DNA of 63,773 nt, the filler included, from Asterionella formosa (lineage: Eukaryota), in the NCBI GenBank assembly GCA_002256025.1. It is 4 parts of 4 records of this genome, joined end to end, with 100 filler letters (N's around TTAATTAATTAA, not from the genome) between each part and the next. Parts side by side here need not be neighbours in the genome. Positions count along the whole stretch, not along the records: positions 31,986 to 47,850 come from NKIB01005239.1; 3 more parts are not named here. The stretch is one strand, 5' to 3'. Shown in pieces: positions 1-63,773 of this stretch. Position 1 is the first letter of the stretch, and each line of letters begins with the position of its first letter. The translations under genes and the position numbers were made by a program. The notes beneath the pieces are model-generated. The model was not told the DNA's origin and did not search any database. It saw only the letters and a program-made list of their open reading frames with translations.

Positions 1-481
1 TACTAGTGCCTACGAGGACAAAAAGAATTATAGCACGTTACTTTGTCTATGACAAGAAAATTATTGGGTGTTTGGTTCCACCTCGAGAAAAATGTACAGG
101 GGGGTCCAGCAACCATAGGGGGGGTCCAGGACAATGAAGTATACGGTATGTGTACTTCTGGCACTTTTCGAACCATTCGACACAATAAGAAATGTATTTT
201 CCAATAGGTGACCAAGTCATATGGGACAATCCATCATCCATTTTTATCATTGGAGGTTATATAATTTAAAGTCTTACATATCATTTGAAATTTGTTTTAC
301 TTTGGAATTAGCTAATCATGTTTTGTTGTTCTTCCTGTCTCCTACCATAATATGAAATCATACTGTCTTCATGCAATGGCACAACATAAAATATAAAAGA
401 AGTGACACAGAGCAGTACCTCTGCAATCACTAAAGAAGCATCAGTCAACCCATCCATCAACCTTGCGCATTTTTCATGGAA

Positions 482-2579
482 TCATGCATATTTTTTGGTG
501 GAATCATACAATGCTCCCCCATCAACACAAGCATTATACTTTTTGTATGGCACACACACTTTGACTTCTCCATCACATGTACCACCTTTTCCATCATTAG
601 CAGTGAACTTAATATGATAGACTCGGCCATTATTACTCTTGTTGGCACCTTTTTGAAAGGCTCGGACTTGAGCCCCACCAGTAGCAGTTATAGTAGCATC
701 AGCTGCATTCACTTTGTACCTAGGTTCATCCTGATAGATACTTTTGACTTTGATTGCAACATTATCTCCATCAGAATCAGTCACTCCTTTGACAGCAACA
801 CTGACAAACTTGTTGTTTGCAGGGTAGATAGTGCTTGGATTGGCAAGAGCTTTGGAGCAGTCAGGGTTTTGGTTAATAGGGTTGATGGTCAGGTCATAAA
901 GCACTGGGCTGATTCCATTGGATCCCCGCTCAAAAAGCACCTGCACCTGCAGCTTTTGTCCAATCAGTGATAGCTTTTGACCATTTGTCACAGACTGCCA
1001 TGCTGCACTATCATCAAGTCTAACATTTACATTCAAGACTGAGCCAGGTGGTTTATTTTCATTCCATGTGATGCTTCCCCAAGGTGTTGAAGCAACACCA
1101 CTGTCATGAATAACAGTCCATGATCCCGAATTTGGAGCAGCTTTGTTTGTACTTCCAGTCATGTCGCCGTAAGTGTAGGGATTACATCCAGTTCCGAGGT
1201 CCACTGTAAGATCCACTGCTCCCATTCCATTACTTAAAGTAGGATCAATTCGAGAAAGTGTGCTGGAAATATAGTTAGCAGACCACACTTTTCCCCTTGC
1301 ATCTACTGAAACACCTGTAGGACCCACACCACCACTTAAATCGACTGTCCCAACAAAAGAGCCATCATTTTTGATGTGGCCAACAGTTGTGCTGCTAAAA
1401 AGTGAGTGTGCCACCCAAACATCATCATTTTTACCCACAACACAACCCTGTGCATAAGTGTTCCCATGTGCATAGCTACCAAGAAAAACTCCAGTGGAAG
1501 CATACTTGCTGATCAAACTACCAGATAATTTTGTGATCCAAACATTGCCTTGACTATCAATACAAGATCCATAGGTATCACCAAAATTACCAGTCCAGTT
1601 TGTCCCTGAAATTGGTGGCCCAATGTCATCCCCAGAAGGATCTCCATTGGCTCCAGTCAAGTCTAAGCTGGTATCCCATCGCAGAAGGGGATTTGTTGAC
1701 CAAATGACTCCATTTTTATCCATTAGACCACCATAACCACCATAGCCAACAGAAGCATATGACTTGACAATGGTTCCAGAGCCAGCAATGTCATACTTCC
1801 CTCCCTTGATTTTGTCAAAGGCTTGAGGAGAAATTCCACTTACCCAAACGTCATTATTGGCATCAATAGACACATGTCGTGTACCAGCACTACTGACTTT
1901 GGTGTAGTGAACAATGCATTCATCCTTTGCATCAGCAGCAGTCAAGCCTGGCCAACCTCGAATGTCTCCAAGCCCTTGGGATGTATCAATAATTTTGCTA
2001 CTATTCCGGTCATTGCACTGGTTGTTTTCATCCAAACCAATGTGCACAACAGTTCCTGGATAAAGATCTCGATTTGTCAACCAGACACTTCCATCCTTGT
2101 CAACAGTAGTGCGTGATGGGTTGCCATAGATTCCATCTGGGGCTGATTTGTACTCACTCAAGATTTTGCCAGTAATGGTGTCCACTTTGACAATGGTGCC
2201 CCTGCTGGAGCAGGGCACCCAGATGAAGTTGAATGGAGTGGAGTCACTACTCAGCTGAAGCTGATTGGTGACCTTGGCATTGACATTCACAAAGGAGCCA
2301 TCAGCAAAGTCAGCATCCAAAGTGTAAGTTGCTGGGGGCAAACCTGTTTTGAGAATCCTTCCATGGTGCAACTGGAAGCAAAAACTGGTTTAGGAAGGTT
2401 TTGACTGTCAAAATGGATTGATAGAGATGTGATCAGCATCCATGATGACTTACCTGAGGTTGGATCTCAATGTTTCCATGCCCTCTGAGATGTGGCTCAG
2501 GGACATGGGACTTGGGATGAGGGTGGTGCTGTGCAGTGACCACAGCAGCTGTCATAACTAGCATGAATATCAAATGCAT
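482..2579 (-). CDS. Secreted beta-propeller (Vgb/NHL-like) protein with a C-terminal Ig-like 'LWPPNHK'-type domain; resembles prokaryotic surface proteins
   Basis: Exon 1 2579-2454 encodes a signal-peptide-like MHLIFMLVMTAAVVTAQ. A phase-0 intron 2453-2372 (GTAAGT...TTCCAG) joins it to the 629-aa ORF at 2371-482. Repeated blade motifs (VDKDGSVW, IDANNDVW, IDSQGNVW, VDARGKVW) and a C-terminal NQNPDCS..P.TIYPANNK...GRVYHIKFTANDGKGG motif. Confidence 0.75.
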
Positions 2580-3194
2580 TATTTTGCTTTGTTGCTTTTT
2601 TTTGCAAGTTTGTTTTTGTGAGACCATTTTGGTGGAAAGTAAAATATTATGCCCACATCGGTACAAGCACTAATTGATACAAAGATTCAACCTTTCAATA
2701 TTCGCAGCTATAAATTTTATATCCAGACTTGTATTTCAGCATTCATCCCGTGAACATTCACAGAATACAGCGGTAGAATATTTCTCACGGGGTCTGTAAA
2801 AGAATGTGAGGATTGCGAACAGTAGGAGTTGATGTCATAAGTTCAAATGTTACCTGTTCTGGTACTGGTACCAGGCATAACCAGGAAACAGGTAAGTACC
2901 ATAACAGACTGGCACACCCGGATTATTTGACGAGCTCTTTTTACAAACGCGATACTCTCCGTAGACAGAAATGTGCTCAAAGCGAAGCGAACGCTTTAGT
3001 CAATGCGAACATTAACGTCGCTCAATGCGAATGAATGCCTTCCCAACCATTTACTCAGGCGAATGTAGCACTCTGAATTGCGAACGCCAATGTTCCAACG
3101 CAATAACTAATGCGCGACGCGGGGGCTGCGAAGCCCATTCCGCGTTCTCTGATCATAATATCATACAACGCTTCTACATCACACGAAAGTCGAC

Positions 3195-4220
3195 ATGTCG
3201 CCGGTCGAAAACAACAATACTACCCAAGAAGCAATTGTGGAACCAACAAGTTTGGACATCCTCCATGGTCGAGAATATATGTGCGTCAGTCACATTGGGA
3301 ATAGGTGCTTTCGTCTATTGATTAGTTTCATCCTAGAGGAGTACAAGGCCTTGTCGACCCTGACAAACAAGGCAAGGTTTTTCAACTCTATAGTCAAATC
3401 CATTTTTATTTCGGGAGGCAGATTCCTCCGGAGAAATCCAGGCAAGAGAGGGTCGTGGGAAATGAGTGATTTCAAAAAGGCAGAATACAAGGTTTGGCAT
3501 TCGTTTCGACACTTTAACATGAAGCGGCAACCAACACGAATGGAGGAAAGTCTAACGCAGGATATCAAGCACTACTTCGATTCGGCTGAGCATTTCGACT
3601 GGAAAGGCATCGTATATTTCATGATTAATGCCTCAGCGCTAAACCCGAAGAAAGTGATAAATGAACCAACGAGTTTGGACATTCTCCGCGGTAGAGAAGA
3701 TTTCAGTATCCACCATATCGGAAATATATGTTTTCATGAAATGATTAGTAATAGCGTTGAACACTACGTGATTTTGACGACACGATCAGAGAAGAGCAAG
3801 TTTCTCTCGTCCTTAGTACACATGATTAATAATTCAGGAGGTAGATTCCTCCATAAACAGGTACATGATGGTGGAGGATTGTGGGAAGAAGATCACTTCC
3901 AAGAAGCAAAAACGATGGTTGGCCAGGCACTTCGAGATTTCATCAAGAAGACTATGAGACTCAATGGCTCCTTACTTCTTAGTGTGTCAGATGCCTTCTG
4001 TAGATCACATCACTTTGATTGGAAAAGCATGGTCGAAGAAACTCAACTCCTGCAATCAGAAATAAATAATTGTTTCGCAAGGGAAGAAATTGATTTTAAC
4101 TGCTGCTGGGGGAACAACATCTCTTGTATCACTGATTCAACTCTGCGTGAGATATTGTTCAGTGCCGGTGAGATCGATTGTCAACAAGACACCATGGGCG
4201 AAAAAGCAAAATTTCTGTAA
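3195..4220 (+). CDS. Tandem DUF6824 domain protein
   Basis: Two copies of EPTSLDIL.GR....HIGN..F...I....Y........K......V......GGRFL, the signature of the DUF6824 family expanded in diatoms. Single 341-aa ORF. Confidence 0.8.
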   Translation: MSPVENNNTTQEAIVEPTSLDILHGREYMCVSHIGNRCFRLLISFILEEYKALSTLTNKARFFNSIVKSIFISGGRFLRRNPGKRGSWEMSDFKKAEYKVWHSFRHFNMKRQPTRMEESLTQDIKHYFDSAEHFDWKGIVYFMINASALNPKKVINEPTSLDILRGREDFSIHHIGNICFHEMISNSVEHYVILTTRSEKSKFLSSLVHMINNSGGRFLHKQVHDGGGLWEEDHFQEAKTMVGQALRDFIKKTMRLNGSLLLSVSDAFCRSHHFDWKSMVEETQLLQSEINNCFAREEIDFNCCWGNNISCITDSTLREILFSAGEIDCQQDTMGEKAKFL

Positions 4221-5271
4221 TTGGAAATGAAAAATTACCGACGTCCACTGCTGGGAGGATGATGAGGTAGATGGCAGACACAATGTTTTCTCTGGTTCAT
4301 CGTCCAGCTAATGCGCTATTACAGGAATCCTCATCGGAAAGTACTATTTGTTAGAGAAGAGAGGAAGAAGATGATAGACGATTTTGACAGCAATTGTGAT
4401 GTAGAGGCGCTGCATTTTGTCTATCAATACCCACGCTTTCTATGTTGCTATTCAATTTCGACTTGACGACCACGCCTGTTTGCCATCATGACTATTTCAA
4501 AGGTGATATAATCCGGTATGCAATTCATTTCGTCTCTGGTGCAACACGATGATGTTCTCTAACAGTGTATATTTCCATACCTATAGCGGTAATAATAGAA
4601 AGAACTGAAAATTGTTTTTGTGTAGGCGGCTGCACATAGCCATCTAGTAGGAGGTAACCAGAAAAGAAAGCAGAAATGCTGATTCATTTCCAGAGTTATA
4701 GCAAACAGCCGGAAATACCTAAAAGGAGCCGCAAAGGCAGTTAACCTAGGATTCCGCAACACCTCAGGAGTATACCGGTATGTACCTGCGGGTTGGATTA
4801 CCGGTTTGCACCCTTCTTTTTACAACTAATTTACTAAGGAGCACAACAATTTTGACCAGTTTGTTGGGCAATTCTTCCAAATAATTACACTGACAGTTTC
4901 TCTTGCGAAATATAATGCTTCGTCTGCCTTGAGAAATATACTTCATCTTCACGTTCGTGACTGCCTCAGGGACCACAATATCAAGGGTATCTGTGAGGTC
5001 CGATTTACTTCTAGTTTCATGGTGTGCACACGTGCTAAAAAGATTACACTATTCGATAATCGTCGGTTTCGGGTTTCGATATAATGATTGTGACTAATAC
5101 ATTAGTTAGTTTCTGTAAATGTTGGAATAATCTTGCATAGCGAAATGAAAAATGAAGGCTTCCATTTCTTGTGTCCCCCCCNNNNNNNNNAAGTTACTCT
5201 TCACCAAGACGACGCTATTCAGATTTATCGATTTAAAACAAGCCCTTGCCTCGTCAACCTCCTTCGCCTTT

Positions 5272-5796
5272 TTAAAAGGAGTATGCCGAGGGATCAAACC
5301 CAATCCCTGGAACCTTGCCAGCCAAGAGAGCATACAAAGCGCCACATTCTGTACCTTGGTTTCTAAGGCTAGAGAAAATTCCATTGACGTTCATTCCGAA
5401 ACCAACGCCATTGCCCCTGCTTGCGAGACCTTGTTGCTCATGAACACATCGTAATTGACGATTCTCTTCCAGAGCTCTCGCTAAGCGATGAGAGAGAGAC
5501 TTGTTTTCGTCACGAAGGGCCTCCAACTGCTCCGTAAGATCGCAAAGGTTTCCTTGTAACTCCTCAATGAGAAGCTTTTTGCGGAGTCTGGATTGATAGG
5601 CTGAGCGCCGATTTGCTGCTTTTCGTTCTTCACGAACATCGATATCTGTCGTAACCCCATGTTTTCGCTTCTTGGAAGTCGTCTCAGCGCTTACCAGAGA
5701 TTCCTCGTCATCAACAGATTCATGAGATGTTACACGAGACGGAACGGCAGAAGTAGTCTTCAAGACGGTTTGAGGGATGTCAATGTTGTCGGTCAT
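5272..5796 (-). CDS. bZIP transcription factor
   Basis: Basic region RKAANRRSAYQSRLRKK followed by the leucine heptads IEELQGNLCDLTEQLEALRDENKSL. Confidence 0.88.
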   Translation of the reverse strand: MTDNIDIPQTVLKTTSAVPSRVTSHESVDDEESLVSAETTSKKRKHGVTTDIDVREERKAANRRSAYQSRLRKKLLIEELQGNLCDLTEQLEALRDENKSLSHRLARALEENRQLRCVHEQQGLASRGNGVGFGMNVNGIFSSLRNQGTECGALYALLAGKVPGIGFDPSAYSF

Positions 5797-6770
5797 GACT
5801 AGGATGTTGCCAAGTGGATGAGCAGTCTTGTTACTATATTAGGTAGGATGATTGCTATAAGGGCTATTGCCGTCAATACCGTTATTGATTGCTATCGATA
5901 TGAGTGAGGACGACTGGAACGGCAAGCAGTGTGTGTCTTGTTAGTGATGTGGTGCTGATGAGGAAATAATATGAAAGCTTGTGTATGATAATGACAAATG
6001 ATATGTGCACACAGCATAATATCATGTTTTCATCTGAATTCCGGGGTTACATAGAATTATTGCTTACTTTCCGTTAACATCAAAAGTCACTTCTCTCCCA
6101 GGATTGGGGTCATCGCAAAGAACACTCTACGACCACAGTCTTACCCCTACATACGTACACTTAAACAAACGGAGCTTCTGATGACGCAATTTTGCTCCGG
6201 CAGAAAACAAATTGATAATCCGAAGAGATATTAAGACCAATTGTATTAGGTAGCAGATACAGCGAAGTTATTAAAGACCCACCACGAAACAAGAATACCG
6301 GAATACCTCGTTTTTGGACGTACCTAGTTATTGTAGACCAGACATACGGTGGTCCGCTAAGTTCAAAGGTATGTCATACCGAATAAGTATACCGATAGAC
6401 TCCCTTCCCTGACAATGAAATTTTAAATCGGCCACAAATAATTCGGATTGCAGCTGACATTTCCACGTCAGCATGACCCGATCCGCATTCCGTATTCGCA
6501 ATTGGCTGTAACGGACTGCTAAATTTGTAATCATTGCGGTGCAACTGGTCCTCTTTTGTACCTATCGTACTCCCAACCTCTGCGAGAAGAAGTTGTTGCT
6601 TCAATGAATCGGTATCTCATGGTACTACATAGTACCAGGTAAATGGTTCCTGGAATTCCTGGCATTACCAGCTTTGGTTTTCTGGAAAGTTAACCATCCC
6701 GATATCAGCCCAACAGACGTGGTGAATTTGAGCACTGGAACGCGGGGTGGAACACGTTTTAATAATGGAA

Positions 6771-8879
6771 TTCACCAATCAGTAACTTCTAGTCGTAGTC
6801 AGTAAGTTCTATTTGTTGCCAGAAGATTTCTAGTTGTATGTTGTCACCAACTGGATCAGTAATCATAAACAAAAGAGTCATTTTGAAAATTTCAATGAAC
6901 TATTAATTCATATTTGTTTTACATAGAGATTAATTAAAATTTTGCTTTGACCTACAGATTACTGTTTTGTAGTGTGTTGCATACTGTGAAACTGTTAAAT
7001 TCTTGTTGTAACTGTGTCATTTTGAATTGTGCATTGTCTAAACTACGTGAAGTTGTGCCATTGGCGACTTTGATTTTCGTTTTCATTATTAATGTTATTA
7101 AAAATTCATCAATGTAGGAGATACTATCAAATTTATTAGAATTTTTTCAGATCAGATATCGCACTTGCTTGTTTGTGATTCATTTTGCTGGTGGCTGCTG
7201 GGAGTAGGAGCAGAAGAGACGCACATGTGGTCTTGAAACCTCATTTTTTATCTTGGTGAGGTATAACTTTACTTTAACAACTGTCAAATATGGAAGTATA
7301 ATCTTCATTTCATTGAATGCTTTGGTGGTGAGTGGACCATGCATATGGAAGTTTACCAGCACTGCTGTGGGCTTTCAACAATTCCATTTCATTAGCAATT
7401 CCAAGCAAACATCTGTTTATTATCTCTTTAGCGAGATCAGGCTACCACCTAGTGATTTTTCTTTTCTTTGGAATGATGCTCAAATATTGTGAGTGGTAAA
7501 GCATAAAATACATCATACATAGCTACCTGTCAGGGTAATTTTCACTTTTTTGGTATATATTCTACCTCATGCATATACATTCATATCATCTCCTAAATCA
7601 TCTATGTTTATTTACAGAATTATTATGGATAAGACAAAAAATGCGAGAAAGATATAGTTATTGCTTTACACAATATAAGATTAGAACTCCAAACTTGGGA
7701 TAATCTGTGCTTTTGGGGGTTTTCTATCGGCACTTTTGACCTAAATTAATTGAAGATCGAGGGTCAATCGGCTGAGAACTAACAGTATGACTCCATCCTG
7801 TAAATGCTCCTCAAGACACATTCTAGAGCTGAAGAAAAAGAGCAGAATCAGTCTCTGAACACGACTCGTATTTGCTGACTGATGAGCCTAGTCAGCAAAC
7901 CGTTTTCTAGCTTAGGAATACAAAAAGGAATCATCTCTTTCTAAGTTTAGAACTTGCTGACAACAATTAGAGTTTTCTGACAAAGACTAGAACTTATGGA
8001 TACAAATAGATTTGCTTTCTGAATGACCCCCCTTTTGCCTATGAAGTATATGCATGAACAGACACAACCGCTAACCCTTGATAGCCTCGCCAATACTATG
8101 AACATACGTAACGTTATATCCATAAACATGATCACAGTCACTATCACACCTGATGCAACAGCCTACCGGGCTACCAGGTACCTTGTACCGCTATATTTGC
8201 AATACCATTCATAGATATCATATATATATTGTACTATAGCTACGTAGAATAGATGCTCAGGGTACCCGAGGTAGCCCTTGTAGACGCTAGTATATAATGA
8301 ATTAGCTTAGATGTTGGGATTTGTTTCTATACTATATAAAACGCTACAGTGTAGTTCTTGTGAGCAGCTGGAGAATCCTGTATCATGCCGTCTTTACCTG
8401 CTTGACCATGATGAAAATAGCGAATTTCTCCACGAAAAATGAGAATGATGATTTGCTACTGGGTACGTATATCTAACACGACATAAAACAATCGTAAAAA
8501 AATTATATTAATAACACTAATATTGACAACGAAAATTCAAGTCGCCGATGGCGCATTTCTTCACGTAGTTTATACAATGAACAATTCAAAACAACACAGT
8601 TACGACAAGATTCAACAGTTTCACAATATGCAACACGTTACACTATGGCAATCTGCTGTACTAGGTCGAAGCAAATTTTGTTTGAGTCTCTATTTAACAA
8701 TATCCATTAATAGTTCATTGACATTTTCAAAATGGCTCTTTTGATTTTGATTACTGATCCAGTTGGTGACAAAATACAACTAGAAATCTGCTGACAATGA
8801 CTAGAAATTGCAGACTATGAATAGAATTGCTGACATCAATAGTATTGCTGACAATGACTAGAAATTACTGATTGGTGAA
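6771..8879. mobile_element. Non-autonomous element bounded by ~340-370 bp imperfect inverted repeats (foldback/MULE-like)
   Basis: 6771-~7105 (ttcaccaatcagt...ttgtcaccaactggatcagtaatca...aaactacgtgaag) is the reverse complement of ~8507-8879 (cttcacgtagttt...tgattactgatccagttggtgacaa...actgattggtgaa). No credible ORF inside. No clear TSD. Confidence 0.65.
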
Positions 8880-9679
8880 CACAATTTTGATGATCAGAAC
8901 ATGACTTGGATTCAATGAATAATAATTTAACACTATAGAAAAGTACTTCATAGAGTTTGGAATAAAAAGCTAGCCTATCTTGTGTGGTACTAGGCATGGG
9001 ACAAGTCATTGGGATTGAGTCAAAACTGAATAAGGGTGCAAAAAATGTGTGCTCCTGGGCCTTCCTGGTAACAAGCAAGAAGGGTATTTACTAGAATGAT
9101 GTATCCAATGTGGACTGGTTAACCAATCAGATGAATTCCCATTTTCAGGCATTCCTTGTTTTGATCATGCCCATACAAGGTGTACCTTCATTTGGAAACA
9201 ATACAAGATATACCTCAAATGGGAACAGATCAGTTGATACCTTGTTGTTGAATTGGACTGTCTATGAGGTAAGCTCTTGAATTGGACCCAATAAATCCTT
9301 TGCTTTAAACAATTGCAGATGTTTCCTTTCTAGTCACTTGACAGTTTACTGATCTTTCAATCACATCAAAAAGGATTACTGAGACAGAGATTGCCTTGTA
9401 TAATGGGAAAGGTAAATACCCTCTTGTTTTGGAAAATTACATCTCGTGCATGTATTGAAAAAAAATCAAATGATGGAAACCTTATTTTGGAATTCATTGA
9501 TATATCGGTAATGGCAGGTCGAAAACCGGTCGAAAACGTGCAGAAATGAATTTTCCAATGTTAAGGTAAATTTTCGTCGTTTCCACTGTGTTGTCATTCC
9601 GTAACACTCCAAAAAGCAAAATTATTTACGCATGACTGATGACGGTTCTAATTGACTATACTCCTTCCCGCCGACAATC

Positions 9680-10666
9680 ATGGCTGCGTTTTCCTTTACA
9701 GCCCCCGCATTCACTGAGCAAGATTCTGTCAGAGAACGAGAGACGTTGACAGCACCTGAGATGCAACAATTTGAAGATGAGTGCTTTGGACGAGTCGCGG
9801 TTATAACAGAAACGCCTGAACTCGTCGCGAATGCCTTGAGAGACATGGATTTATATCTGGCAAGTATTAATGACAAGCCTGAGTACGAAGAAGTACTACG
9901 AATAGCCCCTCATTTGGTGGAGCAGGAAAGCCCACCCATTCGCTTTTTGAGATGTGAATGCTTCAACCCTGGAAAAGCTGCCAGGAGACTTGTCAAATAT
10001 TGGGAGGTGCGTAAGGCGCTGTTTGAAGACCTGGCATTTCTTCCTATGCGTCTCGACGGAGCCCTCCAGAATGATATCGAAACAATGAAAATTGTTCCAG
10101 ACCTTCACTTTGTTACGGGGAAGGACGCACATGGCCGGCTTGTTCTCTCAGCCAACAAGGTTCATCTAGATTTCAATCGGTTCGATCGCCAGACTGTGAA
10201 CCGAGTCGCTTGGTATCACATTCATATTCATCTTGGAGATCCCGATGTACAGCGAAAAGGACTTATTATAATTGGTTTTTATAGAATCAACTCGCCGAAA
10301 CAGTTTGATCGGATACAAACAAAAATGGCTTTGGTTTCAATCAGGGAAGCCCTTCCTATCAAGTTGAAATGTGCACACATTTGTCACCCACCATTGTTTT
10401 TCAACTTTGTGTATCCCATGATCAAATTTATGATGGGTCAAGAGATCCGTTTAATAACAAGAGTTCATACTGGATCTGCAGCCACAGTCGTGTCAGCATT
10501 AGAACAGTATGGAATTAGCCGTAACAACATATTGAAGTGCATGGGAGGGACATTTGAAATCAACATAGACGAATGGTGGAATGAGCGGCTAAATGCAGAA
10601 GGAATATCTCGTCGAGATGAAGCTCCCAATGGAGATGAAGATGTCATGGAAATTGATGATGCCTAG
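9680..10666 (+). CDS. CRAL-TRIO (Sec14-like) lipid-binding domain protein
   Basis: RFLRCECFNPGKAARRLVKYWEVRKALF N-terminal motif, GKDAHGRLV, ALPIKLKCAHICHPP, and C-terminal L..YGI....I...MGGT, typical of diatom CRAL-TRIO proteins. Confidence 0.85.
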   Translation: MAAFSFTAPAFTEQDSVRERETLTAPEMQQFEDECFGRVAVITETPELVANALRDMDLYLASINDKPEYEEVLRIAPHLVEQESPPIRFLRCECFNPGKAARRLVKYWEVRKALFEDLAFLPMRLDGALQNDIETMKIVPDLHFVTGKDAHGRLVLSANKVHLDFNRFDRQTVNRVAWYHIHIHLGDPDVQRKGLIIIGFYRINSPKQFDRIQTKMALVSIREALPIKLKCAHICHPPLFFNFVYPMIKFMMGQEIRLITRVHTGSAATVVSALEQYGISRNNILKCMGGTFEINIDEWWNERLNAEGISRRDEAPNGDEDVMEIDDA

Positions 10667-11669
10667 GATGGGATAATTCAAATTTTTTACGTTTGTATTA
10701 TACATTTTTGGAATCACAACAGTTCACAGAGATAAAGTACCTGATCCATGATATCAGGATGATACTTTCTTACACTCTCTGCTTTGAAATACTTGCAACA
10801 TGCTCAGCAAGTAAACTATTCCAAATGTTGCACCTTTTGTGAAACCTACGGTTGAAGCCAAATATTATGTGAGATGAGATGATGCACGTGAAGGGTCCAT
10901 TGATTAGATTTTTAGTTTTAGGTGAATACCAATATATGTGGAGCATAACCGTCAAGTCAATGCCCAAGAAATTTAACATAAAATTTGGCATACAAACAAT
11001 CTACCAATATGCAAGTCATAATAGAAACTTTGATGGTAATAGCCTCCTATGTGGCCTTCTTTATGTTTGTTCCTTCTTGAGTTTAATTTAGAAAATGATA
11101 ATTTCTGGGATGACACAGCATGTCGCGACCACTCTTCCATCTCTCTAGTAAATCACTAGAAGCCACTTGGAATAATTTGAGCTGGATGTTGTGGTAGTGC
11201 CTATATATGAATCAATAGAAAGGAAGTCGAATGGTAGGTGGTGATTGTTATAATTACAAGTGCGCTTTCAACACGTTCAACATTGACAACGATTACTTTC
11301 AAGCTGAGAATATTTTGGAGCATGTCAAACCATAACGAGATGATAGAAAACTGGATGCCATGCATGTATAGTGCTTATTAAAGTGTAACTTCATGCATGA
11401 GCAAAGGTGAAAGTAGCCAAACAAAAACTCTCGGGTTATAAATAACAAAGGAATATAGGTGTACTATGAACTGAGAATGTCAACCTCTCGAGAATACTAC
11501 TAGACAACCAATTTCTAGTTTGGCTCTCCTTACATCCTGCATGCAAAAGATATTTTAACTTTCTGTTGGCACACAATCCCTGAATCTAATTCGCACTTTG
11601 TAAATGTGTATGTGATTATGTGTTCATAATCCATTATGGAAGCGATGTTATAATAACTGATAAACTACC

Positions 11670-13969
11670 CTAGCTGAGGTTGAAAAGTCCACCTCCAGAG
11701 TTGACAGCAAAAAAGGTGTCGGCAAAGACCAGGGAAAGGACAGCCATCAATTTCATGACAATATTGAGGGCGGGTCCAGAAGTATCCTTGAAGGGATCTC
11801 CAACTGTGTCACCGACAACAGCAGCCTTGTGAATATCAGATCCCTTACCCTTGAGTTCAGAATCAGGAGATTGCTTCTCAATGTACTTTTTGGCGTTATC
11901 CCAAGCTCCACCAGAGTTGGACATGGAAATGGCAAGTTGGACAGACGCAACGAGAGAGCCTACGAGAAGCCCAGATACGGCGTTGACACCAAAGAAAAGA
12001 CCAGTGAGGAGAGGGGTGAAGATAACCATTGCAGCTGGAGGAATCATTTCCTTGAGCGAGGCCTTGGTCGAAATGGCGATGCAGGCATCATAGTCGGGGC
12101 GCTCGGTTGGGTTTGCATCTAGGAGATGTGGCTTCTCATCGAATTGACGTTGCACTTCCATAACCATTTCCATGGCAGCAACACCGACTGACTTCATAGT
12201 CATGGCGGCGAAGGCGAAAGGAATCATACCTCCAATAATGAGAAAGGCAAAAGTCAAAGGTTCCAGCATGTTGACGCCGTTTGCGAAGAGAGTATCGCCC
12301 GAAGCATGACGGATACGAGTGACAAAAGCTCCGAAAAGTGCAAGAGACACGAGAGCAGCCGATCCAATAGCGAATCCTTTTCCAATGGCAGCGGTGGTGT
12401 TACCTGCGGAATCAAGAGCGTCTGTCTTTTCACGGACACTAGGGTCAAGTTCGGCCATTTCCGCGATACCTTCGACGGTTAAAAATGTTGAGTTCACAGC
12501 TTCACAAATGGCAATCAACAGAAAATTAAATTTGTCTCACCTCCAGCATTATCACAGACAGGACCATAAACATCAATTGTTAATCCGGTGGCAAGATTGG
12601 CGAGGAATCCAATAGCAGCGAGAGCAACTCCGTACATGTCACACGTGGTAAAAGATCCATAGACAACAAGTGCGAGGATGAGGACAGGGATAATAGCCGA
12701 TTTGTATCCAAGGGCAATTCCGTAAATCATGTTGGTGGCAGCACCTGTTTTGCATGCATTTGCAACTTCTCTGACAGGAGCGTATGAATGTGATGTGTAG
12801 TACTCAGTAACGAGACCAATAATCAGTCCTCCAATAGAACCCATGATGACGCATAACCATGCTTGCCATGGGTGAAGAGTAAACACTTCAGATCCAACAG
12901 TCGCCTTGAGCATGAATTCACCGGGAAGGTAAAATTGTGCTGCGAAGTACACGGCTGGAATCATGACCAAGGTAGTGCTAATGAGTTGAATCTTGAGAGC
13001 TTGTTCAACTTGACTCTCCGATTTGACAGTTCGAATGTCGGTAGCGATGAAGGAGCAAAACAAGCAGACAAAGATTCCAACAGCAGATACAATGAGAGGG
13101 AACATCAAGGCATCCCATCCTCCATTGACTCCAATAGAACTTCCGATAACGAGAGCGGCGCAAGTGGACTCGGCAAAGGATCCGAAGAGATCGGCTCCCA
13201 TACCAGCGACATCACCGACATTGTCTCCAACATTGTCAGCAATGGTTGCAGGGTTACGAGGATCATCCTCGGGGATTCCGTGAACAACCTTTCCAACAAG
13301 ATCAGCTCCAACATCGGCAGCCTTGGTATAGATTCCACCACCAACACGTCCAAACATGGCAATAACCGATCCTCCAAGGCCGTATCCGGTAATGCACTCC
13401 GTGAGGTAAATCCAGTCCTCCGGAGCAGCGTAGTGAACACGGTAGGCAAGCAAGGTAATGTACAGCATCAAGAGACCAAGGCCGCAAAGAGCAAAGCCCA
13501 TGACGGCTCCAGCCCGAAAGGCAGTGTTGAAACAAGCCGTCCATCCTGGCTTCTGTGCCGAGACGGTGGTGCGAACATTAGAAAAGACAGCCACCTTCAT
13601 GCCGAGGTATCCGGAAGCCATGGAGGTGAATGCTCCTAGCAAGAAAGAAACGGTCGTAAAGATGCCTCTTGCCATGTCCCATCCTGTGCCCCAACTGACG
13701 AGGATCAGGATGACGACGGAAAAGAGGGCCACAAACCAAAAGCAGACAAAGTACTCGGCCCTTAAAAACGATTCTGCTCCCTCGTAAATGGCGGTGTAGA
13801 TCTCAATCAAGCGGAGAGTCGTTGCTTCGTCATTGGCGCCGCCGACAATCGAGGTCGATTCGCCTGCAAGGTCGGCACGAATCTCAATGCGAGCTATGAA
13901 GAGGAACTGAGTGAATGCCCAAATGAGGGCAACCACTCCAGCGATAATGATGATTCCTGTTGCTGAGAA
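11670..13969 (-). CDS. VP1: Vacuolar-type H+-translocating inorganic pyrophosphatase, K+-dependent type (first exon lies upstream and is uncertain)
   Basis: Motifs [69 protein letters not shown] and [14 protein letters not shown]. Intron 12540-12470 (GTGAGA...AAG) restores NAGGIAEM. Acceptor CAG before 13969. GNTTAA (Ala, not Lys) indicates the K+-dependent class. Confidence 0.95.
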
Positions 13970-15294
13970 CTGTTTAGGATGAGACACAGAGAGGAGCAGT
14001 TAAGTTAGTTGCTGCCGCGTGGAGGTATAGTGCAATACTGCGCAAAATCAAAATGAGAAAAAGGCGTCATCGACGCGTCGTACGACTCTGAGCACTGTGA
14101 GTCTTCAGCAGCCAAGCGCACGCCACCTTGGACTTGCAACATCCGTCCTCTGTCCATTTCACATGGCTGTTCCTCAGCAAAACTAACAGGCGGCAAACAC
14201 CCTCACCATGGAAGCGTCAGGGGGGAGGATTGATACGACGTCCAATCAAAGACTGAGTGAAAATGGCAGTAGCATGACAATACCAGGAATGGTTTTTTGA
14301 ATGCTACCAGTACCTGGTACTTTCTCGTATATCTGTTGTTACGTGAATAGCGATATAGATATGACACCGACTTGGACCACTGTCAGCCTCAAATTCCTTA
14401 TTTCCAAAATTAGGTAAGCAGTCTACGACACATTCATACGAAGTATCGGTCGGGTGTCAACTGCCAACCAGGATTGAGAAACAATTTAAGGATAGGAATC
14501 TTCCAAAACCGATCTATCCGTGGAATCTTCGATGAGGCACGACCATAACCCTAATTACAGTAGTATAGTAGGGTTCCGACGCAACATCCAAAAGCACTTA
14601 CCAAATCAAAGGGCCGCTTGGACGGCGGTATAAAGGCGAATGTAATCGCAATGAGCAAAAGGATGGGCAGTAGCAGCCAACAATTTCGTATCAGTCTGGC
14701 ATCTCGGATTCGTGATCGTTTGGGGATCTCATCACCGACGACGATACCGTCGCCTTCCATGGTATTCATCGTTCCGTCTGCAGTCATTCGGTTATTCTTT
14801 CGGAGCATTGTGTTTTATTTGTGCAAGCACGGTTATTAATACTACGGAGTACTCCGTATCATTTAACTCCCGCCGCGAAAGCAGATTACGGTATATCTTC
14901 GAGCTTTTGGAGGGCACTAAAAGAATATGGCAAGTTTCTCCTCACAGTTGTGGCAAGAATTGTACGTGTTGACCAGGTACCAGGTAACTGATGGAAGGTC
15001 CGGTAATCGAGAGTTTTAGCTTAATCTTTTTATAAGTAAAACGTGTTTCCACGGATTTTCCTCTGGTAAGTACCAGGTTCTCCGAGTACAAGGTACCTGT
15101 TACCTGGTACCTGGTACCAGGTAACTGGTAGTATGTTCTGGGCTACATCATATATTATACCTATTATACCGGCACTCCAATACCAACTGCTGCTACATTG
15201 TCGGTGTGTACCTGGTACAGTATTGCGTATAATACTGTAAAAGGTACCTGGTACCAGGTACGGAGTGAAGTATCTAACTAGAAGTAGTAGTATT

Positions 15295-15475
15295 TGTTGA
15301 ATATATGAGCTTATTTGTTAATCCTTGTGTGTAACTCGTTCTCCAAGTCGACACCAAAGTATACAATGAGGGTTAGTCGAGTTCTCTCATTATTGAGTTC
15401 TTATACATACATGATATAACACTAACCCTATATACATCTGTATTGATGCGCAAGATCGCTCACTCTCCCACACCA
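15295..15475 (-). mobile_element. Possible Ty1/copia 3' LTR with polypurine tract
   Basis: On the minus strand a purine-rich tract (GGGAGAG) directly precedes TG at 15462, and the segment ends in ...TCAACA at 15295, giving a ~168-bp TG...CA unit. No recognisable pol remnant before the gap at 15902. Confidence 0.3.
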
Positions 15476-16567
15476 AGGGAAAACCTTTTACCTTTGAAAA
15501 GGTTTGATGTAATGGATATTAATTCAGTCCGTAGTATGCATAGTTTGTTGAAAAGTAACTGGACCATTGGCATATACTTGAATAAATAGAATAAGGACCT
15601 CGTCCATGGTTATCCAAGGTAGTAGGATTATCCGATAGGATTAAAACCTCATCAACAACCTTGTAATCGCAAGAACGACGACGGAAAGTATCACGACGTA
15701 GTCATTTGTCAATTATCACTTATCGACATTGATATCCCAATATCAATTACATATCTATAATCAAATCATGTTGTAAAACCCATGTTCCTGGTGAAAATAC
15801 ACAATGTACTATAAATAGTAGCTCGAGCTGCATATGATGCAGCAAACTGGTATCCACAATATTCTGAACTTGAAATTCCTTGATTGGAGGATGAGCCTTT
15901 ANNNNNNNNNNNNNNNNNNNNNNNNNNNNNNNNNNNNNNNNNNNNTTAATTAATTAANNNNNNNNNNNNNNNNNNNNNNNNNNNNNNNNNNNNNNNNNNN
16001 NTAATTCGCGTAGATTTCTTGCATGGTTTGAGGACTGGTTTGGTATCATTATGTACCGGTAGTCAGGAAGGAAAAGCACATGTTTGTAGCCAGCCCGTAA
16101 CCGTTGAATTTTCGTGATACTTTTTGGTGATACAAATTCATTTTTATTTTTGTGGAGAATGGATTTTTTCGGTTTAAATCGAGTATCCGTTACATGATAC
16201 TTTTTCAAAAAAAATGATACCAAATCGAAAATGATAAGAACGACCCCACCGTGGCTGATTTCAAGTTGTTAATGGATCTGGGGTGTTTTTTTCATACAGA
16301 GCAAACCATCATACAGTATCCGTCTCGTAACATAAACTACATCGCTCCTGTACCAGGTACCGTTGTAGGTGCAGTATCATGGACTGGCGTTATCATCATA
16401 ATACCTAGTACAGTAATCGTTTTGTGTGAAGGATGAATATTTCATCGATACTGAGATTTTATGAACAAGTCGAAGGACGACATGGTAACCCTTCTACAAG
16501 GCTTTTCTCGTGAGTCAAAGGAAACGTTTCTATGTTACTCATAAACCTGAACCAGCTCACATAGAAA

Positions 16568-19451
16568 ATGGCGGACGATCATGGACTGGGAACTGCCGCT
16601 TCCCGGGCAATTAACTTAATGAATCAACTTCGTAGCTGTGGCATTGAAGGAGACATTGCTATTCCGAGAATCGCCTTTGCTGGGAAACAGAGCGCTGGGA
16701 AAAGTTCACTTGTCGAAGCCCTCACTGGCGTACAGCTCCCCAGAAACCACGGAACGTGCACTCGTTGTCCTATTCAAGTCACAACTACATACTAACCTAG
16801 TGCGACATGGACGTGCAAGATTTCTTTGCGCCTAGAGTACGACGATACAACCATGGTAAGTACGCAACAAGTTTCCGTGAAGCGTCCATTCCACCGCACA
16901 CTAATATTTATGGTATTTTGCTTTGTCAAAGTCAAGAAAAGATATAGTAACGGTCCAGCATATTTGTACTCTTCATCATACAGCCCAAATAGCAGATAGG
17001 ATTCAGGGTGCTCAGGAAGACATCCTCAAACTAACCAATGGAATGAAGTTTAGTCGAAATGTTGTTTGCGTCGATATAACTTCTTCAAATTGCCAGGATT
17101 TGTCACTTATCGATCTACCTGGCCTCATCGAGGCTGCTGATACGCAGGAGGAAGAGAAGTACATTGACCTTATTCTTGCCCTTGTGCGAGATTACCTCTC
17201 GCAGGAAAACACAAGTATGTATTTCAAAATTGTCATGTCGCGCTCCCCTTGTTTCCCGTTTCAATCGCTCAATTTCTCATCGCTATAACTGCCACTCCTC
17301 AGTCATACTACAAATTATGCAGGCCGATGAAGACGTGGAGGTATGCTCTACAATTCTTGTTTATATTCACCTGCATGTATCGTCTCTCCAATAGATCTTA
17401 CCAGTTTCTTTCCTTTCACACAGAATCAAAAGATCCGAACTCTAGCAAGAGAGGTTGACCCCAGTGGCAATAGGTCTATAGGTGTTTTGACCAAACCTGA
17501 CAAGATTGAAGCAGATACTGAAGGCACTACCATCGACATTCTTCTTGATAGAAAGTATGAATTGCGCTACGGATACTTCGTGGTTAGAACGCCAAAGCAA
17601 GCAGAGCTGAATAACATTTTAACTGCCATGGCCAGCAAGGAATCATTTGACAAGGTCAGTAAGAAAGGATGAAACCCTACCATTAAGAGCCTTTAATGCT
17701 CACAAATTGAATGTTGGATCAAGGCTCGAGACATCGAACAACTTTACTTCGCTACTGATCCTTTGGGCAAGGTCCTGAATCTACATGCATCTCATCGATG
17801 TGGTTCCGAAAACTTAGTTCAGGAACTGGCCAAGATGCTTCGTGGAATGATAGATCAACAAATCCCCGCTATGAAAGCCAAGCTAGAGGGACTGCTGGTA
17901 GTGACAGAAGCTGCATGCACTAAAGCAGGGAAGTCGATTGAAAAAGGTGCAGCCCGTGAAAATCTTATCAAACAGTCTCATGAGCTCGAATGCTTGGTGA
18001 TTTCCCATACAGAGGCCACTGGAGATGATAAGGGTATTTGGCATCACATCGACGCTGAGCTGCAGGATGCAGCATATAAGATCAAGCAAGCTGCACCACT
18101 GTTCAACATTAACGGAAAACTTATCTCTTTTGAGACACTAGGTGCCATCAAAACGACCAACGCCCCAAACTTGACCCTTAAACTCAACAAAGAGCAGCTT
18201 CAGGGTTCGAACTCCGTGGAATCGGCAGTGTTTGCTATCGGTGGTGCCCAGTGGAAGTTGATTTACTCACCAGTAGTAGCAGGACGTAATGCAGTCGTCA
18301 AGTTGAAATGCATGAAACTGCCAAAAGGAGCCTGTAGCGTGATTACTGCATATACTCTGTCCGCAGAGAATGCCCACCATCCATGCGGCGATGATTACAC
18401 GTTTTCACTGGATGGGTCAAGTAATGGATTGGCGATATCGTGCGTTGGCGTTGATGGCCTTACCCTGGAAGCAGAAGTGAATATCAAGGTAAAACATCAT
18501 TGTCACCTTGGATTCTGTCTCAACTGGTCTAAAGTACAGCATCAAATTTCTTTGCTTACAAATTGTTTTTCAATTTCTTGAAAGACATACGTTCCCGACT
18601 CTACTCATAGCCAAGATGAAGTTTTAACTGTGGACGACGTGGAGGAAATGATAAATGCATCAAGAGGACGTGTATTGCCAATCCCAGGCCGCCCTGAGTA
18701 CGATACCAACGTATATATCATGAAGCAAGCAATAAGGCAATGGAAGGATCCCTCAATCTCGTGTGCTCGACGGGTTCACGATATCCTCCGGCACCTATTG
18801 TCGGAAGGTCCCGACAATCTGGTGGAAAAGATCGAAACACTCAGTCGATTCAAGAATATGCGGAATTCGTATGCCAAAATTTCGACTGATCTCCTTCTGG
18901 AACACTCAAGGTTCACGATTGAGCGTGTCGAGAAACTTTGGGACATGGAACAGTATCTTTTTACAACAAACGTAGAGGCACTCTTGGACCTTCGCAGCAC
19001 ATTGATATCTGCAATCAAAAATGAAATCAGACAGGATCCGAAGGAACAATTTGCGAACGCGCTAAATGACTTCTCATCTGAAATATTTGCAAAGCTGGCT
19101 GCAGCAGGGATCACTAAGGATCACCTTTCGATTTTGCAGTCGCGTCCTCTATGTAGCGAGAAAGTGGTCGAAACGATGGCCAACGCCATGGCGGTGTTTC
19201 ATCTGAAGTCAAACATCTATGCTGACTGCGTTTGTTCACACATCCTTTTACACCTCGTTGGAGATTTTACGAATGGACTTGGGAATAAATTGAATGCTAA
19301 GATTGGGGCATTCACAAAGACTGAGGACGAACTCTACCATCTCTTTTCCGAGGGAGCCGATGTTATGAAATTCAGAGAAGAACTCGTGAGGAAAAGGAAT
19401 CGGCAGAAAGCAGGCCTTGAGCTCATCACCTCCTATCTTGAATTCTTTTGA
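16568..19451 (+). CDS. Mx-like dynamin-family GTPase with a MATH-like insertion; one in-frame TAA (pseudogene, null allele or sequence error)
   Basis: G1 GKQSAGKSS, G2 CTRCP, G3 LIDLPG, G4 TKPD. GT-AG exons 16568-16855, 16932-17214, 17303-17340, 17424-17654, 17724-18488 and 18585-19451 join in frame. TAA at 16793-16795 is followed in frame by the conserved-looking WTCKISLRLEYD. Confidence 0.85.
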
Positions 19452-19663
19452 AATCGGCAGGACGAGCTTGTTGGTAGTAATGAATGAATAATTTGAAGAG
19501 ACCTGTTTTCGGATGAACCCGTTTACTGGTGTTTGCAATGCAATGTCCCGATCCCATCAATCCCAATATGTGTTTATGAGCTCCAGAAAAAGAGAAATCG
19601 CCTAAGTTTTAGATTACTGAAGGAAGCTAGATACTCGTAATAGCAGATAAAATCTTAAACATA

Positions 19664-21574
19664 CTAATTTCCTGCCCCAAACCAGTGGCGGCATCTAGCG
19701 GTGTAAAGATCACGTCGTTCCAACTCAAGGGCAACCCGCTCGGCTTCAAGTATGCATTCAATATCATCCATCAGGGCGAATCTATTTTCCAACTTTTGCA
19801 GCCTTTGTTCTTGTATTTCTTCGAGTGCTCGAATTAGGTATGTCTCCTCCTTGCATGCCCTTTCAGTTGCCTTCTTGATAACTAAAGCTGTTAATGCTCC
19901 ACGTTGAGCATCGACGAGATCTGCTGGCGACGCTTTGATTGCAGCTGTAGTTGCAGCTGCCACCACGTTTGGCTTAGAATTACAAACCAAATGCTCCAAC
20001 CAGGCTTGCATCTCAGTAGCCGTCTTGCTCCCGTTGCTACTAGTTAAATCCGGAGTGATGGCACGTTCCGTCTGGTATGCCGTGGCTCTGGCCTCCAGAG
20101 GAAGTGTCAAGAACTCAATTTCACAATCGTAGGCCTTCGCTCCATTCCCAACTCGGTCCGCCACGGCATTCCAATCAATTGTCTTTTGTCGCTTGCTATT
20201 GGCTTCGTCCACTACAGCTTCTGTCAATTCATCCCGCCACCGGTCGTTCCACACAAACGATCGCTTACTCTTGACTGGTTCCTCCCTCATTCCAGGCACC
20301 GTCGGCGTCGAATCGTTTATGGCATCTTCATTGATGAGGCTCCAGGCGGTCAAAAATGCATGAAGACGATGCAAGCTACCAGCATCGCCTGCAATGGTGC
20401 GTCGGACCAACGTTTGCGTAATGAAGCGGTTCCCCACCTTGGTAGACATGGCTCGGATACGCTCTCGAGTATCCAAGTACGTGTCTGGCGTTCGGTGAGT
20501 GGCAGATGAATCGAACCACTCGGGCAGCATTGATCGTTCCAAATCAGAAATTGTGGTGGGGTTGTACCATGATGGTGGGGGTGTCTTTATTTCAGTTTGC
20601 ATTTCATCGTTGGGACCTGGAATGAAATTCTGTTCCCATTGAGGGGCTGGCTTATTCGCTAGAGGCATGATTGTCCCTGTAATTTCAGGTGGCGATGAAT
20701 CAGTAGTTGGAGTAGTTGAAGACGTGATCGTTGTGGGGATTTGCACGATAGTTGGTTGCACTGTAGTAGCAGTATCAACAGCATGATGGGGAGCAAATGC
20801 TGGCATGGTTGAAGAATAAGTGGAAACAGTAACAGTCTCCACACCAGTCGCCACTGATGATACGGTAGAAACCAGTCGAGCAGGAACAGGTTTGTTAGTG
20901 GATGACGGCTCAACCTTTATCACGGTGTTATCAGAAACAGTTGCTACAGGTGCTGGAGCCTCGTCAATCTGCATCGCGACACTATCATCAACCGGAGCTA
21001 CAGGTGCTGGAGCATCATCAATTTTTCTCACGACACTATCAGCAATGGGTGCTACAGCTGTAGGGGCATCATCAATATTCATCGCGACATTATCACCATC
21101 GGTTGATATAATTTTAGGAGCATCATCCAAAGGTTCATGCTTGATGCCATCCTCCTCTCCGCCACCTCGAATTCGCTGTTCGTCGAGTGTCAGCTGTTGT
21201 TGTTGTAATGCTGGTTCAACAAAGCATCGATTGCGTGCAACAGTTATCGATGCATTGGTCGTCGCATCAACTTCTACAGTAAGTTCCGTCACTAGCATAC
21301 CTCTGTCCGATTGTGATGGCCGAATGACAGCATCCACGGCCGGCAGCTGATACTTTGACTTGAAATTATGTAAGTGTTCGCTCATCAAATCCAAAGCAGC
21401 CTGCGGAAGCCGCAAAGCACCTTCATGAACGGTGTACTTTAAGCGTTCCCCTCGAGGCCCATAATATCCAGAGAGGATGGCTTTTGGATTCATACCGGTC
21501 GCTGGGTTGGGTTCGCGCAAGAGATGTGACTTCAAAGTATCCGCATCCTTATCATCTGACGAGCTAGTAGCCAT
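19664..21574 (-). CDS. SWI3: SWI/SNF complex subunit SWI3/SMARCC-like (SWIRM, SANT-like, C-terminal coiled coil)
   Basis: SWIRM motif PPPSWY....ISDLERSMLPEWF...TPDTYLDTRE....RRTIAGDAGSLHRLHAFL..WSLIN. SANT-like DWNAVADRVG...CEIEFLTLP. C-terminal LQKLENRF...E..LEAER. Confidence 0.88.
   Translation of the reverse strand: MATSSSDDKDADTLKSHLLREPNPATGMNPKAILSGYYGPRGERLKYTVHEGALRLPQAALDLMSEHLHNFKSKYQLPAVDAVIRPSQSDRGMLVTELTVEVDATTNASITVARNRCFVEPALQQQQLTLDEQRIRGGGEEDGIKHEPLDDAPKIISTDGDNVAMNIDDAPTAVAPIADSVVRKIDDAPAPVAPVDDSVAMQIDEAPAPVATVSDNTVIKVEPSSTNKPVPARLVSTVSSVATGVETVTVSTYSSTMPAFAPHHAVDTATTVQPTIVQIPTTITSSTTPTTDSSPPEITGTIMPLANKPAPQWEQNFIPGPNDEMQTEIKTPPPSWYNPTTISDLERSMLPEWFDSSATHRTPDTYLDTRERIRAMSTKVGNRFITQTLVRRTIAGDAGSLHRLHAFLTAWSLINEDAINDSTPTVPGMREEPVKSKRSFVWNDRWRDELTEAVVDEANSKRQKTIDWNAVADRVGNGAKAYDCEIEFLTLPLEARATAYQTERAITPDLTSSNGSKTATEMQAWLEHLVCNSKPNVVAAATTAAIKASPADLVDAQRGALTALVIKKATERACKEETYLIRALEEIQEQRLQKLENRFALMDDIECILEAERVALELERRDLYTARCRHWFGAGN
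20912..21127 (-). repeat. Four in-frame 54-nt (18-aa) tandem repeats inside SWI3
   Basis: DDAPKIISTDGDNVAMNI / DDAPTAVAPIADSVVRKI / DDAPAPVAPVDDSVAMQI / DEAPAPVATVSDNTVIKV. Confidence 0.8.
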
Positions 21575-22099
21575 TCTTATTAGGCACGTTCGATCTATGC
21601 TGATGAAGCGTTCACTGCTCCTAACCTCTTATTTATGCTACTTCTCAATGTGCTGCTGTTGGCTGATGGTGATGTTACAGTATTCCAGTGTAAATGTAGC
21701 TGAACATGTTTTTATGTAGCGCTTCACTATGATGTGTGAAGGAGCAGCTACTACCCTGGTACCACGTAATCAAAAACTGCTAGAGACCATCACTCACCAA
21801 ATTACCCCATTTTGGGACTAAAATTAGAGAAATTTTCAACTGACCCCAATTAAAACCCTTTGAATAGAATGTACCGGTACTCCTTTTAGATAAATAAATC
21901 ATTTCAACAATTTGAAGCATAAAACTTATGATATCGAATTTTTTAAGTTGTTCATTTTGCATTTTAGTGGTCTTTTTTATTTTTCATCATGAAGATTAAT
22001 TATTTAATGGGAAATGGTTAGAAAATACGACCTGGTGGTTTTCCATATTTTCTCCAATTTCTCATTTCAAGCAACTGATATCGATTTATTGTGTTAACA

Positions 22100-23600
22100 C
22101 ATAAATCACTCTTCCATCGCCATGACTTCATCCTTGTTGTCTTCTTCAGCTGAGGCTGCTGGTGGTGGTGTTATAGCTCTGGCAACTGGGACTGGTGCAG
22201 CCATCACCACATCCCACCCCATTATATCAATCAACATACCTGCTGGTGGTACTAAGCAGTATTTGTTTTGTTCAGGTAATGGCGCATCGCAAAATTTGTT
22301 TGTGACACCACAAGGACACCATTGTTTTTGTTTGCGCCATGTTCCATTCATGTGGCTGTTTGTTAAAGTGCTCTGATCGCTTGCACCTTATTCAATGTTG
22401 CTGTATAATGCATAACTTTCTTATTTTCATCCTCCCCAGATCTTCTTTTCCTCCTAGTTATATCGTCCAGTGCTTCCATTCCCAGTTCAAAGCACCCAGC
22501 CACCACTTGAAGTCCTGCAATGTACCTTTTATTTTGCGTGATCGCCAATAGCGCTGACTCCTTCTGTAGGCGAGCCAACTGAATAAGACTGATGCCATTC
22601 CTTGAATCCTCTCTGTTCCTGTATTCAATAACTTTGTCAAGAAGGGTGCCGTTGACTCTTTTTTAAATTCAGTTTTGCTTTTTGCTGGTGTGATGGTCGA
22701 GATAGCTGCATTCAATTATGTCTGCATTCTTGAAACTTCAGTCAGTTGTATTTCATCATGAAGATGTGTGTTGTAGTTCATTGTTCCCCATCCCTTTCCG
22801 GCAATTGCATTCCGCTTGGTGTCAACTTGGGCAAATGATACTTCCCAGGCACGGGCTGCCAGGTCAACAATGTAGTCTTCCTCAATTGCAAACTCAGCTT
22901 GGCGCCCTTCTTTCTTTGAAAGTGGCTCTTGCTTGAATCTTTTCAGTACCATTTTGAATCAACCATTTTGTTGGACATTGTCACCTACTTGTCAATATGA
23001 TGTTACATAGGAAACCCCGATACAAACATTTGAAACTAACAGCTCTGTATTGGTTGGTTACTAATTTAATGCTTTGCTGCTTTTAGTCTCTTGAAAATGA
23101 CATGGTGTTGTGTTTGGGATGACCACTTGCTCCTGTTGTTGCTGGAGGTAGTTTTGTGCTCTCAATGGCAGCATTATTTTCGTTTGTACTCCTCACCCCC
23201 CCCCTCTCACAGGTAATTTGTGTTTGTTGAAAAGTCTCATGCTGTTCAGGGTTATCTGCTAGCTTTTTTTCTCTCACTGCTGTTTTTATCTGAGCAAAAT
23301 GTAACTGCTTTCAAAGTGGATGCAGTAGTGGAGGCTCTGGTTTCAGAGGTAAGCGTGCTGCTAGTTGCAATTCATTCTGCTGGGGAAGAATCCAATAGCT
23401 AGCACTGTAGAATTTAAACCCCAGCCTTCTACTAGATCCTTGTTGTCATAATTCAATTTCCTCAAATGGTACTTGCTTCACACCATTTTTTGTTAGCCAC
23501 ATTATTGTGCCAACTTTGTCTGCTACCTATCGAATGATAGCACCATTTGGTACAGCTCCTCCTCCATGATTGTTAGCCTTTGTTTCTATTGGATACATGC
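22100..23600 (-). mobile_element. Degenerate, internally deleted DNA-transposon (pogo/DDE_1-like) transposase remnant
   Basis: Frameshifted fragments include IVDLAARAWEVSFAQVDTKRNAIAGKGWGTMNYN and WNMAQTKTMV...DAPLP, which resemble the C-termini of diatom pogo-like transposases, plus an N-terminal-like GGAVPNGAI...WLTK. Many stops and few CpG. No DDE core or TIRs seen. Confidence 0.5.
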
Positions 23601-24654
23601 ATCATTATGAACAATCATATCTTCTGTTCTTGTTGATGGAATCTGGTTTAATCGTTTGCAAAATCATAATCTCCCAGCTCTTGTGAATATTTGGAGCATC
23701 TGCAATGATTGAAATGAATGTTGGAATGTCCGTGTTTAGTCGAACAAATTGATCAAATGTAGTGAAATAGCGGTATGGTAGACGAGGGTCAAAAGCAGTT
23801 TTAACTGGGTGGTGCGTAAATTTTACATTGGGATACCAGTACCGGTAGTCTACTACCTCCTGGTACTCGGTGTAATGGTGCCACCGCCACAATACCTCCC
23901 GACATTTGAAATTACATACCGTCCATTTGCAAACGGCACATACCAGATAGAAGACCTAGCTTGACGATAGAGCGGTATCCTATATTATTATAACTGTAAA
24001 TGTCGCCTTTTGCTTTGATTTAAGTCATAAATGCAGACTGTTCTAGATACATTTTTCACATATATATATGATACCCCCATGTAAATACAGTACCAGGTAC
24101 CGCTGTCTAACCACAGCTGTACGCAAGAAGTATTTGTATCGAGATGCATTATAATGACGTACTGGTATCAGGTACTTGTACCGGTAGTCCCAAGACAGCG
24201 ACGATATTGTCGCATGGGAGGAGAAGAACGGAACTTCACGACTGCCATCGTCTGTGCGTTGTCACGGGAGTCTTGCTAATCGAAAGAATACTTACTATGA
24301 TATCATGAGATTGAAAAAAGCTTTTGGTCGTATTCCAGTAGATACAACCGGTACATTTTTTGTCATGGGGTGCCAACCGTATTGGTATATTCCTAAGAGT
24401 TCCGGTGTGGTACCCTGGTACATACATATAACCTGTGGCGAGCACTCGTCATTTTATTCGTTGTAGAAAGTCGGCTGATTCACATTAAAAATTGAATTAG
24501 TTCGGCACTCTGCCCGGCATTCTTTCGCAGTACAAAACACTCCACACATTTCAGTTGCCGCTACATTGTGGAAGTCATAGACAACCAACTCGTTGATCCA
24601 CCTCTCTACGTTTCAATTCGACTACTACACGTAGCTCTAGAAAGGGTAAAGATC

Positions 24655-25925
24655 ATGGCAAAGGGAGGCGAAGGTGCCAAGAGACCGCCAGCTGCCGATG
24701 ACGCTGCTAAAAGTGTTAGCGAAATGCCCAAGACTGAGCTGGCCCTGAAGCAAGAGCTCCTGCTGAAAACAGAGCCAGGCTTTTATTGGCGTCAAGATGG
24801 AGACCCTCATGCGCTTCGGTACGTGAATTCCTTTTCTTGTGCGGAGTAACTGCCGTCAATGACTCATTGCTGAGTTGCTTTCAGCATGCTTCTCATTTGT
24901 CAATTTGAATCTTGCATTAACTGTCACCTGCAATCAACTCACCCAACAATGGCCACCGGTATTCATTATCGGGATCTCACGCCAACAGGACCAAACAAAT
25001 ACTGATTGCTCACCCCGAAGTCAACAAGCTCATGGGTCACGACCCAATGACCAAGTGGAAGCTCTTTGTTTACTTTGGCATTCAGTTTGCCTCGTTGGAA
25101 ATTCTCATTGGCGCTCCGTGGTACGTTTGGGCATTTTGTTGCTGCACCATTTGCGCAACAATGAACAATTCGCTTCCTCTAGCTTTCCACGAAATGTCGC
25201 ACAACCTCGGTGCCAAGAAGATGTGGCACAACCGGATATTGGCCATCATTTCGAACCTTCCAATGGCCATTCCTGCGGCGTCCACTTTTAGACGTTATCA
25301 TATTGAACATCATAAGTTTCAAGGAGAGCATATTGTCGATGTGGATATTCCATCCAATTGGGAAGGGCAAGTCTTTACAGCAAACACGATATCCAAGGCA
25401 ATATGGATGTTCTTCCAACCAGCTTGGTATTCTCTGCGTCCATTGGTTACGAACCCCAAGGATGTCACGTTTTGGGAGTTGGCCAACTACGCCGCGTCAA
25501 TTGCCTTTGATGTGCTCTTGTACTCGAGGTATGGAATTTCTGGCCTGCTGTACTTGGCCATCGGATCCTTAGTGGGCATGCAATTTCATCCAACGGCAGG
25601 ACACTTTATTTCGGAACACTTCATCTTTCATGACAATCAAGAAACCTACTCCTACTATGGACCTCTTAATTGGTTGACCTTTCACGTGGGATATCATAAT
25701 GAACATCATGACTTCCCTTATGTCACTGGGAAGAACTTGCACAAGCTAAGATTGGCAGCCCCGGAGTTTTATGATACGCTACCTCATTATCATTCATGGG
25801 CCAAAGTATTGATTGACTTTTTGATGGATGAAAACTTGTCACCCTTTTCACGTTTCAAGCGGGCAACTATGTTGGACAGTGAAGTAAAGGAACTTCAGGC
25901 CAAGGGTGGGTTGGTGCCCAGGTAA
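24655..25925 (+). CDS. DEGS1: Sphingolipid delta-4 desaturase (dihydroceramide desaturase)
   Basis: Exon 1 24655-24818 and intron 24819-24988 (GTACGT...CAG) give PHALRTKQILIAHPEVNKLMGHDP. Three His boxes HEMSH, HIEHH and HNEHH, plus HPTAGHFISEH and QETYSYYGPLN. Confidence 0.93.
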
Positions 25926-26229
25926 ACGACCTGTCGTGGAATTGTGGTCTTTGTTCATGTGTAAGTGATATATACTCCTTTTGTTAAAAATAGGGGAACT
26001 AATTGCTTGACCTTCAAATCAGAAGTTAGTTTCCTGATTCATTTGCTGTCCGTTTAATTACCCGTCACCATTCTGAAGGGGAATCTACTTTATATAGCTA
26101 TAATTGAGACTTATTCATTACTAAAGGCTACTTGTCAATAACACTGAGTTTTCTTTCCATTTCATTTCACTTCTCTCGCCTGACACTCACTAATAAAATG
26201 CTACATATCAATAGCACAGGGATTTCTTT

Positions 26230-28003
26230 TCATCCCGTTTCACTGCTCTCTCCTGATACTCCGCAGATTCCACCGAAGTGGTGTTGCTTTGTCTCGCTCA
26301 TGCTTACCAAGGATTGAATAGTCATCAATACTGCGCTGAGCAAAACAACTATACCGATAGAAAAAGCAATAAATGAGTTTCGCCGTAACTTCTTCATGAG
26401 ATATGAGAGACTCATTTGGCCAACACATGTCGCCGAAAATCCTACGATGAGACACACAGTGGCATAGTCTGGCAACAACAAGCCAAAAACGATAAACGAT
26501 GTCGTTGCGGTGAAACTTGTAAATAGGATCATGCAGGCACTGGTGGCACACCCGACCATGGGGTGGATACCCATGGCTAACATGAGAGGGCCTGCAAATG
26601 TAAGGTAAGATTACAAGATCTTGGCTAAACAGATTGGCTTGGATGTATCAGCACTACATCAGGACCACACCCTTACCTTTGACAATTCCACCTCCAATTC
26701 CAAACATTCCTGCAAAAACACCATGGTTAGAAGACAGCCAAGCCACGGCACAACAGTGACCAAAATAAAGGGAAAGGACGAAATCTAAAAGGATCATTCC
26801 ATAGTCTTGAGACCGTCATATTCTTCCAATTCACTTACCAGCAAAGAACCCCGCAAAGCAGCAAACGGCAGGATAAACAATTGTGGCTCGACCGTCCCAT
26901 TGGATATCCCCTTCCACGTATTGGTATCCTAACCGACGCTTAGTCTCAAAGCGCTTCACCAGGTAGTTTCGGGCAAAGAAAGAGGTTAAAAAGATCCATC
27001 CAAACATAATGGCGTTGGCAATCCAGAATGAGCTTGAGCCACAAATAATTCCAAGTGGAGATATAAAAGCGCCACCTCCTTTCATCAAATTAATGGCTAA
27101 CACGACAAGGAACAAGGTGATCAACATGTATACATTTGACTTGGGAGTCTTACGTTCGTCTTCTAAAATTTGGGCCAATTCATCGCCCACTTCTAGCTTG
27201 CTCGATTTAATAGAGTCAACTTGATCCTCGCCTTTCTGGATGTCCAGATGTTCCATACATCCGTAGACTTGATACGCTTCATCATTCAATAACTTCGCCA
27301 ATTCATTTGAATTCTCCGTTTCATGCAATTGATGACTTTCAGCTTTGTACATTTTGACAGCTCGAGCCAGGCTAGTATATGCCGTAACGGAGAGGAGCAG
27401 AACTAGCATGACGACCAACACCTTTGACGGTAAAATCTTATTCAACAAAGCTCCAATCAAGGCTCCCGCAATCGTCAATGGTTCCATGACTAAAATTAGA
27501 TCCCAGTCTACCAATGGTCGATCTGCTAGTGGATGTCGTTTGTTGGCATTGAGTACGGCGTTGGCAACTGCACCACCGAAGACTGTCACATTCGACAAGG
27601 GAATGGCGTGTTTGGGAGAAAATCCCATAACTAAAATGAAAATGGGCACTAATATGCCACCACCTCCAATGCCTCCTCCCGCAGCTATCATGAGCCCAAG
27701 GACAGCACAAATAACGCCAGCATAGTCGCTGGAATCCAGGGGGAAAAGGACTTTGTGTTCATCAAAGTCGATTTGTAGTGATCGTATCCTTGAATTATGA
27801 GTTGGCGTAGTGGGCGATTGAAGAAACATAATCATCAGGACGAAAAGTTGGAGTAAAACGAGAACCAAAAAGAAAATCTTTACACGAGCAGCTGTAATAA
27901 ATTCTTCATCACGACGAATTTGGGAATTCACTGGACATTGGGGATGAGGATTTTGGTGTCTGTGTCTTTCATTGAGTGACAGATCTTCTCCGGCTGCTTT
28001 CAT
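26230..28003 (-). CDS. TauE/SafE (TSUP) sulfite-exporter family membrane protein, copy A
   Basis: AAGGGIGGGGILVP, RHPLADRPLVDWDLILVMEP, AGMFGIGGGIVKGPLML. Exons 28003-26839, 26709-26677 and 26591-26230 with GT-AG introns. Confidence 0.9.
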
Positions 28004-28685
28004 GTTGCAGTAAACACAAGGATGAGAGGGAGTGAAACAGTACAGATATTTATGCATATATAGAGAATGTGGTTTGTTGCAAATCTTGCTCTCAGCTATC
28101 CTTTTTTGATGGAAATCTGTCAAATTGTGAATGTTGATTTATCGTTTTACTAAAATCTTCTCGTGATGGCCAGAGTAATTGCTTGATGAAATAATCATGA
28201 ATATTATTAAATCTCACGTCTCAAAATCCACGTTGCTAAGACAAGGTCCTAGGAGAACCCTGGTACTGGTACCCGTATGTACTGACATACCGCTAGGTCA
28301 ACAGTTCCACTAGAAATACCTGGGAGTACCTGGTACCAGATAACCTATGTACCGGTACCAGGTACCTGGTACTACTTGGAACACCTTCACATAATATGTA
28401 AGACACATACCAATATGTACATTTATTTTTCCTCCATTTACCGGTATTCGTGTACAGGTACCGTGCACGTATAAACTAAAAATATAGAGCGATGATTCTA
28501 TTTCCGATAGCTAGCTGCTGCATAAATATATAGAACTGCTTATGATGGACACGATAGACTACGACAAAACGGTATGCTGTGCGATGTCAGTTAACTGGTT
28601 CGGCATTGTTCCCGAAGCATGGCGCAGCATTCCGTAGTCCTAGAACTTGCATAAATTTTAGAATAACTAATTAATTTTTATACTA

Positions 28686-29729
28686 GGAAAAAGATATTTC
28701 GTCCCCCTCTTTTTGATAAACCCTTTGCTCTTAAACCCTAGCCTACATAGCCTTCATATAAACGACCAATATTTTTTGTCACACGAAACTCAGTTGGCTC
28801 GACGACACTTGAAATCATTATGGAACTGGCAGTAGAAATACTTTCCGACCATGGGATTCTTCTTCGCTTTCTGAATCGCTACTAGATCCGTTATCACCTT
28901 GGTAATGCATGGGTTCGTTCTTTGACTTCTTTAACTATCTCCTCAAATGCCTCTTTTAATGACTTAATGTCATAATCAGGTTGATAACTGTCATTCCTAT
29001 CATTCACTGTTGCTTTCTGTTTCACCTTCACTTTCATTCTCCAAGAAAGCATCCATGATCTGTGCAATTTCTTCTGGTCGTCGGTTCTTCATCATTTGAC
29101 TTCGAGTGTCATTCAGATTGCGCTTTGCTGATTGCAGTTCATGTTCATCCAACCGATTTTGTGCTTTCAACAATTGCAGTTTATACACTCTATATTCCTG
29201 TATATCAACCCCACAAAATATGTTCCAAATGAACTGCAAGCTGAGCAGCATCAGATCCATTGATGATTCCAGTCATTGCATCAGCTTCCCAAAGATTTCG
29301 CACTGAGTTGACACAACATTGTTGGGGGGTACTATCGCTTTCCCTCTGTTGGTCGTTTTAGGGAAGCCAGAGAAGATGATGATGTCCACATTAATCTCGA
29401 CTTGACATCATCTATACTGAGGGTCGATGGGTGATTGTTCAACTGCGCAAATGAGCTCTGTATCATCGAATTACAGCGCCGAAGAACGCCTGTAAAGGGC
29501 CGTCCCATCACTCTTCTGTATTGTCCTCAATATGCTCCGACAGCTTTGGTTGAGGCATCAAAGTCGATTCGAACGCAATGATGTGCATGTGTATGAGAAG
29601 CAGCCATCACGGCAGTGTCATCGAGCCATCTGAGTTCCGTGTGGCAAAAAATATTGGTGGTTTATATGAAGGCTGTGTAGGCTAGGGTTTAAGGATTTAT
29701 CAAAAGAGGGGGACGAAATATCCTTTTCC
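28686..29729. mobile_element. Non-autonomous TIR element (~1.05 kb) with ~125-bp terminal inverted repeats
   Basis: Left end ggaaaaagatatttcgtccccctctttttgataaa...taaaccctagcctacatagccttcatataaac...gaaactcagttggctcgacgacact mirrors right end agtgtcatcgagccatctgagttcc...tttatatgaaggctgtgtaggctagggtttaa...tttatcaaaagagggggacgaaatatccttttcc. TA flanks both ends. Interior holds a broken coding remnant (29000-29260). Confidence 0.75.
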
Positions 29730-30690
29730 TAATTATATCTTGTTTTCCATACATGTTCCTATAGTGACATGATGATCACCTTGTAGCTCATGGATACCAG
29801 ATTTTCTTTTAACTTGTTGTGGTGGAACAAATCTGCTTCCCTTAGAACAAAATAGTTTCATAGGGCAGATATTCATTTTGAAGTCAGTGCTTACTGCCTT
29901 CTAGAATTGAAACAACTCCTGAGTTTGTTCTTGGAGCTGATTACCATAGATATACTGGTAGTTGCATTAAGTCACAGAGCAATTATGTTAACTAACCATG
30001 GTGAAATCAGCCTCCAGTTGCCTAGCAGCCTCCAGTTGCCTAGCAACTGTAATTAGAATATTGACATCCTTGGTAGTAGCTGCTGCTAGTCATTAAACCA
30101 ATGAAAACATTATGGTTGGCATTCATTGCATTATCATGGATGTCTAGGAGAGGGTTTCAAATCATGACCGAAAAGTAGTATGAAATCGTACACAGGAAGA
30201 AGCAGTAGAAAGGTACATGCAATACCTGTAATACTTTCCTTGTGCTCAAGTACCCGGTATTGTCCTTTATGAACACACTGTAAATGTTTGGCACTACCTG
30301 GTACCGTAGTCTTTTCTCCATACCGGTACAGGTAGCACCGAAACGATCTCCTTCGTTGGTATTGCTCTCGATCCATGCTTGCTGCTCAAATTGAGACGTA
30401 CACAGACAACTAACCTCGATCGGATTTTCAACGAACCAGACAAGCTGACAAATCTTTGTGACCAGCCACAGTCCGAACACAGTACCAGGTACCAGGTACC
30501 TGGTACAGGTATGGTAACCTGGTAATGATAAATAAGAACTCATCGTCCCGGGACAAGAAGGACAATACATATTGGCAATGACGATGATGGATTGAAACCT
30601 TTGTAATTCATATTTTGTTTCTATTTAAAGGCTTATCTAAGCAACCTGCCACTATACTATTGCGACCCTTTGCTGGCTAAGAATTCCAGT

Positions 30691-31852
30691 ATGATTGCGT
30701 TCGAAGGAGTTCGTGCAGTGAACGAAGAACAGCAGACGTCGCAGCTGAAATCTGACACAAAAATTCCAGCCAGTACTGGAATCAAGTCGTTGCTCCTTGC
30801 GTGGGTTCTCTTGACTACAATCGCTCTTTCTGTTTCATATCATTTGATAAATAACACGACATTTTACGAACGCGAATCATGGGTCCGATCACTTCAAAAG
30901 CACGGAGAATACGTCTTTAGCGAACACAAGGCACTCCGTCCTTTGGATTCCAGCGACTATGCTGGCGTTATTTGTGCTGTCCTTGGGCTCATGATAGCTG
31001 CGGGAGGAGGTATTGGAGGTGGCGGCATATTAGTACCCATTTTCATTTTAGTTATGGGATTTTCTCCCAAGCACGCCATTCCCTTATCGAATGTGACAGT
31101 CTTTGGTGGCGCAGTTGCCAACGCCGTACTCAATGCCAACAAACGACATCCTCTAACAGATCGACCTTTGGTAGATTGGGATCTCATTTTAGTCATGGAG
31201 CCTTTGACAATAGCGGGGGCCTTGATCGGAGCGTTTTTGAATAAGATTTTACCGTCCGAGCTGTTGGTTGTGATGTTGGTTCTGCTACTAGCCTTTACGG
31301 CATATACTAGCTTGGCTCAGGCAGTCAAGATGTACAGAGCTGAAACTCGACATTTGCGCGCCTTAGCTGCAGAAAGCGAACTAACGAAAATAGTGCACGA
31401 AGAGGAAGACGCGGACCAAGAGGAAGCATTGTTAGAGCATATGGAACTCCAAGAAGGCGAAAATCCAGGTGATGGTACTTTGACGGACATAAACTTTAAA
31501 GTGGAAGGCGAGTTGGCCCAAATTTTGGAAGAAGAAAGGAAGACACCAATGTCAAATGTTTATATGTTGGTTAGCATGTTTATTGTCGTTTTGTTCATCA
31601 ACGTAATGAAAGGAGGTGGTGCGTTTCGATCGCCCCTTGGTATTCGCTGCGGCTCAAACTCGTTCTGGGTTGCCAACGCCGTTATGCTTGGTTGGATACT
31701 TGTTACCTCTTTCTTTGCCCGGAACATCCTGGTTCAACGCTTCGAGACAAAGCGTCGTGTTGGATACCAATATGTGGAAGGGGACATTCAATGGGACGGT
31801 CGAGCCACAATTGTTTATCCTGCCGTTTGCTGCTTTGCGGGGTTCTTTGCAG
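30691..31852 (+). CDS. TauE/SafE family membrane protein, copy B (3' exons lost in the scaffold gap)
   Basis: Near-identical to copy A from LDSSDYAGVICAVLGL onward. The donor G|GTATGT at 31853 sits at the same position as the first intron of copy A. The gap starts at 31886. Confidence 0.88.
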
Positions 31853-31989
31853 GTATGTTTGATGAGGAGCAAAGGAATATGGAATNNNNNNNNNNNNNNN
31901 NNNNNNNNNNNNNNNNNNNNNNNNNNNNNTTAATTAATTAANNNNNNNNNNNNNNNNNNNNNNNNNNNNNNNNNNNNNNNNNNNNCAGT

Positions 31990-32470
31990 TGCACTACAAT
32001 TGGTATAAAACATTGTCAAGATGTTAAGACAGGCTAGAATTGACTTCTTGAGGCATCTACAATTCAATTGGCGTCATCAACACCAATTGAATTGGCATTG
32101 ACATGAATTTAATTGCCTCAGAAATAAAGCGAAGTCAGTCAATCCAGTATTGACCATGAGGGGGTAATGGCCTTCACACCATCATCACCAATCGAATTGG
32201 TATTGAGATCAAGTGTAGTCATGACAGTAAGGGCCTTGAAGGCCTGTGTTGATATTGACCTTGATGGGGTAATGGCCTTCGCATCATCATCACCAATTGA
32301 GTTGGCATTGAGATCAAGTGTATTCACGACAGCATCGACCTTGAAGACATGTGTTAATGGTCTCGATGCCATCAAGACCAATAGAATTAAAGTCGAAACC
32401 AACTGTAGTCAATTCAGCATTGGCCTTGACAGCCTCTACAATTAGCCTTGGCACCGACAACATCAATTGA
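31990..32470 (-). pseudogene. Degenerate RI-like leucine-rich-repeat fragments
   Basis: LDLNANSIGDDDAKAI and LDLNTNSIGDDGVKAI repeats with further broken copies on both sides. No intact long ORF. Confidence 0.6.
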
Positions 32471-32944
32471 ATTCTTTGGTACATCAAGTTTCGCCGCGAC
32501 GCCGCTCAAAATAGCCGAAAATTTGAGCGCATGCCGTTTTTACGCAGTACCAGTACGTAAAAACGATTTGAACAACGACACCGGTCAATGACGTTCGTTT
32601 TCGTACAAAGCGACTCCATCAGTCGCCATGACTGCAGGTATGTTCGAACAGCACAAAGGATGTCCTGTTACGGGTTTCGATACCAGTACCCAAGTTGAGA
32701 TTGATCGTTGTGGGTAAATTACGTGGAAATACTACAGAGCATTTTCTACACATGCAGCGACATAAAACAATAGCAAAAAAAAGATGGCGTGTTACCGTAA
32801 TAGACTAGCGATGTACCGGTACCCACATTGATATACCGCCAAGCAAGGAATTTTTGGGTTGATATAGAGGAGAAACTATATATTAACTTAAATTATAGAC
32901 GAAACTTGTTTACATCCCAACCCGGTGGTTTGAAAACCACTGGG

Positions 32945-34119
32945 ATGGAAGATATCTCAGATGAAAGCGAAGAAGTGGCTGACGAAGATGACAGTCCCAA
33001 TCACAGTCACAGTCATAACGACAGTGACAGTACTGACAGTTCTGGTATCGAAAAACAGCCTCAATTTGAAGAGGGTAACGAGAATGCCTTCAACAGCTGT
33101 GATATCGAAGAAATTGAAGGTGTAATGAACTGTCATAGAAGAGCCTGGTATCTTGGAAAGCGAGGTTCTTTTAGCACTTGATGACGGTGTTTTCTTCAAT
33201 CCACCAAGTGAAACAAAAGTCGAGGTGTGGGTGAATAATTATTTTGCTACAGATGTCAAGATAGGGGAGGTTGAAGGTATCCTTTGCGATTTGGGAAAAC
33301 GGAATTTTGGAGGTGGCGGGAGTCTCATGTGGTTATCAAAAGATCGTCCATACCTTAGAGCTGATCGCATTAGAGTTACAAAGAAAAGATGCACATTTTT
33401 CCATTCCAGTAAATGTCCCTTTGTAATTCGGGAATTATTCAATACCAAAACAAATTTGACCACAATTGAGAGTGGTGACTTAAAACACACACAACCCAAT
33501 GTTGTAAAGGATGACATAAGAAAATGTTTTCACAAATACTATCAGTTATCAGTATGTGTTAATTAGTTCCCTGAATAAATTGAACATGAAACCAGCACAT
33601 TACATTGCTGAGGCTAGGGCAAAAGGAATTCCTGTTGATGAAAAATTGAAAAAGTGCATGAAACAACAACTCACTTGCTTACGCAATAAATCGGTTGGGC
33701 TAATAAATGGTCAAGGCAATAACTGGGGAGGAATCGCTGCTGTCCTTGAATTGTATAAGAAGGAAAATATCTTTAATTTTACACAACATTCGATGTACCT
33801 ACTTGGCATAGACTGTCGACCAGAAGACGACTCGTTGGTAGCTGTACTAACAACCGAGAATTTGTTGCTGAATGCGTACAGACAGCAATTCTGGGGCAAT
33901 CCAATCTTCTTTGCTGCTGATGCATCTTACAAACTGACACAAGAAGGAAACGGCGTTTTTTCAGTTATTACAACCAACTTGGCTCAACAAACAAAAACGA
34001 TTGCATATGGAGTGATAAGCCATGAACACCACAAAGCACAAAGATTCATATTTGCGCCGATTAAGTCTGCCTTGGAAGAGATCGTTAGATATAGGAAAAC
34101 TAATGATATTCCTATCTAG
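32945..34119 (+). mobile_element. Mutator-like transposase N-terminal half (Zn-finger-like DNA-binding region plus first catalytic Asp), frameshifted
   Basis: Acidic N-terminus MEDISDESEE. C..C...H motif CTFFHSSKCPF...GDLKH. LTTENLLLNAYRQ..IFFAADASYKL...TIAYGVISHE matches the MULE D1 region. Stops about 30 aa later. Frame changes near 33130 and 33500-33566. Confidence 0.7.
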
Positions 34120-34202
34120 TAATGATAACTTTTATAAACAGCACTACTACTAGTGCTTTTCCAAATTTATAATCCTTTAATATCTAAGTTACCCCCACGT
34201 TA

Positions 34203-35691
34203 TCATCCTTTAATATCTAAGTTACCTCCACGTTTCGCATTTTTGATTGTTCCAGAACCTTTATTCTTAATACTAGGCTTTGGATGCATTTCATTTGGAA
34301 AGGTAGAAATAATTCCACGGTCAAATGCAAAAGCACATGCATGTTTACACCACGTGTTCGCTAAATGCGCGTGACAATGGCAAGATATGAGGCCTTCATT
34401 GCCCATTGCTTTCAAGCTATTAATCGAAATGGTTCCCAATCCACACGCTCCCAAAATTTCTAAAAAGTTAGTTAGAGCAGCATCATCGTTTTCACTCTTG
34501 GAAACAATAGGTTCAATTAGGTGAAACCTGCGGGTGAGGGAAAGGACATCATCAAAGGTGTGGTTAGCAGAATACTGTTCAGGATTTCGGAGAAGGCGCT
34601 TGTATTCATCATGCATTTTGTTCTTCTTTATCAATTGCATAACAGTTAGTGCAGTAACTGATTCTGTGTTCCCGATATCAAGATATCTCTTTCGAGATTG
34701 GGATAGTTGAATGTGCTGTGACAATGCAGTTGCAGTATTCTGGGACTGCATTGTTTGCATAGAGGACATAATATTTAGGTCCACAAATGACGATGTCGCA
34801 ATCAACAATGAACCCTCTCCGATTCTAATTGAATCACACTTGAAATCAAATGTCACTGTGAGAAATGTAACTTCTTCCCCATTTTGGCTTTTCTCAAGAA
34901 GCTAATAAATGGACTTGTAGAAATTTATCGAGTGTACCGATGAGTGTAAAGTAAAGAAAAATGATAGATCCCCTTTGGAACAATCCTCTAACATGTAAGA
35001 CATGTTATGAATGAAGTTAGCCGTTAAAGGCTTCCTGTGTTCAAAGAATGATTTATCAACACTGTTGATGCCCTCTGAATTGTTGTTGTGTGCAGGCAAA
35101 CCACCACGAAGTAGATTGGAACTGTTCAATTCAATTCTGGTGTGAATGGTGGGACCCCATTGTTTCAACCATGCAGTTGCAACTTTCTTTTCCTTGTATG
35201 TGTTAATCCACTTGAAAATCACCAAATCGCGGATGATTGGAACTAGCTGTATCCAGGGACTTCTTTATACGCCTCGAAGTCTTCACCCATTCTCTTCTTG
35301 TTTTTGTCGTATTTCTTGAACTTTCCTCTATGCTTCTTTACCCATGCATTCCAGGCATGATAAGAGCACATACCAAATCTAAATTCGGCATTTGGCCAAA
35401 TCTTTTTGACAGCCTTGCGACAAGCTAAAGTATAATCAGTCATCGTCTGTATGATAAAGTCTGGTGAGTCCGGTTCCCAGCACCAAGGAGTGTCGCCATG
35501 GGGAAGAGGAAAATTGTCAGTGTGTGCTGGAGTGTCGCCTGCAGGTGACAATGGCAGGATGGAAAAGTTAATGGGATCTACCCTTTTTTCCCAGAAGAGG
35601 AGGAAGCACTATCATCTGACGAACTATCTCCTGAACTCTGCAAGATGCTATCATCCTCCTCATTGTGAGATGATTTGGAAGAACTAGACAT
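34203..35691 (-). mobile_element. Mutator-like transposase C-terminal half (second Asp, CxxH, Glu, SWIM zinc finger), disrupted
   Basis: Own Ser/acidic N-terminus from ATG 35691, then MTDY..A..KAV..IWP.....GMCSYH, HNNNSEGIN and SWIM CHC.......CKH. Frameshifts near 35580 and 35240, and an in-frame stop at 34902-34904. Confidence 0.75.
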
Positions 35692-36526
35692 TTCGTATTT
35701 GTGGAGCGACTTTTGATACAAAGTAATTCATGGATACACATGACAATTCCAAATATAATGCCGATATGATGTATGATGTGGACTTTTATTGCCAAGTAGC
35801 TAGTAATGACAGACCTACAGGATTACATGTGAATTCCAACTGCTGGTACAACACATGTATATAGTGATGCATATTATATACCGGTATGCTTGGCATACAT
35901 ACTACTGGTTACGTACTACCAGTACTTGCATGTGTGTTTGTACAGCTGCCTGTGGTATGGGGTCGATGAGACAGCAACTCCATCGTGACCATGACGAAAT
36001 TATGGGTCTGAATATCTTCACGAATATTGACAATGAAAAATTCCTATTTCGCAGGTGTATGTAGACTAACATAGACGAGATTATCGTTCAATAAGAAAAA
36101 TTTTTGCACTAGTATTGACAACAAAAAGATAAAATCGGCGCTGGAAATTGTTTTTGGTCGTCGTTTGCTCAGTTTTGAAGTTATGACCTAAGTAGCGTCA
36201 GTTTTGAGTCCGCGATGATCAGTTTGATAACTTTGACTAGATAAGGTTTTCTATGTTTTGTAGAAATAGATGAGAAAACCTGAGCAACAGTATTCTTGGA
36301 GAAGGTACAACATTTCAAGATGCAACAAATTCCTCTACGTCAGTTTTGTAGTGAGTTTCGTGTAGGCACTAATTGTCATGGTACATATTTCTATGGAATC
36401 TTGATAAGGTCATTTGACAGCTTACTATAGACATACTTTCAGTCACTCAACAATAGACTGCTTGTTCTTTACACGAATATAAACTTCGCATCGTGGAAAT
36501 GATCACGAACTCCCCTGACTGACAGT

Positions 36527-36870
36527 TTATGCATTTTCCGACACTTTTATGCTGAAAATGTATTCTTTCGATGCATTCTTTCCATATGGAAAGTTGGGCT
36601 TGACTCCTCCTCCTTTCATTGTCAGGTACACAAACTCATGCCGACCACTTCCTTTCTCACGATGACCATGCCAATACATGCCAACCAGAAGATTTTCCAC
36701 CAGAACAACTTTATTTGCCTCTCTTCCTCCTGTCTTTCCATGAATTTTAAAAATCGTTCTTGTCAACATAGTCTTGGTGAACTTCATGTCATCTTTGACA
36801 TTGAATCTAAGGTGCATGTGGTCTCATAGGAGCTCAATTGGAATCCATTTCTGTTGGTAGGAACTTTCTG
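36527..36870 (-). pseudogene. Decayed ORF remnant of unknown product, possibly a third gene of the Mutator-like element
   Basis: Reads SSYQQKWIPIELL*DHMHLRFNVKDDMKFTK...HEFVYLT in one frame across a TGA (likely CGA>TGA). Lies next to the transposase halves. Confidence 0.3.
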
Positions 36871-37551
36871 AACAGATAATATTAAAAAAGCTCAAAATTA
36901 AATGAGAATGAGTATCCTCGCTCATGGATCCATCAACTCATTCTATTAGTACAGACGATTGGGAATCTCAAACCGGAGTTGGATCTGCGAGATCGCAATG
37001 TGGTGTAAAGAAAAGCGACAGTCAATGATGGCCACTGTGGACGCAAAACAACAATCTTTTTTTCGCGCAATCATAAATTTTACAAGGGTTAGGGTCATCC
37101 GTTGTTCTAGGTCTACATGAGCCTACCCGATGTCCTCAAAATTTGCACCCAGCCATACATACCCTATAAGTGAATCACGTCAACACGTCTGGTCATCGTC
37201 AGTGTCTCAACGAGAACCAACCATCATCATCGTTATCACCCGCCAAAGTTTGCCATTTCTTCGTAAAATTAATGTACATAAAAACTTCCAGTATTGTTTC
37301 ATTTTTTGTCTCATGCATGGGTATCAAATTGCATCACATCACCACCCGTCATCGGCAGTCTTCGTTTATTAGGGCTGGTGTATGTTTTGGTAAATTACTT
37401 CTCCCCTGCACAATTTTAAATCCGCCTTTTGGAGCATCATAGAACTTGAGACTATTACAGTTGCGAAGCTGTTGAGGATTCCGTTCATCGAAAGGCGCTT
37501 GCATAATCAACTCATACGAAGTGAACACCAGGTTTACTGCAAGTCTTCATC

Positions 37552-40191
37552 ATGCCAGGCCACTCTCACCGCTCCGGTGGCTTGAAACAGACTAATAAGA
37601 AGAACAAGCGCACCAAGTCCTCGAAGCGATCTATCAAAGATAGCATGGGTGGCCGCGTTAACAAATCTTCGGCTGGAAGGCAGACTATCGCCCAATCGAA
37701 GGCCGACCGACGCCATTTTCAGCAACAAAAGCGAACGGCGTCTCGCATGGCCGTAGTCAAACGCAACCGTGGCTTGGATGGAGGAGCTCCAACCCCTAGA
37801 GTCATTGGAATTATCAGCTTAGGACAAGACGCGATGGGTATGGAAGAAAGGATGAGGAAGTTCTTGCTCAAGGATGCAGATGATGTATTTTTCAACAAGG
37901 GGACTGTTACTGCCAAATTCGAAGTCCACAAGAAGATGGGGTGTTTGACATTTCTGACCAATTCAACTGCGTTCGGTCCACACTATGATGATAGCGACGA
38001 CTCTGCTGTATTGAGTGCTCTCGACTTGTGCCGTGTGTGTGATATGATACTATTTGTTGTGGACGGCAACGGACCGGATCCGAAAAATAACTTGATGGGT
38101 ATGAATATTGGTGATGGTAACAAGACAACCTCTGCATCCGTCGGTTGCCAAAATTTTGACCATTTGATCAGTAAACGTGGCGATCGTATTATCTCTTCAA
38201 TCAAAGCGCAAGGACTACCTACTCCCCTTACTATCTTGGCCAAAACTTTGAAGGATGAACAAGACGAAGATTTTATGACCGTGCAATCCACGAAGAGTGT
38301 TCGTCGATCGGCCTTGAAACGAAAATCAGAATTGAAACAGTATATGATGCGATTTGCGGCTACCGAATTCGGTGTCGAAAAGGACAAAGTCATGGAAATA
38401 GACTTGACTGAAATGGACGAAGAGGAAATGGAAGCAGATGAAGCGGAACACCCAGTGCATCGATTGGCCGGTGCAGCTTTGATCCGAACGCTTTGCACAA
38501 TGGCGGCGTCACCCCCGAATTGGATTACTGAGTCCCCACGAAACTTCATTCTTTCTGACTCTCATGAGTATAATTCCGAGCGGCAAGAGCTTCAATTGAC
38601 CGGATACATTAGGGGCAGCACACCTTTTAATGTCAATTCACTTCTTCATTTTCCTAATCTTGGCACTTTTGCTTGCAAGATCGTCATGAGTGCAAATAAC
38701 CCTCTCTCCTCCAAAAAAAAAGGAAATTTCGAAGGCAAAAACATCCTTGAGTCAGATACCATGAAGCGAGAAAGCTTGGATATGTTTGCGACTCCCGATG
38801 CACTTGACGGCGAACAGAATTTGGTTGGATTTGATGAAGAAGACCCGGACGACAACGCGGAGAACACCGAAGAAAGTGGATCATTTCGACCTGCTGGCTG
38901 GTCAGACTACCAATCGTCTTGGCTTGATGCTGTTGATGGAGATGTCAGTGTTGGCGAAGGGGAGCTCGACCGCGGCGAACTCGCCAAGTCATTGAATCAG
39001 AAGTCAACTCATTCAGTCGCAACTGGTATCGAGTCCATGGATGACGATGGCGATGTTTCTCCAGAGGAGCGAGCGTTGCTATTACATCAGCGAAGAAAAG
39101 ATCAAAAGGACGCACTCGAGTTCCCCGATGAACTTGAAATCACAGAAGATGTGCAAGCCCAAAACAGACTTGCTCGATACAGGTCAATAAAGAGTTTTCG
39201 CAAATCTTTCTGGGATCCAAAGGAAAACCTTCCTGAGGACTACAGTCAAGTTTATCACTTCAAGAGTTTCCGGGGTACGCAACGCAATGTTATGGCGGAT
39301 ATGAAGGACATTTCAGCTGCTGCCAACATTGTCAGCGGAAAATTCTGGGGAGAGTCTCCAAAGACTCAGTCTGGAATGGAAGAGGACAGTGAAAACGAGG
39401 ATCCATTGGAAGCATGCATTCCGTCGGGTTCCTATGTGACAATATGTGTTGAGAGAGTTCACCTTGAATCTTATGCTAAGCTGTCGACTGAAGCCGTCAT
39501 TGCTGCTGTAGTGTTGCTCCCACATGAGAACAAAGTCTCCGTTCTCCATATGGGACTCAGCCAATCCACAAGCTGTCAACAATCTGACGAAATTCCAGTA
39601 AAGAGCAAGGATGTACTAACATTCCGATGTGGATGGCGAACCTGGAAGGGTAGACCCATCTTTAGTCAGAATAACCTTAACAGTGATAAGCACAAGTTTG
39701 AGCGGTTCCTTCCTCGAGGAGGGGCCTTCTTTGCAGCCAGTGTTTATGGCCCTGTTACCTACACCCCTTGCCCAGTTCTTGTCTTTCGCGAAGGCATCTC
39801 TGATCACAGAGAGCTTGTTGCCATGGGTTCGATGCTTCCAGCAGATGCTGATCGTATCGTCTTGAAGCGAATCGTGCTCACGGGATACCCAGTTCGAGTG
39901 CACAAGCGTCATGCAACTGTTAAGTATATGTTCTATAACCCCGATGATGTCAACTGGTTTAAGCCAGCTGGACTAGTTACAAAACATGGATTGAATGGAA
40001 ATATCATTGAAAGTGTCGGCGAGCACGGTACAATGAAGTGCCTATTCAATGCCCCGATCAAGCAACATGATACTGTCTGTCTTCCCCTCTACAAGAGAAT
40101 CTATCCTAAGTTTGCAAACACTATGCCGGCAACAGATGATGGTGTCTCGGTTCGTTCCTCAAAACAACGTGAGCGTCTTATCGTTTTGTAA
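37552..40191 (+). CDS. TSR1: Pre-rRNA-processing protein TSR1 (40S biogenesis factor)
   Basis: N-terminal HRSGGLKQTNKK, AQGLP, GYIRG, EFPDE, RLARYRSIKSFRKSFWDPKENLPEDY, LLPHENKVSV, RIVLKRIVLTGYP, KYMFYNPDDVNWFKP and YKRIYPK. Single 879-aa ORF. Confidence 0.95.
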   Translation: MPGHSHRSGGLKQTNKKNKRTKSSKRSIKDSMGGRVNKSSAGRQTIAQSKADRRHFQQQKRTASRMAVVKRNRGLDGGAPTPRVIGIISLGQDAMGMEERMRKFLLKDADDVFFNKGTVTAKFEVHKKMGCLTFLTNSTAFGPHYDDSDDSAVLSALDLCRVCDMILFVVDGNGPDPKNNLMGMNIGDGNKTTSASVGCQNFDHLISKRGDRIISSIKAQGLPTPLTILAKTLKDEQDEDFMTVQSTKSVRRSALKRKSELKQYMMRFAATEFGVEKDKVMEIDLTEMDEEEMEADEAEHPVHRLAGAALIRTLCTMAASPPNWITESPRNFILSDSHEYNSERQELQLTGYIRGSTPFNVNSLLHFPNLGTFACKIVMSANNPLSSKKKGNFEGKNILESDTMKRESLDMFATPDALDGEQNLVGFDEEDPDDNAENTEESGSFRPAGWSDYQSSWLDAVDGDVSVGEGELDRGELAKSLNQKSTHSVATGIESMDDDGDVSPEERALLLHQRRKDQKDALEFPDELEITEDVQAQNRLARYRSIKSFRKSFWDPKENLPEDYSQVYHFKSFRGTQRNVMADMKDISAAANIVSGKFWGESPKTQSGMEEDSENEDPLEACIPSGSYVTICVERVHLESYAKLSTEAVIAAVVLLPHENKVSVLHMGLSQSTSCQQSDEIPVKSKDVLTFRCGWRTWKGRPIFSQNNLNSDKHKFERFLPRGGAFFAASVYGPVTYTPCPVLVFREGISDHRELVAMGSMLPADADRIVLKRIVLTGYPVRVHKRHATVKYMFYNPDDVNWFKPAGLVTKHGLNGNIIESVGEHGTMKCLFNAPIKQHDTVCLPLYKRIYPKFANTMPATDDGVSVRSSKQRERLIVL

Positions 40192-40275
40192 AGGATGAGA
40201 ATATTTAAAATAGAGATGAAAGTTTTTCATAATCATTGTCGCCAATTACAGCGAATAGCCCGTCGGGGCAAAACT

Positions 40276-42194
40276 CTAGGCTCGTGTCCACACTGGTGCC
40301 TCACCTGGCACGCCGTTTCCTGTTACAAAAAACTCATCAAAGACACCTGCGTCTCCAACAATGATTTTCGAGCCAAGTCTGGCAACCGCAAGTTTCAGAG
40401 CATATGCAAGTCGATCTCGTTCCACTTCACTGCCAGCTTCAAACAACATCTTCTGGTCGAGGGAATGAACAAGCAAGCACTTATTACGGGGAGCCAAAGG
40501 ATAGTGACTGCGATTGACTTTTTTGACTTCAATAACACGAGTAATGTAAAGAAGATCAACATTGTAAAGCGTCGTTGAAATGTCAGACAGTGCTCCTTTC
40601 TGATCTACTTTTGATACCTGCTGCCAGTACAGCTTGGGTTGAATCACCATTTCCCTGAGTTGCTGGCCCCTTTCGATCCAAGCCTTGATTCCTATTGGAC
40701 GGCTTTGAATACAATTGATGTCGGAGGTGCATGGGTGCCAAATCAATGTGAATCGCTCATTCAAAAGTTCCTGGGGTAGGAACGAGGACACGTTAGTGTG
40801 TGTGATCTTGCGATGGTGAGCATTCATGAAAAATTACATACCTGCACAAGAATCTTAGCCAACTCATCGTCTTGAACAGTCGCGAGATTGTTGACAGGAA
40901 TGGGCTCTTGTTGCGCCTGTGAAAGGCGCTCGTCGAGAGCACCTTGCTTCAAGAAGGTTGACGTTCTACGTCGATTGCCGTTCGGACTTGGTCTGCGTCG
41001 AGTGGTTTCTTCTGGGTCAGAATCGTAACAAGTTTCATCATCAAAAAGGCCTCGAGAACGAATCACAAATGGGGATTCGACAGGTTTATGTTGATGTGTA
41101 CATTGCTGATGAACTGACTCCCACACACTCACAGCGGCATGTACAGTACTACGTTCCTCTCGTACAGTAAGGAGGGGCAATGCATTGAGCGCTTCTTTTC
41201 GACTTGGTTGATCAGAGAGGCAAAATGAACGATTCAGGCCCAAAGGAACGGAGTGATGTAGTTTCTTCTCCGGCGTCACTTCAAATGGGCAGAGATCTCC
41301 TTTTAACTTTTTGATCCTCGTCGTTTTGGCATTCATGTCAAATGCGCGATTGCGAAGGACTTGTTTCACATTTTCTTTCACGTCCCGTGATAGCTCGTTG
41401 CTTTCATTCATGTCAAAGTAAGTCCATGCCTGCCAGCTACTGCACCAGTCTTCAGACCCAATCGGACGTGCCAAAAGGACAGAAATAGTGTCTTGAATTG
41501 CGTCCTTCCGACGCAAGACAGTCACGTTTTCGTCCCCATTGTTACAGAAGGATGTGGTCTCAGATCCGCAACACAAATCGGATATCAACGATCGGCAAGG
41601 CTCCGGGGTTCTGATTGGTGTTGCATCCGAGTCAAGCAGAGAATTTTTCGGGAAACCATACCGGTTGAACTCAGGGGTTCTTGCAATTTTCAACATGTTG
41701 TCCAGCTGCACCTTGATCGGGGAAGTGACGGCCTTTCTTGGAATCCTTGACGGTGTTGGATAAGGCGATGCGGCGAGGGAATTGAGCTGCACTTCGAATC
41801 CATCATTTTCCATTGCAACGACTAAGCCATAGCGACAAAATAAGTTCTGCGGGACAGATTCGGGGTTTTGTGATGTGAGATCTGATTGGCTCTGATAGTG
41901 AACAAACATATTCTGAAAAGTATTTTCCTGCTCATGTTGAGCGCTCTCGTCTGACGAGCCCTCGTCCCCGCCATGTTTTGTCTTCTTTTCTGGTGTGTGC
42001 AGTGCCATTTGTTGAACAACAGAGACAGGAGAAGTCTTGTGGAAGTGTTGTTGCTGTCGACCTTCTGAAGACGTTGACGACAAACGGATATCCGACAAGC
42101 CGGTACAGAGGTCGTCCTCTGGACACACGACTATCGCGTCTGAAGCATGTTCGCACACGTGAACATGCTGAGTACGAAAGGAGTATCGATCCAT
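40276..42194 (-). CDS. Hypothetical protein with a disordered N-terminus and a C-terminal PH-like domain
   Basis: Exons 42194-40842 and 40770-40276 joined by a phase-0 GTATGT...CAG intron. The C-terminal VDLLYITRV...CLLVHSLDQKMLFEAGSEVERDRLAYALKL fits the end of a PH fold. Confidence 0.7.
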
Positions 42195-42988
42195 GTCGAA
42201 TGTTGGTTCAGGGAAATATCGGCCTGACTCAAGCAAGCGTGTTGGCCAATCAAAACAGCGGTGCTTGTAAGAGGTGCCCTCCGATGTTTATAAAATAATT
42301 TGAACAGCTCTAGCGCCAAGTAATCTACCTGCATTCGCAGAATAGTTGTCAATCAAAAGTTGCAGGGTCGATCGAAGGAAAATACGATGAACGCTTGTGA
42401 CCGGTCAGCCCGTTTTTAAAATGTCGTGGCGGCGAGCTTCACAACAGAGCAACAGAGTATCGGAACTATTGAATTATTGTCGACACGGCGCAAAAACTTT
42501 TGAATTTGAATTGCATTCCCGGCGCCGGGCAGCCAATATTCACTAAACCAAGTTTCCAAGACATGAATTCAAAATAATTTTGTGATCCCAAAGATGCAGC
42601 TCATGCCAGCGGTTAATTTTTACCGTCTGTCGCTCGAATCTGCAATCGAATCAATCAACGAAAAAATTCTGGGAGCCGATGTACCACCCAAAACAACAAA
42701 AGATTTGTTCCATCTTGTGTTCAACCATTTGAGCCAATTGGATCTTCGTAATACGGAGGAAACGTACCACCACGTACTCATTTCGGGTTACTTGTTGTCT
42801 GGATGCAATCGTGATATAAATGGACGAAGAAGCCGTTGTATGTTGCCAACATCATCGCCGCGGAGCATCCAGGTGTTATAGCGCTAGCATCACTTTGATG
42901 ATTATTGCGTTGGCCTTTTCATGAATTTGTATTGATCAGATCGTCGAATCCATTACACTCCTTTCTTTTGTTGTCAAATCAAGAAACA

Positions 42989-43654
42989 ATGAAGCTCTTC
43001 TTCCCCCTTGTTCTTGTTGCGTCGGCGTCGGCCTTCGCCCCTGTCGTTCCTCAGCAAAGAGCCTTTGGAGCCAGACCCCTTATGATGAGCGATGAACCAG
43101 ACTCAGAACAAGGCGGTGCAATTGTCCCCATCAAGCAGGAGACCGTCGAATTCACCGCTGGTATTATTGGAGGCGTTGTTGGATTGGCGGTGGGGGGACC
43201 TCTCGTTGGAGTGATCGGAGCTGTTACTGCTAACTACCTCTGCAAGAGTGACGGTGATGCCTCTGAAATTGTTGGTGCTGTATCCAAGTCCTCCATTCAG
43301 GTCTACAACTACTTGGCCACGCTTGATAGCAAGTACGAAGTCTTGAACAAGGCGAAGGCCTCCTTGGAGGATGCTTTGAACAAGCTCAAGTCGAATGGAT
43401 CAATTGAGCCCGAATCGATTGCGAAAGTCGAGGCGGCATTGGCCTCCACCAGCGCCAAGATTGGAGAAATTAACGAGGAATACGACTTGGTCGGCGCAAG
43501 TGTCACTGCGCTTGGTGTTGTCGGAGATTTGGTGGAAAAGGCCATCAAGAAGGCTGGAGAACTCAACGAAGAATACATGCTTACCGATAAGGCCTTGGGA
43601 GCTTTGCAAGGCGCTGTTGCTAAAGCAAAAGATGCCGCCACCAAGTCCAGCTAA
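42989..43654 (+). CDS. Nucleus-encoded plastid-targeted protein of unknown function (glycine-rich TM segment, helical C-terminus)
   Basis: MKLFFPLVLVASASA-FAP bipartite signal (ASAFAP) plus transit peptide, hydrophobic GIIGGVVGLAVGGPLVGVIGA segment, and a duplicated EINEEY/ELNEEY motif. Confidence 0.82.
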   Translation: MKLFFPLVLVASASAFAPVVPQQRAFGARPLMMSDEPDSEQGGAIVPIKQETVEFTAGIIGGVVGLAVGGPLVGVIGAVTANYLCKSDGDASEIVGAVSKSSIQVYNYLATLDSKYEVLNKAKASLEDALNKLKSNGSIEPESIAKVEAALASTSAKIGEINEEYDLVGASVTALGVVGDLVEKAIKKAGELNEEYMLTDKALGALQGAVAKAKDAATKSS

Positions 43655-44583
43655 GTAACATGTACCATTACATAGTGGTAACTAACGGAGTGAAGTGAGG
43701 GGACAAGACAAATGCTAAAGGAAGAACAAGTTAGTCTACAGAACTCTACCCCATGTTGTCTTGAAGTGACTTATTTTTCTTGTGGTTTGGCAGAGAACCC
43801 CATGTTGTGACTACGTAGACTACGTGACAAGCAAAATGGCTGTTACTATAGATTTTGATTTATTGCTAGTCTTTCTTGAATGATGTACACCACTGTAATC
43901 ACGATGGAATTCGTCAATTGCTGGCTACATGCAATCCCACAAGAACCGATGCTCTACCCTGCACATACTGCCTATTGCCTCCATGGCTAGAGAAGCAGCT
44001 TTTTGATCCACCTGCTGGTGCTCCATTAGTTACAAGAACACCCCAGACCCATTCATAACCAGTTTCTCCCCTTGCCTCTAGTGAGGGGAACCAGATGCTT
44101 TGAGCAACAAATCTTATGTAAGCAATGAAACAGCCTGGTTTCAATCAGGGTACCAGGTACCACTAGATTGATAAAATATGTGCACTACATGAATAATGAA
44201 AGAAGATACCGGTACTCCAGGTTGATCACTGGTACCAGGTAAACTCTTAGTCTACTATTGTCTACATCTTGAGTGATAAGTGTGCATTCATCAACACATT
44301 TAGACTACTGGTACATAGATATACTTGCTTTCTATTTACTCCCTGTTCCAAAACTGTTGCAATATTATCAGTGAGGAAAAGTACTTAACATCCCATTTCT
44401 GTCCTTGCAACTGTTCCATAATATGAAACAGTACAAATGATGATGCTGGTAAAGTCTTCATTGGTTTTATTTGGACAATCAGGCATGTACTCCCTCTGTT
44501 CTGGTATACTTGCAACCAAACTTTAGATCACTGCCTCTCATGAAGTGCAGGCTCAAATAATTCCCTGGCTAACAGCCCTTCCT

Positions 44584-44983
44584 ATGAGTTTCTTGTCAAT
44601 TCTTGTGGTTCTTTCATCTGTTTGTGGTTCAGTACGTACCGTGTAGGTATGCATGGTGGGATGGAACCTGTCTGTCTGGATCTGATTTGGATGCGTGGAC
44701 ATCTTCAAAAGCCTTACTCAGTTTAATGATGCTGCTGGGTGGATTATGGTCCTTTTGGTCTATCTCCATGAGTTTCTTGTCAATTCTTGTGGTTCTTTCA
44801 TCTGTTTTGCGGTTCAGTATGTGGTGTGGTGTACGTATGGTGGTGGGACGGAAACGGTATGTATGGATCTGATTTGCATGTGTGGACATTGTCAAAAGCC
44901 TTACTCAATTTAATGATGCTGTTGGGTGGATTTTGGTCTATCTCCATGACTTTCTTGTCAATTCTTTTGTCTCTTTCATCTGC
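44584..44983. repeat. Tandem repeat, ~184-nt unit, about 2.2 copies
   Basis: atgagtttcttgtcaattcttgtggttctttcatctg recurs at 44584 and 44768, with a variant at 44947. The intervening tggatctgatttg...caaaagccttactca...tgatgctg blocks also repeat. Confidence 0.85.
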
Positions 44984-45349
44984 TTGTAATGTGTTGTATA
45001 CTCTGTAGCTGCAGTGGCGTTGAAACGAACTCATTTGATTATGTAGTTGTAAATATTCATTGCCTCCATGGTTCATTGACCAAGGTAAATAAGGCAGTAC
45101 AAATCAAATTTTTATATGTATGTGAAACATAGATAATATTCCGGTATATATAAATATTAGAATAATTTGAACTGGTACTCCTATGTATGGATTTAAAACC
45201 ATGCAAAGGTTGAGATACACAACATACTGGTACCAGTACCTGGTACTCTACTTAACTACTTTCCGTAGAGCTGTACAGACCATCTTGAGAGGAATCTATA
45301 ATGTTAGACTACAACAGCATCCTTTAAATTAAACTCCACTTAGTATATA

Positions 45350-45679
45350 AAGCGCTTTAAGACTACTCATTTGCTAGAAGAGTAGACTGTGTAGCGCTTC
45401 CTCACACTACCTGCCAGCCCTGATTTTTATGTACTTATGGACTTCCTTACCAACCCAGGATCATCCCAACAAAAACAAACCTGGTGACTTCGGGTGCTGG
45501 TGTGTGGAGATCAGTACCGGTTTTAATTGTCCATACAGTAATACAGGAACCTGTCTTTTTCATTCATTAGCCCCACCTCCGGAACCCAAGGGACTACATG
45601 AAAAAGAAAGACAGGTGGAGAATGCAGGATTCGAACCCACCACCTATGAAAGCATGGTAACCAACTAAGCAATCCCTCA
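45350..45679 (-). mobile_element. tRNA-derived SINE-like element (full-length copy)
   Basis: Head at 45679-45616 has A box TTGCTTAGTTGG, B box GGTTCGAATCC, an acceptor-like stem and a degenerate anticodon arm containing TTCATA. The body (agcacccgaagtcaccagg...aggaagcgctac...gagtagtcttaaagcgctt) recurs twice nearby on the opposite strand. Confidence 0.55.
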
Positions 45680-45759
45680 AACATGCACAGCATCCTTACT
45701 GAGCACACACGGAAATTCCTGACTCTCATTTAAGAGAGTCTCCACCTTTCCCTGTGGAC

Positions 45760-46040
45760 TAGCGCCTAGAGTCACCAGGTATGTTGGGCTGACACAGGGT
45801 GAATTTTTTTGTTTTCTTCTAAACTCAGGCTTAGTTTAACAGGAAGCGCTATGCGGCCTCCTCTACCAAATATAGAGTGGTCTTAAAGGGCTTAATAAAT
45901 TCAGTTAATAATGATTCCAATGTTCTAGCACCCAAAGTCACTACATTTGTTGGGATGATACTGGGTTGGTAAGTAAGTATATGAAAAACAGGGCTGGTAG
46001 CAGCAGGAAGCACTACGCAGTCTTCCCTTCTAGCAAATGA
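45760..46040 (+). repeat. Two 5'-truncated copies of the SINE-like body
   Basis: ~45760-45893 (agcgcctagagtcaccagg...aggaagcgctatg...gagtggtcttaaagggctt) and ~45925-46040 (agcacccaaagtcac...tgttgggatgatactgggttggtaag...cttctagcaaatga) match the 45350-45500 segment in inverted orientation. Confidence 0.7.
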
Positions 46041-46096
46041 AATTTCTTCAACTGCTTAATATAAGTGATGTTAAATTTCACATGTTCAAGACATGT

Positions 46097-47782
46097 CTAA
46101 GCCTCAGATATCAATTCAGCTTCCACAGCAACTTGCTGTTCTTGTTTTGTGAAGAAGTCCTGTATTCTAAAATGCCAAATCCTCATAGATGTCAAGAATG
46201 TTCGTTCTCCAGAATCAATATTCCACCATGAATTATTAACTTGCTTCCATCCAATTGTTTTCTGAAATAAAATCATGCATCGCTGCCGTCTTGAGCTTAT
46301 CTCATCTTTTGTCACATTTCTTAAAATTTCTGGTACGTTAACAATTCTTGCTTCACTAACTCTCAATATGCATCCTGACCAATCCAGTTCCGGCCACATG
46401 GGTGGAACAAAGTCTGAAACTACCACTGGTATCCCACCTAACGCAAGTATTTCAGCAAATCGAAAACTCCCAACCGATCCTCCACCAGGCGCAAAGGCAA
46501 AGGTTGATTGGAGGAGCATTGGGCCAAAGGTGGAAGGGTGGAGTGAATAATTGCTTTTCCCACCACTATATTCACATTTAGTATCTACCAGCACATCTGC
46601 ATCATCTGTTGTCCAATACTCTGTTGCCAACCATCGATGCTGCCACCACACCTGCGGCCATGGAAATATATTTGCCTTGAATGATAGCAAATACTTTCTT
46701 GGCTCACTTCTACTTTCATCAGTGTTTGGCAGGATGGGAGTACCAAATTCCAGTCTAGCATCACCTCGGATTCGTGTCACTGGAATATCATACCCACGTC
46801 GAATGTTTGAATCAGTCATGGTACTTGTTGCCAATGCAGCATATTTATAATTAATCTTGGAGTTGAAGGGCATATCTGCATGTGACCCAAAACAAGCTGG
46901 AGCATCCCATACAAAGTGATTCTTACCGTCATAGTGGAACTTATTTAAAAACTGTGACACATTAGGGTATGAATCACATGTTACAACCAAAAGGCAAGCG
47001 TCCATTGGATCCAAAGTGCGTTCCCATAGAGTGGGATAGTGCTCTACAACTTCTGTGACCAATTCATTAGCTAGACTTGTATCACTACCATGAGCATATA
47101 GTTTCATTGGTGCTTTTGCTGTCGTTTTGCACTTGGTCATGTTGAAACAAACGTCTAATGATTCACATTGAATTTGCTCATATTTCTCACTCGTTCCAAA
47201 GTGAGTTACAAGATGTTGATGTGAGGTGGTATCAGAGGTGGTATCATGAAAGGTTTGTTGGCGAGGCGGGGTATCCCAGTCCCTGAAATTCATGTCCTTG
47301 CAAATATTATTTCGAAGCAGCGGAGGACACGAATCGCGGCTCACGTGTAATAGGTTTTCTCCACAATCTCGACAGTCCCAATGTGCATTGTACATCGAAC
47401 GCAAGCAACTCTTGCCAACTAATAGGTCATCATGTACAATATCAGCGGAATGGATTAGTTTCTTGCGGTGCACAGCTGTGGAAAGAAATCCCAAATTGCC
47501 AAAAGTTCCTTGCATTGTGGTTGGTGCAGTTGTTCTTGTAGCCGTCATTTTGTTTTCTTCTGATTGGGAGGAGGGTGGCAAGGATTCATTCACCCAACTC
47601 CGGTGGTAGTTGTTTCTACTAGTAGTAGCACCACTACTAGTTGTGAGTACCTGCTCCTCGACTTGAAATAACCTTCTCACAATCGTTCCAAAGCAAGTCC
47701 CGAGACAAACGAAAATTAGCAGTTGCGAGGTTTGGTTCATTCGAAGTTGATGCTGTTTGCGTTTCTTTAACAGTTGCATCAT
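46097..47782 (-). CDS. Exostosin-family (GT47) glycosyltransferase, type II membrane protein
   Basis: N-terminal TM LLIFVCLGTCFGTIV, CFNMTKC, DPMDACLLV, RKYLLSFK, STFAFAPGGGSVGSFRFAEILALGGIPVVVSD...P..ELDW. Confidence 0.88.
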   Translation of the reverse strand: MMQLLKKRKQHQLRMNQTSQLLIFVCLGTCFGTIVRRLFQVEEQVLTTSSGATTSRNNYHRSWVNESLPPSSQSEENKMTATRTTAPTTMQGTFGNLGFLSTAVHRKKLIHSADIVHDDLLVGKSCLRSMYNAHWDCRDCGENLLHVSRDSCPPLLRNNICKDMNFRDWDTPPRQQTFHDTTSDTTSHQHLVTHFGTSEKYEQIQCESLDVCFNMTKCKTTAKAPMKLYAHGSDTSLANELVTEVVEHYPTLWERTLDPMDACLLVVTCDSYPNVSQFLNKFHYDGKNHFVWDAPACFGSHADMPFNSKINYKYAALATSTMTDSNIRRGYDIPVTRIRGDARLEFGTPILPNTDESRSEPRKYLLSFKANIFPWPQVWWQHRWLATEYWTTDDADVLVDTKCEYSGGKSNYSLHPSTFGPMLLQSTFAFAPGGGSVGSFRFAEILALGGIPVVVSDFVPPMWPELDWSGCILRVSEARIVNVPEILRNVTKDEISSRRQRCMILFQKTIGWKQVNNSWWNIDSGERTFLTSMRIWHFRIQDFFTKQEQQVAVEAELISEA

Positions 47783-48849
47783 CGCTTCTTGATGTGGTCA
47801 TTGTACTTTTTGTCAATATACAGAAAGAGGAGTTTATATGAGACTAATATNNNNNNNNNNNNNNNNNNNNNNNNNNNNNNNNNNNNNNNNNNNNTTAATT
47901 AATTAANNNNNNNNNNNNNNNNNNNNNNNNNNNNNNNNNNNNNNNNNNNNGGCAAAGATAGACAAAGATAATAGCATCTGTGTTACAAGAAATACACTAT
48001 CAGCAGTTCCAAAGCTTCTTACTTAGGTAATTCATCTGAATGGGAGGAGAAATTTGTTCCATTGAAGAGGCAGCTGGGAAGTGGAAGTCAGGGTTGTGAT
48101 GATCAATATTTTCGAGATGGTCACAGGACTGTGACATAACCGATCAGTAGTTCGCCTCGACTATTAAGTAAAGAAGTTGCTCTAATTACTACTTTTGATT
48201 CCACCTATATAAGTACTATGACTAGTGTAGGAGAAGAATGGAAGTCACGAAACTGGAGAAGAAAAACTAGAGATGAAGGTGTCGGAAAGAAGCAGCAACT
48301 ACTAGATGGGTTATACTGTAGAAGGAGGGAATTGAGGAATGTGGTATTCATATTGCAGTTGTTGAATAATTATGCTGTAAGTGGAATGATATGTACCTTA
48401 CTTCCGGTATTTACATATCCTTGGGAACGAATTATTACACTTTACGATAGTCCAGAGTCAAGACCTAGTTCATATCTATCCAAGAAGCATTCGGATCTCA
48501 AGGCGCAGAGAGGCAGGGGCGATGTGAGAAATCATAGCTGAACTACAGATTGTTACTGGTCACCGATGGCATCACATCTAAAATCGTTGATTCAATATAC
48601 TAGATCACATATATTGTACCAGTATGTATATCCAAAGTGATTCTAACCCATAATGGTGAAAGTAGCAAGCTGTACAAGGCATGAGCTTTCTACTAGTACT
48701 GCCCTGTGGGCAGGTAGATTTTTAGCTTATTGCGGCAGGATTATTCATCCAACAATACTCTGACTATGCATGAATAGTATTGTTCCTTGTCCACTGCATT
48801 ATTCAAGTTCATTCACGTTCATACCATTCCAACTCAAGCTAAGCAACTC

Positions 48850-49334
48850 TTATTTTTTGTTCTTGCTACGCTTTCCAGAACCCTTCTTGGGTGGTCCCTT
48901 ACCTCGACGTCGTAGCACCTCCAGTTTTGCTGCTCGTCTTTGTTGCTGGGGCATCATCAATCCAGGAGTAGCCTATATATGTAATGTATATATATATTAT
49001 TGTTAATATGTAATGGTGAAAAAGGAAAAACAACATTTATTTGGTGTGAGCGAAAAATTAAAATGAACTTTGGTTTCATTACATTTGCATAGTAGATATA
49101 TAGATATAGATACAGATATATAAATACACTTACAAGTCTAGCAGCTTTTTCAATAGGCTCAAGGTAATATCGTGCAATATAATATCCGGTGTTTGTCTTT
49201 CGAAGTTGGTTGGCTCCTGTTTTGACGTTGAGAATTGGCAGTTGACCAAAAATGTCGCCTCGAAGCTCTTGAAGTTGGAATTTTGGAAGCTTGGCAACGA
49301 TCTTCCTAACAGTGTTGAGGCCAGGGAAGGACAT
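48850..49334 (-). CDS. MRPS33: Mitochondrial small-subunit ribosomal protein mS33 (Rsm27)
   Basis: Exons 49334-49134 and 48972-48850 (GTAAGT...ATAG, phase 0). LR..IFGQ......KTG...LRK...G..IARYY and the C-terminal RRRGKGPPKKGSGKR. Confidence 0.88.
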
Positions 49335-50117
49335 GATTGTTTGCAGGTACAATATGTAGTTGCTGCAGTATAATGTGAACAAGCACAGCGATGATGGCGA
49401 GTGAAATAAGAGGTCAATTGGGATTGTCACAATGTCGGAAAGTAACAATTGCGTCTCAGCGACAACGAGCGGCATAACAAAAGGTGCCGCTGGTGACATA
49501 CCACATAAACCGATATCCGGTATATAGTAATACAGGATGTCTATTTTAATATACCAGCAATAGTTAGAATTTCATAATCAAGCAAAAGTTATCGTTATTA
49601 TTAAATATAGCTAGTCTGGCAATGAGTGTTCACCGATATATTTATTACCCCGGCGGAGTATATGATACTACGTGGTGGTGGTACCTGGTACTCGGAGTAG
49701 ACTACTACTAACGGTACCTAGTACCGGTAGTTGCATTCAGTGAGCAAAACAAAAGGGAATCCAGAATCCTAATGTAGAGATATGCTTGGCTTGATTCGAA
49801 AATTTCATTCGAGTCAGCAATGATACGGTACTGGTACCAGGTACCCACCCGTACCTGGGACATTCATTCAGGTGGAAGTTACAAGGAACAATAGGGGGCG
49901 GAGAATCACCAATCTGAAATAAAACCGTCGATGATGCGTGTCGTATGACAGTGTATACGGTACATCCAGTTAGTAGACTACCGGTATACGGTATTTGTAT
50001 TGCTTGTTTACAAAAAAACCCTTTATGTAATGTTGTATTACTATTGAGTAGCTGCTCAAAAGCTTGAATGAACTTGAGAATTGGCCCTTTGTCAGCTTGT
50101 ACTCCACCAGATTGTGG

Positions 50118-52637
50118 TTAACCTGTTCGTACTCCCATGTATTCAAAGAATCGAACCACTGACTTGGATTTGCCATTAATAGTAACACTTTCATATCCAA
50201 CAGCAACTCGGTCCCAATTTGCCATTGCAACAGATGGTCCAAATCCCAACCAGGACTCATTTCCAAGTGGCAGACTAGGAATGTCATTAGCCCACTGAAA
50301 CCAGTGGCCAAGCTCACTAAAGCCATATATACGTACTAAACCAGACTTTTCATTAATATTGCGAGATGATGCCATCATGTTGGCACCGGTGTAGTCGATA
50401 TCAACATCAATACCTAGCTCAAGGCCTTGGCTATCTCCTTGCACTCCAAAGCCAGTATCACTGGCGTAGCCCGTTTCATCAAAGGCTACTACTCGAACCA
50501 AACCAGCAGAAGTCACTCCTCCATCCGAAGAAGATTGGGGTTCAGCACTCACAAACGAATCGCCAGCGCCTGCGCATCTCAATTTTAGGCCAAATCGCGA
50601 ATTGGAATATTCTCCAAAAATACCACTATGAACGTATGAAGTCCATTGCTGATCCGCAGAGTATAGATATGCATAAACTTGACCACCATTTTGCCATTTC
50701 TTATCATCGTCGGGAGCAGTGACCAACAATTTAAGGCCACTGTCATCAAACGCCACTGCATGCCCATATCGATCTTGCACAAATGATGAAGTGAGCGTTT
50801 GGCCAAATGGTTCCCATGCCTTCCCTGTGAAGTTGTATGCTTGTACATATCCCACTTGCGAGGAATTTGCATCTGAATACTCAGGAGCACCAACCACCAG
50901 TAAAGAACCATTCCAGTTCAAGGCCACAGAAGATCCAAATGAGCTGTTGACTGAAGGTCCTCCCAAGGTTTGACCTACTTGAATCCAGTTGTTTTGAACA
51001 AACCTAAAGACTCGAACAAATCCATTTCCATTCCCAGGATATCCTATCGCAAGGGTGTTTCCGTCACCGGATATATCCATCCCAACCCCCATTTGGTCCA
51101 AGGTATTGCCAGATATTGATCCTCCAACACGGACTCCAAAAGTGGAAAATTTATTATCTGATCTTGAAGAACCGTCAGTTACAAAGTCATATACATCCAC
51201 TTGTCCATTACCACCTTGCGCTCGCGGACTTGCCACAGCTATTCTTGTTCCATTTGTATTGAAACGGAGCGAATATCCAAATGTTTCTGTTCCTTCACCA
51301 TCAATTTCTCCCACCAATACCCACTGAAGTGATGTTGGTGCCATACTTGGAGCATCTGTTGGTGGTGGAGGAGTAAAAGTTTGGGGTCCCCTGGAAAAGT
51401 TAATGGCCACTGCAATGCCAATACCAAGGGAAATGATTGGAGTAACAACCAAACAAATCTGTGCCTTCCACGAGCGGCAAATGGATGTTCGCTTAGTCTT
51501 GGAACCACGAATGGTACAATCTGGTTGAACCAGAGCTGATCGGACAGGTGACGGTATTCCATCACTTGGTTCATCCCTGGGTAGATCTAATGGGATGGTA
51601 TCGTCATTCAGCAATTGTCTCAATTCAACAGGATCATGACACATCAAACAGTATCCTTTATAGACTTGTCCTTCAATGGTCTGTGGTTCCAGTTTTCTAA
51701 ACATTTTTAGAATCCCATACTTGACTTTTAAGTGTGTCTGTATCTGACCACATTCCATGCACTTGCCAGAAAGTCCCCACTCTGCTTTCAAGACTTTTTC
51801 TGTAACGGCAGTTCCTCGTTCATCTACTGGAAGGAGCATGGCACTATTTCTTCGGTGTGGTGTTGGTGGCGCTCCTGCCGGTAGGGAGGACATGGTGGTG
51901 GTGGCAGCCTCACTAATGATAGGCGTTGTTGTTATATCAGGCAATGTAGACAATGCAGAAACGTTTCCTCTGCGACCTTTGCTGGCAGCCGTGTTGGCCA
52001 CCAGTTCTGTTTGAGTCGAATGTCCCGTTACGACAGAAATGCTGTCCGTTTCGGTCGGTACAGTATTTTGTTTCGATTCTTTTGAATAGGCAGCAACAAT
52101 GGCATCATATTCGTCGTCGATTCTAGCATGTTCATCTTCATCTCTTTCTCGTCGGGAGAACGGCAGCGATGGGCAGGGCTCGTGTTCTGGGATGCTGGAA
52201 ATAATGCTTCGAAGATAACCCTGCAGAGACCCAGCCGGGCCACATTCCTCGTCCATGGGTGGTTCTTCAATAGCATCGTCGTCGTCGTCGTCATTGCTCA
52301 AAACAGAGACATCCAGAGTTGAGGCAGCGGTCGATTCCACAGCGCTAGATCTGACGCTCCTGCCACTGCGGCTAGCGTCCACATCTCCGTACTTCCCCGA
52401 GGGTCTCTTGGCTGGCAACATAGGAACTGTATCATCAATACCCTCATCATTGTTTGTATCGAAGCCATCCATATCGTCCGAGACAAAGACATCCTCCTCC
52501 TTCACTTCCACGTCCGCTTGACTCCCACTCGTGTAATGGGCCCAGCGTGCTTGACCAGCCGTCAAGGACGACGACGACGACGACGTTGGCTGCTTGGTAC
52601 CTGCAGTCGTGGGGTCAGGTGAGTGTTCCAATGGCAT
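50118..52637 (-). CDS. Single-pass membrane protein: disordered N-terminus with a CxxC/CxxC module, TM helix, FG-GAP-like beta-propeller ectodomain
   Basis: TM ICLVVTPIISLGIGIAVAI. Repeats FGYSLRFNTNGTRIAVASP, MGVGMDISGDGNTLAIGYP, FGSSVALNWNGSLLVVGAP and YGHAVAFDDSG. Likely start MPLEHSP at 52637. Confidence 0.8.
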   Translation of the reverse strand: MPLEHSPDPTTAGTKQPTSSSSSSLTAGQARWAHYTSGSQADVEVKEEDVFVSDDMDGFDTNNDEGIDDTVPMLPAKRPSGKYGDVDASRSGRSVRSSAVESTAASTLDVSVLSNDDDDDDAIEEPPMDEECGPAGSLQGYLRSIISSIPEHEPCPSLPFSRRERDEDEHARIDDEYDAIVAAYSKESKQNTVPTETDSISVVTGHSTQTELVANTAASKGRRGNVSALSTLPDITTTPIISEAATTTMSSLPAGAPPTPHRRNSAMLLPVDERGTAVTEKVLKAEWGLSGKCMECGQIQTHLKVKYGILKMFRKLEPQTIEGQVYKGYCLMCHDPVELRQLLNDDTIPLDLPRDEPSDGIPSPVRSALVQPDCTIRGSKTKRTSICRSWKAQICLVVTPIISLGIGIAVAINFSRGPQTFTPPPPTDAPSMAPTSLQWVLVGEIDGEGTETFGYSLRFNTNGTRIAVASPRAQGGNGQVDVYDFVTDGSSRSDNKFSTFGVRVGGSISGNTLDQMGVGMDISGDGNTLAIGYPGNGNGFVRVFRFVQNNWIQVGQTLGGPSVNSSFGSSVALNWNGSLLVVGAPEYSDANSSQVGYVQAYNFTGKAWEPFGQTLTSSFVQDRYGHAVAFDDSGLKLLVTAPDDDKKWQNGGQVYAYLYSADQQWTSYVHSGIFGEYSNSRFGLKLRCAGAGDSFVSAEPQSSSDGGVTSAGLVRVVAFDETGYASDTGFGVQGDSQGLELGIDVDIDYTGANMMASSRNINEKSGLVRIYGFSELGHWFQWANDIPSLPLGNESWLGFGPSVAMANWDRVAVGYESVTINGKSKSVVRFFEYMGVRTG

Positions 52638-55600
52638 GGCGAATTCCAAAAAATGGTTTCTGTTTGTTGCAAGTGAGGAGGAGGACTTTTGGTAGTAAAA
52701 GTAATTCTGGTACCTGGTACTTGGTACCCGGGGTACTAGAGCAAATGACGACATGCTAATGATCATATACCCGGTATGCCTGGTAATTACCAGATACACC
52801 AGTTACTCAAAGAACATGAAAGAAATGCACCTATGTATATGCATATTTCGGTATATCATCATCGTAGGACTACAGTATAGCAAGTTGCTTATCCGTTCTT
52901 CAGCCAACCACCCCTTAAAAAGACATTCTGGCGATCACCTACAGCTAGTATATATAGCGAATTGTGTATCCCAACGCACTTGTTGTTTAAAATATATACC
53001 GGTAAATATGGACACGAAAGTTCTTAAAAACAATTTGCGAAAACCAAACGGGGTAATCCGTGATCTCAATGGTATATAGAATTATATACAATTATAATAA
53101 TTTAAGTACGGCCGTGACCCATTACAGGCAAATTTTGTCCACATAAAAGGGTTCGTATCTCAGTACCTCGACCTTCAATGAGAATATCGACAGATCCACA
53201 ACCTGCTGACTCCGTTGGTTAACAAGACCTGGAAGTTTGATTCTCGCAAGGCATGGAATAGGTTTAGTCGAACTAATCAAACGAACAGGAGAACTCAGTG
53301 GGTCACAGTAGGTCTTCACTGGTACCTGGTACCTGGTACCAGGTACCTGCCTCGTAGAACTTGTCCGATACGGTACCTGGTAGTCTTGTTACCGGGTACC
53401 TGGTACATGGTATTGTCAAGCTGAATGCTGAAGGCTCAGACAGTGCTGGCCTTGATGTTTTCGGCTTGACAGAAGCCTTCATAGAATCATTTCGTCTGCT
53501 GCCTCATGATGCAGAAATATTTCATGCAGACATGTCATAACAATTCTGGTCCAATAATCATAAAAGTGTTTTTTGGCATACATTAATATCCATCATGATC
53601 CAAGTTGTACAACCTACACAAATTAATATCATTGTAGGATAAGGCACAAATATGTTCACACTCCAGGAATTACTATTGAGGCCACCACAAAACTTGGGGG
53701 CACCAGTGCACCAAAAATAGAAATTCTATTGATCATAGGAACCATTTGAACCAACAACAATATCTCTTTTAATGTAGCTATTTACGTTTTAGACCATAGG
53801 GAAAGCGGCGGTGAAGTTAGTTTTCTCATAATTTTTGGTAATTAAAGAAGGGCCAATGCCTTGTACTCCCCTCTAAGTAAATCAATCCATGGCTGTGTAC
53901 ATTGAAGGGTACAAGTGAACCAAATATTTGCTCATCTACCACAGGAAAATAAATAAATTTCAGTCTCAGTGGTTTATGAAAGGGAAAGTGATCAGGGTAG
54001 CGCACCACCTTCCCAGAGAAGATTGCAACTGTTATGATACCAGTCCTTAAAAGGACCTGGTAAAACAAGAAAACTTTTAAATCATATCCTATGCTATGAC
54101 AAATGCTTATCTTAATGCAACCAACAATAATAATCCCTTCACATGTGTCAGACCAGAGGTAATTATCTCCCCTGAAATTGTATCAATGCCAAAAATGTGA
54201 AAAAGGGGATAAACAAGCAAGCATACTAGTAAATAATCAAAGGGGGATATATGCCATTTCTTTCCAGAAGGTCACTTCTGACATTATAGTAATCATGCCT
54301 CTATGTCTTTATCTTCACGAACCCTGCCAATATTGAGCAATCCCCATCTGAAAGGACAGCCCCTCCCAGTGACTATTTTAATCATTGATACAAAATTATT
54401 GGAATAGGAATCATTATGTACAGAAATGTAATCATCCCTGATTATTTTGTATACATATACTTCCATTATGTATACACTAGACTACCATGGTAGTATTAAT
54501 CATGTCATGGATGTTAGTTGATTTTGTTCCTATATGATAACTGCAATGACAAAAACCTGCATACTTCAAAGAAGAATGTGTCCTGTACTTCTAAAAAAGT
54601 CTGCTTATGATGTACACAAAAGCTATTTTTAAGGCAGCATGGAGTTTCCTGCTCTGCCCTGTAGTTCTCTATTGTCTATTTGTGATATATTATAGAAACA
54701 AGCATGAAAAATACTCGTACAATAAACAAATATCGCTGTATTTATAATATTCGCCATGCAGCACCATCATCTGTGTTATCTATCAATGCATACACTGGTA
54801 TATTATCTGAAATAATGGAATTTGTGTGAAAGTTTCATATTGCCAAAGCAGACTTGAATAGAAATAATAATAAAAGAGGACATGCGATAATCCATGAGAA
54901 GATTGGGTTCAGCCTAGCCAGCTCGATGATGACTAGAGGCATAGCTGTGAGAGTCAACATGCTATATCGTTGCTCGCCCAGCGAAAAATACGATTCCTGC
55001 TAACCATGTCGAGATATAAAAGGTACGACGAGTTAGTGCATTGGCGGTGTAAAATTCCTTAAATTCGTGGCGTTCCTCTGCTCCTATTCGTTTCAGGCTC
55101 ATCACCGAACTTGTCATTCAACACCATGATAGGCTCCTAAGCTCCTAGGCTCATCATCAACATAATATAGCAAGAATTTCATTCAATTTAACAGATTCGA
55201 TTGACCATCACTTACCACAAACTCAATCAGAACGTATTACAATGTCAAGGCCATTACACTCTACAAGTGATCAATGATTCCTCCTTCGTTTTATTGTTCA
55301 GGTGTACCGTGAGATGCTGGTCAAGGACAACGAAGCGACATCGCAGCCACAGTCGACATATTTTTATTCAACTCTGAATTGAAACAGAGATGCTTGCTCA
55401 TGCGTCAAAAGAACTTTTGAGTGCATTCAGAGAGCGAACATCTTAATTCGTCTGCTGACCAAATTATGATTGCTCTGGATTACCATACATACATATAAAT
55501 AATATATATGTGGTGACGGCTGTTTTCTAATCTACCGGTCGACCACCAGTAGAAATGTAAACGAGTGGCTGGAAACAATCCACCTATTGATGATAAAAGG

Positions 55601-56667
55601 CTACATATATAATTATATTTATTTTCATACTTCCTTTGGTACGTACACATAACTGTGTCCAGATCAGGCATATAAATCGAGATGCTAATACCGGTGTACT
55701 CGAAGTATTGTTTATAGACTGCCTACAACAACAGAGCATAAAATAAGAAAAGGGGTAGACCACCCTTCCATGATAATCTACAGCGTTGATCATGGTTCAT
55801 ATTGTTTCTTCCTGTGTCCACCTGGTATTTGACAGCCAGCTAATTTTTGTTGTTGATTATAAATACCGGTACATAGTTGACGAAACACATGTGCAATGCG
55901 AGGCTAGGCTGCACTGGAACAGTCCTCATGACCTTCATAGAACATAGAGTTTAGGTTTTATTACCAAGCTACACCCAACTTTCTCAGTCCAATGTCTATG
56001 TATTTAAATAATTGTAGCTACAATACATATCTACCTGCCCATGATTTTGTTTTTACCATGGCCACACAGATGGGTGACGAATCTGAGCCACATGCATGCT
56101 ACTACAATTTGAACAGGGTAATAAACAAAATGTAAAGTACTATCTTGGCCTGACATTACAGAGGGTTTGGGAATAACAAGGAAGAAATAGGTACTCTGAG
56201 TACCAAGTAATAGGTCAGCCATCATAATATTAGACATTTGTGGGTGCTAACTGTGTAGTAAACAACTGTGCATCTCAGATCATTACTCCATGACAAGAAT
56301 GATGATACTATAATGTAGATTTATCTCTTACCATTTGTAGGTACCAAGGCCGCAAGCATATAATCACACTTGAAGGCTCCAATTGAAATATCTTTTGTAC
56401 CACTACAAACTTCCTGCTGCTCTGTAGAGGGTATTCCTTCAATCATGTACCAACAAAAAATTGCTCGTTAAGGGCGAACGAAGGAAATGATGCAATAAAA
56501 ATATTCGCAAATAGAAAGGACATGACAGCACCAATGGCACTTCAACCTGTTCACATGTTGGCTCGCCTGATATGTTTGCTTGGCCAGTTTGCAAGATCGA
56601 CTAACAGGAAAAATGTGAAAGATCTACTAGTAGTATTGCAATATAAAATGATGTACAAACCCTTTGA

Positions 56668-59600
56668 TCATTTTGACGGAGCTCGTGGGTCCTTCTCGTT
56701 TACCCCTTCAAAAGCGGCTTTCCGAGCCGAGTTCACGGCGTTTTCTGTGGCCTTTAATGATTGCGCCGATTGATCCGCAGGAGTTTTATTGTCTGCCTTG
56801 AGCTTCTCCCGAGCAATCTCATAGGCCAAGGCTGCTTTTTCCCGTGTGTCAAAGACACCGATATAGCGCGATTTGCCGGCATAGTAAAGCTGGGCTTGCC
56901 ATTTACCAGAAGGGCGCATCGTGACTCCACGTAATATCGCAGCAGCCAGTGCCGCTGCCTGATCATTCATTCCACCACTCGCAACATTCACAGCTTGAAT
57001 GGCAGCAGTTGATTTATGTCGCTCGGCAGGCTCCGAAATAGGACTCATCTTCTTTGATGACGACGTCTTGACCGGAGATTTCTTCCTCTTCTTCTCAACC
57101 GAAGCGACCACCTGTCCTGGTGTTGGAGGTAATGGTCTCTTGTTAGACGCCTTGCTGGGCTTCAAAAGCTTTGACTTTTTTGGTCCTTCTTTAATAGAGC
57201 TTGATGGTGGATGTTGAGCTGCGTACATAGGCATATGACGCGGTGGAGGGGGTGGATAGTGACTGTAAGGGGGTCCGCCACCAGGCATGTAAGGAGGTGG
57301 AGGATAAGATGCATAAACCCCTGGCGGTGGCGGAGGATATGGCCCTGGATAAGGTGCACCATAGGGACCTTCCATATGATGTGGATGGCGTTGAGGCGAG
57401 TTACCAGGAGGTCGAGACGGTGAACCAGTACCCTTCTTTCCTCGCATTGGTGGAGGCCCCCCTACCACAACCCGCATACTTCCACCAGGAGGCATGTGGT
57501 AGTAAGGTGGTGCATCGGTATGATGATAGTGTGAATGCGACATTGAATATCCCGGTGGAGGCATCTTCTTTGATGTTTTATTTTTCCCCTTTTCACTTTT
57601 GGATATCGGTTGGCTACTTCCTTTTTTCTTTCCTGTATCTGGCCTATTTTCCTTCAAGTGCTCCATCGACATTCCGGTTTTCTTATCTTGATCTACATCG
57701 CCGTCCCCACGAGTGTAGATTTCCCTTGATCCGCCGGATGAGCTCGCCCGGATACCCAATGGGGGAGGGTTAAAGTCGTCGGCGTTCGCATCATCTCTTG
57801 AAAGACTCTTCCGCGCAAGCTTTGTCGAGCCCTCATGACCATTGCCAATCATGGGAAGCTGCAACCGGTCATCTCTTCCGTAACCAACACTCTTTCGATC
57901 ACGAGGTGACCGAAAGACGTGAGCTCCATTTTCGTCCTTTATCCCTCGCGGGGTGTTCCCCCTTGAGTGCGCCGCCAGTTGAAGCAACACGCTAAGATCT
58001 TCGTCTTCCATCAAATCACGTTCGGCCATGTCAACAGCATCTAAACTTGCGTCACTTCGGGTTCGAGATCGAGTTGACTTGGATGGTGAGTCTCCCAATA
58101 GCGGCATATTCCGAGGCTTGATGGATGCAGTAACAAGCCGAGGCGATGCAAAAATGTCTTTGTAGTTCATGGGTGTATTGGTTCGACTATCACGATGTTT
58201 TCTCTTGGATGAAGCCAATGGAGAGATACAAATCATACTTGACATTCCAGAGGCACCAGATGGTCTTGGCGCTGTTCCAGGTTTTGGTGAAGCAAACTCT
58301 CCATTTCGAGGAAGACTTGCCACATCCGAAAAGAAGAAGGACGTGCTAACAGTAGGTGTTCGAGGGGTTCTTGGACCACCAAACCCACGTGGTGTACCAT
58401 GAGCCGATCCCAAGCCACCAGGAGAAAATAAGCCGTTTGCGGTGGGAGACTGGAGCCATGCCAAAACTAATAAATGGCAAATTAGCAAAAAAATCCATGT
58501 ACGACAGTTGATGGATTGTAAATGAGAAGTACTCACCATTGGAAGCGTCAAATGATGGCGACGATTTGTGACCCCTCCCGAAATCCACAGCAAAATCCGT
58601 GGGAGTTGCAACAGCTCTGGCTCGCTCTTGGTCTCGTGACTTGGGAGACTTCTCCTCTTCGAACCTTTTCCTCCGAGGATCGTCGCGATCAAAGGAGTGG
58701 TCCCCTGCAATCATAGAGTATGCCGAGGGTGAAGGGAGGTAAGGTGACAAAAAGGTACCGCAGGGCGAGCATATTTTGGCATCGTGCAAAGAGGGCAATG
58801 ACTGGAAGCCCAATGGGATAGTAGGTGATCGAGTCGGAGTCTTGCGCTAAAAGGAATAATGACACCAGTGTAAGTCTTGGGATCTGAATCCAAGAATGGT
58901 GAAGACAAATGCAACCATTGAAAAAGCTCACCTTTTCTACTGGGAGACTGACAGGGGTCCTATTAGGAGGTGAGAGCACAAAACTCTTTTCCTCCTTCGT
59001 TTCAATTTTGTTTGTTGGTGTTGTGGCGCGTGTAGTAATCTTGTTTGTCGATGGTGATGACGTCAGGGGACTTGTTGTATTCACTTGAGACTGATCCACT
59101 GAAATCGAATTGGGTCGGCCATCCTTCATGGTCAATGGCACAATCTGTTCATCATTTGGTTTTTCTAAAGGACTGTTCGCAACAGCGTCACTGCCAGTAG
59201 TCGAATTGGTGCATGTCAACTCTCCACTTTTCGATGAACACAGAGATGGGACAGCATCATTTTCCTCCTTCACCACAACTCTTGTTCGTTGCGGACTACG
59301 AAATGTCTTGAATTCCAGGACCCCATCGTCCCTTGGTCTGCTCCTTCCGGGAGAGCCATATCGCCCACCCCTTCTAGACACTAGTCCTCCTTTGCCATCT
59401 GAAGAAGATTTGGGTTCCATGTCAGCTTCCTGAACATTTTGCTTTTCAGCATCAAACCTAACTTGTTTCCCTAAAGAAGCATTTCCCTCTCGCATGGCCG
59501 ATTCAGGTGGTGTTACTGAATTGGGAGCTGTGGGGGTTTCTTGTTGATGATCATGATGATGATGGCCACTTGTCATCATTCCAGTGGAGGATGGTTCGCC

Positions 59601-59675
59601 TCCTTCTCTATCTGGAGTTGCAAATGCGGCCCTTGATTTCTTCGTTGTCATGGTAGTGGTGGGTTCTCTAGTCAT
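56668..59675 (-). CDS. AP2/ERF-domain transcription factor with a long low-complexity N-terminus
   Basis: AP2 motif LRGVTMRPSGKWQAQLYYAGKSRYIGVFDTREKAALAYE. Exons 59675-58932, 58840-58537 and 58466-56668 join in frame through GTGAG...AG introns. Confidence 0.9.
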
Positions 59676-59789
59676 AATGGTCCTTTTCTAAAACCGTAAG
59701 AGGAATGATGAATATAGGTGAGAAGAAGGAGTACGTAGAAGGAGTAGTGATGACGATGATGATGATTTGACTTGTTCATGTCTCTCTGC

Positions 59790-60092
59790 AGAGAGAGAGA
59801 GAGAGAGATTACCGGTGGACGATGGCAACAACAGCAAATGGCAAACGACGAACGAAATCAAATTTTCAAGTATCAGCACATCAGCGATTCAAGGATAAAT
59901 TCAAACTGCACTGCACTGCACTGCACTGCACTGCACTGCAGGAGGAATGATCTCGGTCCAATGGTAAGACTCCAAGCACAAATAATGACAGAAGTAATTT
60001 CCGGGACTTTCGACAGTCCTTGATTCAGTAACCTTCCGATTTGCTTCACACACACACACATATATATATGTATCTGCAGAAACAGTGCTTCA

Positions 60093-60126
<34 letters not shown>
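59790..60126. repeat. Microsatellite cluster upstream of the AP2 gene: (GA)n, (CTGCA)7, (CA)n
   Basis: Read directly at ~59790-59808, 59906-59940, ~60047-60060 and ~60096-60126. Confidence 0.9.
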
Positions 60127-60127
<1 letters not shown>

Positions 60128-63100
60128 CATGTAGAGACGGAACGGCAGCTCCACTGCCACTGCGGCTTTCCAATTCCCCCTTTTGCCGCAATCAGAACTG
60201 AATTTGATTCTGATTTCGCCAATACGAAACAATATACGACACGAGACACTCCACGGAGCGTAAGGTGCGACAACACGACGACGATGGTCGCATCACATCC
60301 CATCAAAACCGGAGGGAACCTTCCCATGCCGCAGAAAGAATACCTACAGGATCGTTTTGGCGCTTTCACGGATCAATCAACGAAAAAGGACACGCGATGG
60401 CGCGCAGATTCGTCTTATTCGCTCCTTCTTCCCTTTGCTCTTGAGAGCAACTGAGATCTGATGCTAACGGAATGAGTGCGTTGATTGGAAGACAGCAATA
60501 AGGTACAGCTGACGGGGAACGTGTCGTGGAGGAGATCAGTTTCTGTAACAACAAGACACCACGAGAAACTCGACGGCAAACAGCAGCAACAACAACAACA
60601 AAGCAACGTACCAGGTACTATTACCCCTACCGGTACACGTATCGCTATTTTCCAGTAGCTTTAGTTACTGCTGGTGTACTGGTACCCTGGTACCGTACTG
60701 CCTGTGTATCATACACGAGAGAACTCGAATCACACAGCTGTGGGTTCTTCGGCAGCATACCGGTACCAACCAGCTACCTGGTACCTGTATGCTGTAATCA
60801 TACCGCCGGTAGTATCTCATCCTCCGGCGCTCCGGAGTTTTCTAGCGACACATGGTTGTCTATGCACCTGGTACCAGGTACCAGGTACCCGGTACACCCT
60901 ACAGATTGCATCGCAGAAAATGCCTCCAAGTTGCCGTAATTTTGTTCAACGTACTACTTCGTTCCGGCAATACTGATTCCAATTCCTAATTAATATATGT
61001 GTCTCTTCTCGACATCCGCCCTTTTAATAAACCAATTCGAGCGGCTTGTTGTTCCTATATTTATTTAGCTTTATTCTGATTTAGCCTAAATATTGAGACC
61101 AATCTGGTTTGCTTATTCTGCCATTCATGTACTTTTCGTTCGTTTTGCTTACCGGTAATGTAGGACCGTTTTGCGCGCGAGCCATTAAAAGTTTCATACT
61201 TCTTTGATTTCTTAACGGCTGCCGAGTCGGGGAATATTTGTCGGTTTTGGGAATATGTACACGACGAAGAAGCAAAATTACCGCAACTTTCTGGGTACCA
61301 GGGGTACCGAGTAGAGTACCCGGTAGTATGATATGGAAGCTGTAGGTACACACAAAGGCGCGCCCTTTTCAGCTGCCGCATCCTACACACAGGAAGTGGA
61401 AAGACATACCACGATCTGTACGCTATATATTTTATGCCCCTTATTGCAAAAACGTCTGCAGGTAAAAAACATCTTATTCATGTGATGCATCTTGTGATGA
61501 TGATCATTTGATCGTGTATAATTTCGATATTTCAACTACTACTATTTATAACAATTATTGTCATTGAGAAAACAAACAAGTATATATACATGCATACATG
61601 TATTTATGATATGTTTACCAATAATTGCTCAATCAATCATAGACATTCATTACAAGCTTGTAATCGAAGTCCAAGGCACATCAACGTGCATGAGTCTTCA
61701 TCTTCTTTACAAGGTCTTTGGTTGCCACTGAAACATGTTGATAACATTGCTGCTGTACTAGTGCTTGATTGAATTTTCCAGAATCAACAATGATTGATTT
61801 CTTTGCAAGTGCTTTAATAGATCATTTTGGATTTGTTCGGAAATAACCAATGTTTAAAACAGAAACTTGGCAAGTGCTCTGGTTGGATTGATTCCTGACT
61901 GTTCTTACAACATGACTGACTTCTCATTGGTGTTACTTCTTCTTTTCGGAGAATGGAAAACAAAGATTTTTTGCAAGTCATTAAGAACAGCGCTGGAACT
62001 AGCTATCCATTGATAGCTACATATGCAATGATCAACTGGCACATCATTTTCTAGAAAATTGGTTGGTAAGCTACTTCGATTTGTGGTACGTGAAAATAGA
62101 ACGGGACAACAGGTTGTGGTATAAGCCAAAAAAGACAAACAATCAATTACTAGTACTATTAGTTGGACAACGAGCGAAAAAGATTTAAAAATGGATAAAT
62201 GCATGCGGACGACAAAGAATCGGAATAAACAAAGGAAATGGAGAAAGGCAGCAAGCAGTGAGATGACCTTCACGATTGTAGTAAGAGGGAAATTCAAGTG
62301 AAAGCAAACATTAGATGTACTAAGGCGAGGAGAGAAAAGAGGAGCATTGTGTTACTACATATAAGAAGACTTTCTAATTATACTAGCACGCACATCTAGT
62401 TCAAATACAATCAAATTGAACTTATTTTGAACAGTTATTTGATTAGAGTCACGATCATGCGAGGCTAGATGTATTATTAAAGGATACACAGCATTATATG
62501 GGTTTTTGTTGATGGATTATGTGTTGTTTTTAACGATTTTTTAATGGATCATGAGAAAAGAGTTAAAGAAACAATATAAGATTGATGATTTCCACAAGAA
62601 TTGTTGTTGTGTTTGCTGTAGATAGTAGCGTTTTGTTTTGTTTTAATTACGAATCAACCTCTCTTACCTCAATTATTTTTATGATGATTTTTTAACCTTG
62701 TTGAATCATTAATGATTAATTATGTACTTCTTCAAAGAAAAACCGACATTTAAAAAATGGTCTGTACAAAATGTACACACGAGAATTACTTCCACCCTAA
62801 GACAGAGAAATTCTTGTTACTATATGCGTACGATGCACACAAATTATGACTTACTATCAATTCATTTCAACCTCAACCAAATGATAAAATGTTGATGAAA
62901 TGATTGATGAATACTTAATAGGTAGCGATAAGTAGTGTCAGTACTACTTTATTCTGCTGACATTTGTTGATAACATTCAACAATGAAATTCTTCAGTTGG
63001 ATGCTTGAACCAAATTAATTCACTCATTCATTTCAATAACTAGCAATTCTTGAGAATCAAAATTTCAATATAAGACAAACTTCGATGTTAACATTGTAGT

Positions 63101-63773
63101 CTTTAGTAGATTTAAAAATACTGCTGCATCTACTAAGCCGCGAAATTCGTCACTTTTCGAAATTTCAGTTACGTAGGAGTGTTGATTATGTGGTACTACT
63201 TGACATGAAATACTGCCACTTTTCCCGTAAATAAGGTCATTTTAACGTGTTCATGTGAAGTTTTCACAATGAACTTTGAACTTGAGATTGAATTGCTTGA
63301 TAGCGTATTTCAAGTAATAATTCATTTCAAATTTCAACTAAGGTCCTGCTCTCGTGGCTTATTCATTTTCTCCACGCATCTTCATTTGTGAAATGGTAAG
63401 GATATTTGTGGTGTCATATTTCATGCATGGACAATCTACAGTTTATAGTTGTGCACTTCACGTAAAAAATATGGAATTTTATAATGAACAAGACTACTCT
63501 TCGATGTTTCATGTGATGGTTCAGAATCATACAGTTACTTCCAAGACAGAACTAGTTGATGTTACAACTACATGTTTTAAAAGTTCAAGATATTTTTTTA
63601 GAGGATAAATCATTGCGAAAGACACCTCAATTAAGAAGAAGTACAGAAGTACTACAAAGATTTATGGTGTCGATCATGTACTAAACCTCCTCTAAAGGCT
63701 TGAAGAAATGCACATTGTTCACCAGCAGACCAACATGTGCCAAATGTGTCCTGCTAACGTATGTAACATATGC

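Follow-up and report, generated by a model that had tools for sequence, protein, structure and literature searches.

Does the Mutator-like transposase found in the genome of Asterionella formosa, whose catalytic residues are shared between two convergent genes, reflect an accident suffered by one ordinary gene, or is this enzyme natively encoded in two parts? Transposases of Mutator-like elements (MULEs) have as their signature a DDE core with the order D, D, [C/D]xxH, E, and to our knowledge the catalytic triad of DDE transposases, of integrases and of RAG1 has always been taken as lying on one chain. The initial annotation of the window (the whole stretch of DNA which was analysed, 63,773 nucleotides long) had proposed the second answer.

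Two decayed genes, tail to tail

The features of the element are collected in Table 1. When re-read in the sequence, the coordinates annotated for both genes and for their motifs all held: the gene on the + strand carries a zinc-finger region and the first catalytic Asp, while the gene on the - strand carries the second Asp, the CxxH motif, the Glu and the SWIM finger. We call them the N-half and the C-half. Each half has its own ATG and an acidic or Ser-rich start, as had been noticed, and the same is true of the stand-alone C-half ORFs of relatives (L035, P0151-P0154, P0188, P0199), each of which opens with a Met of its own followed by an acidic or Ser-rich stretch.

Table 1. Features of the window copy, in positions of the window, and terminal repeats of three related loci, in positions of each locus
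Feature	Position	Strand	Remarks
N-half gene, pseudogene here	32945..34119	+	ATG 32945, acidic/Ser-rich start, zinc finger, helical linker; from the catalytic core: strands 1-3, helix 1 and the first Asp
Zinc-finger region, C..C..H..H type	33381..33500	+	one His ligand substituted in window copy
First catalytic Asp codon (DASYKL)	33919..33921	+	Asp invariant in 27/27 rows of alignment A1
N-half stop TAG	34117-34119	+	TAA TGA TAA directly after; 30 residues past AYGVISHE
Tail-to-tail spacer between both stop codons	34120..34202	.	83 nt; 126-821 nt in related loci
C-half gene, pseudogene here	34203..35691	-	ATG 35691, Ser-rich start; stop TGA 34205-34203; in order: second Asp, CxxH, Glu, long insertion region, SWIM finger, basic tail
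Second catalytic Asp codon (MTDY)	35435..35437	-	Asp in 9/9 covering rows of alignment A3
CxxH motif (CSYH)	35357..35368	-	second Asp and CxxH in 9/9 rows of A3
Frameshift joining two C-half pieces	35255..35264	-	minority of copies only
Catalytic Glu codon (NNNSEGIN)	35073..35075	-	N194 and E197 invariant in A4, in at least 90% of A6 rows
In-frame stop TAG disrupting C-half	34902..34904	-	
SWIM-type zinc finger CxC..CxH	34341..34382	-	C405, C407, C416, H418 invariant in A4 and A6
L047 repeat arms	1-201 / 3474-3674		98% identity
L020 repeat arms	3-200 / 2352-2549		98% identity
L028 repeat arms	86-283 / 2467-2664		97% identity

The decay of this copy, also annotated initially, is evident in both genes. 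The N-half is spread over three frames (32945-33178, 33216-33545 and 33550-34116), and the C-half runs through the frames 35727-35581, 35608-35246, 35264-34905 and 34901-34206, with an in-frame TAG; near 35581-35608 and again near 35255-35264 the reading frame shifts. In X2, X18 and X19, an extra T behind 35263 takes up the whole depth there, while in X1 it is carried by 6 contigs (depth 12,621 of 59,143). The N-half is 60% identical to the intact protein P0002 (343 aa). The C-half is collinear with residues 359-766 of the protein P0126, as well as with P0151 and P0152, and it matches positions 3-426 of the C-half HMM with E-values from 1.6e-18 to 3.5e-37. The Pfam MULE profile PF10551 matches the + piece at profile positions 4-61 of 99 (E 0.014) and the - piece at positions 68-96 (E 0.11), both below the gathering cut-off. 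No second copy of the element was found inside the window.

Two separate gene families

With the 199-aa + piece as query, phmmer retrieved 211 proteins at E <= 1e-3, 16 of which at E <= 1e-30, far above chance. The N-half profile is covered to its end by 117 representative clusters, and 108 of these terminate no more than 5 residues from a common end point; in alignment A1 all but one of 26 diverse homologues (22-59% identity) terminate 2-7 residues past the same column. The N-half is a family of stand-alone ORFs, in which C143, C151, H175 and H178 are invariant across 26 sequences. Viral and prokaryote genome collections contained no relatives, PDB sequence searches with the N and C profiles returned nothing relevant, and no poly(A) tails were seen at contig ends.

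For the C-half, a word-index search of a 232-aa piece against longer proteins gave no match, and later searches yielded 4 and 8 proteins only, which means that the family is thinly sampled here. The Pfam MULE and SWIM profiles match C-halves very weakly (1 of 13 for each). PF10551 matches 18 of 26 N-halves at E <= 0.1, the best of them with E 3.5e-5 and a score of 24.1 bits, where the cut-off is 27.6. The ranges covered in this profile are complementary: positions 2-61 of 99 by the N-halves, 64-97 by the C-halves. All MULE and SWIM matches of both halves lie below the gathering cut-offs, so that PF10551 at its gathering score misses N-halves, C-halves and window pieces alike.

A contiguous relative and the origin of the halves

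A single cluster among the 117 has a contiguous form (P0126, with P0155 and P0156; 782-794 aa, from ENA contigs). Its N part aligns with the N-halves and its C part with the C-halves, in the same order, and the three C pieces of the window line up in order along the C-terminal part of P0126 (E 4e-4, 5e-9 and 8e-11); unlike the split forms, it is a single ORF without either low-complexity tail at the join. The N and C profiles are mutually unrelated (hhalign probability 0.1%), and the halves are not paralogues of each other. This, together with the collinearity with P0126, indicates that the halves complement each other as parts of a single ancestral transposase, and are not pieces of two different complete transposase families, an outcome which the initial annotation had named as fatal to its reading. 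It had said the same of contiguous homologues; as these make up one cluster among 117, they point to a common origin of the halves, and the split is not private to this genome. In the N-core tree with midpoint rooting, P0126 is sister to the split P0108, P0140 and P0148 (99/96), within a clade of split forms; under this rooting, P0126 may be either ancestral or a secondary fusion.

Layout and terminal repeats in relatives

We examined 50 loci carrying an N-half in metagenome contigs, which form 32 groups at 85% nucleotide identity. In 13 loci, belonging to 9 groups, a C-half is present downstream of the N-half in convergent orientation. Enough downstream sequence is available in 14 groups: these 9, where the C-half is on the opposite strand, and 5 others (L013, L021-23, L024, L038 and L041/L044), where no C-half was detected within 1-7 kb. 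A 615-aa convergent ORF of L013 was considered as a C-half and rejected, as it is not one. In none of the 50 loci does a C-half follow the N-half on the same strand; in L025 and L039 a C-half, or a fragment of one, lies upstream on the same strand. Over all loci, the window included, the stop-to-stop spacers measure 83-821 nt. The convergent layout and the break point, which the initial annotation had asked to be sought in homologues, are thus kept in 9 of the 14 testable groups and, for the stop point, in the great majority of clusters.

Terminal inverted repeats, for which a search had also been suggested, enclose both genes in three related loci, with arms of 198-201 bp at 97-98% identity (Table 1), but none is recognisable around the window copy. 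The ATGs lie at 240 and 3469 in L047 and at 206 and 2321 in L020; in intact relatives each ATG is situated 5-40 nt inside a repeat of ~200 bp. Target-site duplications, 8-11 bp long in Mutator-like elements, could be read in no copy, and none of the metagenome contigs spans both flanks of one copy. The recurrent layout, the fixed stop point, the stand-alone halves and the collinearity with P0126 support a split which is native, as initially proposed, and which is due neither to a private inversion, nor to a misassembly, nor to two unrelated transposases.

Alternative explanations

The split elements could be non-autonomous or regulatory, the active enzyme being of the contiguous P0126 type and the N-half being, for instance, a DNA-binding repressor or a helper. 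Since a contiguous form exists, it might in principle be what the split copies rely on; moreover, some loci have an N-half and no C-half, and the assembly of the two halves is a prediction. However, the contiguous form is confined to its one cluster, and catalytic residues are retained on both halves. The N-half is under purifying selection (dN/dS 0.14-0.24), and pN in the C-half is lower than pS (0.37 vs 0.81, in a comparison which is saturated). The two halves have diverged in step, as linked pairs: over 10 loci, N and C identities are correlated with a Mantel r of 0.74, a value which none of 5000 permutations attained, paired halves from different loci sharing 15-60% protein identity. Finally, L047 is apparently intact from repeat to repeat. 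We consider this explanation unlikely.

It is much less probable still that trans-splicing, or some comparable step following transcription, unites the halves into an ordinary transposase. Nothing direct speaks for it, and the spliceosomal introns seen in some N-half genes mean only that the hosts do splice. Against it stand the conservation of the N-half stop and of the Met and low-complexity start of the C-half, as well as the join in P0126, which has neither tail. No joint linking both genes was found among the joints listed for the RNA runs, which is weak evidence in the same direction.

That the two genes are a domesticated host pair derived from a MULE, and no transposon, would agree with their being both conserved and constrained, yet we regard it as highly improbable. 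The marks of domesticated MULEs (FHY3/FAR1, MUSTANG, ZSWIM), which are a single or low copy number, the absence of terminal inverted repeats and a fixed position, are not those of this family. Terminal repeats of ~200 bp are found in related loci, and flanks differ between copies. The family is high-copy: in X1, 12,785 contigs align with the stretch at 90-100% identity, internal-deletion joints occur in some of them, and thousands of diverged copies and internal-deletion derivatives are present. Some copies are broken or deleted, among them the window copy and L020/L028.

The idea that an ordinary MULE gene of the host genome was inverted in this copy alone, or was misassembled, is refuted and keeps next to no probability: an inverted 3' part of a contiguous gene would look alike in a single copy, and the window is stitched from contigs, but the element is contained in a single contig without gaps (31986-47850), its layout and break point are found in 9 independent contig groups at 15-60% protein identity, and its stop point is common to 108 of the 117 clusters.

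A transposase probably made of two proteins

We think it likely that the window element is a defunct member of a Mutator-like DNA transposon family, present in many copies in a eukaryotic alga, the transposase of which is natively encoded by two convergent genes. Since the two-gene layout is kept across many distant relatives, the enzyme is probably assembled from two proteins, and these would build one RNase H-fold active site. Poly(A) RNA contigs of X19 extend over 34203-35662, that is over the C-half, and the cover of the N-half in this run is partial. X19 has no depth on the spacer bin 34014-34197 and none on the bins 35670-36405, within which the repeat at 35854-36405 is the deepest in DNA. 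In the RNA runs X18 and X20 the stretch has small shares, which are uninformative on habitat.

We looked at predicted structures of the N-half and of the contiguous relative. The model of the N-half P0040 has pLDDT values of 82-96 from about residue 80, with a dip around 245-250. It ends with three strands (317-320, 332-339 and 345-353) followed by a helix (358-381), and the invariant Asp 321 lies at the end of the strand 317-320. Its zinc-finger part resembles AFT2-DNA 4lmg_A (Z 6.1, rmsd 2.9, 76 aligned; Foldseek probability 0.91), WRKY33 8k31 (Z 4.7) and WRKY1 6j4e_B (Z 4.6); with pLDDT above 80 there and Z values which are modest, this part of the model is read as a WRKY-GCM1-type DNA-binding domain. 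A fold search with the same model gave no RNase H-fold enzyme over residues 316-382, the sole row there being 7elm_U (Z 4.4); a half-fold may simply escape matching in such a search. The predicted fold of P0126 is too poor (mean pLDDT 47.2, below 50 in the core) to show a convergence of D, D and E. Its alignment was shallow, because MAFFT misplaced the C-halves when many N-halves were present. In the ESM Atlas, the look-alikes of both halves are MULE, ZSWIM RNaseH-like, FLYWCH and SWIM clusters.

In this reading, the organization is as follows. Gene 1 encodes a zinc finger of the WRKY-GCM1 type, then a helical linker, then the RNase H-like strands 1-3 and helix 1 with the first Asp, and stops right after this helix. 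Gene 2, on the opposite strand, opens with a Met of its own and a low-complexity tail and provides the rest, from the second Asp and CxxH to the Glu and the SWIM finger. The two identical terminal repeats may act as promoters, by analogy with maize MuDR, in which case both halves would be made together, as in that element. An obligate heteromer of both proteins would then complete one DDE active site. With somewhat less assurance, we favour a wider reading, in which an old and widespread protist family of Mutator-like elements carries one RNase H-like fold on two obligately heterodimerising chains, with identical promoters in its two terminal repeats; the split could then serve as a built-in control, activity requiring that both ends of the element be transcribed.

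Comparison with known systems

Like canonical MULEs, the split family has the order D..D..CxxH..E, a SWIM finger, a zinc-finger N-terminus and long terminal inverted repeats (in L047, L020 and L028). The canonical enzyme, however, is one polypeptide, whereas here the triad is divided over two genes, the core being cut between helix 1 and the strand of the second Asp, and the ORFs are separate and convergent in all but one cluster. Maize MuDR carries mudrA and mudrB between long terminal inverted repeats; a single protein, MURA, makes up its complete DDE transposase, and mudrB codes for a helper of unrelated sequence. As in MuDR, two convergent genes start at the repeats of ~200 bp which enclose them (L047, L020 and L028), and the N-terminal zinc-finger domain is of the WRKY-GCM1 type. 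Unlike in MuDR, the second gene encodes the transposase's own C-terminal half, with the second Asp, CxxH, Glu and SWIM, and is not an accessory gene of the mudrB type. Two-protein transposases are exemplified by TnsA/TnsB of Tn7 and by RAG1/RAG2 or ProtoRAG, whose RAG1-like and RAG2-like genes are convergent; transposition needs both element-encoded proteins, and every catalytic fold is whole within one protein. Here, unlike in Tn7 and RAG, a single RNase H-like fold is apparently divided between two chains.

Dupeyron et al. (2019, PMC6446971) treat mudrA and mudrB of MuDR and describe the RepBase family 'MULE-Diatoms', their group 37, as having 1 ORF, a SWIM domain and terminal inverted repeats of 123-124 bp. 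According to Abbriano et al. (10.1101/2023.01.02.522487), an active MULE of Phaeodactylum tricornutum, mobile in real time, measures 3.7 kb and has terminal inverted repeats of ~200 bp and two ORFs, one with MULE and SWIM domains and the other called a UBR-type E3 ligase. Our family shares with it the length of the repeats and the number of ORFs; as the Pfam MULE match is here on the N-half and the SWIM match on the C-half, it may be different. A search of the literature on split or bipartite DDE transposases, within the articles proper, gave no account of this layout; element maps may be contained in supplementary files.

If the proposed organization is true, this family, in which two genes have shared the triad despite deep divergence, would provide a split RNase H-fold enzyme from nature, a route to studying the assembly of RNase H folds in trans, and a ready-made two-component, hence controllable, transposase for algal genetics. 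As one gene shows a partial or sub-threshold MULE match and the other a weak SWIM match at best, domain-based pipelines are likely to miss such elements, to miscount them or to annotate their second gene as something else.

Two broken convergent genes in the window

The element lies within one gap-free stretch (31986-47850), among eukaryotic genes which include Tsr1/BMS1, a fatty-acid desaturase and TauE, and no second copy was found within the window. It holds two convergent genes, the N-half (zinc finger, first catalytic Asp or D1) and the C-half (second Asp or D2, CxxH, catalytic Glu, SWIM finger), whose stop codons are 83 nt apart. The motif coordinates of the initial annotation proved exact when we rechecked them (see the table). 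The Pfam profile for MULE (Mutator-like element) transposases, of 99 positions, is matched from 4 to 61 by the + piece and from 68 to 96 by the - piece: the two matches are complementary, both being sub-threshold. The copy had been described as decayed and it is itself dead; there are frameshifts in both genes (two in the C-half) and an in-frame TAG in the C-half at 34902-34904. The N-half stop is directly followed by TAA TGA TAA. One can also notice a 33-bp tandem duplication (34167-34232, 94% identity) by which the last C-half codons and their stop occur again within the spacer between the two genes.

The window record is a chain of contigs with the linker N44-TTAATTAATTAA-N44 between them, written at the gaps 15902-16001, 31886-31985 and 47851-47950 and having stops in all frames. 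Two closely similar genes for TauE/SafE-type membrane proteins are divergently oriented, at 26831-28057 (-) and 30691-31941 (+), the second of which enters the scaffold gap at 31886.

Features of the window copy, of three related metagenome loci (L047, L020, L028) and of the model of the N-half protein P0040
Feature	Sequence	Position	Strand	Remark
N-half gene	window	ATG 32945 to TAG 34117-34119	+	acidic, Ser-rich start; two frameshifts crossed
C-half gene	window	ATG 35691 to TGA 34205-34203	-	Ser-rich start
D1	window	33919-33921	+	coordinate check
D2	window	35437-35435	-	coordinate check
CxxH	window	35368-35357	-	coordinate check
Catalytic Glu	window	35075-35073	-	coordinate check
SWIM	window	34382-34341	-	coordinate check
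Inverted repeats	L047	1-201 / 3474-3674		98%
Inverted repeats	L020	3-200 / 2352-2549		98%
Inverted repeats	L028	86-283 / 2467-2664		97%
Zinc-finger sheet	P0040	136-170		model
Helices	P0040	190-262		model
Strands	P0040	317-320, 332-339, 345-353		model
Invariant Asp	P0040	321		model; end of strand 317-320
Final helix	P0040	358-381		model; six residues short of C-terminus

N-half and C-half as separate proteins

With a 199-aa N piece as query, phmmer gave 211 matches at E <= 1e-3 among 1.84 billion representatives, and we scored an N-core profile on the best 150 of them. The last 8 profile states are reached by 117 of these 150 homologues; the protein ends at most 5 residues past the profile in 108 of the 117, 6-15 residues past it in 3, 16-50 in 4 and more than 50 in 2 (P0076 and P0126). 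When 26 diverse full-length homologues (22-59% identity) are aligned, 25 of them terminate 2-7 residues past the column where the window N-half ends. The tail of P0076 bears no likeness to the C-half.

Continuation into the C-half is found, among the 117, only in P0126 (P0155 and P0156 belong to the same cluster). The three window C pieces are collinear with its residues 359-431, 454-529 and 677-766. This means that a single ancestral protein is represented by the two genes, one for each half. The main rival to a natively bipartite transposase, which the initial annotation had proposed, has the split copies relying on rare contiguous relatives such as P0126. In the N-core tree P0126 pairs as sister with some split forms (99/96) and, under midpoint rooting, falls within a split-form clade; it could be either an ancestral form or a re-fusion.

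Compared by hhalign, the N and C profiles show no relationship (probability 0.1%). The C-half of locus L035 is intact, with 466 aa, and begins with its own Met in a Ser/Asp-rich stretch; stand-alone proteins of 398-552 aa are also seen among the database C-halves (P0151-P0154, P0188). An extra Cys/His-rich N-terminal segment, absent from other C-halves, is seen in L047 (3469-3000, -; P0199 residues 1-60).

Layout in related loci

Metagenome contigs scanned once with a small N-half alignment yielded 50 loci, forming 32 groups at >=85% nucleotide identity, in which C-halves were sought by a six-frame profile scan. Downstream of the N-half, a C-half is encoded on the opposite strand in 9 groups (13 loci: L003, L009/L035, L012, L016, L018-20/L028, L026/27, L029, L031, L045/L047-50), and in 0 of the 32 does it follow the N-half on the same strand. 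Stop-to-stop spacers in related loci measure 126-821 nt. Five groups show no C-half despite at least 700 nt downstream (L013, L021-23, L024, L038, L040/41/43/44/46), two carry a C-half or part of one upstream of the N-half in the same orientation (L025, L039), and 16 have contigs too short for a layout call. The tail-to-tail layout and the break point are thus kept elsewhere and the split is not private to the window copy: both the stop point common to 108 of 117 homologues and these 9 groups argue for a native split rather than a private inversion.

In L025 (region 1-2824) the same-strand C-half is complete to its stop, and in L039 (region 2-1283) it is a fragment; at these two loci one copy may have inserted into another. 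A conserved ORF of 154 aa, with no Pfam match, occupies the expected C-half place after the N-half in L041 (2116-2577, +) and L044 (1813-2274, +). Immediately past the C-half start of L016 there is a DNA_pol_A_exo1 3'-5' exonuclease ORF (2945-4081, -; E 1e-13), which may belong to the host flank or be carried by the element as cargo.

Terminal repeats and copies

Terminal repeats, which the initial annotation had suggested defining, were found in relatives: long inverted repeats surround both genes at three loci. The first ATG of each gene is 5-40 nt inward of the inner edge of a repeat (240 and 3469 in L047, 206 and 2321 in L020). Removal of an 88-nt GT-AG intron restores the frame of the L047 N-half, which ends at the conserved point, and the C-half is an open frame of 559 aa; hence the whole of L047 between and including its repeats looks intact. 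In the L020 family the flanks differ from copy to copy, and some copies are rearranged or internally deleted. In two of them, L018 and L019, part of the N-half region is present again, inverted; they are derivatives that underwent rearrangement, or else chimeras made in assembly across the terminal inverted repeats (TIRs).

For the window family, 12,785 short contigs of the DNA run X1 map on a 5.5-kb stretch at 90-100% identity, and contig joints skip 1.3-1.9 kb of the element interior, the pattern expected of deletion derivatives. No family relatives were found in viral or prokaryote collections. The family is one of transposons, present in many copies, bounded by TIRs and carrying two convergent genes. 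A separate repeat of ~650 bp (35885/35920-36569), with sharp loose ends at both borders, adjoins the C-half start; its depth in X1 and in a second DNA run, X2, is 5-10x that of the element, and it occurs once in the window and shows no clear internal repeats.

Constraint and co-inheritance

The N-half has a dN/dS of 0.14-0.24 in comparisons with unsaturated dS, and the C-half pair L047/L025 has pN 0.37 against a saturated pS of 0.81. D1 is invariant in 27/27 alignment rows, D2 and CxxH are present in the 9/9 rows covering them, and there is little or no variation in the N..E motif and at the four SWIM ligands. At 10 loci holding both halves, we compared the pairwise identities of N-halves with those of C-halves: they are correlated (Mantel r 0.74; 0/5000 permutations as high). 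The pairs travelled together through the diversification of the family.

Predicted structure of the N-half

The P0040 model, built on an alignment of 26 sequences, has a pLDDT of 82-96 from about residue 80, with a dip at ~245-250. Its finger matches WRKY-GCM1-type DNA-binding domains, with modest Z values: 6.1 for AFT2 4lmg_A (rmsd 2.9, 76 aligned; Foldseek probability 0.91), 4.7 for WRKY33 and 4.6 for WRKY1. The three strands and helix preceding the C-terminus resemble, by what is known of the fold rather than by a structural match, the opening half of an RNase H-like core. The contiguous P0126 gave a poor model, and the structural reading is taken from P0040.

A probable transposase of two proteins

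The MULE-type D, D, CxxH and E, with DNA-binding finger and SWIM finger, are complete only with both genes together. The initial observation is confirmed and its reading as a native split supported; assembly from two proteins would most likely run as follows. Identical TIRs would drive both genes, and the two proteins would form an obligate heteromer, the three strands and helix of the N-half packing on the C-half strands to complete the active site; this heteromer would cut and paste as other MULEs do.

Maize MuDR resembles the present family in its long TIRs and two convergent genes, but its second gene is a helper unrelated to the transposase, whereas here it is the transposase C-half. Dupeyron et al. 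2019 (PMC6446971) list the diatom MULEs of RepBase as single-ORF elements. An active Phaeodactylum MULE, compared by its published description only, has two ORFs and ~200-bp TIRs; its authors give MULE and SWIM domains on one ORF and an E3 ligase on the second (bioRxiv 10.1101/2023.01.02.522487). The initial annotation knew of no described counterpart, and our full-text literature searches likewise turned up no DDE core reported as divided over two genes. The element is a Mutator-like one with a split transposase.

Expression

Contigs of the poly(A) RNA run X19, whose sample is shared with X1, cover the C-half at 34203-35662 with 90-97% identity and the N-half only partially (33278-33645). X19 depth is zero in the spacer bin 34014-34197 and in the bins 35670-36405; its absence from 35854-36405, most of the length of the ~650-bp repeat, which is the deepest in DNA, argues against DNA carry-over. 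The metatranscriptome X18 covers both halves. The cover in these runs, being by contigs, carries no strand or transcript-end information. An extra T behind 35263 is present in all depth there in X2, X18 and X19, which shows that the frameshift near this position is not common to most copies. Leucine-rich repeats of LRR_6 type (32068-32494, -; periods of 105 and 85 nt) are repetitive in the DNA runs, and one poly(A) RNA contig runs across them with no differences.
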